From an uncultured delta proteobacterium (GTDB lineage: Bacteria; Desulfobacterota; Binatia; JACPRU01), in contig CAVUWD010000011.1 in assembly GCA_963745025.1 (NCBI GenBank), forward strand, positions 608,742 to 672,741: a DNA stretch of 64,000 nt, given 5' to 3'. Made by a program: the position numbers and the translations under genes. A model generated the notes under the pieces. That model was not told where the DNA came from. It did not search any database and saw only the letters and a list, made by a program, of their open reading frames with translations. Within the stretch, counting starts at the first letter, position 1; each line of letters begins with the position of its first letter. Shown here piece after piece: positions 1 through 64,000 of the stretch.

Positions 1-196
1 TACCTTGCCCGAAAGTGGCGAAGTCCCATACGCACCATGCATAGATGGACGCGCCGATAAGAAGAACGAGACATCCCGCAAGAAACGCCGGGCCCATAAC
101 GAAGGGCCGGTCACGGACGATTCGCAACGGAAGGTAGACAGCGAACGTGCCAGGTACGATCAGCGTGAAGAGAAGGTTCTTGAAGAGGAGCAGCAT
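1..196 (-). CDS. Isoprenylcysteine carboxyl methyltransferase / PEMT-family membrane protein (5' part; runs off the window)
   Basis: Manual translation from ATG at 196 gives MLLLFKNLLFTLIVPGTFAVYLP...IYAWCVWDFATFGQG, the typical N-terminus leading to the GTPAP motif of this family. Not in the ORF track because it is partial. Confidence 0.7.
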   Translation of the reverse strand, partial: MLLLFKNLLFTLIVPGTFAVYLPLRIVRDRPFVMGPAFLAGCLVLLIGASIYAWCVWDFATFGQG

Positions 197-243
197 TCTC
201 TTACTCTTCTGGCCGTCTAGACAGAATGGCTGAGAGCTAAAGA

Positions 244-380
244 GGACCTGCCTCTTGCAGGCCGCGGGTTATGCTCGCGGTTGAGTGAACTGGCTCTCGA
301 GCACAGAGCCACGATGCAAGGAGGCAGGTCCATGGCAAGGCGTAGCACGACGGTGGGACTCGATGTCCACAAGGAATCCT
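244..380 (+). mobile_element. IS110-family remnant: structured 5' non-coding end plus transposase N-terminus
   Basis: ATG 332 reads MARRSTTVGLDVHKES (GLDVHK, first catalytic Asp of the DEDD domain). Similarity stops after ~16 codons. Preceded by inverted repeat 244-259/315-331. Confidence 0.65.
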
Positions 381-662
381 TGCCGCCGATCCTTCAGGAG
401 ATGGCGCAATCGATCAAGATCGGAGGCCGGTGCGCGCCGCTCGGGGTCACTGCCCGGACGCATCGCGAGGCAGGCGTCGAGGCTGGGGGCGGTGGGCGGC
501 AGGCCGAAGGGCGCCGCGGAGCCGCCGAAGCAGAAACGACGGTGAGATAAGCACCGGTTCCCGAACGTAAAAACCCCCGAAGGCAAGCGGCACAACGGTT
601 TTCGCGATTCGCCATTTGCTGCGTGCGGCGACCCGATTGCCTCTCGCGGGCCGGCTGGCACA

Positions 663-1697
663 ATGGCGGCCGCCGTGGGGAGCCTCTTCCGCCGCCTTGT
701 TCTCGCATCCCTCGCTGCCCTCGTGACTGCGTGCAGCATTCCAGCCGCACTTGCGGCGACGGGGGCGCCGCGCGACGGCGACGTCTTCACGAACCCCGGC
801 GGACCGCGACCTTGGCCGGGACCGCAGGTGACGGTTCCGTTTTTCGTGCGGAAGGCATGGACCTCGATCGTCGGACGGGAGGGCGCCGCGCCGCTCGTCC
901 GCTTCGACCGCGACGCCATGCTCGAGAACCCGAGCATGACCTGGATCGGCCATTCGACGATGCTCGTCCGTATGGACGGTGTGAGCTTTCTCACGGACCC
1001 GATGTTCTCCGATCGGGCGAGCCCGTTCTCCTTCGCCGGACCGAAGCGGCTCGTCCCGCCGGGTGTCCCGCTGTCCGATCTGCCGCCGGTCGACTTCGTG
1101 ACGCTCTCCCACGACCACTACGACCACACCGACTTGGCTTCGATCGAGGCGCTCGCGAAGCGCGGCGTCCGTTTCGTCGCCGGTCTGCGGATGGGCGACC
1201 TCGTGCGTGAGGCCGGCGGCGAGGTGGTCGAGCTCGATTGGTGGGAGAGCGTGCAGGTCGGCCCCGTGCGGGTTCACTGCGTGCCCGCCCAGCACTTCTC
1301 GGGACGATCGCTCGCGGGTCATGACCGGCGCCTGTGGGCAGGATGGGTTGTCGAGGGCCCCACGCGGCGGTTCTACCATGCCGGCGACACCGGCTACTTC
1401 GACGGTTTCCGCGCGCTCAGCGAGCGCTTCGGGAGGATCGATCTCGCCGCGCTGCCGATCGGCGCCTATGATCCCGCGCCGATCATGGGGTTCGTTCACC
1501 TGAACCCCGAGCAGGCGGTGCGCGCGGCGATCGACCTCGGGGTGCGCCGCGTCGTCGCGATGCACTGGGGCACGTTCGATCTGACCGACGAGCCGCTGGA
1601 CGAGCCGCCGCGTCGGTTCCGCGCGGCGGCGGAGAAAGCGGGGCTCGGCCCCGAGCAGGCCTGGGTGCTTGCGGTGGGAGAGTCCCGGCGCTGGTGA
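663..1697 (+). CDS. MBL-fold metallo-hydrolase (NAPE-PLD/RomA-like)
   Basis: Motifs WIGHST, TDPMFS, SHDHYDH, QHFSGR, GDTGY, MHWGTF; N-terminal signal/lipobox-like segment (LVTAC). Confidence 0.9.
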   Translation: MAAAVGSLFRRLVLASLAALVTACSIPAALAATGAPRDGDVFTNPGGPRPWPGPQVTVPFFVRKAWTSIVGREGAAPLVRFDRDAMLENPSMTWIGHSTMLVRMDGVSFLTDPMFSDRASPFSFAGPKRLVPPGVPLSDLPPVDFVTLSHDHYDHTDLASIEALAKRGVRFVAGLRMGDLVREAGGEVVELDWWESVQVGPVRVHCVPAQHFSGRSLAGHDRRLWAGWVVEGPTRRFYHAGDTGYFDGFRALSERFGRIDLAALPIGAYDPAPIMGFVHLNPEQAVRAAIDLGVRRVVAMHWGTFDLTDEPLDEPPRRFRAAAEKAGLGPEQAWVLAVGESRRW

Positions 1698-1715
1698 CGG
1701 TCTGAGGAAACGAGC

Positions 1716-2477
1716 ATGTTCCCGTATCGCGACGAGAACGAGACGGTCAGGACGCCCGTGATGACCCTCGCCCTGATCGGGGCGAACGTGGTGATGTGGA
1801 TCTTCGTCCAGGGAGCAGGTCAGACGCTTCCGCTCGCCAGCTCGGTTTGCAACCTGGGGCTCATTCCAGGCGAGCTCACCGGCGCTCTTCCGCCTGGGCA
1901 GGGGTTCCCGATGGGCGAGGGGCTCGTCTGCGTCACCGATCCCGGGCCGCAGTATCTACACGTGCTCACGTCGATGTTTCTCCATGGATCGTGGATGCAC
2001 CTGCTCGGCAACATGTGGTTCCTGTGGATCTTCGGCAACAACGTCGAGGACTCGATGGGCCGGGGCCGATTCGTCACCTTCTATCTCCTGTGCGGCCTCG
2101 CCGCGGCCGTACTGCAGGTGTTGATCACGCCGGATTCCGTCGTGCCGATGGTCGGCGCCTCCGGTGCGATCAGCGGCGTCATGGGCGGCTACGTCGTCCT
2201 CTACCCATTCGTGCGGGTCTACGTCCTCATTCCTCTCGGCTTCTTCCTGACGTCGGCCGCGCTTCCCGCGTGGACGATGGTCGGTTACTGGATGTTCCTC
2301 CAGATCCTGAGCGGGCTCGTCGCGCTCGGAAGCCCTCAGCTGGGCGGGGTGGCCTTCTGGGCCCACGTCGGCGGTTTCTTCGGAGGCGTCGCCCTGGTCA
2401 GGCTCTTCGCGAGGGGCGACTACGTGTCGGCGCACCGCGCCACCCACTGGCAGCCCCGGCACCTCCGCTGGCAATGA
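1716..2477 (+). CDS. Rhomboid-family intramembrane serine protease
   Basis: SMFLHGSWMHLLGNM, GASG catalytic Ser, WAHVGGF catalytic His; multiple TM helices; follows the MBL gene at 18 bp. Confidence 0.92.
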   Translation: MFPYRDENETVRTPVMTLALIGANVVMWIFVQGAGQTLPLASSVCNLGLIPGELTGALPPGQGFPMGEGLVCVTDPGPQYLHVLTSMFLHGSWMHLLGNMWFLWIFGNNVEDSMGRGRFVTFYLLCGLAAAVLQVLITPDSVVPMVGASGAISGVMGGYVVLYPFVRVYVLIPLGFFLTSAALPAWTMVGYWMFLQILSGLVALGSPQLGGVAFWAHVGGFFGGVALVRLFARGDYVSAHRATHWQPRHLRWQ

Positions 2478-2726
2478 CGGCGACTCGGCGCATTCATGAC
2501 CGCCTTCTACATCGGTGACGTCATTTCCTGCGCGTTCGGCGGGGGGAGGCGCGTGCCAGAGGGCGTAGGAAAATTCGCGGATCCGTTCGCCATGCGGCTT
2601 TCCCGGGTGGGCTACCAGGCTCGTCAGCTGGCACGAATTCTTTCGCTGAGTGCGCCCCGATTCGCGAAGTCGTGCTGTCGCTCCGCCTCGAAGAGGCCCG
2701 AATAACGAATCGTCAGCTCCGGGACC

Positions 2727-3380
2727 ATGAGCGAAATCCGTGCGCCATCGAGTCGAGAATTGATGTCTTACCGGATTACGAACGCCTGCTGGTTTGTCGC
2801 GCTGAGTTCTTTGCTGATCGCTTTCCTAGGTTGCACGGGTCCGCGAGTCCGCACTATCACTTCCTCACGAAGTTACCTTTCGCCAACCACCGCGGCATCG
2901 GCTATGTCCTCGACCCGAGCGCCGTCGAAAGCATTCAACGATTTCATCACCGCCCACAATAAATATCGACGGTTGCATTGTGCTCAACCAGTGGCCTGGT
3001 CGCCGGCACTAGCGGCGATCGCTCAGCGATGGGCTGATCATCTACGCGGTCGGCAATGCTCGCTCCAACACAATCCCGATACCACGTACGGCGAGAATCT
3101 GACGTACGGCTCGCCGTCTGGCTCGCTTACGCCTGAAGAGGTAGTTCAGGGCTGGTATTCGGAGGTCGGCAAGTACAGTTTCCGCCACCCTCAGTACCGC
3201 CCGGCTGCTGGGCATTTTACCCAAGTCGTATGGGCAGGCACGAGACGGATCGGCTGCGGCGTCGCCCATTGCTCGAATGCCGACGTGTGGGTGTGTAATT
3301 ACGACCCACCAGGTAATGTCCTGAAGGAGTTTGCCGCCAATGTCTCGCCGACGTCATGCACAGTTAACCCCGCGGAATGA
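2727..3380 (+). CDS. CAP (SCP/PR-1) domain protein, probable lipoprotein
   Basis: AHNKYR, YGENL, GHFTQVVW, VCNYDPPGN CAP signatures; hydrophobic stretch ending FLGC. The start may be 2763. Confidence 0.85.
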   Translation: MSEIRAPSSRELMSYRITNACWFVALSSLLIAFLGCTGPRVRTITSSRSYLSPTTAASAMSSTRAPSKAFNDFITAHNKYRRLHCAQPVAWSPALAAIAQRWADHLRGRQCSLQHNPDTTYGENLTYGSPSGSLTPEEVVQGWYSEVGKYSFRHPQYRPAAGHFTQVVWAGTRRIGCGVAHCSNADVWVCNYDPPGNVLKEFAANVSPTSCTVNPAE

Positions 3381-3518
3381 CCCAGCTTTGAACGAGCTTT
3401 GAAGGGACTAATGAGTGTTCGCAATCCGCGGAGGATAGCCGGCATAAAAACCTCGGGGGGGGGCGCTGCAACGCACGCCTGGGCAACGCATCTTCATGGG
3501 TGGACAGCTTGCCTGAGT

Positions 3519-3971
3519 TCAACGGGAAATCGACCAGGTCGAGCTGGCGCGCACCGCGGGCGCGCCGTCGGCACTCGAGATTTCGGCTTCGAGGAAGGCG
3601 ACCCCGCGCCCGTGGCGCAGGACCCTTGCGGCGCCGCTGATTGGTCCGGGTCGCAGCGGCCGCAAATGAGATACTTTGACTTCGGCCGTGACCGCCCATT
3701 CATCCGCTTCGAGCACCGAACCAATCGCGGTCGAAAAGAGTTCGTCCACAAAAACCGCGATGAAGCCGCCGTGCAACGTGCCGAACGGATTCAGCACGGT
3801 CGGCGGCTGCTCCGGCCAACTCCAGCTTGAGCTTCCCTGCCCGAACTCCAGCGGACGCATCCCGAGCGCCAACGCCGGCGACTTATAGTCATCAACGCGG
3901 TTCTCGCGAATGATCTGATTAAGCTCAGTCAGCGGCGCCAGGCGCGGCGCGGCAGTTTCGTCGGTGCTCAT
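3519..3971 (-). CDS. PaaI-family (hotdog fold) thioesterase
   Basis: NPFGTLHGG...VDE motif, AVTAEVKVSHLRP. Confidence 0.85.
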   Translation of the reverse strand: MSTDETAAPRLAPLTELNQIIRENRVDDYKSPALALGMRPLEFGQGSSSWSWPEQPPTVLNPFGTLHGGFIAVFVDELFSTAIGSVLEADEWAVTAEVKVSHLRPLRPGPISGAARVLRHGRGVAFLEAEISSADGAPAVRASSTWSISR

Positions 3972-4040
3972 CGTGGTTCTCTCAATCGTACGCTAGTCGG
4001 GGCTGATTCGTCGACCGTTACCAGCCAAGAGAGAATCGCG

Positions 4041-4400
4041 GAACAGGATCCGGCGATCGTGGTGTGGTGGGCGACGCGGACCGAATGCGTCACGGCGCTC
4101 GCCCGCCTGCGCCGTGATGACAAGATCGACGTCGGCGGCGAAGCGCGGACGAGGCGCTTGCTGTTTCAGCTCTCGGCCGTGTGGACCGAGATCGCACCCG
4201 GCAACCGTCTGCGCGACCGCGCCGAGCGTTTGCTCTCGGTACACGCGCTCCGCGCCGCAGACGCGTTCCAGCTGGCTGCTGCGCTTCTCTGGTCCCGCGG
4301 CAAGACGACCGGTCGCGCCCTCGTCTCCTTCGACCGCCGCTTGCGCGAGGCGGCCGTCCGAGAGGGTTTCGACGCGCTTCCGGGCAGCGTCGCGCCCTGA
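4041..4400 (+). pseudogene. vapC: PIN-domain VapC toxin, N-terminally truncated
   Basis: EQDPAIVVWWATRTEC...LRAADAFQLAAAL...SFDRRLREAA. The in-frame upstream sequence lacks the first D-S-S catalytic motif, and there is no antitoxin upstream. Confidence 0.7.
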
Positions 4401-4797
4401 GGCCGCGGAACGAGGTCAGCGACGGAGGTTCCGCGCAGCGCTGTGGTAGCGGGCCCTGCAGCGCGGGCCAAAGTTGAACCGGCGAGCTTGACGATCAAGG
4501 GCGAACCGGCAATGCCAGGTGCGCACTTGACGGAAGTCAAAGCGGGGAGAAGCCCGCATCCGCCTGAGTCGCCGTCGCGCTGAACGCGCTGCTACGTCTC
4601 GCGGGAGCGGGGCGCGCTAGCGTTCGAGATCCCGGGGATAGGGAAGAGGGCGCCGTCGTTGCGCATCCCCACGGGCGCAACAAATGCTCTCAAGAACTGA
4701 TCCGCACGCGTTGCCTGGTTCGCGGCTCATTTACACACCCGTCTTACTGACCCACGTCTGGAATCCGCCATCGGATTCGATCAAAACGGGATCCGCT

Positions 4798-7119
4798 ATG
4801 ACCGGACCCGCAGCATCCAGGTGGGAGTCCGCGACCCCGTCCGTCGAGCTCCTCGCGTTCGCAGCACTGGCCGTTCTGCTGGCAGCGATCCTCCTCTTCA
4901 AGGATCTCGGTCTCGAGGGCATTGCCGCCGACGAAGCGACGACGACTGCCCGAGTCGTGGAGCTGCTCGAGAGCGGGCACTGGCTCGTCCCAACGCTCGA
5001 CGGCGAGCCGGACCTGCACAAGCCGCCGCTCAAGCTGTGGGTCGTCGCCGCGACGATTCGCATGTTCGGCGCGAGCGAGGGGACGCTCCGGGTTTGGGAC
5101 GCGACGGCGGGTCTGGCGATCGTCCTGCTCACGTTCCTGGCCGCGGCGCACTTCGGCGGGGCGCTCGCGGGATTCGTCGCCGCGCTGGCGCTGATGACCG
5201 TCCCGCTATTCCTCTTCGATCACATGTGTCGTTCGAACGTGTACGACAGCTTCTTGGTCCTGCTCGTCGCCGCCGCCGCGCTTCACTACGCGCTCGGCAC
5301 CCAATCCAACCGGGCCGCCGTCTTGACCGGCTGTTTCGGCGGCCTCGCGCTCCTGTCGAAGGGGGTGGCGGCGCTTCCCTTGTTCGTAATCATCATCGTG
5401 TTCGAGCTTTCGCGAAGCGGGCCTCGCGGATTACGCAAGGGCCACCTTTGGATCACCGTTGCCACCGCGGTCGCGGTGGCGGGCCTCTGGTACGTTCCGG
5501 CTTTTCTGCTCGCTCCGAAGGTTCTCACGAGGGAGATGCGCTTCGAGGTGCTCGGTCGATTTTTCGGGGAGAGCGCCTTCGCGCACCCGACGCTCTTCTT
5601 CGAACAGGTCGGCGCGATGTTCCGCTACTGGCTGATCGCGCTGGCACCGGCGCTCCTCGCGTTGCGAGACACTCGAGCCCAAGGAGCGGCCATGCTGGTC
5701 ATCTGGCCGGCGGTGTGGCTCGCGGCGTTCGGCGTCGCCAATCTTCCGCAGGACTGGTACGGCCTGCCCGCCTTTCCGCCCATCGCCGCGCTGATCGGAA
5801 TCGGCCTCGGGTACGTAGCGGATTCGGTCCCACTGGGGCACGCGCGAGCGCGCCGCTTCGCAGCCGCGGTAGCCGTTCTCGCGGCTTTCGCGCCGGCGTA
5901 TCGCCTCGCCTACGCGCGGACAGGCTCGGTGCGCTGGACGCACAGCGATCTGCGCGGCTTCGCCGACTGGGCCACGGCTACTTTGCCCGAAGAGGTCCCG
6001 CTCTTCGTACTCCGCGAGGAGCGGAGCATGCCGCTGTTCGCGCAGCACGAGCGGCTCGACGCCTACAAGCTGAGGCGACGAATCCGCTACCGATCCACGG
6101 CCGAGCACCTCTGTGAAGGGCTGGAAGCGGCTTCGGCGGCTTTCGTGATCGTGCCGGCGGATTCGACTGCCGCCGTCCCTTGCTTACAGACGTTCGCCCG
6201 CGTCGTTCCCCTTCGCGCGACGTTCTACTCGCACGCCTTTCCGTTCGTGCCGAAGGATCTGGTCGCCCGCGGTCGCGAGGCTCCTCCGTTTTTCTCCTCC
6301 ACGGAGGTGGTGATCGACGTCGGCGCCGGCGATGCGCTCGCTGGAGAATGGTCGCGCGAAGTGGAAGAGCGCGCCGGCGTATTCGCCCGTCCGATCTCGG
6401 GCGCTCGGGCTTCGATTCGCTTTGATCTTCCTCCCTTTCCAGCTCCCGTCGTCCGCATCGAAGCCGTCGAGGTGAGTCCTGTTTCGAGTTGCGATCCCGA
6501 GCTGAGGATCAATGGAGAGGTGCTCGGTTCGCTTTCGCAGGCCCGCGGAGAGGCGGGCCTGCCGCTCCCCGTCGGACGGCTGCGCCTCACGGCGAACGAC
6601 CTTGAGATCGTGCGAACGTGTCCCGAGGGCCAGGTTACCGTCTCGCGCATCGTCGTCCGCAGCGAGCCGACCGCGACGGCTGGGCACCTCGAGTTCGCTC
6701 ACTCGAGGCAGTACGGGAGCGGGCATCACTTGGTCGGCGCGCGAATCGTAGACCCCGGTTCTCCGACCGGGCATGCATTCGTGACCGGTGGAACTTACGG
6801 CCCGCCGGGCTTTCTCTACTTCTTGCCGATAGAGTTGTCGGCCGGCAGTTACGAGGCCACCTTCGACCTCCGCGCCGGTCGGCTTGCGACGATCGACGGG
6901 ACCGTAGTGGTGGACGTCTACGCAGGGGACCGAGGCCGCCGGCTGAGCGCACGGGAGGTTCCGGCGGCAAGCCTGACTTCGGACGGGAGATACCTGCCGG
7001 TACGCTTGCGCTTCGAGATCGACGCACCGAGAAAGGTCGAGCTCCGGGTCGAGACCCGGGACGGCTCCGAAATCCGCGTGGCGCGGGTCGACGTGCGCTC
7101 AGCCTGGGCTCGGCCCTGA
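4798..7119 (+). CDS. ArnT/PMT-like (GT-C) membrane glycosyltransferase with large C-terminal extracytoplasmic region
   Basis: ADE motif, WLVPTLDGEPDLHKPPL, LSKG, many TM helices, beta-rich C-terminal ~350 aa. Start chosen at MTGPAA; the ORF opens at 4684. Confidence 0.8.
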   Translation: MTGPAASRWESATPSVELLAFAALAVLLAAILLFKDLGLEGIAADEATTTARVVELLESGHWLVPTLDGEPDLHKPPLKLWVVAATIRMFGASEGTLRVWDATAGLAIVLLTFLAAAHFGGALAGFVAALALMTVPLFLFDHMCRSNVYDSFLVLLVAAAALHYALGTQSNRAAVLTGCFGGLALLSKGVAALPLFVIIIVFELSRSGPRGLRKGHLWITVATAVAVAGLWYVPAFLLAPKVLTREMRFEVLGRFFGESAFAHPTLFFEQVGAMFRYWLIALAPALLALRDTRAQGAAMLVIWPAVWLAAFGVANLPQDWYGLPAFPPIAALIGIGLGYVADSVPLGHARARRFAAAVAVLAAFAPAYRLAYARTGSVRWTHSDLRGFADWATATLPEEVPLFVLREERSMPLFAQHERLDAYKLRRRIRYRSTAEHLCEGLEAASAAFVIVPADSTAAVPCLQTFARVVPLRATFYSHAFPFVPKDLVARGREAPPFFSSTEVVIDVGAGDALAGEWSREVEERAGVFARPISGARASIRFDLPPFPAPVVRIEAVEVSPVSSCDPELRINGEVLGSLSQARGEAGLPLPVGRLRLTANDLEIVRTCPEGQVTVSRIVVRSEPTATAGHLEFAHSRQYGSGHHLVGARIVDPGSPTGHAFVTGGTYGPPGFLYFLPIELSAGSYEATFDLRAGRLATIDGTVVVDVYAGDRGRRLSAREVPAASLTSDGRYLPVRLRFEIDAPRKVELRVETRDGSEIRVARVDVRSAWARP

Positions 7120-7262
7120 CGCGGAACGCAAACGCGCGTCACGACCAGCGTTCGTCACAACTTCGAGAAAATGAGCAGCAAAAAACCTGGAACGGCGCTC
7201 GATGGACATGGCTGTCTTCGCGACGATCGCAGCCATCGCGTCGGCGTCGACGCGGTGTCAGT

Positions 7263-7550
7263 TCACGATTGCAGGAGGGTCCTCGCGTCCTGGAGGTCCA
7301 GGGTGTCGTGCCCCTCGGTGAACCAGCCGTACACTTCGGCGAGGCAATCGTGCGCTGGGCCTCTCTCCCCTGCAATCTGCTCCAGACGCGCCAGGCTCAG
7401 CGCCGCACGCAGCTCCAGAGATCTTGCGCCCCGTTCGTGCGCCATCTTCAAGGCGCACTGAAAGCACTGTTCCGGTGCCGGGCTTGCCTACGCGTACCTG
7501 CGCCCAGCCCCTGAGCGCCGTGGCGAAGTTCTGCCGTCTGCGTTGATAAG
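7263..7550 (-). pseudogene. C-terminal remnant of a STAND/TPR cyclase- or regulator-type protein
   Basis: EQCFQCALKMAHERGARSLELRAALSLARL...AEVYGWFTEGHDTLDLQDARTLL is the conserved C-terminus of these proteins. An upstream frame gives ALRGWAQ; the rest is missing. Confidence 0.65.
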
Positions 7551-7740
7551 GGAGCTCAGTTCACGCCGCCCGGCCGCCATCTCACGCCCGAGGCGAGTGC
7601 GGCTGCGAGCCGCCGGTAGCCGGGCAGCGGTCGCTGGCGGCGAGTGAACGTCACTTGATGGAATCTCTCTTTGGTGCGACCATTCCGCTCGCCTTGCATG
7701 GCTTGCTCTCCTACGGGTGCGGCAGCCTGAGGACGCCATC

Positions 7741-8163
7741 ATGCGTGAAAAGCAGACAAGGGTCCGAAGCAGGCGACGGGAAGCACCCTTCAACCCCGCT
7801 GAGATGCTGAGCGGGGCCCTTGATGCGTTTCGGCTCTCGCCCGGTGAGGTTTTATTTCGCGAGGGCGAGCAGGGTGAGCTCATGTACGTCGTGCTCGAAG
7901 GGCGTGTGGACATCCTCGTCGGGGACAGCGTGGTCGAGACCGCGAACGAGGGAGGCATCGTCGGCGAAATGACCCTCATCGACGACGCCCCACGAGCAGC
8001 ATCCGTGATCGCGAACACGGGGTGCCGCCTCGTTGGAATCGATCGAAAGCGCTTTCACTTGCTTGTAGAGAGCAATCCGGCGTTTTCGACTCATGTGATG
8101 AAAATTCTGGCCAACCGGCTGCGGCATATGAACCGGCTATACCTCGCCTCACTGAAGCGCTGA
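7741..8163 (+). CDS. Stand-alone cyclic-nucleotide-binding domain protein
   Basis: LFREGEQGELMYVVLEGRV, GEMTLIDDAPRAASV, LANRLR. Confidence 0.88.
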   Translation: MREKQTRVRSRRREAPFNPAEMLSGALDAFRLSPGEVLFREGEQGELMYVVLEGRVDILVGDSVVETANEGGIVGEMTLIDDAPRAASVIANTGCRLVGIDRKRFHLLVESNPAFSTHVMKILANRLRHMNRLYLASLKR

Positions 8164-8459
8164 GCTCATCCTCCCCGAAGAGGCCGAGCTTCCTGGCGGG
8201 GCTTTTTTCGCGAGCGCGCTACCGGCCTTGGAGCTGGACTTTCCGCGCCAGGGAAGCACGAATCGGCAATCTAGCTTTCGGGCGTTTGTCGCGGCTATCC
8301 TCCCGGCGAATGGTCATGGAATCCCAGCGGTGATTCCCGAAGAGGTCCGCACCGTGCTCGCTGCGAAAAGACTCACGGCGAAAGAGTTTGCAGGAGCAAC
8401 CAACTCCACCTACGGACGAGGATTTCGAGTGAGACGAAGTGCTGCTAGTTGGGGGTGGT

Positions 8460-8610
8460 TCACTCCACCTGATGCGCGGCTCGAAAACGCCCCGCCTCGT
8501 CCAGCGCGGCTCGGAACGCTACCGCCGTCACTAGGCCTATCCCGGGAGCCGTGCAGAGACGACGTGCCACTTCATCCTCCCTCACTCGCTTGGCGATCCG
8601 GTCGTGCGCA
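8460..8610 (-). mobile_element. IS110-family transposase internal fragment (Transposase_20 region)
   Basis: DRIAKRVREDEVARRLCTAPGIGLVTAVAFRAALDEAGRFRAAHQVE, then a stop before the catalytic Ser. Confidence 0.7.
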
Positions 8611-8758
8611 TATTCCTGAATCGGCGAAAAGGTCGAGAAACCGCAGTGGCTCACCCTTCGTGACACTGAGAACGTGCCCTTGAGACCAACAATACCGGTA
8701 CGGATCGAAGCGAAAAACGGAGGCACGCGAAGCGGTCAGCGTGGGTCCCGGTCCCGCC

Positions 8759-8803
8759 CCGTGAAATCTCATAGCCAGTTCGCGGATCCGTGACATCTCG
8801 CGG
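8759..8803. promoter_or_regulatory. Two imperfect 16-bp palindromes, candidate enhancer (UAS) for a sigma54 activator
   Basis: CCGTGAAATCTCATAG (8759-8774) and CCGTGACATCTCGCGG (8788-8803), 110-155 bp upstream of the -24/-12 element. A related CCGCGAAATTCTGCGG lies at 12407-12422. Confidence 0.55.
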
Positions 8804-8859
8804 AGCCATCAGTGAGGCGAAGGCTTTAGAAAACTGGCAGAACTGGCGGAGAAAACACC

Positions 8860-8872
8860 TAACACCTTGACT
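8860..8872 (-). promoter_or_regulatory. IHF-like binding site
   Basis: Minus strand AGTCAAGGTGTTA has one mismatch to WATCAANNNNTTR and lies in an AT-rich tract between the UAS and the promoter. Confidence 0.5.
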
Positions 8873-8912
8873 TAATTCAGAAAATCCTGAGTCGTGCGCT
8901 GTCCATAGTGCA

Positions 8913-8928
8913 GGGCACGCCGTCTGCT
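8913..8928 (+). promoter_or_regulatory. sigma54 (-24/-12) promoter of the STAS-ECF operon
   Basis: GGGCACGCCGTCTGCT: GG(8914-15)-N10-GC(8926-27). The predicted +1 of ~8939 abuts the GTG start at 8940. Confidence 0.65.
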
Positions 8929-8939
8929 TTACCCTCACC

Positions 8940-9200
8940 GTGCTCAGGATCACGAAAATTCGAGAGACCCGCACGGGTTCGGAATTGCTCGTCGAGGGTA
9001 GTCTGACAGAGGCTTCCGCGCCCGATCTAGTCGCCATCTGCGCGCCCGATTTGACTGCGGGGCGCCAGGTACTCCTGGATCTCTCCGGCCTCCGATTTGC
9101 CAATGCCACCGGCTTGAGCGCGCTGCGAGCGCTGCTCGGGCGGGGCGCGGTGCCCTCGCGCTGCACTGATTTCGTCAAATGTCTGCTCGAAGCGAAGTGA
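8940..9200 (+). CDS. STAS-domain protein (anti-sigma antagonist-like)
   Basis: MLRIT...LLVEGSL...VLLDLSGLRFANATGLSALRAL; 86 aa; directly upstream of the ECF sigma. Confidence 0.8.
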   Translation: MLRITKIRETRTGSELLVEGSLTEASAPDLVAICAPDLTAGRQVLLDLSGLRFANATGLSALRALLGRGAVPSRCTDFVKCLLEAK

Positions 9201-9209
9201 GGACGAACG

Positions 9210-9833
9210 ATGGAAGCGCATGCTCAGACGGTTCGCGAACACCAGCACGCGTGGAGCGGAGAATCCGAGCTGGTCGCGCGATTGCGCGTCGGCGAGGAGG
9301 AGGCCTTTGCCGCGCTAGTCAAGCTCCACGGAGGACGGCTTCTCGCCACCGCGCGGCGGCTTCTCCGCGACGAGAGCGAGGCCGAGGATGCGGTTCAGAA
9401 GACCTTCCTCTCCGCCTTTCAAGCCGTCGACGGCTTCAGCGGGAACTCCCAGCTGTCGACGTGGCTGCATAGCATCGTCGTCAATCATGCGCTGATGAAG
9501 CTCCGCTCGGAGCGCCGCCACCCAGAGCAGCGGTTCGACGAGCTGCTGCCGCAGTTCGACGAGGACGGGCACCGGAGCGGGCCGGTTCGCGATTGGGACG
9601 CCTCCTGCGAGTCGAAGCTCAGCCAACACGAGACTCGTCTCGCCGTTCGCCGGGCGATCGATCGCCTTCCACCGGGTTACCGCAGTGTGATTCTGCTCCG
9701 GGACATCGAGGAGTGGGATACCAACGAAACGGCGGAGGCGATGGGGATCACCGCCGCGGCGGTGAAAATCCGCCTACACCGCGCTCGCCAGGCGCTGCGC
9801 ACCCTGCTCGAACCGACCTTCGCGGATGCGTAA
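9210..9833 (+). CDS. ECF RNA polymerase sigma-70 factor
   Basis: Region 2 AEDAVQKTFLSAF...STWLHSIVVNHALMKLR; region 4 LPPGYRSVILLRDIEEWDTNETAEAMGITAAAVKIRLHRAR; SD GAGGA. Confidence 0.93.
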   Translation: MEAHAQTVREHQHAWSGESELVARLRVGEEEAFAALVKLHGGRLLATARRLLRDESEAEDAVQKTFLSAFQAVDGFSGNSQLSTWLHSIVVNHALMKLRSERRHPEQRFDELLPQFDEDGHRSGPVRDWDASCESKLSQHETRLAVRRAIDRLPPGYRSVILLRDIEEWDTNETAEAMGITAAAVKIRLHRARQALRTLLEPTFADA

Positions 9834-9847
9834 GGTCAATCGAGACT

Positions 9848-10093
9848 CTAGCGTCTTGGCCGACGCGCCTCGAGAATCGCCTCGACGAGCTCCGCGGGGA
9901 CCTCGTCGGTCACCGGCTTGTCCGGGTCCGTGAAGGCGGCTTTGGCGGCGCGGATCGTCAGACGATAGCTTTCGAGATATCGCCGGCAGGGCGGACAAGC
10001 GACGAGGTGTTCGTCGAACTCCGCACCTTTGCTCGGGATCAGCTCCCCGGACAAGTAATCGCTGATGAAGTCGTTCAGCTCACGACAGGTCAT
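9848..10093 (-). CDS. Soluble zf-HC2 (ZAS) anti-sigma factor
   Basis: MTCRELNDFISDYLSGEL...FDEHLVACPPCRRYL (HxxxCxxC); no TM segment; 16 bp downstream of the glucose dehydrogenase stop. Confidence 0.88.
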   Translation of the reverse strand: MTCRELNDFISDYLSGELIPSKGAEFDEHLVACPPCRRYLESYRLTIRAAKAAFTDPDKPVTDEVPAELVEAILEARRPRR

Positions 10094-10109
10094 CGGGTTC
10101 TCTGGCGAC

Positions 10110-11222
10110 TCAAGCAAACCGGATCACGTTCTTGATGCCGCTTGCCTTGCCGAGCAGCAGGTCCTGATAGGCGGCAGTCGGGTAGCGGCCGGTGATCAAG
10201 CCGCGCACCGCCTCCGGCCACCGCCGCATGAAGATCCCGAGATCGCGGATCGCCGCCTCGAACGTCTCGCGGCCGGCGTTCACCGTGCCGAAGACCATCT
10301 GATTCTTGAGCACCAGGTTGCGCATGATCCGATCCGTGTCGACCTCGATCGGCGCCTTCCGTCCCGGCACGCCGGTGAACACGAAGACGCCGTTGGTGCC
10401 GAGCACATTCATCACCTCGAAGGAAACCTGCGACGCGCCCGTCGCCTCGTATACGACGTCGACGTTGCCGATCCTCTCCGGCAGCGACTCGATCGGCGCC
10501 TCGGCGGCCGAGAGGTAGCGCGCGCCGATCGACTTGACGAGATCGGCCTTGGGGTTCGGCTCCGGCTCGCGGGAATAGACCGTGGCTTGGAAGCCTTCCA
10601 CAACGAGGGCCATGGCGCCGAGGAGACCGACCGGCCCCGCGCCGAGCACGAGCGCGCGATGGCAGTGGCCCGCCGGCTCGCCGGGGTGTGCGGGGCAGGT
10701 CCAGGGCAGTCGCTGCTGCACCGCGCGGATCTGAGCCAGCGCCTTCTCGGCGATCGTCAGCGGCTCGACCAGTACTGCGACGTCGCGGAGCTCGCGAGGC
10801 ACAGGGTTCATGTAGCGATCGTCGTCGACGATCACCTCGGTCATAAAGCCATGCGCTTCCTTGATTCCGCGTTCTTGGAAGTCGCCAGTGTAGCAGAAGT
10901 CCTGCCTGTTGGCCTGGCAGGCGACGCAATGAGCGTGCGGGCATGGGCGGCGCACCATCGGGACCACCAGGTCTCCGGGCCGCACGCGTGACGCCCGCGG
11001 GCCGACCTCGACGACCTCGCCGAGCGATTCGTGACCGATGACCAGTTCGTCCGAGCTCGGCGGCGGGGTGCCGTATTCGAAAGCACAGATCTCGCGGTCG
11101 GTGCCGCAGACGCCGACCTCGAGGATACGGACCTTCACTTGGCTCGGATCCGTGATCTTCGGTTCGGGGTGATCGACTAAATCGACGCGACGTCGATCGG
11201 GGGTGACGGCAATGGCTTTCAT
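10110..11222 (-). CDS. gdh: Zn-dependent (MDR-family) glucose 1-dehydrogenase
   Basis: GVCGTDRE, IGHES, VRRPC..C..C...C, ERGI, GAGPVG, GTVNA; archaeal-type GDH pattern. Confidence 0.88.
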   Translation of the reverse strand: MKAIAVTPDRRRVDLVDHPEPKITDPSQVKVRILEVGVCGTDREICAFEYGTPPPSSDELVIGHESLGEVVEVGPRASRVRPGDLVVPMVRRPCPHAHCVACQANRQDFCYTGDFQERGIKEAHGFMTEVIVDDDRYMNPVPRELRDVAVLVEPLTIAEKALAQIRAVQQRLPWTCPAHPGEPAGHCHRALVLGAGPVGLLGAMALVVEGFQATVYSREPEPNPKADLVKSIGARYLSAAEAPIESLPERIGNVDVVYEATGASQVSFEVMNVLGTNGVFVFTGVPGRKAPIEVDTDRIMRNLVLKNQMVFGTVNAGRETFEAAIRDLGIFMRRWPEAVRGLITGRYPTAAYQDLLLGKASGIKNVIRFA

Positions 11223-11230
11223 GCCCTTTG

Positions 11231-11256
11231 GGATGCCGATCTCGCCCGCAAGTTAC
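11231..11256 (-). promoter_or_regulatory. ECF-type promoter, leaderless, for gdh + anti-sigma
   Basis: GTAAC-N16-CATCC-N8-ATG; one of seven related motifs. Confidence 0.65.
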
Positions 11257-11430
11257 GCGGAGGCAGTTTGCCCCGAAACTCTCCCCCCTGAGCGGCATCG
11301 GCGACGACACCGGGCGGATCTGCGGCGGCGATCGCGGCTGCAGTGAGCCATGAAGCGAGCGCGAGAAGACGGAGTCTCATTTGGATCGTTCCTCCCGCGC
11401 GTTTCGATGCCGCACGGCGCCGGCGGTTTC

Positions 11431-11571
11431 TCAGCGCGCCATGAAGTTTTCGGAGATGATCTCGAACCAATCGAGCGCCGGCCAGTGCTCGAGGACATAG
11501 CCGTAATGCTCGCGCCGGAGCCCGATCCCGCACCCGAGCCGAGGAAACGGCGAGATCGCCGGCGCCGTCAT
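11431..11571 (-). pseudogene. DUF692 / MNIO (BufB-like) N-terminal fragment
   Basis: [38 protein letters not shown] then TGA; only 46 codons remain of a normally ~280-aa enzyme. Confidence 0.8.
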
Positions 11572-11613
11572 CCGCTCGATGACACCGGCATTTGACGGGG
11601 CGTGGGGTGGGGA

Positions 11614-11644
11614 GGGCGCCGGGCGAGAGTCGTGCCCGGCGCCC
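11614..11644 (-). terminator. Intercistronic stem-loop after the precursor gene
   Basis: 11-bp perfect inverted repeat GGGCGCCGGGC/GCCCGGCGCCC with a 9-nt loop and no U tract (stabiliser/attenuator rather than a classic terminator). Confidence 0.5.
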
Positions 11645-11656
11645 AGCGGGGTATTC

Positions 11657-11917
11657 TCAATCTTTGACCGTGCCACCCTTGTCCGTGCATTCCTTGGCCG
11701 AAGAGACCTTCGTCAAGCCCTGGCCCTTGCAGGCGTTCTTGCCGGCGCACTCGTGACCCGCGCCCGCGCACGCGCCGTGTCCCTTACAGGCGTTGATGCC
11801 GGTGCACTTCACCTCTTTCGCCTCGCTCTTGCCTTCGTCGGCCGCCCGCGCCGCATTTGCCACGAACAAGCCGGCAACCACCGCCGCGATCAGCGCTCCC
11901 TTCAACGGACTCTTCAT
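11657..11917 (-). CDS. bufA2: Secreted six-Cys RiPP precursor, bufferin BufA2-like
   Basis: Sec signal (ARA cleavage), then [14 protein letters not shown]...[11 protein letters not shown]...EC..KGG; strong SD GAGGAGG; directly upstream of the DUF692 fragment. Confidence 0.8.
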
Positions 11918-11978
11918 TTCGATCCTCCTCGTTGAATTTTCGGTCCGCGGCTTCCGCGCGGACCGGTTCTATGGCCTT

Positions 11979-12005
11979 GGATGCCCAAGACCACACATCG
12001 GATAC
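11979..12005 (-). promoter_or_regulatory. ECF-type promoter of the bufferin-like precursor
   Basis: GTATC-N17-CATCC, followed by a 9-bp perfect hairpin (11941-11949/11957-11965) and an SD. Confidence 0.55.
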
Positions 12006-12059
12006 ATTCTTAGGGTGCGTTGCCCGGATTCCTTTCGGATGAAACTGCCGCGCGGTGAG

Positions 12060-12257
12060 CGCCTTTCGGCCAGGCACGCCCGTGAAGACGAACACCCCGT
12101 TGGTGCCGAGCACCTTCATGACCTCGAAGGAGACGCGCGAGGCGACGTAGCGCACGCCGATCGACTTCACGAGATCGGCCTTCGGGCTGGGCTCGGGCTC
12201 GCGCGAATAGACGTGCGTGACGAATCCATCGGCGGCGAGCACCATGGCGCCGAGCAT
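12060..12257 (-). pseudogene. Internally deleted fragment of a second glucose dehydrogenase
   Basis: MLGAMVLAADGFVTHVYSREPEPSPKADLVKSIGVRYV|ASRVSFEVMKVLGTNGVFVFTGVPGRKA aligns to the 10110-11222 protein with a ~25-aa gap. Confidence 0.85.
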
Positions 12258-12258
12258 G

Positions 12259-12385
12259 CTCGTTGCCGAGCAGGACGCCACGCCGTGGCCAGCATCCGGC
12301 CGCATTCGCGGCGTACCAGTGCTGCGAACGCCTCCTCGTCGCCGCGTCGCAGCCCGTCGATCAGCTCGTCCTGGACCGCCGAACC
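12259..12385 (-). pseudogene. N-terminal fragment of a second ECF sigma factor, paralogous to 9210-9833
   Basis: Manual translation QDELIDGLRRGDEEAFAALVRRECGRMLATAWR(fs)LLGNE versus ESELVARLRVGEEEAFAALVKLHGGRLLATARRLLRDE. Confidence 0.75.
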
Positions 12386-12422
12386 ATCTTGGCCGCGAAA
12401 TCTTGGCCGCGAAATTCTGCGG
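12386..12422. repeat. 14-bp tandem repeat overlapping a UAS-like palindrome
   Basis: ATCTTGGCCGCGAA x2 (12386-12413) merging into CCGCGAAATTCTGCGG, immediately after the activator stop codon. Confidence 0.7.
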
Positions 12423-12424
12423 AT

Positions 12425-14371
<1,947 letters not shown>

Positions 14372-14428
14372 CTTCGTCCATGATGGCACATCGGGACGGC
14401 GGTCGACCACGGAGGCTGGGGCCCCAGC

Positions 14429-17213
<2,785 letters not shown>

Positions 17214-17234
17214 GTTGCGATTCCTATCAGTCGC

Positions 17235-18875
17235 CTAGTGTAGGAAGTTTCCGGCGACGACTTGCTCTCCCGCATTCGACCGTGTGCGAGCGTCCATCAC
17301 CGCCTCGAAATTTCGGCGCAGCTCGGGAAGGGCAGCGACCAGCGCAGCGAATTCCCGTTTCGGCAGGCTGAGCGCGGTCATCGCTTCCGTGCAGCGGATG
17401 GTCGCGCCCCGCACGGTCTCGTTGAGCAATGCCATCTCGCCGAAGAACTGGCCGGCACCGAGCTCGGCGAGCCGAATCCCCGGCCCGCCTTCTTCGCGCA
17501 CTGCCTCGGCCTTGCCGCTTTGGATGATGTAGATCCGGTCGCCGAGGTCGCCCTGGCGGAAGACTTCCTGACCCGGCTCGAAGTGCTCCTTGGAGACTCC
17601 CGCGGAGCCAGTGAACTTGAGCTCGATGAGCTCGGGTGGCAGCAAGAGGTCGAGCGTCCAGGAAGTCGCCACCTTGAGCCGGCGCCCCCATCCCGGGAGC
17701 TTCATTAGGTAGATCGTTCGCCACATCCACCAGGCGAGAAAGCCCGAGATGTTGAAGCCGAAAATCTCGGCGACGGCGGAGCGGTGCCCGAGCGAGCCCA
17801 TCTTGCCGAGACCTTTGAAGTCGAAGGTGCTAGGCTCGCCGCCGCGGATTGCGGCGACGATGTTATGGGCCGCCGCTCGTGCTTGGCGGATCGCGTGCTG
17901 GGCGGTTGGGGGCGAGAAGCCTCCCTCCGGCGCCGGCACCTGGGCGCAGTCACCGAGCGCCCAGACGTCTTGTCGTCCCTCGACGCGTAGGCAACGATCG
18001 GCGATGAGCCGTCCGTTCTTCGTCTTAGGAAGCGCGAGCGCCTCGATCAGCGGATGCGGCGAGCTCGGTACCGTCGACACGAGCGTACGGGTCGGGATGC
18101 GCTCGCCGCCCGCGAGCACCGCCTCTTCGCCGGTCGCCGCTTCGAGCCTGGTGTTGAGCCGGATCTCAACGCCCCGCTTGGCAAGGATCTTCTGCGCGAA
18201 GCGGCCGAGCTTCTCGGTGACCTCCGGCAGAATGCGGTCCTGGGAGTGGACCAGCACGACGCGGATCTCTTTCGGGTCGAGGCCGCGGTAGTTGCGTGCC
18301 ACCCGGCGTACGAAATCGTTGAGCTCGGCCGCGACCTCCACGCCGGAGAATCCGCCGCCGGCGACGACGAAGGTGAGGAGCTGGCGGCGGAGCATGGGAT
18401 CGTCGTCCTCGATCGCTGCCTCCTCGAGAGCGCGAATGACGCGACTGCGCAGCAGCAGCGCGTCGGCGAGGTTTTTGAAGGGCATCGCGTGCTCGGGAAG
18501 CCCGCGCAGGCCGCGGAAGTCGGTGACGTTGCCGAGCGCGAGGACGAGGTGATCGTACTCGATGGCGTGCGGGTGTGGGCGGAATCCCGGGCTGGTCATC
18601 ACCACCTTGCGCGCGAGGTCGATCGATTGCACATCGCGCACGTGGATCGCTGTGCGCGGCAGGAGCCGGCGGAGAGGGCTCACGGTGTCGGTGAGGCCGA
18701 TCGAACTCGAGACCACCTCGGCCAGCATCGGCTGGAAGACGAAGTAGTTCTCCTTGGCTACGAGGGCGATCTCGAAGTCGTCGCGGCGCCCGAGCGCCTT
18801 CTCTAGGGACTGTGCGGCGTAGACCCCCGCAAACCCACCACCGAGAATCAGGACACGCTTGCGAATGGAGCTCAT
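17235..18875 (-). CDS. ndh: Type II NADH dehydrogenase-family flavoprotein with C-terminal cNMP-binding domain
   Basis: [39 protein letters not shown]; tail [14 protein letters not shown]...FFGEMALL...RGATIRC. Start at MSSIRK (18875). Confidence 0.88.
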
Positions 18876-18883
18876 GCTGGGTT

Positions 18884-18909
18884 GGATGCCGCTCCGCTCG
18901 TCCCGTTTC
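18884..18909 (-). promoter_or_regulatory. ECF-type promoter, leaderless, for NDH-2-cNMP
   Basis: GAAAC-N16-CATCC-N8-ATG. Confidence 0.65.
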
Positions 18910-19231
18910 AGGCTGAGAGCCGCATCCTCGCAAGCGCCCGAAGACCGCCACTTTGCTCGAAGCCGAGCTCGATCCGAAGCTCTTCGGCATCGTCGACCAG
19001 CTGCTCGAGTGGCAACGTCTCGAGCAGTGGCCGGCCCGAGCCGCCGTTGCCGCGATGGTCGTAGTAGACCAGTCGGAGCACGTCGCCGAGCGGATCGAGC
19101 CACTCCCGGAACTGCGTGTGATCGACGCCGAGCCCTCCGTGCATCACCAGGCAGGGTGTTCCCGCGCCCATCTCGACGTAGCGGAGGCGCGTGCCGTTCA
19201 CTTCGGCGTAGCGAATCTCAACCTCGTTCAT
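18908..19231 (-). pseudogene. Alpha/beta hydrolase (proline-iminopeptidase-like) N-terminal fragment
   Basis: LVMHGGLG, LVYYDHRGNGGS; ends before the G-x-S-x-G nucleophile; ATGA overlap with the VOC gene. Confidence 0.75.
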
Positions 19232-20262
19232 GGCTCGGTCAACTGCATGACGTGGCCATCGGGATCGCCGACGCCGACGGCGCGGTGGAAGCCGAGCTCT
19301 CCCCCGGGGGTCTCGACCTTTCCAGGCGAGACGAGCGTTCGCCCGCGAAGCGCGCTTGCCACGCGCGAGGCGTCGCCGGTCACGAGGCGGGTCTGCCAGT
19401 GCGCGAGGTCGTTGGCACGGAGGTCGGAAGGCGCCGGGCGGCCGTCGCGTGGCGCCATGTACTCGAGGAGCTCAATGCCGGGGCCTGCCGCCGCGCGCAG
19501 GCCGGTGATGCGCAGGCGAGCGCCGAACACGTTGTTCAGGTGCTCCTGCTCGGTTCCGAAGTTCTCGCTCTCCCCGGCGACACGGAAGCCTAGCGTGTCG
19601 CGGTAGAAGCCGAGGCTCCGCTCGGTGTCGGCGACAACGATCGCCGTGTGATCGATGCCGAGGAAGAGTTGGTCAGTCTTGCGGTGCCACTTCTCGGCGC
19701 CCTTGTCAGGCGGGAATTGCAATATCTCGAGCGGATGGCCGTCGGGGTCCTTGAAGTAGAAGGCGCGAATGCCGGCGGCGTTCGGAATCGTCTTCGGCAG
19801 GAGCTGCGGGCCGGAGGAGGCATATTCGACCTTGTGCTCACGCAGATGCTCGTAGGCGCGATCCATGTCGGAGACGATGATCGCCACGTGCTGGAACCAG
19901 CGGTCGTTGCTTCGCGAGTCGGGAGGGATCGGCCGCCCGCGCGGGGCGAGGTACTCGGTGAGCTCGAGCGACTCGTCGCCGAGCCGCATGCCGACGACGC
20001 GCATGCGCAGGCCGAACACGCCCTCGAGATGCTCGTAGTCGGGGCCCGCGAGCTCGACGTCCGAGACCTTCTCGAACGTCAGCACGTTGGAGAAGAAGTC
20101 GACCGAGCGATCCATGTCCGACACGGTCATGCCGACGACGCCGACGCCACTGACGAGCGCCGGACCAACCGCACCCTCACCCCACGCCAGCCCACCGCCG
20201 GCGACCGGCGTCAGGAGCAAAAGCACGGGCAGCAGCCGAAGCAGAGCGAGCCTACGGATCAT
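19228..20262 (-). CDS. Secreted VOC (glyoxalase/bleomycin-resistance fold) protein with tandem domains
   Basis: Signal peptide MIRRLALLRLL..., VSDMDRSVDFF, QHVAIIVSD, DPDGHPLE, IDHTAIVV, DPDGHVM. Confidence 0.88.
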   Translation of the reverse strand: MIRRLALLRLLPVLLLLTPVAGGGLAWGEGAVGPALVSGVGVVGMTVSDMDRSVDFFSNVLTFEKVSDVELAGPDYEHLEGVFGLRMRVVGMRLGDESLELTEYLAPRGRPIPPDSRSNDRWFQHVAIIVSDMDRAYEHLREHKVEYASSGPQLLPKTIPNAAGIRAFYFKDPDGHPLEILQFPPDKGAEKWHRKTDQLFLGIDHTAIVVADTERSLGFYRDTLGFRVAGESENFGTEQEHLNNVFGARLRITGLRAAAGPGIELLEYMAPRDGRPAPSDLRANDLAHWQTRLVTGDASRVASALRGRTLVSPGKVETPGGELGFHRAVGVGDPDGHVMQLTEP

Positions 20263-20269
20263 GGCCCTT

Positions 20270-20295
20270 GGATGCAGCGGGGCGGCTTCGGTTTC
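20270..20295 (-). promoter_or_regulatory. ECF-type promoter, leaderless, for the VOC gene
   Basis: GAAAC-N16-CATCC-N7-ATG. Confidence 0.65.
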
Positions 20296-20469
20296 CGCGC
20301 CAACGCCGAGCAAGCGCTCGCGCCGCTTCGAGAAGGCGGTATAGGATGTTGTCTGTGAAGCTCGGATTGCGCGTGAGCGCCAGATGATCGCCGACGCTGA
20401 ACGTGGCGCTGCAGGCCACGATCAAGGGCGAAATCGCGACCGAGCCAACGCTGAGGAGGACGTACCCCA

Positions 20470-20786
20470 CTTGATTACGGGAACGCCGCCGCGCCGGCTC
20501 GGGCGGCGGAAGATGGCGGCCGTGCGCGCCTTGCCGATGCCCACCTCCACGCTGGCGACCTGCGTGTCGTCGAGCCGGTAGACGACGATCGGGTAACCGC
20601 CGTCGTCGACCACGACGATGACCACAGTCGAACCGCGCTTCTTGGCCTCGACTTCGGCCGCGGCAACGATCTTCCGCGCCGACTCGAACGTCAACACCTT
20701 CTTGAGGGTCTGGCGGCCGCGGATTGGGTTCCGAACGTCAGCGAGAGAACCAGAGCGGGGAAGACGAGCAGAGCGCGTGTCGTCAT
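20470..20786 (-). pseudogene. GlcG/HbpS (DUF336) heme-binding protein, frameshifted and internally deleted
   Basis: Signal peptide MTTRALLVFPALVLS... frameshifts into KKVLTFESARKIVAAA...VVDDGG...IGKARTAAIFRRPS|RGGVPVI. Confidence 0.75.
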
Positions 20787-20798
20787 CGAGGGTCCCTC

Positions 20799-22370
20799 TC
20801 AGCCGAGCCGCTCGGCGATCCGGTCGGCGACACGGAGCGCGTTGGCGACGATGGTCAGCGCCGGATTCACCGCCGCGCTCGAGGGGAAGAAGCTCCCGTC
20901 GACGACGTAGAGGTTGTCGAGCTCGTGCGCCTTGCAGCTCGGGTCCAGCGCCGAGGTTTTCGGATCGTGGCCGAAGCGGACGGTGCCGTTCTGATGCGCC
21001 ACGCCCGCCAGCGGGATGCGTTGGCCGAGGAAGAGATTGCGGGAGAAGAGGCCCTGGTGACATTCGTGTCCGTGCTCGCGGCACTTCGTCTGCTGCTTCA
21101 GCAGGCTTTCGAGCTTGGCGATCAGCCGCTTGTGCCCCTCCTCGTTGTTCGGCTGGTAGCTGAGGACGATGTTGCCCTCGCGGTCGAGGGTCACCCGGTT
21201 CTGCGGATCAGGCAGATCTTCGGAAGTAAGCCAGAAGTCGAGCGAGTGCTTGGCCATCAAGTCGAGCGTGAAGCCGGGAGCGAGCGCCGGTGCTCCCGCT
21301 TTGAGGGTGACGCCGTCGAGCTTGCCGACGAATGAAATGTGTCCCATCGGGTGAGGCCATTCAGGCGAGCCGAAATAGAAGTCGTTGAGCGCTAGCGTCT
21401 TCTGAAAGACTGTCGGATTCGGACACTTGGAGACGGCCATGAGCACGGAGTTGACGTGTCCCATGTAGTGGCGGCCGACGACGTCAGAGCCGTTGGCGAG
21501 GCCGCGGGGATGCTTCTCGTTCGTCGAGCGGAGCAATAGCGCCGCCGAGTTGATCGCACCGGCGGAGACGACGACGATGTTCGCCGAGTAGGTCTCCGTC
21601 ACTCCCTCGCGGCGGACCACGACCTCGGTCACCTCTCGGCCCGAAGCGCTGGTCTCGAGCCGCTCGACGGTTGCATTGGTCGCGAGACTCACGTTCGGGT
21701 GCTCGAGCGCCGGGTCGACGCACAGCACCTGGGCGTCGGCTTTGGCGTAGACGAGACAGGGAAAGCCGTCGCAGGTGTCGCACCGAATGCACTTGCTCGC
21801 GCGGCTGTTCTTCTCGTCGAGCTGTATACCGAGCGGCACATGGAACGGCCTGAGACCCTGCTTCGCGAAGTCGTCCGCGAGCTGCTGGATGCGCGGTTCG
21901 TGGCTGATCGGCGGGTGCGGGTAGGGCCCGCTCGCGGGGGGATCCACGGGATCGACGCCGCGCTCCCCGTGCACGTGGTACAAGCGCTCCGCCTCTAGAT
22001 AGTAGGGCTCGAGCTCATCATAGGAAATCGGCCACGCCGGGGAGATGCCGCCGTGGTGACGGACCTCACCGAAGTCTGCCTGGCGCAAGCGGAACAGAGC
22101 CGCACCGTAGAACTTGGTATTGCCGCCGACATAGTAGTTCGTGTGCGGATGGAGCGGCTTCCCATCCGCGTCGCGCCAGACCTCTTTGGTCTGATAGTGC
22201 CCCTCCACGTTCACGGCGCGGGAATTCCAGTTCTCCTTCTCCCGCGGCACGTAGTCCCCTCGCTCCAGGATGAAGATGCGCTTCCCGCTCGACGCCAGCC
22301 GGTGGGCGAGAGTTCCGCCCCCTGCCCCGCTGCCGATGATGATGACGTCGTAATGATTGTTGGCTGACAT
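20799..22370 (-). CDS. GMC-family oxidoreductase (with CxxCxxC insert)
   Basis: YDVIIIGSGAGGG, VGGNTKFYGA, CIRCDTCDGFPC, SAGAINS, AHQNGT, VVDGSFFPSSAAVNPALT; SD AGGAG before MSANN. Confidence 0.92.
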   Translation of the reverse strand: MSANNHYDVIIIGSGAGGGTLAHRLASSGKRIFILERGDYVPREKENWNSRAVNVEGHYQTKEVWRDADGKPLHPHTNYYVGGNTKFYGAALFRLRQADFGEVRHHGGISPAWPISYDELEPYYLEAERLYHVHGERGVDPVDPPASGPYPHPPISHEPRIQQLADDFAKQGLRPFHVPLGIQLDEKNSRASKCIRCDTCDGFPCLVYAKADAQVLCVDPALEHPNVSLATNATVERLETSASGREVTEVVVRREGVTETYSANIVVVSAGAINSAALLLRSTNEKHPRGLANGSDVVGRHYMGHVNSVLMAVSKCPNPTVFQKTLALNDFYFGSPEWPHPMGHISFVGKLDGVTLKAGAPALAPGFTLDLMAKHSLDFWLTSEDLPDPQNRVTLDREGNIVLSYQPNNEEGHKRLIAKLESLLKQQTKCREHGHECHQGLFSRNLFLGQRIPLAGVAHQNGTVRFGHDPKTSALDPSCKAHELDNLYVVDGSFFPSSAAVNPALTIVANALRVADRIAERLG

Positions 22371-22390
22371 CGGAGTTCTCCTGCTCGGCT

Positions 22391-22567
22391 TCAGATCGGA
22401 GGCTCGAGGATCGACCACGGGAAGTCCGGCCCGACTTCGCCCGGAGACTCCATTGGCGTGATCCGCTCGAGCAAAGCGCCAACATTCTCGACGAGTAGCA
22501 GGATGACAACGAGCCACGCCGCCCCGATCAGGCGTCCCCGCCGTTGATTCGTTCGAGTCTCTCGCAT
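22391..22567 (-). CDS. Small (58 aa) single-TM hypothetical protein
   Basis: MRETRTNQRRGRLIGAAWLVVILLLVENVGALL...; the ATG lies 8 nt after an ECF-type -10, and the stop lies just before the GMC SD. Confidence 0.5.
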   Translation of the reverse strand: MRETRTNQRRGRLIGAAWLVVILLLVENVGALLERITPMESPGEVGPDFPWSILEPPI

Positions 22568-22575
22568 GCCGGTTT

Positions 22576-22650
22576 GGATGCCGGTCGGCTCGGAGCGTTT
22601 CATGCATTGGACCCTCTGAAATCGAAACCGGGCGATCCCGAAGAGCATCT
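22576..22650. promoter_or_regulatory. Back-to-back pair of ECF-type promoters
   Basis: Minus: GAAAC(22601-22597)-N16-CATCC-N8-ATG. Plus: GAAAC(22624-28)-N17-CATCT, then SD GGAGG and GTG 22672. Confidence 0.65.
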
Positions 22651-22671
22651 ATCGAGTCGGAGGCGCACACG

Positions 22672-23257
22672 GTGGACCATCCGAATGTCGATGCGAAGGT
22701 GGAGTGGCTCGAGAACGGCCTCGGGGAATTCGCCTCGGCGACCGCCGCAGGCGTTCGCGCTCGGCGCTATCGCGCGTCGCTGCTGACGGCGTCGACCCCG
22801 CCTAAGGGGAGAATAGTCCTGGGGAACGGTCGGCCTGCCGCTCGTCCTCCTTCCAAAGGACCGATCTCGCCGGCTCGTTGATCAGGTGGAGAAACATCTG
22901 TGGACTCCTTCCGGCCTGCGCTCGCTCGCCGCCGGCGATCCCATATATGTCGGCCGCTACCAAGGCGGGCCGCGCGAGCGCGATGGAGCCTGTCACCAGG
23001 GGACCACGTGGCCCTTCCTCGCCGGGCCGCTCGTTGAGGCGTGGGTGCGCGTGCGCGGCGGCACCGCTTCCGCGCAGGGCGAAGTGCGACACCGCTTCCT
23101 CGAGCCGCTGTTCCCGCACGTCGACCCGAGCGGACTCGGCCATCTCGCGGAAATCGCCGATACGGATCCTCCGCACGCGTCGCGCGGCTGGACGTTCCAA
23201 GCCTGGTCGGTGGGTGAGGCGCTCAGGCTCGCCCGCCTGGTCCTCGCCAAGCGTTGA
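22672..23257 (+). pseudogene. Amylo-alpha-1,6-glucosidase (glycogen debranching) remnant, N- and C-termini only
   Basis: EWLENGLGEFASATAAGVRARRY...TPPKGRIVL joined to LWTPSGLRSL...HQGTTWPFL...HLAEIAD...QAWSVGEALR; the middle of the gene is missing. Confidence 0.8.
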
Positions 23258-23266
23258 GGCCTCGGT

Positions 23267-24073
23267 TCAGACGCTCGCGGAGGAGCGAGCGATCGTCGGA
23301 AGCGTCGACCGGGTGCGGAACGCGCAGAAGATGCAGGGCTGATCCTCCGCGTGGTCGAGTTTGGCGCAAAAGACGCCCTCCTCGCCGAAGAGCCCCACAT
23401 AGGCTTCCGCGGCCGCGAGCATGCCGAGAGGCGGCGCGGTGAAGTAGATCCAAAGCGCCTGCCAATCCTGGGCGAAGAGAGCGGAGGCGAGCGTCCGCGC
23501 CGGATTCATGCTCATTCCCGAGATCGGAGCCTCGAGACTGATGTAGGCGGCGATCAGCAGGCCGCAGCACACGCCCGTGAACCGCGAAACGAGCTCGATG
23601 TTCGACACCCAGAGCACAATGGTCATCAGCACGAAGGAGATCGCCGCCTCGGCGAGGAACGCCCCGCCGCTACCGTAGCTTCCCGGCAGAGTCGCCACGT
23701 AGTTCACCGACGGGTGGGCGAGCGTCCCTCCGAGCAGGAGAGCCGCGATCCATACCCCGGCAGCGCCGCCGGCGAACTGCGCCGCCACGTAGCAGGCCGC
23801 ATCTCCTGGATGAATTTTTCCGAGCCAGAAAAACGTCAGCGTCATGCACGGGTTGATGTGAGCGCCCGAGCGCTGGCCCCAGGGCGAGTAGACGATGGCG
23901 ACGGCGGTGAGCCCCATGGCGATGCCCATCAGCACGCGGCGCAGGACGGGATTCGGCAGCAGCTGGTGGAGCGGCGAGCTCGTGTGCTCGAGCAGCGCGC
24001 CGAACGCGCAAGCCGAGATCATGAACGCGCCGAGTCCCGCGGCTTCGATCAGGTACTCGGGCCAGTGGCGCAT
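23267..24073 (-). CDS. MIP/aquaporin-family channel
   Basis: SGAHINPC and GMSMNPART loops, six TM helices, C-terminal CAKLDH...CIFC. Confidence 0.9.
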   Translation of the reverse strand: MRHWPEYLIEAAGLGAFMISACAFGALLEHTSSPLHQLLPNPVLRRVLMGIAMGLTAVAIVYSPWGQRSGAHINPCMTLTFFWLGKIHPGDAACYVAAQFAGGAAGVWIAALLLGGTLAHPSVNYVATLPGSYGSGGAFLAEAAISFVLMTIVLWVSNIELVSRFTGVCCGLLIAAYISLEAPISGMSMNPARTLASALFAQDWQALWIYFTAPPLGMLAAAEAYVGLFGEEGVFCAKLDHAEDQPCIFCAFRTRSTLPTIARSSASV

Positions 24074-24098
24074 GGTCGTCGCTCTCCACAGACGCCGG

Positions 24099-24650
24099 CT
24101 AGACCTTGTCGCGCCCTGTCATCCGCGCGATCAGGCCATCGAGCGACACCGGTCCCGGCCCGGCGATCGCCAGCCAAGCGAAGATCGCGACATAGGCCCA
24201 CTCGACGAGGCTGAGGAGAGCGGGGATCGAGTCGACGTTCTCCCACTGCGCGGTACGGATCGCCACCAGCATCACGATGATCAGCGGGATCGCCGCGACC
24301 CGGGTGGCGAGGCCGAAGAGCACCAGTAGCCCGCAGAAGAGTTCGTTCGCCGAGGCGAACGGCGCTTGGTACTGCGGATACGGAACGCCGAGCTCCGTGA
24401 AGTAATCGATGATCTTCGGCAGGTTGTGGAGCTTTCCCCATCCGCTGGAGGCGAACACCCAGCCGACCGTGACCCGGGCCACGAGCGGCGCGAGCCATGC
24501 GAGCCGCGAGGCCACGGCGATCGGCAGGTCGTAGATCAAGGTTGCGATCAGCTTCATGATTCCTTCCCTTCTTGAGCTCGCCGCCACGGCGCCCGGGGAA
24601 GGCGCCTCATCTCGGTGCAACAGCTTTGCAACTGCCGTGAGAGTCTCCAT
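24099..24650 (-). CDS. DoxX-family membrane protein
   Basis: LVARVTVGWVFASSGWGKL, NELFCGLLVLFGLATR, GPGPVSLD. Two SD-supported starts (24650 and 24557). Confidence 0.88.
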   Translation of the reverse strand: METLTAVAKLLHRDEAPSPGAVAASSRREGIMKLIATLIYDLPIAVASRLAWLAPLVARVTVGWVFASSGWGKLHNLPKIIDYFTELGVPYPQYQAPFASANELFCGLLVLFGLATRVAAIPLIIVMLVAIRTAQWENVDSIPALLSLVEWAYVAIFAWLAIAGPGPVSLDGLIARMTGRDKV

Positions 24651-24684
24651 GTCTGTCCTCCTCGGTCGAGTATCTTCGGTGGTG

Positions 24685-24711
24685 AGATGCCTCGCCACAC
24701 TTTCAGGTTTC
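24685..24711 (-). promoter_or_regulatory. ECF-type promoter of the doxX-aquaporin unit
   Basis: GAAAC-N17-CATCT, followed by SD GAGGAGG. Confidence 0.55.
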
Positions 24712-25249
24712 GTCGGTGATGACAGGGGCTCGAGGGCTCGTACTGGACGGCGAGAGGCCAACTGGCGTGGAGCGCTTTGGAGTTCGCTACGAGCGCCAAC
24801 AGCAAGACCGTCTTCTACGGGAACGACCTTTCAGATGCGTCGTCTCCGGGGTTGCCTTTCAAGGTACTGGAAGTCTTCAACAATGTGGCGAACTGCACGA
24901 CATTGCCTAGGCCGTCCGCGAACATCTCGGCGCTCTTCGACAACGTGTCCCTGAACTCGTCCGCCGTCGGGCCGTAGAATAAACGCGAGGATGGGAAAAG
25001 TCTCCGCAAAGTACTGATTGAACGTCAGTGTCCCTCCACCTGACGGCGAAAACTCTTTCCTCCCCGAGCCAAGGGAATAGCCTGTGGGCGGGTAATATCT
25101 ACGACCACGATGACGGCGCGAGGAGATCGGCGGGCAGGATGACGGTGCCACGACTGTCGATTGCGCGCGCGCCACCTCGGAGAGATAACGCGCGGGCTCG
25201 ACTCCGACGACTCCCGGACAGGGAACCTTGGTGGACACCACCGGCCGTA

Positions 25250-25459
25250 AATGACGCGACGGCGCATTGGGACATCCCGGATCCGGGATCGCTGGAGCGA
25301 TCGGACACGGATCGCTTGTCGGCGTTCCGAACGACGTACGACGGGCTCGAGCGCCGCGTTCAGCGGCTCACGAGCCTGCGCATCGATCTGCAGGACCGGG
25401 TGAGGCTTCGGCACAAGCTCGAGCGCATCGACGAGCTCCCGCGCGGCGGCGAGCGTTAG
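25250..25459 (+). pseudogene. Arsenate reductase / LMW-PTP family C-terminal remnant
   Basis: TAHWDIPDP...AFRTTYDGLERRVQRLTSL..D...LRHKLERI; the CxxNxxRS P-loop is absent. Confidence 0.55.
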
Positions 25460-25460
25460 C

Positions 25461-26516
25461 TCAGCCGTTCACGCGCGGCAAGGCACCGAGAGCGCCATGG
25501 ACGGCCGCCAAATACGCGGGCGAGCGATCGAAGGCATGCTGGCGAAGGCATGCCTCCGTGAACTTGATCGCGTGCTCGTCGCCGTGAGCGATCGCCCTGT
25601 CGAGGAGCGTGTCGACGCTCTCGTTCCGCGGCTCGATGTCCACCGCGGGCGGCAGGGTACCGAACGCGGCATAGAGCGCGGCGCTCGCTTGCCAGGCGAA
25701 TCGTAGCGCCGTGCTAGCCGTCACGACGTCTTCGAGGTGAGGCAACATCGCCGCGACCGCCGCGATGCTCGTCACCCCGTGAATGAAGACGATCGCCGTC
25801 AGGACGTCGTGCGCGTTGGCGAGATACACCCGCGCAAACGCCTCCGTCAGCTCGGACGCCAATCGATCCGGCGGGCCGCTCACGTCGATGAAGTCGATGA
25901 CGGTCGCGAAGTCGGGAAACTCGCCGAGCGCCTCGAGTGATGAAGTGATCGTGCCGTGGAAGCGCCGCCCATCGGCGGGAACGAGCGGCACCTTGCGGAT
26001 CGCGTCGCTCACGCTTGCCGGCCGTCCGCCGGGCGCGGTCGGGAGCTCCTGGTAGGTCGACGCCCAGGAGGCGAGCGCGTCCGCAAGCTCGCGGAGACGA
26101 TTCGTCGACGCCGACTCCCCGAGACTCCGAACCGCGTGCCCGACCCGGATCACGCCGTGCGTCGCCGACGCCGAGATGCCCGGCGCGAGCCGGCGGAGCC
26201 ACTCGTCGAGGACTCGGCTCCAGGGAGCGCGCTTCAGCTCTTCGCCGAAGAGCTCGCTCCAATCCGCGAAGCGCTCGGCCCGACCGAGCGCGCTGCGCCA
26301 GTCGCGGGTCGAGATGCGCTCGCGCGCGGAAGGCCGAGACAGCATGCCCTTCCGATAGCGCTCGAGCCAGGGGAACACCGAGTCCGGACGGCCCATCGCG
26401 CAGAGCGCTTCCACGACCATCGGCGCGTGGCTCGTGAGTCCGTTGGCCAGGTCCGGGCCGTAACCGGAGAGGACGTCGAGCGCTTCGTCGAGCGCGGAAT
26501 AGTCCGCTTCGGCCAC
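25461..26516 (-). CDS. Questin oxidase family (DUF4243) protein
   Basis: LTSHAPMVVEAL, ATHGVIRVGHA, FIHGVTS, GDEHAIKF; TACACT 7 nt before the GTG (leaderless-like). Confidence 0.8.
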   Translation of the reverse strand: MAEADYSALDEALDVLSGYGPDLANGLTSHAPMVVEALCAMGRPDSVFPWLERYRKGMLSRPSARERISTRDWRSALGRAERFADWSELFGEELKRAPWSRVLDEWLRRLAPGISASATHGVIRVGHAVRSLGESASTNRLRELADALASWASTYQELPTAPGGRPASVSDAIRKVPLVPADGRRFHGTITSSLEALGEFPDFATVIDFIDVSGPPDRLASELTEAFARVYLANAHDVLTAIVFIHGVTSIAAVAAMLPHLEDVVTASTALRFAWQASAALYAAFGTLPPAVDIEPRNESVDTLLDRAIAHGDEHAIKFTEACLRQHAFDRSPAYLAAVHGALGALPRVNG

Positions 26517-26700
26517 GCTAGCGAGTGTACTCTCATCGGAAGCTCAAGCCAGGATCTCGCCTCGGAGCAAGCAATCAGCCCGAAGCATGCACGGACGGCG
26601 CCGATCGTTCAGTCCTACGGCGCTCGACCGGGCTCCGTCGCCTTCACGGACGCGTCCGTACCCGATAGAGGCCGCGAAGCGGTCTTCATGCAGGCGCTTT

Positions 26701-27540
26701 TCATGGCTGCGATCCGCTTCCCAGCAATGTGTGGAGAGGCGTCGCCCCCGCGCCGAGCACGCGATGGCTCGTCCGGTCCTGAACGAAAGCGACGATCCGG
26801 ATCTGCTCTCGAACCCAAGCCTCGCCGATGCGAACGCGCGCCTCGGCGACGAAGCTCGCATCCGGAATGCCCACTCTTTGGAGCGAGCGGACCACCGCCC
26901 CATGTCGAAGCTTGCGGCCGCCGTTCTCGCCGCGGAGGACGTCCGTGGCGAGTCCATCTTCGGTGATCGCCACCCAAAGCTCCGGGGCGCCAGCGTCACC
27001 GTCGTACGGCCCCGATTCGATTCGGACGGTGAGGAAATCGCCCGAGAGCGCGCCGGGTGTGCCGCTGATCGTTACGGCGACCGTGGGGCCTCTCGTCGCC
27101 TGCGCCACCGCTTCACGAGCGCGCGAGAGATCACTGCCGACGAATTCGGTCCTCCCGTCGACGATCATCTGCGGCGTGTAACTCCGACCGGCACCGAAGG
27201 CGTCGCCATACTCGTCCTGACGAAGACTGAGCGCTCGCGAAGAGAACGGATCCGTCCAACCGAGCCGGTTCCAGTAGTCCACATGCTCCTCGAGGGCGAT
27301 CACCTCGGCGCCCGGAACCGGCTGTTCGGAGGCCAGCGTCAAGAGTGCAGTATCGGCTGGCGGGCAGCTCGAGCATCCCTCGGACGTGAAGAGCTCGACG
27401 AGGACCGCAACCGGGCGCCTAAGTGGCGCGGCGCCGTTCTCAGGCGCCGCTGCACGGGTTTCTCGTCGATCGACGATTGTGGTCAGCGCCAACAAGCAAA
27501 GGAGCGCGCCAAAACCTGCTCCGATCCAGTGTGATCGCAT
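26701..27540 (-). CDS. DUF1223 secreted thioredoxin-fold protein
   Basis: VLVELFTSEGCSSCPPAD, HVDYWNRLGWTDPFS, YTPQMIVDG, RGENGGRKLRH. Confidence 0.88.
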   Translation of the reverse strand: MRSHWIGAGFGALLCLLALTTIVDRRETRAAAPENGAAPLRRPVAVLVELFTSEGCSSCPPADTALLTLASEQPVPGAEVIALEEHVDYWNRLGWTDPFSSRALSLRQDEYGDAFGAGRSYTPQMIVDGRTEFVGSDLSRAREAVAQATRGPTVAVTISGTPGALSGDFLTVRIESGPYDGDAGAPELWVAITEDGLATDVLRGENGGRKLRHGAVVRSLQRVGIPDASFVAEARVRIGEAWVREQIRIVAFVQDRTSHRVLGAGATPLHTLLGSGSQP

Positions 27541-27829
27541 CCAGTTCCCCCTGAGCGGCCCGCCGATTGGGGAACATCGAAGGTCGCGGCGGAGTTCCCG
27601 TACTTCGCCTTCCGGCAGCCAGCCATCGGCACTCCGCTGTCGACGCGTCGGCGGTAGGCCACCAGCGCAACGCCCGCGGCCAGCAGGGCGAACAGCGCCA
27701 CGGGGCCATTCTCGGCCGCGACCCGGGCAGCGCCCTCGCTTCGGAGCAGGACGCCGCGAGTCGCTCGCTCATCTGGGTGAGCGGCAGCGCTTCGCCGACA
27801 GCGCGAAGGTGCACGGGATCTCTAACCCG

Positions 27830-28232
27830 GACGATCCGGATCTGGCGTGTGAAAAACGGCTACTCCGGAGAGAAGCCGCTCTTTCGGCGTCTCGTGACGC
27901 TTCTCCGGCGCTACCTCCGTACCCGGACCGATGACAATGCGGCGCTCTTCGTCGGTCGCCAAGGGCGCCTGAGCAAGCGCTGGATCCAGGCTCTCTTCAC
28001 CCGCTACGCCACTGCCGCCAACCTCCCGCCGAATCGGAGGCACGTGCATTGTCTCAGGCACAGCTGCGCGACCTACCTTCTCGACGCTGGCGAGCCGATC
28101 GACTTCGTACAAGATCACCTCGGTCATCGAAACATCGAGTCGAGCCTCGTCTATGCCCGCGTGTCGGATCGGCGGCGAAGCAAGACCATCAGCAGGCTCG
28201 AGCGGTCGCGGGAGATCGCGCTGCCAGCTTGA
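27830..28232 (+). pseudogene. Tyrosine recombinase C-terminal half (FimB/FimE-like)
   Basis: RIWRVKNG, HVHCLRHS, QDHLGHRNIESSLVY (HxxR, H, Y intact); the N-terminal catalytic Arg box is missing. Confidence 0.78.
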
Positions 28233-28626
28233 ACGCGCGACCCTCTCTCCCACCTCACCAACCCCGAGTAACCATCCGCCCTTCTCTCACCTTTGAACGG
28301 CAGCAGCCCGAGGCCTTCGTGCCTCCGGCTGCTGCCGGTCCCGCCCTCCTTTTTTGGCCAAAATTAGAAACCTGTAAACTCGAAATTCCCCGACATCTCT
28401 CGCTGCATGAGCAGCTGCGCGGCGAGTCCGGGTTGACTCGGCTCCTGCGACACCTCCGCGCGCACGGCTTGATCGCCAAGGTTCTGTACTCGCGACGCTG
28501 GCGCGCCTCTCTCCCCGGCCGCCGCGCTCAAGCTACGCGAGGTCGCCTACCCGAGCTACTGCCTGAACCCCAGAGGATCCTCGCAAAACACAAAGAATCT
28601 ACGGAGAAAGAATCTTTGAGATCGAC

Positions 28627-31600
28627 TCATCTTGGAACTCGACGTTGCCGCTCTTTCTTGTTCCCGGTCCTTACACGCAGAATCCGTCGAACCGGTGCCG
28701 CAGCGAGAAACGCGTGGCGCAGCGGGTCGTCGGGCGCGAACGAGTTCGCGAGTGCGAGGATGATCGCTTCGGCACGCGCCCGCTGGGTTTCCGCAGCGGT
28801 TTCGTTCTTTGCCTGTCCGTACAGATCGGACCGGGTGGCGTGAACGCGCCACGCCGTCGTGGGAATCCCAAACTTGTGCAGAACCGCGAGGCCCTTCTCG
28901 ATTTTCTCCTCCGCACCTTTCCAGTCCTTCTCAGCCATCGCGACTCGTGCGCCCACCTCCCAAGCCAGTGCGTGCAGGTTGGGCTCGGCAGTGGACAAGG
29001 CGGATTGCAGAAAGCGACCGGCAGCAACCCGCGCTTCGCGCAGGTTTCCGGAAGCCAGCCAAACGTTACCTAGCCCGAGCTCGGCGTGCATGCGCCAGTA
29101 CCAGTGGAGGAAAAACTTGGGACTTTCCTTGGAATCAAGCACTCGGCAGAAGCTCCGCGACGCGTCATCGTATTTTCCCCGATCCAGAGCGGCGTAGCCG
29201 CTCGCGATCCCGCCAAGGGCTTGTGATTGTCCGTGCCAGTATGCGCCGGCGCTCCGTGCTGCCATCCTCTCACAGAGCTGGCGGGCGCCAGTGAAATCCA
29301 AGACTGCTGTGTGCAGCCACGCTTCGCGGAAAACGAAAAACCACGGTTCATTGTTGTTCTCCTCGGCGATCTCTCTTCCGCTGCGCAGGAGTCGCACCAG
29401 CTCGCCAAGCCGGCCTGAAAGCAACAGCGCAAGCGTTTTTCCGCTGAGCGCAAGGAAGCGCACCACCCCGCTGGTCGACTCGTTCTCATTGGGGATGCCG
29501 GTTTCGAGGTTCTTGAGGGCTCCCGTGTAGTCGCCCCGCAGCAATTGGAGATGTGCATAGATCACCCTGTCAAATGCGGGCGGGCCGGCTTCGCTCAAGC
29601 GGTGGATCGTCTCGCTGGCAGCCGCAGAGATCTCCCAGTCCTTCATTCGCCAGGTGTCGAACGTAAGCCTGACATACGCAGCCAGCAGGTCGGTGCGCGC
29701 ATGCCGCAGCGGATCGTCCAAGTTGGCACTGAGGTGCACGGCCCGCTCGATTGCCGCCATGCCGCGGCTCGGATCGATGAAACAAAACGGACGGACCAAG
29801 CTGATGAGTGCGTCGACTTGAGCAGAGGTTGAACCAGCATCGGCCGCCCGCGCCGCTGCGGCTTCGTAGGCTGCGGCGCACTCGCTCATCGCGCCGCGTC
29901 CGAAGTGCGCATCGCCCATGCGTTGCAGCAGCTCAATCTCTAGTTGGCTGCGGCCGTTCCCAGCCAGGTGGTGAGTAAGCGATCGCGCCTGCCCCAGCAC
30001 CCGGATCGCGTCCGCGTACGCGAAGCGCCCGGCCGCATTCTCCGCCGCCAGGACGAGGTAGCGGATGGCCCGCTGGTAGTCGCCCGCCTCCTCGAAGTGC
30101 CAGGCAAGCGACCCCGCAATCCCCGTGGCCTGCGCGCCGTAGGTATGCTCAAGCCACTCGCCGACCCGCTTGTGCAATCGCAGGCGCCAACCGGCGTGCA
30201 CCCGCTCGGCGATGATGTGGGGATACAAGCTATGGGTAAAGCGGTAGCGCGCGACGTTTGTTCCGTCGGGGAGCGCGAACAATCCCGCCGCAGACAGGAA
30301 CTGCCCCTCTCGTGCGAGCGCATCGCAGCGTTCCTCGACGGCCAGCGGATGCCCACCGAGGCCGATCGCAACCGATCCTATCGTGAAATCGTTCCCGAGC
30401 ACGCTCGCGGCTTCGAGCACGCGCTGTGCCTCGGGTGGCAGGCGATTCATCTGCTGTTCGACGAGCGCGCGCAGGCTCTCCGGGACGGCGCGCCTGATCT
30501 CAGTGACAGGTCCTCTCAGCCGCCAGCGATCGTCCTCCAGCTCCAGCACCCGAAGGGCGACGAGCTCATCCACCACCCGCACCATGAAGAGCGGATTACC
30601 GTCCGTGCGCTGGTGCACGGCACGCGCCAGCTCGGACGGAAACGCATGCCCGCCGAAACGTTGCGCCAGATACGCAGCGACATGCGGCTCGCGCAGGAAC
30701 GCGAGGGCGATGTCCTCGCATTGGCGCCGCACCCGCAGCTCCTGAACGAGCGCCCGCAGGGGATGCGCCTTCACGATGACATCCACCGGGCGATAGCTGC
30801 CGACCAGCAGAAGGCGCGCTGCTTCCTGGCGGCGCGCCAGCATGCCGAGCAGGTCGAGGGTCGAATAGTCGCTCCAGTGGAGATCCTCGATCACCAACAG
30901 GAGCGGAGTCGTGGCGGTCAGTGCCTCGACGGCTTCCGCCATCTCACGCAACATGCGCTCCTTGGTGGCCCCGAGCAGCTCGCGGCGCAACGCCTCGCGA
31001 TCGCCGCGGTCTTCCAGCCACGGCAGCTGCACCAACCATGCGGGGGCGTGCGTCTTGAGTACGCGGATCACGCGCTCGGCCCCGGGTTCGCGCAGCAGTC
31101 GTCCAAACGCCTCGAGGACCGGCAGATACGCCTCCGCCGCCCCGTAGTGCTCTAGGCAGGTGCCGCGCGCAATCAACAAATCCGGATCGGACGCGGCGCG
31201 AGCCAGAAATGCGTCGAGCACGGTGGTCTTGCCGATGCCGGCTTCACCGGAGAGGAACACGAGCTGACGCTGGCCGGCGAGGGCGTGCGTGAGCCGGTCC
31301 TCGAGCTGCGCGAGCACCCTGTCGCGGCCGACCAAAGCGCGGCGCGGATCAGCCGCCGCCGGGACCTGGGCCTTCCGGGCACGGGGGCCGATGAAGCGGT
31401 ACCCCCGGCGAGGCACGTTCTCGATGAAGGACGGCGCCGCCGGATTGTCACCGAGCGCGCGGCGGATCTCCAAGATGATGACCTTGAGTACGCCGTCGCT
31501 GACGTGGGTCTTGGGCCACCCGGCCAGCAGCAGCTCCTCTTTTGAGACCAGCTGCCCGCCGTCGTCGACGAGCCGGCGCAGGATCGCGAAGGCCTTCGGG

Positions 31601-31695
31601 GTGAGCGCGACCACCTCGCCGCTGCACAAGAGCTGCTCGTTAGCGAGGTCCAGGGAAAAATCCCCGAAGGTCACGCACCGTTCAGCTTCCATCAC
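28627..31695 (-). CDS. Winged-helix (trans_reg_C) + STAND AAA ATPase + TPR transcriptional regulator
   Basis: LTPKAFAIL...IENVPRRGYRF, GEAGIGKT, IEDLHWSD, RTDGNPLF, helical repeat C-terminus. Confidence 0.9.
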   Translation of the reverse strand: MMEAERCVTFGDFSLDLANEQLLCSGEVVALTPKAFAILRRLVDDGGQLVSKEELLLAGWPKTHVSDGVLKVIILEIRRALGDNPAAPSFIENVPRRGYRFIGPRARKAQVPAAADPRRALVGRDRVLAQLEDRLTHALAGQRQLVFLSGEAGIGKTTVLDAFLARAASDPDLLIARGTCLEHYGAAEAYLPVLEAFGRLLREPGAERVIRVLKTHAPAWLVQLPWLEDRGDREALRRELLGATKERMLREMAEAVEALTATTPLLLVIEDLHWSDYSTLDLLGMLARRQEAARLLLVGSYRPVDVIVKAHPLRALVQELRVRRQCEDIALAFLREPHVAAYLAQRFGGHAFPSELARAVHQRTDGNPLFMVRVVDELVALRVLELEDDRWRLRGPVTEIRRAVPESLRALVEQQMNRLPPEAQRVLEAASVLGNDFTIGSVAIGLGGHPLAVEERCDALAREGQFLSAAGLFALPDGTNVARYRFTHSLYPHIIAERVHAGWRLRLHKRVGEWLEHTYGAQATGIAGSLAWHFEEAGDYQRAIRYLVLAAENAAGRFAYADAIRVLGQARSLTHHLAGNGRSQLEIELLQRMGDAHFGRGAMSECAAAYEAAAARAADAGSTSAQVDALISLVRPFCFIDPSRGMAAIERAVHLSANLDDPLRHARTDLLAAYVRLTFDTWRMKDWEISAAASETIHRLSEAGPPAFDRVIYAHLQLLRGDYTGALKNLETGIPNENESTSGVVRFLALSGKTLALLLSGRLGELVRLLRSGREIAEENNNEPWFFVFREAWLHTAVLDFTGARQLCERMAARSAGAYWHGQSQALGGIASGYAALDRGKYDDASRSFCRVLDSKESPKFFLHWYWRMHAELGLGNVWLASGNLREARVAAGRFLQSALSTAEPNLHALAWEVGARVAMAEKDWKGAEEKIEKGLAVLHKFGIPTTAWRVHATRSDLYGQAKNETAAETQRARAEAIILALANSFAPDDPLRHAFLAAAPVRRILRVRTGNKKERQRRVPR

Positions 31696-31709
31696 CCCGG
31701 AAACCGTCT

Positions 31710-31738
31710 TCTAACCACCTTCTAACCCCAATCTGACG
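31710..31738 (+). promoter_or_regulatory. Three heptamer direct repeats at 11-bp period (OmpR/SARP-type operator)
   Basis: TCTAACC 31710, TCTAACC 31721, TCTGACG 31732; TATTGT at 31771-76, 7 nt before ATG 31784. Confidence 0.6.
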
Positions 31739-31783
31739 CCGGTTCCATCGTGCGTGACTGCGCCGCCCCGTATTGTCGGGCGC

Positions 31784-32164
31784 ATGCAACAGAAGCGGAA
31801 CATTCCTCGATCCTCTCCACCCCCGACCGCGAAACCGGACCGGCTCGAATTGCGCCCCGACCGCGCCTTCGTTCTGCACCTGGACGTGCGCGCCCAATTG
31901 CCACGCCGAGTGGTCGGCCGGGTCGAGCACGTTACCTCTGGGCAGGTAACGCACGTCACCTGTCTTGGCGAGCTGATGGCCTTCATGGCGAAGGTGCTGC
32001 GCAACCAAGTCCGGGGCGAGCGAGGAACAGCATACGCAACTCGTGTGCAGGAGCCCTGCCAAAGCGCGGTCGCGTCGAGCGCGCGCGGTCCCCTTGATGA
32101 AGACGCCGCCGGCTCAGCGGCCCAGCAGACCCTTCGGGGTCGAAAGCGAAGAGCAGAGTCATGA
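31784..32164 (+). CDS. Small hypothetical protein divergent from the STAND regulator
   Basis: DRAFVLHL...GRVEHVTSGQVTH...ELMAFMAKVL, a pattern I recall beside wHTH-STAND genes; the C-terminal tail may be read-through. Confidence 0.6.
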   Translation: MQQKRNIPRSSPPPTAKPDRLELRPDRAFVLHLDVRAQLPRRVVGRVEHVTSGQVTHVTCLGELMAFMAKVLRNQVRGERGTAYATRVQEPCQSAVASSARGPLDEDAAGSAAQQTLRGRKRRAES

Positions 32165-32461
32165 ACCAACGTCACGTGCATCGCATGCGCGGAATCGCCG
32201 TTGTCTGTCTCGCCCCGGTGCTCCCGGCCGGAGCAGCGACGCTGCGGTGTACCCAAGACTCGGTGAATGTCGGCTGGTGATCGCGTCGACAAGCACGAGG
32301 CCAGCGAGTGGCAGGTTCCCGGTCGATACTCCGCCCGAAGTGCCGCGTATCTGCGCGGGTAACCGTTGAAACAGAGTTGAAGGACAGAGAAACGACCGTG
32401 CATCGAACTGCGTCGTCTGGAGCGCTCGTTCGAGCGAGAGAATTCGAGAAGGAGGGCCGGC

Positions 32462-33151
32462 ATGAACGTAGAGGAGAGCATCGAGTGTGTTGTGGCAAAA
32501 CCGGGCGTTGACGGCGCGGACGCCGCGATGGAGCGCTACTCCAAGGGTGACGAGGTTGCGTTTGCCGAATTGTACGATGCGATTACGCCGCGCCTGCTTG
32601 GCTTCTTACGCAAAGCCACGCGGGATGACGTCGCTGCGGAGGACCTGATGCAACAGACGCTCCTGCAGATTCACCGGGGGCGTGGGTCATTCATACCGGG
32701 CGCCCGGGTGATGCCGTGGGCCTATGCGATCGCGCGGCGATTGATGATCGACAGCGCTCGGCGGCGCCGCGTGGAGCGGCGCCTATTCTCGGAGGCTTCG
32801 GCCGACGACGATCGGATGACGTACGAACCGACCGCAGCGATGGCTGCCGCCGACGATCTCTTGCACGCGCGCCGCCTGGAGGGGCGCGTCCGGCAGCGAC
32901 TTGATGCCCTCCCCGAGGCCCAGCGCACCGCGTATCAACTTCTCCAGCAGGAAGGCCTGAGCCTCAAAGAAGCAGCGGAAGTATTGGGAACGTCAGTGGC
33001 CGCCGTGAAGCTGCGAGCACATCGCGCCTACGAGGCTTTGCGTGCCGTGCTTCGGTACGAAACCCGGCCGCAAGAGTTTTCTCCGTCAGAGAACTCAGTC
33101 AACCCGTCGATCTCAGTCGCGATCCGAAACTTTCGCCCGATCCATCCGTAA
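32462..33151 (+). CDS. ECF sigma factor, copy A (rearranged 3' end, no anti-sigma)
   Basis: AEDLMQQTLLQIHR, PWAYAIARRL, LPEAQR...VKLRAHRAY. Matches 57338-57949 until ALRAV, then reads into unrelated promoter DNA. Confidence 0.85.
   Translation: MNVEESIECVVAKPGVDGADAAMERYSKGDEVAFAELYDAITPRLLGFLRKATRDDVAAEDLMQQTLLQIHRGRGSFIPGARVMPWAYAIARRLMIDSARRRRVERRLFSEASADDDRMTYEPTAAMAAADDLLHARRLEGRVRQRLDALPEAQRTAYQLLQQEGLSLKEAAEVLGTSVAAVKLRAHRAYEALRAVLRYETRPQEFSPSENSVNPSISVAIRNFRPIHP
33126..33151 (+). promoter_or_regulatory. ECF-type promoter of the secreted protein, copy A
   Basis: GAAAC-N16-CGTAA; the same motif is at 57240-57265 (-) and 57310-57335 (+). Confidence 0.6.
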
Positions 33152-33221
33152 TCAGTAGCCGAGCGGCACTTTCGCCGCCCTGGACTCAAAACCGGCGCAC
33201 GCAGCGCCAAAGGAGAATTGT

Positions 33222-33815
33222 ATGAAGACTTCCGAAAAGTTCGCACGTCCGCCCACGCTCCTCTTCGCCGGCGTGGCTGCTCTCACCCTGGCCGTAGCGG
33301 TCGCAAGACCGCCGCTGGCCTCAGCGAACGACGCGGCGCACCCTGCCGACGTCGAGAAGCTGGAGCTGACCCCATCCTCTGCGCAGCTGGCAGAGTGTAT
33401 GCCCGACGCCACGCTGGACGTCAGGGTGGAACTCGACACCGAAAAGGCCGGCTTCGACAGGTTCCAGATCCTTGCCAAAAACCTGCCCCCCAACCGAGAC
33501 TACGCGGTCTTCTTGCTTGAGCAGGCCGGAGCGCCGTTCGGCGCGGCCGAGTACATCGGCGACTTCAGCACCAACGAGCACGGAAACGGCCAGAACACTT
33601 TCAAGTTGATCGTCCAGGAGGCCTTCTCGTCCACGCTCGTCGACGGCCACCGCGTGCGCGTCGATCTCAACCAGGTCGGCGTCTGGTTCGCCGACCCGGC
33701 GGGCGATGACTTCTGTCTCGGGGCCAACAGCCCCGTTACGCCGTTCGACGGAGACAACGAGGCGGGTGTCCAGGCCTTCAACTCTGCCAACACCGACGCG
33801 CTTCCTGCCCCGTAG
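33222..33815 (+). CDS. Secreted hypothetical protein, copy A
   Basis: SD AAGGAG, signal peptide, acidic beta-rich body with two Cys; frame conserved in copy 56576-57169. Confidence 0.8.
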   Translation: MKTSEKFARPPTLLFAGVAALTLAVAVARPPLASANDAAHPADVEKLELTPSSAQLAECMPDATLDVRVELDTEKAGFDRFQILAKNLPPNRDYAVFLLEQAGAPFGAAEYIGDFSTNEHGNGQNTFKLIVQEAFSSTLVDGHRVRVDLNQVGVWFADPAGDDFCLGANSPVTPFDGDNEAGVQAFNSANTDALPAP

Positions 33816-34040
33816 CCGCAATGTCCCCCAATCTGGGAGCGCCCGGCTGGGCCATCTTTGGAAAAGCAGGGCGGCAGGCCGTGTCAGCTGGGAGCCACTA
33901 TATCGCCAAAGAGGTTTTCCCAAGCTGGCCGTCCCTGCCGCCCTGCGTTGAGCTTCCGCCCGGACTGCCGGGCTAGCCGCACCACTCTTGGGAAGCGATC
34001 GGAATATTCCCTTTTCAGGACGTAAACGAGAGGAGAAATT

Positions 34041-35510
34041 GTGATGAGAACACCGACTACAAGCCTGAGGCGCAACGCGCGTTTCGCATGGCTGCTGAGC
34101 GTGATCGGCGGCACGATCTTGATTCCGTCGGTGGCACGCGCGAAGCACCAGCAACTCCCACCCCCGTGTCACTCCAACCCCGACGCGAGCCGCGACACGG
34201 AGAGCGTACGCAATCGAAAGGACGTCAAGTCGCTACCCGACCCGCTCCGCGATCGGCTCGGCGAACTGGCCAGGCGACCGCACAGTGTCCTCCCCGTCCA
34301 GGCCTTCGCCGAAGCGGATCACCCGAGCCAACTCTTCCAATATTACTTGCTGGACACGACCGGCTTCGAGGCGAACCCGTTCACGCACCTCTTTCCCGGG
34401 TTGAACGACCAAGTGATGCTGACGGCGGCAGGATCAAATTGCGGTCTGCCGACCATCGGCAGCGTACGCGAGGTGCTCGAGCCGAAGCCGGACCTGCCAA
34501 CCGACCCCAACGACGTCCGCGCCTTCATCGACGTGTTCACGGACATCGACAGCCTCTTCGTCATCAACAACGAGAGCGGCTGGTACGAGGGATGGATGAT
34601 TCACGATCTGACCGTGCCGGAAGTCGGCCCGCCGCGGGCGGACGGACATGCGCAGTTTGGGCAGTTGGAGCAAGCCGATGCCGACGCTCTCAAGGCCGTC
34701 GGCGGCGGCAACAACGTGCATGGGCACGTCTTCACCGTGGACGGTGAAGCGCCTCGTCTGCCGAGCGCTTCGGATCACTTCCCCGACACGCAGACGAACG
34801 TCGTGCCCATCCAGCTCAGCATGGGCGCGTACAACTGCTTGCAGCAGAGCGATTGCCACTCTTACTGGGAGTTCAACTACACGACGAACTGGATCCATCC
34901 GCTCTACGAGTTACCGTTCACGGGAGGGATTCCCGGCACCTTCGAGGCCGGCCAGATCGGGGCGCTCTCGTCGCTGATTCCCGGGTCGGGGCCGCATGGG
35001 ATCAAGAACGATCCGGTGACATACGGTGACGATCCGAATACGAAAGGCGAGATCCAAGGCGTCGGCCCGCGCGACCCGGACCGCTTCGACGGCGACGACG
35101 ATGCGCAGCGGGAGTTCCGCATGCGCTTCATTCCGAGCGGTCTCGCCAACGAGATCTTCCTGGACGTCTACGAGCGGCCGGTCTCGTTCGATCCGGGCGT
35201 GACGGACTTCGCGACGCGGCTCTTCGATGCCTACGCCGCCGAGGTCGCTCGCGTGGATCAGGACCATGACGGCGTAATCTCAGCGGTCGAAGGCGACGTG
35301 GACACGCCAACCGACGGGTTCGCGGACAACGCGCGGCTGTTTCTCCCGGCCACGGCGTTCGAACGCTTCGCCGTGACCCGCGAGATCAACGATGGGATGC
35401 TGGCGCCGCGGTTCGCGCCGAGCCAGCGTGCCTGGGTGCTTTCCGGAAGCCTCGTTCCGGTTCAGCCCGCCGCGCCGGCGTCCACGGGGCGCGACGGCGA
35501 CGACCGCTAG
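34041..35510 (+). CDS. Secreted acidic hypothetical protein with EF-hand-like motif, copy A
   Basis: SD GAGGAG, signal peptide (ARA), DQDHDGVISAVE loop; second copy at 61132-62590. Confidence 0.8.
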   Translation: MMRTPTTSLRRNARFAWLLSVIGGTILIPSVARAKHQQLPPPCHSNPDASRDTESVRNRKDVKSLPDPLRDRLGELARRPHSVLPVQAFAEADHPSQLFQYYLLDTTGFEANPFTHLFPGLNDQVMLTAAGSNCGLPTIGSVREVLEPKPDLPTDPNDVRAFIDVFTDIDSLFVINNESGWYEGWMIHDLTVPEVGPPRADGHAQFGQLEQADADALKAVGGGNNVHGHVFTVDGEAPRLPSASDHFPDTQTNVVPIQLSMGAYNCLQQSDCHSYWEFNYTTNWIHPLYELPFTGGIPGTFEAGQIGALSSLIPGSGPHGIKNDPVTYGDDPNTKGEIQGVGPRDPDRFDGDDDAQREFRMRFIPSGLANEIFLDVYERPVSFDPGVTDFATRLFDAYAAEVARVDQDHDGVISAVEGDVDTPTDGFADNARLFLPATAFERFAVTREINDGMLAPRFAPSQRAWVLSGSLVPVQPAAPASTGRDGDDR

Positions 35511-35677
35511 CTTTGGATCGTGATCCTCATGGCCGGCCGGCGATGTACAACGTCGGCCGGCCACCACCGAGCAAGAGAGGGACATCGACAATGGAGAGAA
35601 CACGAGAAGGGACGGGCCGCGAGGCTCGCCGCGACGAAAACCAAACTTCCGCAAATCGACTTAGGGGGAACTAGGCC

Positions 35678-36823
35678 ATGACACTCGACAAGAAATTCGC
35701 CGCTCTGATTACCTCGCTCGTATTGATGGCTGCCACCTCTGGCTACGCGCGCGCGGCGGGGTACGTGCAGTCCAACCTGGTTTCAGACATACCCGGGCTC
35801 GCGCAATTTACCGATCCCACGCTGCTCAATCCGTGGGGCATCGCGTTCTTCCCCGGCAACCCTTTGTGGGTCAACGACAACAATGCGGGGCTGTCTGCCC
35901 TCTACGACGGTCTGGGAGTTCCGTTTCCCGGACTGCCGCAGGTCACCATCCCGGCGCCAATCAGCGCCACCGGTGGAACTCCGACCGGAATCGTCGCCAA
36001 CTTTTTTGTCGGCAGCGGGGCCTTCGCAATCCCCAACCCGCCGACCGGCAACTTCGGTCCGGCGCTATTCATCTTCTCCACCGAGGACGGCACCATCGAG
36101 GCATGGAACATCGCGGGGTTCCCTAGCCCCGGCAGCCCTGGCATCCCCAATCCGCTTACTGCCGTGATCGTCGTGGACAACTCGGCGGGCGGTGGACCCA
36201 CCGGCGCCGTTTACAAGGGGCTCGCGCTCGAGGCGAACACGGCCAACGGACCGCTTCTCTATGCGGCCAATTTCCGCACCGGCAATATCGATGTCTTCGA
36301 CACCAATTTCCATCAGGTAACTCTGAGCGGTTCATTCGCCGACCCGAACGTGCAGCACGGATACGCGCCCTTCGGCATTCAGGATGTCAACGGCGAGCTC
36401 TGGGTGACCTACGCGATGCAGGATAAGGCGAAACATGACCCGGTCAACAAGCCGGCGCATGGCTTCGTCAGTGTGTTCGACACCGACGGCAACCTCCTCC
36501 AGCACTTTGCCCAGCACGGGCACCTGGACTCGCCATGGGGTGTGGCGCTGGCGCCGGCGAGCTTCGGCCGATTCGCCAACGACATCCTGATCGGGAATTT
36601 TGGCAACGGCAAGATCAACGCGTATGATCCGGCGACCGGCCACTGGCTGGGAACGGTTTCCGGACCCGACGGCAAGCCCCTCATCAATGACGGATTGTGG
36701 TCGCTAACGTTCAGCGGTCCGAGCGGCCTGACGCCGCTCGGCGCTACGCCCGACACACTGTACTTCACGGCGGGGCTGAACGACGAGGCAGACGGACTCT
36801 TCGGCACGATCTCGCCGAATTAG
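35678..36823 (+). CDS. TIGR03118-family secreted protein, copy A
   Basis: YVQSNLVSD, LLNPWGIA, PTGIVAN, FIFSTEDGTI, AVYKGLA, YAPFGIQ, LDSPWG, LYFTAGLNDEADGLFG. Confidence 0.9.
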   Translation: MTLDKKFAALITSLVLMAATSGYARAAGYVQSNLVSDIPGLAQFTDPTLLNPWGIAFFPGNPLWVNDNNAGLSALYDGLGVPFPGLPQVTIPAPISATGGTPTGIVANFFVGSGAFAIPNPPTGNFGPALFIFSTEDGTIEAWNIAGFPSPGSPGIPNPLTAVIVVDNSAGGGPTGAVYKGLALEANTANGPLLYAANFRTGNIDVFDTNFHQVTLSGSFADPNVQHGYAPFGIQDVNGELWVTYAMQDKAKHDPVNKPAHGFVSVFDTDGNLLQHFAQHGHLDSPWGVALAPASFGRFANDILIGNFGNGKINAYDPATGHWLGTVSGPDGKPLINDGLWSLTFSGPSGLTPLGATPDTLYFTAGLNDEADGLFGTISPN

Positions 36824-37045
36824 CCGAGCTGTATTTGAGCCATGTCCAGCGAGAGTAAGCGCGTGCTCGATTCGCTTCCCTGGTCCTTGGATGCGGGTAA
36901 GCTCGCGGGCGTAGGGATCGGTTCTCATAAAAATCTCATTTCCAAGCGACGATCACGGCCGCGCGACGCGGTAGTGTCCGGCCATCACGCTCGGCATGTC
37001 GCCGAGCAGAGCCGCGGCGCAGACGCGCCGGAAAGGGAGACTGCA

Positions 37046-37270
37046 ATGCCTCTAGTCAACGTGAAGGTGATCGAGGGTGTGTTTGACGAGAACCAAAAGC
37101 GAGCGATGGTGGAGAAGCTGACCGACGCGATGGTGGCCGTGGAAGGAGAGAACCTGCGGCCCGTGACATGGGTGGTCATCGAAGAGGTCCGGGGCGGCGA
37201 CTGGGCGATCGGCGGCAAGCCGCTCGCAGCGCGGGACGTCAAGGCCCTCGCCGCGGGGCGCGCCGCGTAA
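37046..37270 (+). CDS. 4-oxalocrotonate tautomerase family protein, copy A
   Basis: MPLVNVKVIEG (Pro-1), VVIEEV...DWAIGG; SD AGGGAG. Confidence 0.9.
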   Translation: MPLVNVKVIEGVFDENQKRAMVEKLTDAMVAVEGENLRPVTWVVIEEVRGGDWAIGGKPLAARDVKALAAGRAA

Positions 37271-37312
37271 AGTGCAAGACATGCAGAACGTGCCGAGCGG
37301 CGTCGCACTGGG

Positions 37313-39817
37313 ATGCCGCTCGGCTCCGCCCATGATAAGGTTTCGCAGCGGATGGCGACGCGCCTGAATCAGCTCCTCGAATCTCGGGCCGCCGACGCCT
37401 TCGTCGGCCGCAGCGCCGAGCTCTCGCTGCTCGACACCGTCTTCGCCGAAGCGGGTCCGCTGGTCGTGCACATCCATGGCATCGGCGGCGTCGGCAAGAC
37501 GGCGCTTCTCGATGCATTCGCGCGCCGCGCCCGGCGCTTGCGCTCTACCGCATTGCTGCGCCTCGATTGCCGCGGCGTCGAGCCCACCGAGCGCGGCTTG
37601 GTACACGCGGTCGCATTGATCCTCGGCGCGCGGGTGAAAGCGCTCGGCGGATTGACGGGGAGGATGCGCCGCCTCGGTAAACGGGTCGTGCTGGCGCTCG
37701 ACAACTACGAGGTCTTCCGACTGGCGGACACATGGATTCGACAGTCGTTCGTACCCGCGTTGCCCGACAATGCGCGGCTGGTGCTCGCGGGGCGTCAACC
37801 GGCGGTTTCGGCTTGGAGCACCGCGCCCGAATGGGCGGGGCTCTTTTGTAGCATCGCGCTGCGGCCGTTGAACGAGACGGAAGCCGGCGAGCTGTTGCGT
37901 CGCATCGGCGTCTCGACATCGGACGCCGGACGCATCAACCGATTCGCGCGAGGCCATCCGCTGGCCTTGAAGCTCGCCGCTCAGACCTTCGAGCGCGCGT
38001 CGGCAGCGGACGTCGAAGGAGTTGCCGCGCATGGCGTCGTCGAACAGCTCGTGCGCCGCTACCTCGCCGACATCGACGATCCGCAAACGCTCGAGGCGCT
38101 GAACGCCGCCGCGGTCGTGCGCCGGACGACGCGTTCCTTGCTGCGGGCGATGTTGCCTGCCGGCGCCGGCGACGAAGGCTTCGAGCGATTGGCGTCATTG
38201 CCTTTCGTCGAGCACGACCGAGACGGCTTGTTTATCCACGAAGCGGTACGCTCCGCCGTCGCGGCCGCGCTGCGCTCCAGCGATCCGGCCGTCTACCGGG
38301 CGCGTCGCCGCGCCGCGTGGCGGCAGCTTCGCACGGAAGTCCGGTCGGCCGGTTTAGCGGAGCTGTGGCGCTATACCGCCGATCTCCTGTACCTGATCGA
38401 GAATCCGATCGTGCGCGACGCGTTCTTCCCGAGCGAAGCGCACCGTCTGATCGTCGAGCCCGCTCGCCGCGAGGACAGCCCGTCGATCGAAGCGATCATC
38501 GATCGCCACGAGAGCGGGGAGGGCGCGGCCGCGCTGAGACTCTGGTGGAGAGCGCTGCCGACGGCCTTCCACGTCGTGCGCGACGGCAGCGGCACGCCAT
38601 GCGGCTTCTACTGCATGTTCGAGCGCGCCGCGCTCGACCGCTGGAGCCCGTCTCAAGACGACCCGCTCGTCCGCCAGTGGCTGGCACACGAGCGGTCCAT
38701 GCCCACGGACTCGAGCCAGCGTACGCTCTTCCTTCGACGCTGGCTCGCCGACCAGGAGGGAGAATGCCCCTCGGCGGTTCAAGCCGCTTGCTTCCTCGAC
38801 ATCAAACGCACGTACATGGAGCTACGGCCGCGGCTTCGCCGCGTGTACACGACGTTCTGCGACGAGAGCGCCTGGCGGGATCGGCTCCAGAAGCTCGCCT
38901 TTCGTGTGCTTCCGGAATGCGGCGTCGCGTTCGGCGCAACTCGCTATCATTCCGCGCTGCTCGACTTCGGGCCGGACTCGGTCGACGGCTGGCTGTCCGC
39001 GTTCGCGGCCGACGAGCTCGGCGTCGAGGAAAGCGATCTCGTCGACGCGGACGGTCGGCGCCTGAAGGCCGACGGCCGCTACGCGGCGCTGACCCGACTC
39101 GAGTCCCAAGTGCTTCAGTTTCTGATGCATCGCCAAGGAAGCGCGGTTTCGCGCGACACCTTGCGCAAAGAGGTCTGGGGCCACCGCGGCGACGGCGCCA
39201 GCAACGTCGTCGACGTAATCATCCGATCGCTGCGGAAGAAGCTCGGTCCGCGAGCATCGACGATCGAGACGGTGAGCGGCGTCGGTTACCGGTTCTGCCC
39301 CGAGCGCATGCTCGCCACTCTATTGTTCGTCGACATCGTTCGCTCGACCGAACGGGCCGTGGCGCTCGGCGACGCCCGCTGGCGCGCCTTGCTCGACCGA
39401 TTCCACGGGGTGGCGCGGGCACGGATCACGGAGTTCGGCGGAGACGTCGTGCAGACCGTCGGCGACGGCATGCTCGCGAGGTTCGAGGCACCGGCCGCAG
39501 CGCTGCGCGCGGCTTGTGCAATCCGCGACGCGGTGGCTCCTCTCGGCATCGTCACGCGAGCGGGCGTGCATACGGGGGAATGCGAGATCATCGGCGACAG
39601 CTTCGCCGGGATCTCCGTCCACGTCGCCGCGCGCATCGCGGCGACGGCCCGGCCCGGCGAGGTTCTCGCCTCGACGACGGTGCGGGACCTGGTCGCGGGC
39701 TCCGGCTTGCGCCTGGCCGAACGCGGGCTCCACCGCCTCAAGGGCGTTCCCGGCCCGCAGCGTCTCGTCGCGCTCGCAAAACCTCGCCGCCTTGCCAAAC
39801 CTCGCAAGCGCGCGTAG
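37313..39817 (+). CDS. STAND ATPase - winged helix - class III adenylate/guanylate cyclase fusion, copy A
   Basis: FVGRSAEL, GIGGVGKT, ARGHPLAL; LTRLE...SNVVDVIIRSLRKKLG...TVSGVGYRF; LFVDIVRST, TVGDG, GVHTGE, VHVAARI. Confidence 0.88.
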   Translation: MPLGSAHDKVSQRMATRLNQLLESRAADAFVGRSAELSLLDTVFAEAGPLVVHIHGIGGVGKTALLDAFARRARRLRSTALLRLDCRGVEPTERGLVHAVALILGARVKALGGLTGRMRRLGKRVVLALDNYEVFRLADTWIRQSFVPALPDNARLVLAGRQPAVSAWSTAPEWAGLFCSIALRPLNETEAGELLRRIGVSTSDAGRINRFARGHPLALKLAAQTFERASAADVEGVAAHGVVEQLVRRYLADIDDPQTLEALNAAAVVRRTTRSLLRAMLPAGAGDEGFERLASLPFVEHDRDGLFIHEAVRSAVAAALRSSDPAVYRARRRAAWRQLRTEVRSAGLAELWRYTADLLYLIENPIVRDAFFPSEAHRLIVEPARREDSPSIEAIIDRHESGEGAAALRLWWRALPTAFHVVRDGSGTPCGFYCMFERAALDRWSPSQDDPLVRQWLAHERSMPTDSSQRTLFLRRWLADQEGECPSAVQAACFLDIKRTYMELRPRLRRVYTTFCDESAWRDRLQKLAFRVLPECGVAFGATRYHSALLDFGPDSVDGWLSAFAADELGVEESDLVDADGRRLKADGRYAALTRLESQVLQFLMHRQGSAVSRDTLRKEVWGHRGDGASNVVDVIIRSLRKKLGPRASTIETVSGVGYRFCPERMLATLLFVDIVRSTERAVALGDARWRALLDRFHGVARARITEFGGDVVQTVGDGMLARFEAPAAALRAACAIRDAVAPLGIVTRAGVHTGECEIIGDSFAGISVHVAARIAATARPGEVLASTTVRDLVAGSGLRLAERGLHRLKGVPGPQRLVALAKPRRLAKPRKRA

Positions 39818-40012
39818 TCGCAGCCGGCGACCCGGGTCCGGCGGGGGGCAGAGCGGGAGTGGGGGCGTCTGATATCCGACCGTTGTGTAGTTAGGCTGGC
39901 AGGCCGCAGGTGGGAAAGCGAAACATCTTCGCAAAACGCAAAGAAGTTACGGACAACGAATCTATCCTCGGCGCTACGCTGGCAGCCACGGTTCGCGGTG
40001 AGCGAGCGGGCG

Positions 40013-40510
40013 ATGCAGTTTGGAATATTTGGGGGCGCCCAAGCCGAGAGCCTGCGCCCCGGCGCGGTCATGGGGCAGGGCTTCCATGATTTCATCGACT
40101 TCAACGTCGAGGCTGAGGCGTTGGGGTATCACAGCACGTTTCTGGTCGAGCACCACTTCACCGGCTGGCATCAGGTGTCGGCCACGCTGACCTTGCTCAC
40201 CTGGCTCGCGGCGCGCACCCGCACGCTCCGCCTCGGCACCGCCGTGATGGTGCTGCCTTGGCACAATCCGGTTATCCTTGCCGAACAGGCCGCGACGCTT
40301 GATCTCATGTCCGACGGCCGGCTCGATTTCGGAGTCGGCAAGGGGTACAGGCACAGCGAGAGCGTCGACCCCTCGACCTACTACTTCCGGACCACGCCCC
40401 GGTTCGAGACCGGGCACCCGAAGTACGCGTTCTTGAATCGCCTCCTCGCCGTATCGAGGGGCGATAGGCGCGCCGAGGGCCCCATCTACACGATCGACGA
40501 GATTCTATGA
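40013..40510 (+). pseudogene. In-frame chimera: LLM-class flavin monooxygenase N-terminus + DUF3237 C-terminus
   Basis: AEALGY...VEHHF...RLGTAV...AEQAATLD..SDGRLDFGVGKGY joined to VDPSTYYFRTTPRFETGHPKYAFLN. Confidence 0.75.
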
Positions 40511-40517
40511 GGCCCCC

Positions 40518-40750
40518 GTGGACGCTCGACGAAGAGACGTTCTCAAGCTTGCTGCGTTCGCGACGCTGACTGGATTCGGCCACGTGCCCCTCGCGGCTTC
40601 CTCTCCACCACCCGCCGACAGGAGAGCTGCCATGCGATTGCGTCCCCTGATGACACTTCGTCTGAACACGGCACCCACGCAAAACGTCGGCGCCGGACCT
40701 CACGGCACGCGCGTCACGTTTCCGATCACCGGCGGTTCGTTCGAAGGAGA
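40518..40750 (+). pseudogene. Tat-signal DUF3237 protein, N-terminal fragment
   Basis: RRDVLK twin-arginine signal; VGAGPHGTRVTFPITGGSFEG, then similarity is lost. Confidence 0.65.
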
Positions 40751-40923
40751 TGGTGAAGCGTTTGGAGCAGATAGCGCGCGACTTCGTCGAACCCGAAGCC
40801 AAGCTGTGATCGCCTTCCATTTTCGGTAGGCCATAGCGAGATCGGCAAAAGAGGCGTATCGTCCGTAAAGCCGCCAGCGACGTCGGCACGTTTGTCCGCA
40901 ACGACGTCCTCGAGGAATCGACC

Positions 40924-42621
40924 ATGGCTGCATCTGGGCGTCCGGTCATCGAGACCCGATATGAGCAGATGTTTCCCGCCTTGGAGCTCGCGGAGATCGA
41001 GCGGCTGCGGCATTTCGGCGAGCCGCGGAGCTACGGGACGGGCGAAGCTCTGCTGGCGACCGGCGAGGTCAGTCCGGGCATGTTCATCATTCTGTCGGGA
41101 GAGGCCGCGGTCACCCAGCACAACGTGCTCGATCGCGATCACCCGATCATCACGCACGGCTCGGGCGCGCTCATGGGAGAGCTCGCGCAGCTCTCCGGTC
41201 GTCCTTCGTTGGTCGACGCGCGCGCGACGAAGCCAACCGAGGCGCTCGTGATTCCTTCGCTCAGGGTCCGCGACGTTCTGGTGGCGGAAGCCGAGCTGGG
41301 GGAGCGCATCATGCGCGCGCTCATCCTGCGTCGCGTCGGCCTTCTCCAAGGCGGTATCGCGGGACCCGTGATCATCGGCCCTGCGGACGATGGCCACGTC
41401 CTTCGGCTGGCAGGGTTCCTCTCGCGCAATGGCCATCCATACCAACGGCTCGATCCCGAGACCGACTCCTGTGCGAAGACGCTCGTTGAGCGCTTCCGCA
41501 TCGAGCCGTCCGATCTCCCGATCGTGCTCCTCGCGAATGGGCAGATGCTGCGCAATCCGCGCGAAGGCGAGCTCGCTCGATCGATCGGCCTCGTCCGACC
41601 GATCGATGCCGCCAAAGTCTATGACGTCGCCATCGTCGGCGCCGGACCGGCCGGCCTCGCCGCTGCGGTGTACGGAGCGTCCGAAGGTCTATCGGTGATC
41701 GTGCTCGATAGCCGTGCCTTCGGCGGCCAGGCGGGCGCGTCGGCACGGATCGAAAACTATCTCGGCTTTCCGACCGGAATCTCCGGCATGGCCCTGATGG
41801 CCCGAGCCCACAACCAAGGTGAGAAATTCGGCGTCGAGTTCGCGATACCGGACGAGGTCGTGCGGTTGGAGTGCCGCGGGGACCCTGACGGCGCGCGGTT
41901 CCAACTGAGGCTCGCAAACGGCGAAGAGGTGCGCGCCCGCGCCGTGGTGATCGCCAGCGGCGCCCGCTACCGGCGTCTCGACGTCGCGAACCTCCAGGCC
42001 TTCGAGGGCTCGAGCGTCCATTACTGGGCCTCGCCCTTGGAGGGAAAGCTGTGCGCCGGGCAAGAGGTGGCGCTGGTGGGCGGCGGCAACTCCGCGGGCC
42101 AGGCAGTGGTGTATCTGGCGGGCCACGTAGCCAAGGTCCGGCTGCTCGTGCGCGGATCCGGCTTGGAAGCCAGCATGTCGCGTTATCTTGTCGATCGCAT
42201 CGCCGTGCTGCCCAATGTCGAGGTGCTGGTGCAAACGGAAGTCTCTGCGCTCGAGGGACAAGGGGGCATCCTGGAAGCGATCCGCTGGCGCCACCTGCCC
42301 TCGGGCCAAGAGACACGGCGGCCCACCCGCCACATCTTTCTGTTCATCGGTGCGGAACCGAATACTGCATGGTTGTCGCAATCCGATCTGGCGCTCGACG
42401 ACAAAGGCTTCGTGCGAACGGGCGCAGAGCTCGAAAATGGACACCGACCGCTCGAGACGAGTCGCCACGGCGTATTTGCGATCGGCGACGTGCGGGCCGG
42501 ATCGGTCAAGCGGGTGGCCGCTGCCGTCGGCGAAGGTGCCCAGGTGGTGGCAACGCTTCACGCCTTTCTGGCCGAGAGCGGCGATCACTCCGCCATCATC
42601 GCCAATCCCAGGAGGGCTTAA
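40924..42621 (+). CDS. cNMP-binding domain + thioredoxin-reductase-like FAD oxidoreductase
   Basis: GELAQLSGRP cNMP region; GAGPAG, GGQAGASARIENYLGFP, GGGNSAGQ, FAIGDVR, VKRVAAAVGEG. Confidence 0.9.
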   Translation: MAASGRPVIETRYEQMFPALELAEIERLRHFGEPRSYGTGEALLATGEVSPGMFIILSGEAAVTQHNVLDRDHPIITHGSGALMGELAQLSGRPSLVDARATKPTEALVIPSLRVRDVLVAEAELGERIMRALILRRVGLLQGGIAGPVIIGPADDGHVLRLAGFLSRNGHPYQRLDPETDSCAKTLVERFRIEPSDLPIVLLANGQMLRNPREGELARSIGLVRPIDAAKVYDVAIVGAGPAGLAAAVYGASEGLSVIVLDSRAFGGQAGASARIENYLGFPTGISGMALMARAHNQGEKFGVEFAIPDEVVRLECRGDPDGARFQLRLANGEEVRARAVVIASGARYRRLDVANLQAFEGSSVHYWASPLEGKLCAGQEVALVGGGNSAGQAVVYLAGHVAKVRLLVRGSGLEASMSRYLVDRIAVLPNVEVLVQTEVSALEGQGGILEAIRWRHLPSGQETRRPTRHIFLFIGAEPNTAWLSQSDLALDDKGFVRTGAELENGHRPLETSRHGVFAIGDVRAGSVKRVAAAVGEGAQVVATLHAFLAESGDHSAIIANPRRA

Positions 42622-42790
42622 TGGATAAGGAATGCACCCATACGGCGAGCATCCGCCAGGTGACCCCCAGCGCGCTGGGTTGCGAGGAGTGTCTGAAAAT
42701 GGGTTCGGTGTGGGTCCATCTTCGCCTCTGCCGGACGTGCGGCCATGTGGGCTGTTGCGACAGCTCGCCGAACCGTCACGCCACCAAGCG
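42621..42790 (+). pseudogene. UBP-type zinc finger protein, C-terminally truncated
   Basis: CTH...GCEECL...WVHLRLCRTCGHVGCCDSSPNRHATK; the following H..HP..W..C segment is absent. Confidence 0.75.
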
Positions 42791-43128
42791 CACGACCGCC
42801 CTCCTGTTTTGCCCGGATGATGCCACCTGCGAGCGGCGAGATGCAGAAAAGTGTTTAACCACGCACTCCGAGCCCGATCGTCGCGGAAACCTTCGTCGTC
42901 TGCTGGTCTCCCCGGGTTTCCCTTGCGAGAAGAGGCCCGAAGGGATTATCGGCAACTAGTCTTCAGGCGTCACCTTCGCTGTTCGGCGCCCCGATTGCGG
43001 AGAAGACGGTCTTGCGGGCATGTCCGACGACCACCAGTACCCTGCTGCGCGCTGGCCCGTGGAACGGTCAGGACTCGATCCTCAAGGAGCAGTGATCGTC
43101 GCGAGCTGCCGCGTGGTTGGCATGTCGG

Positions 43129-45747
43129 TTATTGATCTATTTCCCCCGATTCGCGAAAGAGATTCCGAAGTCGTTCACCGCCACTCGCATCAGCGGCGGT
43201 CGGCATCTTCGCCCGTGGCGATTGCCCTCGCACAGCGCTGCCAGCCTCGGTCACCAGAATATCGGGAAGCATTTGGGGATTCAGGCGTCGGAGTTCTCGC
43301 TCTTCGTTTTGGGCCTCGTCTTCGCGACCGAATGCTCTGTAGAGCGACACCAGCTCCCGGCGTGAGGATGCGATGTCCGGGTTCTGCACCAGAGCCCTCC
43401 TGTGAGCGTCGATGGCTTCCTGATACCGGCCGATCCCAGTGTATGCCAGGCCTAGCAAAGTCAGGTACCACGGCGGGTAACGCGGGTTGAGCCGCATCGC
43501 CTGCTCTACCTCGACAAGCCCTTCGTTGGGCATCGCCAGAGAATTGAAGATATCGGCCGTCCATATCCGGATATCGGCGTTGTTCGGATCCAGGGCGATC
43601 GCGAGCTTTGCCTCGGCCATTGCTCGTTCACGGTCGTCCTTCCAGATCCAAACCCATGAAGAAAGAGCGTGTGCCATTGCATCGGAATCGTCCGCGCTCA
43701 GGGCCTTCTCGGCGAGCTCGGCGATTCGCTTCAGATTCGATCCCGCTGGGACTTCAGGCTCCTGAAAAAACGCGCCGTATAAAGTGCCGAACCCCAACAT
43801 GGCATAGGCGGACGCGAACTTCGGGTCGAGCTCGATAGCGTGTTCGAACATGCGCCGAGCCTTCCGATACGCTTCCATTGCTCGCTTCCGCGTGTCTCCC
43901 GGCGCAACGCGCCGGACGTCATCTATTCCCCGAAGGTACGAGTCGTAGGCGTTCAGATTCTTGGTCGGGATCCGCCGTACGCGGTCGAACTCTGCCTTGC
44001 CCACTTCGAGCCCCAGGTCCATCGCCACCTGTCGGATGATCTCGTCTTGCACCGAGAATATGTCCTTCAATTCGCGGTCGTATCGGTCGCTCCACAACGA
44101 GCGCCCGGTACTCGCATCAAGGAGCTGCGCGGTGATTCGAATACGGTCGCCGGCCCTACGCACGCTGCCGTCGACGACGTAGCGCACGCCCAATTCGCGG
44201 CCTACTTCCGCGAGGTTCATCGGTCTCGCGCGATAGGCGAACACGGAGTTGTGGGCGATCACGAAGATCCCGGAGATCTTCGAAAGACCGCCGATGACGT
44301 CCTCGGTCATGCCATCGCTGAAGTACTGCTGCTCCGGATCTGAGCTGAGGTTCACAAATGGCAAAACGGCGATGGACGCTGGGCTGACGGGAGCCATGGG
44401 TTTCGCGCCGGCTTGGAACACTGAGCGGAGAGACGGCGCCCAAAGCACGGCAACGGCCGCTAAGAGGAGAGGTACTGACACGGTGACGACGCGGGCTAGC
44501 CACCGCCATTGTGGGAAAGGGGTTGCCGGCTCCCCCCTGCTCGCGACTATCCGGCGGCCGCTTCTCACACGGTACACGTGCACGGGTCCGGCGATGTTCT
44601 TCATGGCTCGCTCGCCGAGCGACTCGTACTCGAGATCCAACTTGTTCTTGACCTGGTCGTACACCGTTCCGGAGACGCAAATGCCGCCAGGGTTGGCGAG
44701 GCCCTCGAGCCGCGCCGCGACGTTCACGGCGTCTCCATAGATTCGCTCGCCTTCCATCACGACGTCACCGGCGTTGATGCCGATCCGGAACTCCATCCGC
44801 CGATGAGCAGGAAGTTTCTCGTTTTCGGCGCGGAGTGCAGTCTGAATCGCGGCAGCCGCGCGTACGGCATCGACGGCGCTGCCGAACTCCGCGAGCAAGT
44901 TGTCGCCGGGTGAATCGACCACGCGGCCCTGATGTTGTGCAACGAGGTCCGTCATGATGTGCCGGTAGGCAGTCAGCGTTCGGATCGTTGCCGCCTCGTC
45001 GTCCGCCATGAGTCGGCTGTAGGCGTTGACGTCGGCACTGAAGATCGCCGCGAGCTTTCGGCCCGAGGTTGCTGTCGGACGAGGTAGCGGTTGCGCGGGA
45101 GCCGGCTCGTACGCATCGGCCGGCACCGCCGAGTCATCCCAGGCGACCTGGGGATCGGGATTGTACGAGCAGAAGTAACCGGTCTTGACCGTGGCCGCGA
45201 GGTGGCGGCCGAGCGAGGGGTGGCTCTCGCGGATCTTGGCCAGCGCAGCCTTCAGACGTTGCGTGACTGCAACCCGCGCGCGCTCCGCGTGTGATGCCGC
45301 CGGTCGATCGCGCCCGCCGAGGCCTACACTGGCCGAGAGCTGTCCCGAGATCGCCTCTATCTCCGCGCGCGCCTGCTCTATTCGCCCCGCGTCGTTAAAC
45401 CGCTCTGCCTCGGCGAGCTCGTTGCGAAGGTCTTCGAGCCGGCGGCGATACTCGGCCTTGGCCCGGGCATCGAGAGCCTTGCCCGCGTCGCCGAGATCCC
45501 CGACCGCCGCCGCTTCGCCGACGACTGCGTCGCCTGCCGCCGCACTGCCCGCCCCGATCAGATCCATAGCGTGGAGCTCCCGGCCGGGATTCCGCAGGAG
45601 CTGCGCGAGACAGTGGAGGCCCTTGGCGTCCTTCAGCCTGATCGCCTGCCTCTCGTAGACGATCGTCCAGTACTCGCCGTCCTTGCGGAAGACACGGCGG
45701 TCCGCCTGCCGCGGACCGTCGGTGAGGGTCGGGCCTGAACCGTCCAT
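43129..45747 (-). CDS. Adenylate/guanylate cyclase with TM, TolB-like and TPR regions plus an extra N-terminal domain
   Basis: RKLAAIFSADV, SPGDN, FRIGIN.GDV, GDAVNVAARLE; SIAVLPFVNLS...YFSDGMTED; TPRs. Start at MDGSG with SD GAAGG. Confidence 0.88.
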   Translation of the reverse strand: MDGSGPTLTDGPRQADRRVFRKDGEYWTIVYERQAIRLKDAKGLHCLAQLLRNPGRELHAMDLIGAGSAAAGDAVVGEAAAVGDLGDAGKALDARAKAEYRRRLEDLRNELAEAERFNDAGRIEQARAEIEAISGQLSASVGLGGRDRPAASHAERARVAVTQRLKAALAKIRESHPSLGRHLAATVKTGYFCSYNPDPQVAWDDSAVPADAYEPAPAQPLPRPTATSGRKLAAIFSADVNAYSRLMADDEAATIRTLTAYRHIMTDLVAQHQGRVVDSPGDNLLAEFGSAVDAVRAAAAIQTALRAENEKLPAHRRMEFRIGINAGDVVMEGERIYGDAVNVAARLEGLANPGGICVSGTVYDQVKNKLDLEYESLGERAMKNIAGPVHVYRVRSGRRIVASRGEPATPFPQWRWLARVVTVSVPLLLAAVAVLWAPSLRSVFQAGAKPMAPVSPASIAVLPFVNLSSDPEQQYFSDGMTEDVIGGLSKISGIFVIAHNSVFAYRARPMNLAEVGRELGVRYVVDGSVRRAGDRIRITAQLLDASTGRSLWSDRYDRELKDIFSVQDEIIRQVAMDLGLEVGKAEFDRVRRIPTKNLNAYDSYLRGIDDVRRVAPGDTRKRAMEAYRKARRMFEHAIELDPKFASAYAMLGFGTLYGAFFQEPEVPAGSNLKRIAELAEKALSADDSDAMAHALSSWVWIWKDDRERAMAEAKLAIALDPNNADIRIWTADIFNSLAMPNEGLVEVEQAMRLNPRYPPWYLTLLGLAYTGIGRYQEAIDAHRRALVQNPDIASSRRELVSLYRAFGREDEAQNEERELRRLNPQMLPDILVTEAGSAVRGQSPRAKMPTAADASGGERLRNLFRESGEIDQ

Positions 45748-45972
45748 CCTTCCCCTTCTCGGACCCCGCAACCTTACGCCCGCAGGGCGAAGAGCCGCAA
45801 ACCGAGACCCCCGAAATCCCGCCTGCACGCAGGGTTCGTGGACGCTCCAGCCGATCCGTACGGCCCGAATGAACATCGTAAGCTCGTTTCTCACGCCCCT
45901 GCGACAGATGGTCGAGCGAGCTCTGACGTACGAATTCGATTTCGCAGCCGCATGGATCGTGGCAACGTCCCC

Positions 45973-46325
45973 ATGTCGAGTGAGTTTCCCATCGTGAAGA
46001 ACGGCATCGCGTCGGGTGCGCTTCTGCTTCTCGCCGTGATCGGTGGCGTGGTCTCCAAGCAGGGGGCGATCTCAGCCGAGCCCATAGACAACCTCTGCGC
46101 TGCGGGCGACGCGTTTACCGAACCGTTCACCAGACCCCACTGGAACGGTTGGGGCGTCACTGCATCACAACGGCGATTTCAGCCGGCGGCGATGGCGCAA
46201 CTATCGGTAGACCAGGTGCCGAGGCTCAAGCTCAAGTGGGCTTTCGGATTCCCAAATGTGACGCGGGCTTTCGCGCAGCCGACTGTCGTCGGAGACAGGC
46301 TCTTCGTCGGCAGCGCCGGGGCGGA
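45973..46325 (+). pseudogene. PQQ-dependent (polyvinyl-alcohol dehydrogenase-like) N-terminal fragment
   Basis: Signal peptide, HWNGWG, VPRLKLKWAFGFP, AQPTVVGDRLFVGS, then ends. Confidence 0.7.
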
Positions 46326-46346
46326 AGGCGCGAGGGAGTCTGGGCT

Positions 46347-46421
46347 ATGAACTGCTCGTCGTGCCAATGCGAGAATCCGGCCGGTAGCGCTCTCTGCGGT
46401 GACTGCGAAGGCGTCCAATGA
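46347..46421 (+). pseudogene. Isolated zinc-ribbon start of a cyclase gene
   Basis: MNCSSCQCENPAGSALCGDC* resembles the MRCSSCGSEN...FCAGC start at 49357. Confidence 0.5.
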
Positions 46422-49204
46422 TGAATTCCTTCGCCCGCTGGATGGTTCGCTACCCTCTCGTCGTAGTCAGCGCGAACCTTCTCGTGACCGCGGTCCTCGG
46501 CTTCTACGCGTTGCGCATCCGGGTCGAGTTCTCGACGGCGAGCGTCTTGCCCGCGGGCGATCCCCAGGTCGAATACTACGAGAGCGTCAAGAAGACCTTC
46601 GGCAGCGACGACATCGCCATCGTGGGAGTGCGAGCAGATGATCTGTTCGCCGCTCCGACGCTCGAGAAGATCGCGCGAGTGACGGATGCCCTCGCCAATA
46701 TTCGCGGGGTCAGTTCTGTGGCGAGCATCACCAACGCTCCGGACCCGACCGAGGACCTGTACCGCGGCTTCCCGCGCCTCATGCCCCGAATCCCACTGAC
46801 CCCGGGTGAGATCGAGGCGCTCAAGAAGAAGCTCGTCGCGTTCCCGCTTTTGGGGAAGAACCTCTTGGCCGACGATTACAAGGGGGCGGCGATCAACGTC
46901 TTCCTCGAGAACCTGACCGATGTCGAATATTCCGACCTTCGCATCGACGACAAGATTCGCGAGATTCTCGCCAAGGAGAGCGGCCCCGAGCGCTTCTATT
47001 TCACCGGAGTGTCGCACATCACCCAATCCTTGGTCAGGCTGATGACCCAGGATCTCGTTCGATTCACGCCGATCGCCCTCGCGCTCGTCCTCGCCGTGTT
47101 CTGGCTATCCTTCTGGACGGTGCGCGGCGTCGTTCTGCCCGTGGTCTCCGTCCTTATGGCCCTGTCGTGGACTCTCGGTGCGATGGTGCTCGCCGGCAAG
47201 GCGATCACCATCGGCACCTTCATTCTGCCGCCTCTCCTGCTGGTGATCGGCAGCACCTATGCGATTCACGTGATGGCCCGTTACTACGAGCAGGTCGATG
47301 CCGGAGCGCCCCGCGAGGAGCTAGTCGTGCGCGCCTTCGAGCGAGTGTGGCTGCCGCTGGTGATCTCGGCTTTCACGAACATCGTCGGGTTCGGATCGCT
47401 GATGGTCAATCGCATTACGGCGATCTGGGACCTCGGACTTTTTGCCGTCGTCGGGCTCGTATTTCTCACGGTGACCTCGCTCACGCTCATCCCGGCGGCG
47501 CTCGAGCTGATGTCGGTCGAGCTGCGGACGAAGAGATCGGGCAAGGTCTCACCGATTCTTTCACAGTTCCTGCGGCGCCTCGGCAAGCGCGCCTACGTAT
47601 TTCGCCACCCGATCCTCTGGGCATGCGCGGCGACCGCGGTCGTGGCGGCGGCAGGAGCGCGCCTCATCCACGTCGATTCGAACTGGCGCTACTACTTCAA
47701 GCCGAGCTCGGAGGTGCTTCAGGCGAACGAAGCGATCAATCGGGAGATCGTCGCGGCGAACCCCCCGTTCTACCTCGTGCTCGAAGGGACCGAGCCGGAT
47801 CTCTTCAAGCGCTGGGAGGTCCTGAAGCAGATCAGGGATCTGCGCAGCTTTCTCCTCACGCTTCCCGGGGTCACTTCGTCGATGTCCATCGTCGACGTTC
47901 TCGAATTGATCGAGGCAAGCCTCAACAAGAGCAAGGGTGCTGAGGGCAACGAGATGCTCGACGAGCAGGGAAACGTCCTGCCGCACGAGATACCGAAGTC
48001 CCTCTGGGAAGATCCCAAGAGCCTTGCTGACCCGCTGAAGTTCGTGGCCAAGAGATCGAAGACCTTCTACGTTACGGAGGATTTCCGAACCGCAGCGATG
48101 CTCGTGCGCACGAAGCTGACGGGCTCGGACGAGATCGAAGAAACGCTCGCCAGGATTCGCGACTATGTCGGCAAGCAGTTCCCGCCGAAGATCCATGCAC
48201 GTCTCACCGGCAACGTGGTGCTGCTCACCGGTACCGCATCGGACATCGTCGCCGGACAGATCAAGAGTCTGTCGCTCGCCCTGGCTGTGATCTTCCTCGT
48301 CATGGCCCTCATGTTCCTGTCGGTCAAAGTGGGCTTCCTCGCCATCCTGCCGAACCTCCTGTCGATCGTCATCTTCTTCGGGGCGATGGGGTGGCTCGGG
48401 GTCTTCCTGAACCTCGGCACCAGCTTGATCGCGGCAATCGCGCTCGGGATCGCCGTCGATTCGACGGTTCATTACATGGCGCGACTCAACCTCGAGCTGA
48501 AGGGGGCCACCGACCAAGTTTCGGCTCTCGTCGAGACGCTGCGCATCGTCGGCATCCCGATCATCTATGCGACGGTAGCCCTGTTCTTCGGGTTTCTGAC
48601 CTTTGCCTTCGCGAGCCTGGTGCCGATCCAGCAGTTCGGTCTCCTTACCGGAATGACGATGGCGACCGCGCTCGCCGCCAACCTCGTGCTGCTGCCGGCA
48701 CTTCTGGCGACCACCAAGATCATCACGGTCTGGGACCTCCTCGCGGTGAAGCTCGGCAAGGATCCGGCGCGGACCATCCCATTCTTCGCCGGCCTCAGGC
48801 CCGCGCAAGCGCGGATCGTCGTCCTGATGGGAGAGATTAAGCGGTTCGCCCCCGGCGACAAGATCGTTCGCCAGGGCGAGATCGGCGACGAGATGTACGT
48901 GATCATTCAGGGCGCGGTCGACGTGTTCGCGGGGAGCGGCGGGGAGCGGCGCTACCTCGCTCGATACCGTCACGGTGAGGTGTTCGGCGAGATGGGCCTC
49001 GTTCGCCACCACGAGCGCAGCGCCGACGTCGTGGCCGCCGAGCCCGTGGAGGTCCTCGCCGTGAACGAGCGCTTCCTCGAGCGCATCCAGTTCCGCTATC
49101 CGCGGATCGCCTCCAGGGTTTTTCTCAATCTCACCCGCATCGTCAGCGATCGCCTGCAGCGCATGACGGACCAGTACGTCGCCGCACGGACGCCCGCCTC
49201 CTGA
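46418..49204 (+). CDS. MMPL/RND-family transporter with C-terminal cNMP-binding domain
   Basis: Two TM bundles with periplasmic loops, IALGIAVDSTVHY; tail IVRQGEIGDEMYVI...VFGEMGL...RSADV. Confidence 0.9.
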   Translation: MMNSFARWMVRYPLVVVSANLLVTAVLGFYALRIRVEFSTASVLPAGDPQVEYYESVKKTFGSDDIAIVGVRADDLFAAPTLEKIARVTDALANIRGVSSVASITNAPDPTEDLYRGFPRLMPRIPLTPGEIEALKKKLVAFPLLGKNLLADDYKGAAINVFLENLTDVEYSDLRIDDKIREILAKESGPERFYFTGVSHITQSLVRLMTQDLVRFTPIALALVLAVFWLSFWTVRGVVLPVVSVLMALSWTLGAMVLAGKAITIGTFILPPLLLVIGSTYAIHVMARYYEQVDAGAPREELVVRAFERVWLPLVISAFTNIVGFGSLMVNRITAIWDLGLFAVVGLVFLTVTSLTLIPAALELMSVELRTKRSGKVSPILSQFLRRLGKRAYVFRHPILWACAATAVVAAAGARLIHVDSNWRYYFKPSSEVLQANEAINREIVAANPPFYLVLEGTEPDLFKRWEVLKQIRDLRSFLLTLPGVTSSMSIVDVLELIEASLNKSKGAEGNEMLDEQGNVLPHEIPKSLWEDPKSLADPLKFVAKRSKTFYVTEDFRTAAMLVRTKLTGSDEIEETLARIRDYVGKQFPPKIHARLTGNVVLLTGTASDIVAGQIKSLSLALAVIFLVMALMFLSVKVGFLAILPNLLSIVIFFGAMGWLGVFLNLGTSLIAAIALGIAVDSTVHYMARLNLELKGATDQVSALVETLRIVGIPIIYATVALFFGFLTFAFASLVPIQQFGLLTGMTMATALAANLVLLPALLATTKIITVWDLLAVKLGKDPARTIPFFAGLRPAQARIVVLMGEIKRFAPGDKIVRQGEIGDEMYVIIQGAVDVFAGSGGERRYLARYRHGEVFGEMGLVRHHERSADVVAAEPVEVLAVNERFLERIQFRYPRIASRVFLNLTRIVSDRLQRMTDQYVAARTPAS

Positions 49205-49356
49205 GGTTTCGTGCGCGACGTCAGACGCGGAACCGGCTTGGAACAAAGCACTCGCAAGACGTGCCCGGGCAGACTCAGTCCTGACGGGACCACCGCCTCC
49301 CGCTTGCGCTAGACTCCCCGCAGGGACTATCGCCTGCTGAGGCAAGCTGTCCTTCG

Positions 49357-52300
49357 ATGCGATGCTCATCCTGCGGTAGCGAGAATCGGGAGGGCCGGAA
49401 ATTCTGTGCCGGGTGCGGCGGAGCCCTGGGTCTCGCCTGTGCCGCGTGTGGTGCCAACAATCAGCCGGGCGAGCGATTTTGCGGCGAATGCGGGAAGCCG
49501 CTCGCCGGGGCCGCGAAGCAATCGACGCAGCGCGATCCGCGCTCGTACACGCCAAAACATCTCGCCGACAAGATCCTGCAATCCAAGTCCGCCCTCGAAG
49601 GCGAGCGCAAGCAAGTCACGATCCTGTTCGCCGACGTCAGGGGATCGACGGAACTGGCCTCCGAGCTCGACCCGGAAGAGTGGCACCGCATCATGGATCG
49701 TTTCTTCCAGATCTTGGCCGAAGGCGTTCACCGCTTCGAGGGCACGGTCAACGAGTACCGCGGTGACGGCATCATGGCGCTGTTCGGCGCCCCGATCGCA
49801 CACGAAGACCATGCGCAGCGGGCTTGCTACGCCGCACTGCACCTCCGAGACGCGCTGCGCCGCTACGCGGACGAGTTGCGCATCGGCAAGGGGATCAACT
49901 TCTCGGTGCGGATGGGCCTCAACTCGGGCGAGGTCGTGGTCGGCAGGATCGGCGACGATCTGCGGATGGACTACACGGCGCTCGGCCACACGGCGAGCCT
50001 CGGCGGCGCGGATGGAGCAGATCGCCGAGCCGGGGAGGATCTACCTCACTGAGCACACGGCGAGGCTGTGCAAAGGGTTCTTTGCGCTCCGCGATCTCGG
50101 GCGGCTCGACGGTCAAGGGGTCTGAAGGAGCCGGTTCGGCGTCTACGAGCTCGAGGGGCTCGGCCGTCTTCGGACGCGCTCGAGGTCTCTCGCGCGCGCG
50201 GCTTCTCGAAGTTCGTCGGCCGCCAGAGCGAGATGGCTGTGCTTGAGATGGCGCTCGAGCAGGCGATCTCGGGGAATGCGCAGGTCGTCGGAATTGTGGC
50301 CGAGCCGGGAGTCGGCAAGAGTCGGCTCTGCCACGAATTTCTGGAGCGCTGCCGTGCACGTGGCCTACAAACTTTCGAAACCCATGGAGTCCCGTACGGA
50401 AAGGCAACGCCGTTCCTGCCGATGCTCGAGTTCATGCGGAGTTTTTTCGGCATCACCGACCAGGACAATCCTCAAGCAGCCCGGCAGAAGATCGCGGGAG
50501 GCCTACTGCTTCTTGATGAGAGTTTCCGCGAAGCCCTTCCTCTGATCTTCGATTTTTTCGGCGTCTCCGATCCCGAGCAGCCGATCACCCGGATGGATCC
50601 GGAGGCTCGCCAGCGGCAGCTCTACGCGATCGTGAAGCGGATCACCCAGGTTCGCGGTCGGCGGGTGCCGGCGGTGACGCTGTTCGAGGATCTTCACTGG
50701 TTCGACGGTGGGAGCGATGCGCTCGTGGAGCAACTCGTAGAAGCTCTTCCGGGCACGCAGGTTCTTCGTGTGGTGAACTTCCGCCCCGAGTATCACGCCC
50801 GCTGGATGCAGAAGTCATACTACCAGCAGCTTCCGCTCCTCCCGCTCAATCCGGAAGCGATCGCGGAGCTGCTGACGGATCTTCTCGGCAACGATCCGTC
50901 GCTCGCGGGTCTCGGAGGCCTGATTCGTGAGCGAACGGGCGGAACCCGTTTTTCATCGAGGAGGTCGTCCTGTCGCTCGCCGAAGCCGGAAGTCTCGAAG
51001 GGTCGAAGGGCGCCTACAGACTGACGAAGCCGATTCACGCGGTCTCGATTCCGCCGACCGTGCAGGCCGTTCTCGCCGCCCGGATCGATCGACTCCCGGA
51101 GAAGGAGAAGCGAGTCCTCCAAACCGCGTCCGTGATCGGGAAGACGTTCTCGGAGCCGGTCCTAAAGCGCGTCGGGGAGCTTCCCGAGACGGAGCTGGCC
51201 GATGCTCTGCGGGCGCTGATTGAAGCCGAGTTCCTCTACGAAGAGGCGCTCTATCCAGAGGCGGAGTACGCGTTCAAACACCCCCTCACCCAGGAGGTCG
51301 CCTATGGCTCGCAGCTCACCGAGCGAAGAGCCCACGTCCACGCCGCGATCGCGCGTGCGATCGAGGAGATCGATTCGGGGAAGCTCGGCGAGCATGCGGC
51401 GCTCCTCGCCTACCACTGGGAGCATGCGGGCGAGTCTCGGGAAGCTGCGAAGTGGCATCGCCGCGCGGCCGAGTGGGTCGGGCTCAACAATTCTTCCGAG
51501 GCGCTCCGGCACTGGGGGAGCGTGCGGGAGCTTCTGGACACGCTCCCGGAGACGCCGGAGGACCTCGTCGAGAGAGCAGCCGCGCGCGCCCAGATCATGA
51601 CTCACCTCGCTCGTATGGGTGATGTGGAGGACCAGGCGACTACGCTCTTCCGGGAAGGAAGAGAGCTCGCAACTCGCAGCGGGGACCCTCACATCCTCAG
51701 CCAGCTCCTGAACGGCTTCGGCCTCGTTCGGTTCTTCACCGGAGCTCTCGAAGAAGCGCTCGATCCGCTCCTCGAGGCGATTCGACGCGCCGACGAGACG
51801 GGGGACATCGGCTTGAGAGTGGCCGTTCGGTACGGTCCGTCCAATGCCTATTTTTTTGCTGGGCGGCTACGCGAGTGCCTTGCCATTACGGAGCAGGGTC
51901 TCGGGCTCGCTCGGGGAGGTCTCGGCCTCGGCGCTGATCGAATCGGCTTTAGCCCGAGCCTCGGCCTCTCGTGTTGGCGCGGCGCTGCCCTCAGCCTAAC
52001 CGGGCGTCCTCGAGAAGGGGCAGCCGAGCTCGACCAGGTGATCGAGCTCGCTCGCACGTCTCAGCAGCTGACTCCGCTCTGGTTCTCGCACGCCGTCCAC
52101 GTCTTTCGGTGTGAGGTCACCGGCGAGGCAGTGCCTGCTCTGGCGCACGGCCGCGAGGCGGTGGACTACGCGGAACGGACTGGCATCCCGGTCGCACGAA
52201 ACTTCGCTTACCTCTACCTCGGGATCGCCAACGTCTTGAACGGCGCATGGCACGATGCGCTCGAAGTCCTGGGAACCGCGTTGACGATCGGGAGGGAACG

Positions 52301-52718
52301 TCGGCTTTCCGTAGTCGAAAGCGGCGTGCTCGCCGCGATGGCGGCGGCGCATCTCGGGCTCGGTGATCGTGCAAGGGCCTTGACGCTCGCCGACGAAGCG
52401 ATCGCCGTCTGCCGCCGGCTCGGCACCCGTTTCTGGGAGTTCTCGGCTCAACTCATTCGAATACGCGCTCTCCGTGAAACCCATGGCCTCGAGGCGGCGA
52501 GAGACATCGAGGCCGCGCTCGCCGAAGCCGACGCCTGGCTCGAGATGTCGGGCGCCAAGAGCTACGAGCCTTTCCTCCACGTCGAGCGCGCCGAGCTCGC
52601 AAGGCTCAGCGGCGACGACACCACCCGCGCGCGCGAGCTTCGCGAGGCGCACCGTCTGTTCCTCGAGATCGGCGCCCCGATCCGCGCGGCGGAGGTCCTG
52701 AAGGAGCTCGGCTCGTGA
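49357..52718 (+). pseudogene. Double zinc ribbon - adenylate/guanylate cyclase - AAA - TPR protein with frameshifts (~50000-50170, ~50945)
   Basis: CxxC x4, EGERKQVTILFADV, GDGIMALFGAP, FVGRQSE, AEPGVGKSRL, EDLHW, QAVLAARIDRL, YAFKHPL in three or more frames. Confidence 0.85.
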
Positions 52719-53117
52719 CCTGCACCGCCTGCGGCTTCGACAACTCCGCGAGCGTGAAGTTCTGCGGGAGCTGCGGGCGTCGTCCGCCATGGGATGCTCG
52801 AGCTGCGGGGCCGAGAACCCCCCGGGCTTTCGATTCTGCGGCGAATGTGGCCGGCCGCTCGCGCCAGACGAACCTCGCCCGCCGCCACCTGATCCTCGCA
52901 CCTACACCCCTAAGCACCTCGCCGACAAGATCCTCACCACCCGCAGCGCGCTCGAGGGCGAGCGCAAGCAGGTGACGGTACTCTTCGCTGACGTGAAGGG
53001 CTCGATGGATCTCGCCGAACAGCTCGATCCCGAAGAGTGGCACCGGATCCTCGACCGATTCTTCCACATCCTCACCGACGGCGTTCACTGCTTCGAGGGG
53101 ACGGTGAACCAGTTCAT
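52715..53117 (+). pseudogene. Second tandem zinc-ribbon cyclase gene, frameshifted and truncated
   Basis: GTGA overlap; CTACGFDN...FCGSC / CSSCGAEN...FCGEC, YTPKHLADKIL, EGERKQVTVLFADV; stops at GTVNQF. Confidence 0.8.
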
Positions 53118-53266
53118 GGACGGAGATCCGCGCGAAGATGCCGACGCCGAAGCTGTTCGGCAGCGGAGAATAGGGGCTTCCGGCTACGGCAGAGACTCTT
53201 GGAGTTCTTGCCGTAGCCGGAAGCCTTCCGAGGTCGACGCGCGTAAAACCGGGTCGCCGGCTGCGA

Positions 53267-55771
53267 CTACGCGCGCTTGCGAGGTTTGGCAAGGCGGCGA
53301 GGTTTTGCGAGCGCGACGAGACGCTGCGGGCCGGGAACGCCCTTGAGGCGGTGGAGCCCGCGTTCGGCCAGGCGCAAGCCGGAGCCCGCGACCAGGTCCC
53401 GCACCGTCGTCGAGGCGAGAACCTCGCCGGGCCGGGCCGTCGCCGCGATGCGCGCGGCGACGTGGACGGAGATCCCGGCGAAGCTGTCGCCGATGATCTC
53501 GCATTCCCCCGTATGCACGCCCGCTCGCGTGACGATGCCGAGAGGAGCCACCGCGTCGCGGATTGCACAAGCCGCGCGCAGCGCTGCGGCCGGTGCCTCG
53601 AACCTCGCGAGCATGCCGTCGCCGACGGTCTGCACGACGTCTCCGCCGAACTCCGTGATCCGTGCCCGCGCCACCCCGTGGAATCGGTCGAGCAAGGCGC
53701 GCCAGCGGGCGTCGCCGAGCGCCACGGCCCGTTCGGTCGAGCGAACGATGTCGACGAACAATAGAGTGGCGAGCATGCGCTCGGGGCAGAACCGGTAACC
53801 GACGCCGCTCACCGTCTCGATCGTCGACGCTCGCGGACCGAGCTTCTTCCGCAGCGATCGGATGATTACGTCGACGACGTTGCTGGCGCCGTCGCCGCGG
53901 TGGCCCCAGACCTCTTTGCGCAAGGTGTCGCGCGAAACCGCGCTTCCTTGGCGATGCATCAGAAACTGAAGCACTTGGGACTCGAGTCGGGTCAGCGCCG
54001 CGTAGCGGCCGTCGGCCTTCAGGCGCCGACCGTCCGCGTCGACGAGATCGCTTTCCTCGACGCCGAGCTCGTCGGCCGCGAACGCGGACAGCCAGCCGTC
54101 GACCGAGTCCGGCCCGAAGTCGAGCAGCGCGGAATGATAGCGAGTTGCGCCGAACGCGACGCCGCATTCCGGAAGCACACGAAAGGCGAGCTTCTGGAGC
54201 CGATCCCGCCAGGCGCTCTCGTCGCAGAACGTCGTGTACACGCGGCGGAGCCGCGGCCGTAGCTCCATGTACGTGCGTTTGATGTCGAGGAAGCAAGCGG
54301 CTTGAACCGCCGAGGGGCATTCTCCCTCCTGGTCGGCGAGCCAGCGTCGAAGGAAGAGCGTACGCTGGCTCGAGTCCGTGGGCATGGACCGCTCGTGTGC
54401 CAGCCACTGGCGGACGAGCGGGTCGTCTTGAGACGGGCTCCAGCGGTCGAGCGCGGCGCGCTCGAACATGCAGTAGAAGCCGCATGGCGTGCCGCTGCCG
54501 TCGCGCACGACGTGGAAGGCCGTCGGCAGCGCTCTCCACCAGCTTCTCAGCGCGGCCGCGCCCTCCCCGCTCTCGTGGCGATCGATGATCGCTTCGATCG
54601 ACGGGCTGTCCTCGCGGCGAGCGGGCTCGACGATCAGACGGTGCGCTTCGCTCGGGAAGAACGCGTCGCGCACGATCGGATTCTCGATCAGGTACAGGAG
54701 ATCGGCGGTATAGCGCCACAGCTCCGCTAAACCGGCCGACCGGACTTCCGTGCGAAGCTGCCGCCACGCGGCGCGGCGACGCGCCCGGTAGACGGCCGGA
54801 TCGCTGGAGCGCAGCGCGGCCGCGACGGCGGAGCGTACCGCTTCGTGGATAAACAAGCCGTCTCGGTCGTGCTCGACGAAAGGCAATGACGCCAATCGCT
54901 CGAAGCCTTCGTCGCCGGCGCCGGCAGGCAACATCGCCCGCAGCAAGGAACGCGTCGTCCGGCGCACGACCGCGGCGGCGTTCAGCGCCTCGAGCGTTTG
55001 CGGATCGTCGATGTCGGCGAGGTAGCGGCGCACGAGCTGTTCGACGACGCCATGCGCGGCAACTCCTTCGACGTCCGCTGCCGACGCGCGCTCGAAGGTC
55101 TGAGCGGCGAGCTTCAAGGCCAGCGGATGGCCTCGCGCGAATCGGTTGATGCGTCCGGCGTCCGATGTCGAGACGCCGATGCGACGCAACAGCTCGCCGG
55201 CTTCCGTCTCGTTCAACGGCCGCAGCGCGATGCTACAAAAGAGCCCCGCCCATTCGGGCGCGGTGCTCCAAGCCGAAACCGCCGGTTGACGCCCCGCGAG
55301 CACCAGCCGCGCATTGTCGGGCAACGCGGGTACGAACGACTGTCGAATCCATGTGTCCGCCAGTCGGAAGACCTCGTAGTTGTCGAGCGCCAGCACGACC
55401 CGTTTACCGAGGCGGCGCATCCTCCCCGTCAATCCGCCGAGCGCTTTCACCCGCGCGCCGAGGATCAATGCGACCGCGTGTACCAAGCCGCGCTCGGTGG
55501 GCTCGACGCCGCGGCAATCGAGGCGCAGCAATGCGGTAGAGCGCAAGCGCCGGGCGCGGCGCGCGAATGCATCGAGAAGCGCCGTCTTGCCGACGCCGCC
55601 GATGCCATGGATGTGCACGACCAGCGGACCCGCTTCGGCGAAGACGGTGTCGAGCAGCGAGAGCTCGGCGCTGCGGCCGACGAAGGCGTCGGCGGCCCGA
55701 GATTCGAGGAGCTGATTCAGGCGCGTCGCCATCCGCTGCGAAACCTTATCATGGGCGGAGCCGAGCGGCAT
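53267..55771 (-). CDS. STAND ATPase - winged helix - cyclase fusion, copy B
   Basis: 834 aa, identical to copy A except LRLWW->LRSWW as far as seen. Confidence 0.88.
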   Translation of the reverse strand: MPLGSAHDKVSQRMATRLNQLLESRAADAFVGRSAELSLLDTVFAEAGPLVVHIHGIGGVGKTALLDAFARRARRLRSTALLRLDCRGVEPTERGLVHAVALILGARVKALGGLTGRMRRLGKRVVLALDNYEVFRLADTWIRQSFVPALPDNARLVLAGRQPAVSAWSTAPEWAGLFCSIALRPLNETEAGELLRRIGVSTSDAGRINRFARGHPLALKLAAQTFERASAADVEGVAAHGVVEQLVRRYLADIDDPQTLEALNAAAVVRRTTRSLLRAMLPAGAGDEGFERLASLPFVEHDRDGLFIHEAVRSAVAAALRSSDPAVYRARRRAAWRQLRTEVRSAGLAELWRYTADLLYLIENPIVRDAFFPSEAHRLIVEPARREDSPSIEAIIDRHESGEGAAALRSWWRALPTAFHVVRDGSGTPCGFYCMFERAALDRWSPSQDDPLVRQWLAHERSMPTDSSQRTLFLRRWLADQEGECPSAVQAACFLDIKRTYMELRPRLRRVYTTFCDESAWRDRLQKLAFRVLPECGVAFGATRYHSALLDFGPDSVDGWLSAFAADELGVEESDLVDADGRRLKADGRYAALTRLESQVLQFLMHRQGSAVSRDTLRKEVWGHRGDGASNVVDVIIRSLRKKLGPRASTIETVSGVGYRFCPERMLATLLFVDIVRSTERAVALGDARWRALLDRFHGVARARITEFGGDVVQTVGDGMLARFEAPAAALRAACAIRDAVAPLGIVTRAGVHTGECEIIGDSFAGISVHVAARIAATARPGEVLASTTVRDLVAGSGLRLAERGLHRLKGVPGPQRLVALAKPRRLAKPRKRA

Positions 55772-55813
55772 CCCAGTGCGACGCCGCTCGGCACGTTCTG
55801 CATGTCTTGCACT

Positions 55814-56038
55814 TTACGCGGCGCGCCCCGCGGCGAGGGCCTTGACGTCCCGCGCTGCGAGCGGCTTGCCGCCGATCGCCCAGTCGCCGCCCCGGACCTC
55901 TTCGATGACCACCCATGTCACGGGCCGCAGGTTCTCTCCTTCCACGGCCACCATCGCGTCGGTCAGCTTCTCCACCATCGCTCGCTTTTGGTTCTCGTCA
56001 AACACACCCTCGATCACCTTCACGTTGACTAGAGGCAT
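55814..56038 (-). CDS. 4-oxalocrotonate tautomerase family protein, copy B
   Basis: Identical MPLVNVK... translation. Confidence 0.9.
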   Translation of the reverse strand: MPLVNVKVIEGVFDENQKRAMVEKLTDAMVAVEGENLRPVTWVVIEEVRGGDWAIGGKPLAARDVKALAAGRAA

Positions 56039-56575
56039 TGCAGTCTCCCTTTCCGGCGCGTCTGCGCCGCGGCTCTGCTCGGCGACATGCCGAGCGTGAT
56101 GGCCGGACACTACCGCGTCGCGCGGCCGTGATCGTCGCTTGGAAATGAGATTTTTATGAGAACCGGTCTCGAGGAGAGCCCGAACGATGAAAAGGGGATT
56201 GCCGCCCGTGCGCTCCTGGACCTTGTTGGCATCTCGCAAGTAAGGTGCGATCGGAACTGAGTGATCTTCCGCAACAACAAGTCGCGATGGATCGGAGGGG
56301 CCGAGTTCCCGATCGCTGCCTTCATGATCGCGGCGACTTTTCGAATCCCGGCAGGCATTCGAGGGTTCAGGCGGTAGGCATCCCTACGAGCTCCGCAGCA
56401 CGATCCATACGGACTCGCCGCGAGGCAGTCCGGGCGGAAGCTCAACGCAGGGCGGCAGGCACGGCCAGCTTGGGAAACCTCTTTGGCGATATGGTGGCTC
56501 CCAGCTGACACGGCCTGCCGCCCTGCTTTTCCAAAGATCACCCAGCCGGGTGCTCCCAAGCTGGGGACATTGCGG

Positions 56576-57169
56576 CTACGGGGCCGGAAGCGCGTCGGTG
56601 TTGGCGGAGTTGAAGGCCTGGACACCCGCCTCGTTGTCTCCGTCGAACGGCGTAACGGGGCTGTTGGCCCCGAGGCAGAAGTCGTCGCCCGCCGGGTCGG
56701 CGAACCAGACGCCGACCTGGTTGAGATCGACGCGCACGCGGTGGCCGTCGACGAGCGTGGACGAGAAGGCCTCCTGGACGATTAGCTTGAAAGTGTTCTG
56801 GCCGTTTCCGTTCTCGTTGGTGCGGAAGTCGCCGATGTACTCGGCCGCGCCGAACGGCGCTCCGGCCTGCTCAAGCAAGAAGACCGCGTAGTCTCGGTTG
56901 GGGGGCAGGTTATGGGCACGGATCTGGAACCTGTCGAAGCCGGCCTTTTCGGTGTCGAGTTCCACCCTGACGTCCAGCGTGGCGTCGGGCATACACTCTG
57001 CCAGCTGCGCAGAGGATGGGGTCAGCTCCAGCTTCTCGACGTCGGCAGGGTGCGCCGCGTCGTTCGCTGAGGCCAGCGGCGGTCTTGCGACCGCTACGGT
57101 CAGGCTGAGAGCAGCCACGCCGGCGAAGAGGAGCGTGGGCGGACGGGCGAACCTTTCGGAAGTCTTCAT
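56576..57169 (-). CDS. Secreted hypothetical protein, copy B
   Basis: 197 aa, a handful of substitutions versus 33222-33815. Confidence 0.8.
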   Translation of the reverse strand: MKTSERFARPPTLLFAGVAALSLTVAVARPPLASANDAAHPADVEKLELTPSSAQLAECMPDATLDVRVELDTEKAGFDRFQIRAHNLPPNRDYAVFLLEQAGAPFGAAEYIGDFRTNENGNGQNTFKLIVQEAFSSTLVDGHRVRVDLNQVGVWFADPAGDDFCLGANSPVTPFDGDNEAGVQAFNSANTDALPAP

Positions 57170-57239
57170 ACAAGTCTCCTTTGGCGCTGCGTGCGCCGGT
57201 TTTGAGTCGAGGGCGGCGAAAGTGCCGCTCGGCTACTGA

Positions 57240-57335
57240 TTACGGATGGATGAGGCGAAAGTTTCGGATCGCGACTGAGATCGACGGGTTGACTTAGCTC
57301 TTGGACGGAGAAACTTTGGTCGCCCGGTTTCGTAT
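57240..57335. promoter_or_regulatory. Divergent pair of ECF promoters GAAAC-N16-CGTA
   Basis: Minus 57265-57240 toward the secreted gene; plus 57310-57335 toward the sigma gene. Confidence 0.62.
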
Positions 57336-57337
57336 CT

Positions 57338-57949
57338 ATGCTAGGGAAGAGCACCGAGCGTGTTGTGGCAAAACCAGGCGTTGACGGCGCGGACGCAGCC
57401 ATGGAGCGCTACTCCAAGGGTGATGAGGCTGCGTTTGCCGAATTGTACGATGCGATCGCGCCGCGCCTGCTTGGCTTCTTGCGCAAAGCCACGAGGGATC
57501 ACGCCGCTGCGGAGGACTTGATGCAACAGACGCTCCTGCAGATTCACCGGGAGCGCGGGTCATTCATACCGGGTGCCCGTGTGATGCCGTGGGCCTATGC
57601 GATCGCGCGGCGACTGATGATCGACAGCGCTCGACGGCGCCGCGTGGAGCAGCGCCTATTCTCGGAGGCTCCGGCCGACGACGATCGGATGACGTACGAA
57701 CCGACCGCAGCGATGGCTGCCGCCGACGATCTCTTGCACGCGCGCCGCCTGGAGGGGCGCGTCCGGCAGCGGCTCGATGCCCTCCCCGAGGCCCAACGCA
57801 CCGCGTACCAACTTCTCCAGCAGGAAGGCCTGAGTCTCAAAGAAGCTGCGGAAGTATTGGGAACGTCGGTGACCGCCGTGAAGCTGAGAACCCATCGAGC
57901 CTACCAGGCTTTGCGTGCCGTGTTTCGCGAAGCGGGAGAAACGCCGTGA
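57338..57949 (+). CDS. ECF sigma factor, copy B (SigF-like, NrsF-coupled)
   Basis: Complete regions 2 and 4; GTGA overlap with the anti-sigma. The true start is probably GTG 57365 or ATG 57401. Confidence 0.9.
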   Translation: MLGKSTERVVAKPGVDGADAAMERYSKGDEAAFAELYDAIAPRLLGFLRKATRDHAAAEDLMQQTLLQIHRERGSFIPGARVMPWAYAIARRLMIDSARRRRVEQRLFSEAPADDDRMTYEPTAAMAAADDLLHARRLEGRVRQRLDALPEAQRTAYQLLQQEGLSLKEAAEVLGTSVTAVKLRTHRAYQALRAVFREAGETP

Positions 57950-58638
57950 GCGCGGAACTCAGGGCGCGGGTGTTGGCGGCGGCCGCGGCGGAGCCGTCGC
58001 CGACGCGCGCAGCGGTCAAGCGCCGCAACATGTTCATCAGTGTGGTCGCGGCCGCTAGCGGTATTGGCGCGTTTGTGATCTTCGCGCTGCTCATGTCGCA
58101 GGGCAAGTTGTTGGGGCTTGGCGGCGAGGTCGCGCCGTCGCAACACTTGGAGCGATCGGTCTGGCTTGTCGTGACGACGGCCGGTGGTGCAATGGGTGTT
58201 ACCGCGACGGCTTTGTGGGTCGCACTCGGGAGAGGCCGATCGATGCTCGGACGGCCTCGCAGCTGGCTTCTTTACGGAGCCGTTCTGATACCGATCGGTC
58301 TGTTTGCGTGGAAGGTGGGCTGGAGCATGGCGTTCGGCGACGCGATGGTGGCGTGGCCGGAACGGCCTGGGTGGCGGTGCCTTTCGTTGTCGCTCCTCGT
58401 CGCGGTTGGGCCTCTGTTGTCTTTCCTCGCCATACGCCGGAGCGCCCCCGTGCAGCCCGCGCTCAACGGCGCGGTAATGGGACTTGCAGCCGGCGCCTGC
58501 GCGTGGGTCGCAGTTGACCTCTGGTGTCCGGTTGCCTTTGTGCCGCACTTGCTGCTCGGCCACGTCCTGCCGCTGTTTGTTCTCGCCGGCGCGGGCGCGC
58601 TGCTCGGGCAGGCGCTCCTGTCGCTCAGGCGTCGCTAA
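57946..58638 (+). CDS. nrsF: NrsF / DUF1109-like membrane anti-sigma factor
   Basis: GTG start coupled to sigma; ~6 TM; WRCL, GAVMGLAAGA...DLWCP...HLLLGHVLP motif. Confidence 0.78.
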   Translation: MSAELRARVLAAAAAEPSPTRAAVKRRNMFISVVAAASGIGAFVIFALLMSQGKLLGLGGEVAPSQHLERSVWLVVTTAGGAMGVTATALWVALGRGRSMLGRPRSWLLYGAVLIPIGLFAWKVGWSMAFGDAMVAWPERPGWRCLSLSLLVAVGPLLSFLAIRRSAPVQPALNGAVMGLAAGACAWVAVDLWCPVAFVPHLLLGHVLPLFVLAGAGALLGQALLSLRRR

Positions 58639-58639
58639 G

Positions 58640-59060
58640 CGGCGAAGGTCTTCCTGGAGCGACAGCGCCGCGTAGCAAGCGCGCGCCGCGTGGGCCTCGT
58701 GCGCGATCGGCGCCCCGAAGAAGGCCATGATCCCGTCGCCCATGTACTGATTGACCGTTCCCTCGAAGCGGTGAAACTCCGTCGATGAGGATCTGGACGA
58801 AGCGGTCAAGAATCCCGTGCCACCTCTCGGGATCGACTTGCTCGGCCAGCGCCATGGAGCCTTGCACGTCGGCGAAGAGCACCGTCACCTGCTTGCGCTC
58901 GCCTTCGAGGGCGCTGCGGGAGGTGAGGATCTTCTCGGCGAGGTGCCTCGGAGTGTAGGACCGGGGGTCAGGTGCGGACGAGGGCTTCGGTGCTCACCGA
59001 GGCGCCGCCCGCACTCACCGCAGAACTTTATGCCGCTCGCGTTCTCGAAGCGGCAGGTCG
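58640..59060 (-). pseudogene. Third zinc-ribbon cyclase N-terminal remnant
   Basis: CRFENASGIKFCGEC, DPRSYTPRHLAEKIL, EGERKQVTVLFADV, frameshift, HRFEGTVNQYMGDGIMAFFGAPIAHE. Confidence 0.78.
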
Positions 59061-59384
59061 GGTAACGGATCGACGAGCTCTGGAGCCGTCAGCAGCCATA
59101 GACCCTCTCGCCATGCGGATTCAAGGCACAGACGCGGGCACGTCACAAAGGCCCCGCTCATTCGGCAGGCTGTCGGCTACAACGCCTGGGCCTCCCGCTC
59201 ACATCGCGTCAGAGGATCGGCAACGATCGATCGGTCATTGCGGTCGGCATGCACTCCGCGAGAGCTCGCACCGGCGCATACAGGAAGAGGACATCGCCGG
59301 GTAACCGACGAGGTCGGGCCGGAAGGGCGCGATCTTATCCGTTGACCTGTCGGGTTGACCACCGGCGAAGCGCGTTCTGCTGCC

Positions 59385-60098
59385 TTATCCCTCCACCTGC
59401 TGCACTACGCCGCCGCCGATCGTCCCATCCTCGTTTACCGATCCGGTCACGTGCACCCGTTCTCCGTCCCGCAGGCTTTGGCAGCCAATGGGATCGCCGC
59501 GGGCGTCCTCGAGCGAGGACGTGTTCGGGCGTACGGTATAGGTGTCGGTGTCGGTCGGACTCTTGTGGGTGCTGACCAGCGTGAGCGCGTCGCCGGAGCA
59601 ATCGATCTGCGTGAGTGATCCCTCGAAGTCGACAGTCTGACTCTCCGGAATGGCTTGGCCGCTCGGGTTGTCGATCCGAACGTTATTGAGGGTCAGGGTA
59701 CCGCCCGCCGGGATGTTGACCGCGGTCCGCGCGGAGAGCCCGTCGTCGGCGCGTTGGAAAAGGAGAGAGAGCTGTCCCTCGAAGTCTCCATCAAACGAGA
59801 AGACGCCGTTCGCGTCCGTCTCGCCCGTCGCGCTCGTTCCCTCGAGCGTGACCACAATTCCCTCGAGTTCGGTGCGCGCCGAGGCTACCGACTCCATCCT
59901 AAAGGAACGTCGAAGCACGGCCAGGAGAGTCTTCGCCCTCCCTCGATGCGGCATGAGGAGAGCCGCCATCTGTACGCTATCGACGTTGCCCTGAGCCGTC
60001 GCGATGCCGCTGCCCCTCGAGCCACCATCCATGGCGCACGAGCAGCATCCGAGCATCAGGATGCATGGCAGCAAAAGCGCTCGTCTCCATTCCATCAT
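59385..60098 (-). CDS. Probable lipoprotein with DUF5666-like C-terminal domain
   Basis: Lipobox-like MLGC, GSRGSGI motif, TDANGVF beta domain, DFEGSL...LRDGERVHVTG; coupled to the upstream gene. Confidence 0.65.
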   Translation of the reverse strand: MMEWRRALLLPCILMLGCCSCAMDGGSRGSGIATAQGNVDSVQMAALLMPHRGRAKTLLAVLRRSFRMESVASARTELEGIVVTLEGTSATGETDANGVFSFDGDFEGQLSLLFQRADDGLSARTAVNIPAGGTLTLNNVRIDNPSGQAIPESQTVDFEGSLTQIDCSGDALTLVSTHKSPTDTDTYTVRPNTSSLEDARGDPIGCQSLRDGERVHVTGSVNEDGTIGGGVVQQVEG

Positions 60099-60979
60099 TT
60101 GGCCTCGTGGGTCTTCGCTTCCCCCGCCGGCTGCAAAAGGGTACCCGACTTTGCCTTCTCGCCATCACCGGCTGATTCGAAGAAGTAGACCCCAATCCCT
60201 GCGTAGTGTCGACCGCCGCCCGGCGCCTTGGGATTGCGATCTCGGTCGTATCGCGAGAGCAGGCGATTCACGCGTCGAAGGAATCGTTCCCCCTCGCGGC
60301 GCATCTGTGCTCGGATCCGTGCAGCGGCGTCTTTGCCCAGGTTATCGTAAAAGACCTTGCGTTGGAGGAGCAACTCCTCACTCTCGCCGAGGATGTTGCG
60401 GAGGATCGTCTCGACCAGCTCCGCCGGGTCTTCTGCGAGGATCTGGAGTTTTTCCTCTGACTCGAGCCTCGGAACGTAGGCGTCGCTCTTGAGCACGACG
60501 ATCTCTCCGGAGCGTATCTCCGCCGCACCGCTGCGTACCAGCTCGTCGAGGAGGATGCGTGGAGCCAGGTCTCCCGTGACTCTACGCGCGAGCTTCATGA
60601 AGGTCGGCCCGCGCGCGGCGTGATACGGAAGGGGACGGGGCCGACCGGAGCGGTCCGAGGTCTGCGGGTCGGTGCGCCAGCGGCTGATCAGGCTCGTCAC
60701 ATGGTTGATGCTGAAGGAGCGTGGAGCTTTGGCCCGCTGGTCCTGCGAGCGAATCCGTCGGACCTCCCCGCGGTTGATGCCAGTAACCAAAGCGATTCGG
60801 CTGTCTGTCTGACGCCGTCCCGGGAGCGCGAGCTCCCGCTCCCCCACTTCCACGAACAGTTCGCGCAGCCGCGCCTCGACTCGTCCGAACGGGACCCCCG
60901 AGGCGAGCAGGCGCTTCACGAGCGGGCGCACCGTGTCTGCCAGCGCACCGATCAATCCGTCGCGGACATCGACCGCCAT
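60095..60979 (-). CDS. DUF6502-family protein
   Basis: RPLVKRLLASGV, TDSRIALVTGINRGEVRR (HTH-like), WRTDP, PRPLP, RILLDELVRSG, QRKVFYDNL, GIGVYFFE. Confidence 0.78.
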   Translation of the reverse strand: MAVDVRDGLIGALADTVRPLVKRLLASGVPFGRVEARLRELFVEVGERELALPGRRQTDSRIALVTGINRGEVRRIRSQDQRAKAPRSFSINHVTSLISRWRTDPQTSDRSGRPRPLPYHAARGPTFMKLARRVTGDLAPRILLDELVRSGAAEIRSGEIVVLKSDAYVPRLESEEKLQILAEDPAELVETILRNILGESEELLLQRKVFYDNLGKDAAARIRAQMRREGERFLRRVNRLLSRYDRDRNPKAPGGGRHYAGIGVYFFESAGDGEKAKSGTLLQPAGEAKTHEAK

Positions 60980-61131
60980 GGCGCCGCACTCTACCTGGTC
61001 GAACGCGGAATGCCAAGAAAAAGGAAAAAAATGACTTTTCCTTCTTGCGTCGACTGCTAGACGGGCGTAGGAGATCTGTGAAGTGAATTATTTACTTTTC
61101 TAACTCGTCTGCAGGATAGGAGGAATTGATC

Positions 61132-62590
61132 ATGGAGAAGAAAACGAGAGGAGACGGGACCGCGAGGCTTGCCGCGCTAGCGATCCTCGGCGGCACGATG
61201 CTGATTCCGTCGGTCGCGCGCGCGAAGCACCAGCAGCTCCCACCCCCGTGTCACTCCAACCCCGACGCGAGCCGCGACACGGAGAGCGTACGCAATCGAA
61301 AGGACGTCAAGTCGCTACCCGACCCGCTCCGCGAGCGGCTCGGCGAACTGGCCGGGCGACCGCACAGTGTCCTCCCCGTCCAGGCCTTCGCCGAAGCGGA
61401 TCACCCGAGCCAACTCTTCCAATATTACTTGCTGGACACGACCGGCTTCGAGCCGAACCCGTTCACGCACCTCTTTCCCGGGTTGAACGACCAAGTGATG
61501 CTGACGGCGGCAGGATCAAATTGCGGTCTGCCGACCATCGGCAGCGTACGCGAGGTGCTCGAGCCGAAGCCGGACCTGCCGACCGACCCCAACGACGTCC
61601 GCGCCTTCATCGACGTGTTCACCGACATCGACAGCCTCTTCGTCATCAACAACGAGAGCGGCTGGTACGAGGGATGGATGATCCACGACCTGACGGTGCC
61701 AGAGGTCGGCCCGCCGCGCGGACGGACACGCGCAGTTCGGACGGTTGGAGCAAGCCGACGCTGAGGCTCTCAAAGCAATCGGGGGCGGGAACAACGTAAA
61801 GGGGCACGTCTTCACCGTGGACGGCGAAGCGCCGCGCCTGCCGAGCGCGTCGGATCACTTCCCCGACACGCAGACGAACGTCGTGCCCATCCAGCTCAGC
61901 ATGGGCGCGTACAACTGCTTACAGCAGAGTGATTGCCACTCGTACTGGGAGTTCAACTACACGACGAACTGGATCCATCCGCTCTACGAGCTGCCGTTCA
62001 CGGGAGGGATTCCCGGCACCTTCGAGGCGGGCCAGATCGGGGCGCTCTCATCGCTGATTCCCGGGTCGGGACCGCATGGGATCAAGAACGATCCGGTGAG
62101 GTACGGTGACAACCCGAATACGACAGGCGTGATCCAAGGCGTCGGCCCGCGCGACCCGGACCGCTTCGACGGCGACGACGATGCGCAGCGGGAGTTCCGC
62201 ATGCGCTTCATCCCGAGCGGTCTCGCCAACGAGATCTTCCTGGACGTCTACGAGCGCCTGGTCTCGTTCGATCCGGGCGTGACGGACTTCGCGACGCGGC
62301 TCTTCGATGCCTACCGCGAAGAAGTCGCTCGCGTGGATCAGGACCACGACGGCGTAATCTCAGCGGTCGAAGGCGACGTGGACACGCCAACCGACGGGTT
62401 CGCGGACAACGCGCGGTTGTTTCTCCCGGCCACGGCGTTCGACCGCTTCGCCGTGACCCGCGAGATCAACGACGGGATGCTGGCGCCGCGGTTCGCGCCG
62501 AGCCAGCGTGCCTGGGTGCTTTCCGGAAGCCTCGTTCCGGTTCAGCCCGCCGTACCGGCATCCACCCGACGCGACGGCGACGACCGCTAG
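61132..62590 (+). pseudogene. Secreted EF-hand-motif protein, copy B, with 2-nt deletion frameshift near 61718
   Basis: CCGCCGCGGGCGGAC (copy A) versus CCGCCGCGCGGAC; different 5' signal region with SD AGGAGG. Confidence 0.8.
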
Positions 62591-64000
62591 CTTTGGATCG
62601 TGATCCTTCATGGCCGGCCGGCGATGTACAACGTCGGCCGGCCACCACCGAGCAAGAGAGGAACATCGATAATGGAGAGAACACGAGAAGGGACGGGCCG
62701 CGAGGCTCGCCGCGACGACAACCAAACTTCGCAAATCAACTTAGGGGGAACTAGGCCATGACACTCGACAAGAAATTCGCCGCTCTGATTACCTCGCTCG
62801 TATTGATGGCTGCCACCTCTGGCTACGCGCGCGCGGCGGGGTACGTGCAGTCCAACCTGGTTTCAGACATACCCGGGCTCGCGCAATTTACCGATCCCAC
62901 GCTGCTCAATCCGTGGGGCATCGCGTTCTTCCCCGGCAACCCTTTGTGGGTCAACGACAACAATGCGGGGCTGTCTGCCCTCTACGACGGTCTGGGAGTT
63001 CCGTTTCCCGGACTGCCGCAGGTCACCATCCCGGCGCCAATGAACGCCACCGGTGGAACTCCGACCGGAATCGTCGCCAACTTTTTTGTCGGGGGCGGGG
63101 CCTTCGCAATCCCCAACCCGCCGACCGGCAACTTCGGTCCGGCGCTATTCATCTTCTCCACCGAGGACGGCACCATCGAGGCATGGAACATCGCGGGGTT
63201 CCCTAGCCCCGGCAGCCCTGGCATCCCCAATCCGCTTACTGCCGTGATCGTCGTGGATAACTCGGCGGGCGGCGGACCCACCGGCGCCGTTTACAAGGGG
63301 CTCGCGCTCGAGGCGAACACGACCAACGGGCCGCTTCTCTATGCGGCCAATTTCCGCACCGGCAATATCGATGTCTTCGACACCAATTTCCATCAGGTAA
63401 CTCTGAGCGGTTCATTCGCCGACCCGAACGTGCAGCACGGATACGCGCCCTTCGGCATTCAGGATGTCAACGGCGAGCTCTGGGTGACCTACGCGATGCA
63501 GGATAAGGCGAAACATGACCCGGTCAACAAGCCGGCGCATGGCTTCGTCAGTGTGTTCGACACCGACGGCAACCTCCTCCAGCACTTTGCCCAGCACGGG
63601 CACCTGGACTCGCCATGGGGTGTGGCGCTGGCGCCGGCGAGCTTCGGCCGATTCGCCAACGACATCCTGATCGGGAATTTCGGCAACGGCAAGATCAACG
63701 CGTATGATCCGGCGACCGGCCACTGGCTGGGAACGGTTTCCGGACCCGACGGCAAGCCCCTCATCAATGACGGATTGTGGTCGCTGACGTTCAGCGGTCC
63801 GAGCGCACTGACGCCGCTCGGCGCGCAGCCCGACACGCTGTACTTCACGGCGGGGCTGAACGACGAGGCAGATGGACTTTTCGGCACGATCTTGCCGAAC
63901 TAGCCGAGCCGTACTGGAGCCATGTCCAGCGAGAGTAAGCGCGTGCTCGATTCGCTTCCCTGGTCCTTGGATGCGGGGAAGCTCGCGGGCGTAGGGATCG
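61187..64000 (+). repeat. Direct repeat of 34105-36920 (continues to the window edge)
   Basis: Constant offset 27082, then 27080 after the frameshift; scattered substitutions. Confidence 0.9.
62758..63903 (+). CDS. TIGR03118-family secreted protein, copy B
   Basis: 381 aa, a few substitutions versus 35678-36823. Confidence 0.9.
   Translation: MTLDKKFAALITSLVLMAATSGYARAAGYVQSNLVSDIPGLAQFTDPTLLNPWGIAFFPGNPLWVNDNNAGLSALYDGLGVPFPGLPQVTIPAPMNATGGTPTGIVANFFVGGGAFAIPNPPTGNFGPALFIFSTEDGTIEAWNIAGFPSPGSPGIPNPLTAVIVVDNSAGGGPTGAVYKGLALEANTTNGPLLYAANFRTGNIDVFDTNFHQVTLSGSFADPNVQHGYAPFGIQDVNGELWVTYAMQDKAKHDPVNKPAHGFVSVFDTDGNLLQHFAQHGHLDSPWGVALAPASFGRFANDILIGNFGNGKINAYDPATGHWLGTVSGPDGKPLINDGLWSLTFSGPSALTPLGAQPDTLYFTAGLNDEADGLFGTILPN

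Follow-up and report, generated by a model that had tools for sequence, protein, structure and literature searches.

Results

The window (the whole 64,000-nt stretch of contig CAVUWD010000011.1 that was analysed, with genes called by Pfam and NCBIfam scans) carries in its first 25 kb a small STAS protein of a family starting MLRIT and without the phospho-serine position (8940..9200, plus strand), an ECF sigma factor (9210..9833, plus), a soluble zf-HC2 (ZAS) protein predicted to be an anti-sigma factor (9848..10093, minus) and a sigma54 activator (12425..14371, minus). The scans confirm the last, proposed in the initial annotation, as a GAF-PAS-AAA+-HTH protein; its GAFTGA motif is intact, and a cysteine of its GAF domain, C89, is conserved.

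Ahead of the STAS gene lies a predicted sigma54 -24/-12 promoter (8914..8927, plus; GG at 8914, GC at 8926), whose estimated transcription start at about 8939 abuts the STAS GTG at 8940, so that the message would be leaderless. Upstream of it are a palindrome CCGYGA-N4-TCGCGG, the predicted activator site or UAS (8788..8803, plus), a degenerate copy of that palindrome (8759..8774, plus) and a poorly conserved IHF-like site with one mismatch (8860..8872, minus). The initial annotation had proposed this UAS-IHF-(-24/-12) arrangement and had named absence of the -24/-12 and UAS motifs from homologous loci as grounds for abandoning its circuit. Both motifs are present: among 39 relatives the sigma54 site is kept in 35 (background 1.7%), in 30 of these at 26-32 nt 5' of the start codon, and the palindrome CCGCGA-N4-TCGCGG in 33 (background 6.6%). 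An IHF-like site of equal quality occurs in 3 of the 39 and is not supported as a general feature. The 5.65-Mb genome encodes rpoN and holds 15 occurrences of the strict sigma54 pattern, and a similar palindrome stands at one other of its sigma54 sites (C11:519962).

The relatives come from 45 STAS loci fetched from the class, probably Binatia. An ECF gene lies immediately downstream of STAS in 39/45, a proportion that overstates the linkage because the STAS profile derives from ECF-linked copies and mainly the best matches to it were fetched; the counts over the 39 loci, moreover, come from related genomes that are not independent. STAS and sigma are separate genes in the window, as first described, but form a single protein in 26 of the 39 relatives, a fusion that was invisible to the initial annotation. 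A GAF activator is nearby in 27 of the 39 loci and, in 18, stands in tandem or divergent orientation directly beside the UAS. Six ECF-free STAS copies were examined; all follow a -24/-12-like site, five are near an activator, and none of 20 cargo families is present there. In Acidobacteriota, STAS occurs in 5 of 30 loci, with an activator AAA domain in four of the five and a UAS in four.

A second UAS palindrome (12393..12422, unstranded) stands immediately behind the activator stop, its own sigma54 promoter and STAS deleted; the same position is occupied in 12 tandem loci. As had been noted, it precedes a fragment of a paralogous sigma (~12259-12368), which together with a second GDH stub (12059-12254) forms the remains of a tandem cassette (12059..12368, minus). 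This sigma stub is 77% identical in nucleotides to the fused gene of a same-genus genome and 68% to the window's own ECF. In a quick tree, the latter clusters with an Acidobacteriota sequence (SH-aLRT 88) and not within the main clade of the class (98), and the genome encodes many activators (26 tblastn matches to this one). Such observations would suit a reading in which the sigma54-to-ECF step is real but another activator fires the 8914 promoter here, the neighbouring one being left from the cassette that decayed at 12020-12425. We consider this quite unlikely, as the 8788 palindrome agrees with the class consensus and with the palindrome at 12393, and the GAF domain of the activator is the only copy in the genome. 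A fold match of that domain gave no ligand.

The predicted ECF promoters share the motif YGAAAC-N15/16-GCATCNA. With a matrix retrained on other genomes, nine sites (four of them its seeds) score at least 15 bits between 11.2 and 24.75 kb, against 0.35 expected, so that the motif claimed in the initial annotation is real but its count of seven was low. The window holds four of the genome's 11 strict GWAAC-N15-GCATCC sites, all of them 7-8 nt 5' of an ATG. A matrix from four window sites, at 12 bits or more, finds the motif upstream of 62/603 genes in relatives' loci versus 4 in shuffles; the reverse-strand control gave 22 matches (34 with the refined matrix), which we ascribe to divergent promoters. 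At 11 bits the genome-wide rate in G000 is 61/5490 genes, versus 87/603 in the relatives' loci, the latter being the training set. The motif precedes neither STAS nor ECF in the window or in any of the 39 loci, which bears out the earlier view that this ECF is not autoregulated.

A different sigma might read the GCATC promoters, for example that of the SigF/NrsF-type pair at 57338-58638, the ECF being a mere neighbour. Such an ECF-NrsF pair is indeed present in the window, SigF controls the bufferin clusters of Caulobacter (10.1101/2024.03.18.585515), and genomes in which this ECF has no close match contain the motif too: there are up to 8 strict copies in one such genome, and strict genome-wide counts separate genomes weakly (44 in 11 with the ECF versus 71 in 30 without). 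We regard this possibility as very improbable, however. The ECF16 promoters listed for RpoE7 in the portion of PMC6180224 available to us have a -10 of CGAAT, not GCATC; none of the genome's 13 ECF-like genes has the motif upstream at 11 bits; and STAS-free clade members and ECF29-type sigmas carry it before their own genes. The STAS-free relatives with the motif upstream of their sigma operon are L028/L188, L114, L130, L159, L194 and L207, and among STAS-free Acidobacteriota loci it lies within 800 nt in only 5-6 of 25. Reading by the STAS-linked ECF is thus the interpretation that we follow for the predicted targets, which are on the minus strand unless stated.

The first promoter (11231..11257, 8 nt 5' of the ATG) would serve an intact zinc-dependent glucose dehydrogenase (GDH) family gene (10110..11222) and, as the last gene of the operon, zf-HC2, a feedback arrangement that the earlier account of this locus had missed. 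The zf-HC2 gene is present in 28 of 39 loci and has its own ECF site upstream in 18 of the 28, so that negative feedback would be the conserved loop. ZAS anti-sigma factors of the RsrA type carry a Cys ... HxxxCxxC motif and no transmembrane segment, and C3, H29, C33 and C36 are invariant in 18 aligned short zf-HC2 sequences, the ZAS pattern; no hydrophobic stretch was seen in that alignment. An orphan site (11274..11300, plus) matches one that in the same-genus genome precedes an MFS gene, absent here, and another (11405..11431) has a short unassigned reading frame behind it. A variant site with a TGTATC -35 (11979..12006) precedes a BufA2-type bufferin precursor (11657..11917; 69.8 bits, cut-off 60), and the same variant stands before its paralogue, 92% identical, on contig C20. 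The bufferin cluster (precursor, MNIO/DUF692 and DUF2063 partner) is incomplete: the window has only the precursor and a 46-codon DUF692 (MNIO) stub (11431..11571), whereas C20 has the precursor with an intact DUF692.

Further sites would drive a run of an NDH-2-like oxidoreductase with a C-terminal cNMP-binding domain (17235..18875) and a GH63/MGH1-like glycoside hydrolase (14429..17213), perhaps with the activator (18884..18910, 8 nt 5' of the ATG); a VOC/glyoxalase-family protein with a hydrophobic N-terminal stretch (19228..20262; site 20270..20296, 7 nt 5' of the ATG); a 58-codon frame with one hydrophobic stretch, for which no homologue was found (22391..22567), and an intact GMC oxidoreductase (20799..22370; site 22576..22602); and intact DoxX (24099..24557) and MIP channel (aquaporin family; 23267..24073) genes (site 24685..24712). 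The GH63 gene, its ends read from sequence, has many frameshifts, with nine segments spread over all three frames, probably consensus errors. A divergent site (22623..22650, plus) faces a glycogen debranching-enzyme remnant (22684..23257, plus) in which an internal deletion leaves residues 4-53 and 504-640 of a 660-residue homologue. Thus GDH, GMC, NDH-2-cNMP, VOC, aquaporin, DoxX and BufA2 stand from the original target list, GH63 is frameshifted, and the debranching enzyme and GlcG are stubs. Positive feedback on the activator, also proposed, is not general: an ECF site precedes 2 of 32 called activator genes.

Besides the debranching enzyme, DUF692 and the second sigma, stubs remain of an alpha/beta hydrolase (18908..19231, residues 1-88 of 273), its junction bridged by a contig of run X1, and of GlcG/HbpS (20422..20703, residues 28-97 of 157). 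An integrase fragment lies at 27849-28232. With at least six stubs, three promoters lacking an intact gene, that fragment, and only a GDH tail (C2:17255-17470) where the same-genus genome G001 has the module, the island could be a decaying relic whose cascade works in relatives but is no longer useful in this strain. We see only a slim chance of this: the activator, STAS, ECF, anti-sigma, GDH, NDH-2, VOC, GMC, MIP and DoxX genes are open and full length, the island promoters are near consensus, and many parts of the island recur in close contigs from four studies. Judged from sequence, the window holds one working core copy within a partly decayed island.

Discussion

We propose a conserved two-tier cascade, in which an activator would act through a UAS and sigma54 promoter on STAS-ECF, and the ECF on GCATC promoters, and to which we assign a probability of about 0.72. 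Comparative sequence supports the wiring of the initial annotation, which is kept in 39 genomes of 9 families of the class (probably Binatia) and in 5 Acidobacteriota loci. The GAF-PAS activator would bind CCGCGA-N4-TCGCGG about 100 bp upstream of the sigma54 promoter and open it upon a cytoplasmic signal; our best guess is a thiol-reactive or redox signal acting at the conserved GAF cysteine. The resulting leaderless or short-leader message would encode STAS and the ECF, predicted to have no promoter of its own. The ECF would then read YGAAAC-N15/16-GCATCNA promoters of genes for glucose release and oxidation (GH63, debranching enzyme, GDH, gluconolactonase, GMC) and for redox and metal stress (NDH-2, DoxX, MsrPQ, GlcG/HbpS, bufferin, aquaporin). 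It would also drive its own soluble zinc anti-sigma; this would damp the response, for which a second, post-translational input may be required.

The window STAS protein scores 26.3 bits with the STAS_2 model, under the 29.2 cut-off that two homologues exceed; a structural model matches 4hyl, 6m36 and 1vc1, and a profile search matches TM1442, RsfB and SpoIIAA. In SpoIIAA and RsbV, a phosphorylated serine directly follows a conserved aspartate. The predicted fold is thus shared with these anti-sigma antagonists, but MLRIT-type proteins do not conserve the serine (present in 2/46 and 4/126 sequences); no kinase or phosphatase was seen among the annotated neighbours. They might be unrecognised phosphorylation-free regulators, made first from sigma54 promoters, that act back on activator or sigma, and the fusion an ECF of a novel type that carries a regulatory domain at its N terminus. 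We think this unlikely, although, if true, the fusion would physically tie the second tier to the first. The relatives do show an ECF carrying an N-terminal STAS domain, which we did not find in the available parts of the ECF classification.

The window ECF is the only clade member in its genome (313 bits versus 130 for the next). Its best NCBIfam model is PRK11922 (NF008888), our stand-in for the tailed group, yet at 173.6 bits it falls below the 204-bit cut-off; four tailed relatives score 276-321, and three clade or near-clade members 164-182. The RC[DE] tail is absent from all 18 aligned sequences, and relatives that have it fall on a branch of their own (support 100; quick tree).

The promoter has a near match in that of the ECF29 sigma RpoE8 of S. 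meliloti, mapped as GGGAAC-N15-GCATCCAA; the excerpt seen of that study also reports that RpoE8 overexpression activated no target (PMC6180224). Comparing its GGGAAC / CATCCAA with the window motif, the -10 agrees, but the -35 is YGAAAC or YGTAAC. As described in supplement part 10 of PMC7826278, in the portion available, ECF29 members carry an RCE/D tail, lack an anti-sigma and are predicted to be autoregulated. The window sigma, in contrast, has no tail, a sub-threshold score, a ZAS partner and another branch. We therefore reject ECF29 membership, given the missing tail, zf-HC2 in 28/39 loci and the motif before STAS-ECF in 0/39.

By description, the sigma resembles ECF270/ECF271. In the available descriptions, these groups have a soluble ZAS partner and members in Deltaproteobacteria and Acidobacteria, and the ECF270 promoter is not conserved, as expected without autoregulation (PMC7826278 supplement part 28; PMC8999054). 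A ZAS gene lies at +1 of the sigma in 25/30 Acidobacteriota clade members, is adjacent but convergent in the window, and lies elsewhere in STAS-linked loci. Neither STAS nor a sigma54 activator is mentioned in the same partial descriptions, nor is a target motif or a regulon (PMC7826278; PMC8999054); candidates for the last two are supplied here for an ECF270-like clade. In ECF19s7/s18, too, a STAS anti-anti-sigma gene stands at -1 and the sigma has a soluble zinc-finger anti-sigma partner, but these belong to ECF19, their anti-sigma is fused to MDMPI, and neither sigma54 control nor a STAS-sigma fusion appears in the available text (PMC7826278 and its supplement).

By sequence, the elements of an HrpL-type design appear to be in place: a -24/-12 site before the ECF, a linked AAA+/GAFTGA activator, a conserved upstream site and rpoN. 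In Pseudomonas syringae, HrpR and HrpS are a pair without GAF-PAS input. As far as the accessible accounts go, this enhancer-binding protein system likewise fires the sigma54 promoter of an ECF gene, and HrpL (ECF32), as is proposed for the window ECF, runs a regulon without positive autoregulation and with negative feedback; HrpL, however, recognises GGAAC/CCAC and has type III secretion as its output, and neither a STAS gene nor a fusion or a zinc anti-sigma is mentioned in those accounts (PMC5263251; PMC8999054; PMC7826278). ECF32 membership is rejected, as the motif is YGAAAC/GCATC among metabolic and redox genes, rather than a hrp box GGAAC/CCAC in a type III secretion cluster. In the parts available on Borrelia burgdorferi, Rrp2-RpoN-RpoS similarly places an alternative sigma70-family factor with a large regulon under a sigma54 activator, but RpoS is not an ECF and Rrp2 is a response regulator (PMC2940757, PMC11109971). 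The claim that the circuit is undescribed thus seems to hold for its parts and output, whereas the two-step design is known from HrpRS-sigma54-HrpL and the motif has an ECF29 precedent. All steps could be rebuilt with reporters in a laboratory strain, which makes the proposal directly testable; the window would represent a sigma54-to-ECF cascade that is common in an uncultured lineage and unrelated to HrpL in both parts and output.

Results

In the window, the STAS and ECF sigma genes (8940–9833) follow a sigma54 promoter, whose GG is at 8914 and whose GC is at 8926, and a palindrome of the CCGCGA-N4-TCGCGG type that begins 126 bp upstream of the promoter and would be the binding site of the GAF-PAS activator. 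A profile built from eight ECF-linked STAS sequences matches in 55 of the 151 genomes of the class, and 45 STAS loci were compared, most of them top scorers among the matches listed. An ECF gene directly follows STAS in 39 of these (39 genomes, nine families), a proportion to be read in light of a profile drawn from ECF-linked copies and of kin that are not independent. The sigma54 pattern lies within 70 nt of the start in 35 of the 39 loci (background 1.7%), and 30 of these place it at 26–32 nt, so that transcripts would be leaderless or have very short leaders. The palindrome, allowing two mismatches, is found in 33 of the 39 (background 6.6%), at 67–147 bp from the promoter. The activator site and –24/–12 promoter that the initial annotation saw before STAS–ECF are kept at most of the homologous loci. 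Its IHF site fares less well: the window has a good IHF-like site, but only three of the 39 relatives do. The genome under study, G000, encodes rpoN and four HU/IHF-family genes. Of the 39 loci, each covered over up to 20 kb of DNA (about 40 kb for the same-genus genome, G001), 27 include a GAF activator; it sits immediately upstream in tandem at 12 and is divergent at six. Elsewhere in G000, an apparent second cascade on another contig (C9:78351) was rejected because its site falls within an opposite-strand gene. On the minus strand at C11:519962, a sigma54 site again has a similar palindrome ahead of it; the gene behind this site runs to about 1350 codons, has repeat-like content, and could be a second target of the activator.

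STAS and sigma form one reading frame in 26 of the 39 loci, and two more resemble frameshifted fusions. Of the 120 top-ranking homologues of a fused protein, nearly all span most of its length, and most are annotated as STAS plus sigma. In an AlphaFold model of the fusion (mean pLDDT 87.7, pTM 0.46), STAS is a well-folded separate domain, and the model's folds match anti-sigma antagonists and ECF sigmas, each separately; at this pTM, packing of STAS onto sigma is not shown. SpoIIAA-type proteins use a particular serine position, which is not conserved in the STAS sequences compared; any role of STAS in the cascade is putative. At the six STAS loci free of ECF, a –24/–12-like site is seen by eye in all six and by the strict pattern in three, and at five the locus also includes an activator, so STAS goes with sigma54 control in general. 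G000 (C11:561213–561473) and G001 (contig C1) have a second MLRIT-type STAS, which in G000 comes right after another sigma54 activator; its –12 box is non-canonical, its palindrome is different, and no ECF gene follows.

The second tier rests on a shared promoter motif. Four strict sites in the window each lie 7–8 nt before an ATG, and a matrix built from them reaches at least 12 bits in 62 of 603 upstream regions of relatives, versus four in shuffled sequence; the reverse strand gave 22. Refinement led to the consensus YGAAAC-N15/16-GCATCNA, whose matrix picks out nine window sites scoring 15 bits or more where 0.35 would be expected. Five of the nine were not seeds (Poisson probability about 3e-5). 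Intact genes lie behind six of the sites and remnants behind three. The initial annotation had proposed seven such shared promoters rather than nine. Reading GCATCC as a –35 box of the ECF18/19 type was rejected, as the sites sit 7–8 nt before start codons, always pair with the same element upstream, and have no box in common downstream. Weak ECF-like sites (8.7–10.8 bits) at the 3' ends of tandem activators were also discarded, being due to a conserved coding stretch. A sigma70 promoter scan found none, and terminator-like sites numbered 6 versus 8.2 in shuffles.

Three observations suggest that the window sigma reads this motif. First, the sigma is the sole member of its clade in G000. Second, STAS-free relatives (L028/L188, L114, L130, L159, L194, and L207) carry the motif before their own sigma operons. 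Third, the start mapped for RpoE8 (ECF29) in PMC6180224 lies behind GGGAAC-N15-GCATCCAA, and ECF29-type relatives with a C-terminal extension found here have a comparable motif before their own genes. Two counts argue against the link: the motif lies within 800 nt in just 5–6 of 25 STAS-free Acidobacteriota loci, and strict genome-wide counts differ weakly between genomes that have the sigma and those that lack it (4.0 versus 2.4 per genome).

The motif precedes the STAS–ECF start in none of the 39 loci, which agrees with the initial annotation's observation that no such motif lies upstream of this ECF. Negative feedback appears to be the conserved loop, since 28 of the 39 loci have a zf-HC2 gene, with its own ECF site in 18; the window copy ends the GDH operon. 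Positive feedback through the activator, as first proposed, is possible in the window but not general. There, the activator follows NDH-2 and GH63 with gaps of 21 and 57 nt, and the scan found no terminator-like site between NDH-2 and activator, so read-through is possible, but an ECF site precedes the activator in only two of 32 called genes, one of them a doubtful call. In nine loci (L076, L078, L082, L083, L085, L086, L088, L099, and L075), the anti-sigma gene points away from STAS–ECF and lies 180–410 nt upstream of it, which brings its ECF promoter close to the activator site, a closeness comparable with that at hrpJ/hrpL as described in the accessible text of PMC5263251. Occlusion at these loci could add a second negative loop.

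Genes at the 39 loci (same DNA limits) belong to DoxX (19 loci), NDH-2 (18), GMC (14), MIP (13), gluconolactonase-like (10), GDH (9), VOC, debranching enzyme, and sugar-nucleotidyl transferase (8 each), GH63 and GlcG (7 each), MsrP, MscS–DEP, and FMN reductase (6 each), and DUF692 (5) families; none of these fifteen occurs at the six ECF-free STAS loci. The list fits glucose release and oxidation together with redox and metal defense, with substrates guessed at the family level. The regulon seems mostly local because just 23 of the 5490 upstream regions in G000 score 13 bits or more, including those of both bufA paralogues and a glgC-like gene. The MscS channel beside the cascade is fused to a DEP domain (e.g. 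L018:7460–9073, L019:12683–14224, and L099:5248–6819) and twice has its own ECF site. At C2:25092–28793 in G000, a DoxX paralogue that carries a variant ECF site is divergent from pmoCAB-like genes. An intact bufferin-type cluster (C20:158973–160990) and a third precursor gene (C17:29982–30248) share an upstream promoter variant, TGTATC-N16-GCATC. Bufferin clusters in Caulobacter are SigF-controlled according to the available portion of bioRxiv 10.1101/2024.03.18.585515, so bufferin control here would differ. Within the window, an ECF sigma with an NrsF-type anti-sigma (57338–58638) forms a SigF/ECF16-like pair, with a 93% sigma copy at 32462–33151.

As to the signal, 21 of 22 sequences of the activator GAF domain share a cysteine. 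Its ligand search gave no sequence match among solved structures and one weak profile match. The fold search returned the PtsP GAF domain (Z 19.5, rmsd 2.5, 157 aligned) and free methionine-R-sulfoxide reductase (Z 16.9, rmsd 2.8, 153 aligned), both at 16–19% identity, from which we derive no ligand. A thiol-based signal is a guess.

The window copy is partly decayed. Family scans find STAS, ECF sigma, zf-HC2, and the GAF-PAS-AAA-HTH activator open, and, from the initial annotation's target list, glucose dehydrogenase (GDH), GMC, NDH-2–cNMP, VOC, the aquaporin (MIP), DoxX, and the bufferin-like gene, a BufA2 precursor. Two listed targets are remnants, the debranching enzyme (plus strand; residues 4–53 fused to 504–640 of 660) and GlcG (residues 28–97 of 157), and a third, GH63, is split into nine segments in three frames. 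An alpha/beta hydrolase (residues 1–88 of 273) and DUF692 (46 codons) are also remnants. In GH63, single window bases are absent from public contigs of 85% likeness, suggesting consensus errors, although these contigs come mostly from other organisms. The hydrolase deletion also exists elsewhere, as a contig of sequencing run X1 spans it. A contig of run X4 tracks the activator (22 differences in 891 bases) and departs from the window sequence at 14421, leaving the GH63–activator junction unconfirmed. G000 has four more GH63 paralogues, on C6, C8, and C14, three also frame-split. Several deletions stop just upstream of ECF promoters (11405–11431, 18884–18910, and 20270–20296), with promoters kept and preceding genes cut. 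A 58-codon frame with one hydrophobic stretch (22391–22567) starts 8 nt past a consensus promoter and has no homologue in the relatives' loci examined or in G000. A phage-integrase C-terminal fragment (27849–28232) lies near the island's right end. Farther on, 36919–39835 is an inverted copy of 53249–56165 (99.9%), and other blocks within 32469–39835 and 53249–64000 match at 93–97%; they carry genes for an ECF sigma, a tautomerase, and a Trans_reg_C-domain protein of 834 residues, and reflect either recent duplication or strain-mix assembly.

As the initial annotation noted, the activator stop is followed by the palindrome and a fragment of a paralogous sigma, and then by GDH stubs. The order in G001 is activator, palindrome, STAS–ECF fusion, MFS, GDH, and the stub DNA is 77% identical to the G001 fused gene versus 68% to the window ECF. 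The stub is thus a relic of a tandem cassette that has lost its sigma54 promoter and STAS by deletion, and the intact STAS–ECF at 8940 is a second copy.

G000 (5.65 Mb, 20 contigs, 92.65% complete, 7.6% contaminated) probably belongs to Binatia: protein clusters resembling fused STAS–ECF are commonest in Candidatus Binatota, and contig C2 has pmoCAB-like genes. The window is C11:608742–672741 of this genome. A scan of genome contigs found just two close relatives, and one of plasmids found none. The sigma occurs in 28 of 301 genomes of Acidobacteriota (the phylum of genome G151), where 25 of 30 loci have zf-HC2 at +1 and no STAS; of the five with STAS, four have an activator AAA domain and four the palindrome within 1.5 kb. 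In a quick tree, which gives no order or direction of events, 81 of 118 rows form one clade (support 99) and the C-terminally extended group stands apart (100); STAS-linked sigmas are spread over several positions, and the window sigma pairs with an Acidobacteriota row (88).

Discussion

The cascade is real and conserved, and it is apparently an undescribed form of a known cascade type. The genes, the motifs, their conservation, and the STAS–ECF fusion are seen directly in the sequences, and which protein binds which site, the signal, and the part played by STAS are inferred. The initial proposal of an undescribed two-tier cascade is supported by sequence comparison for the wiring, which recurs in 39 loci, but the type of cascade is a known one. 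Among the papers listed by literature searches, in a coverage that leaves out most subscription journals, none is on the module. In the part of the ECF classification supplement available (PMC7826278), "STAS domain" occurs once, for ECF19s7/s18. The window sigma is not ECF32 and is without the defining features of ECF29; compared by description only, it fits ECF270/271 in that same part of the supplement. In overall design, the closest counterpart is HrpRS–sigma54–HrpL, which, as far as the accessible portions of PMC5263251 and PMC8999054 describe it, is built in the same way as the present cascade; Rrp2–RpoN–RpoS, likewise judged from partial sources, is a looser match.
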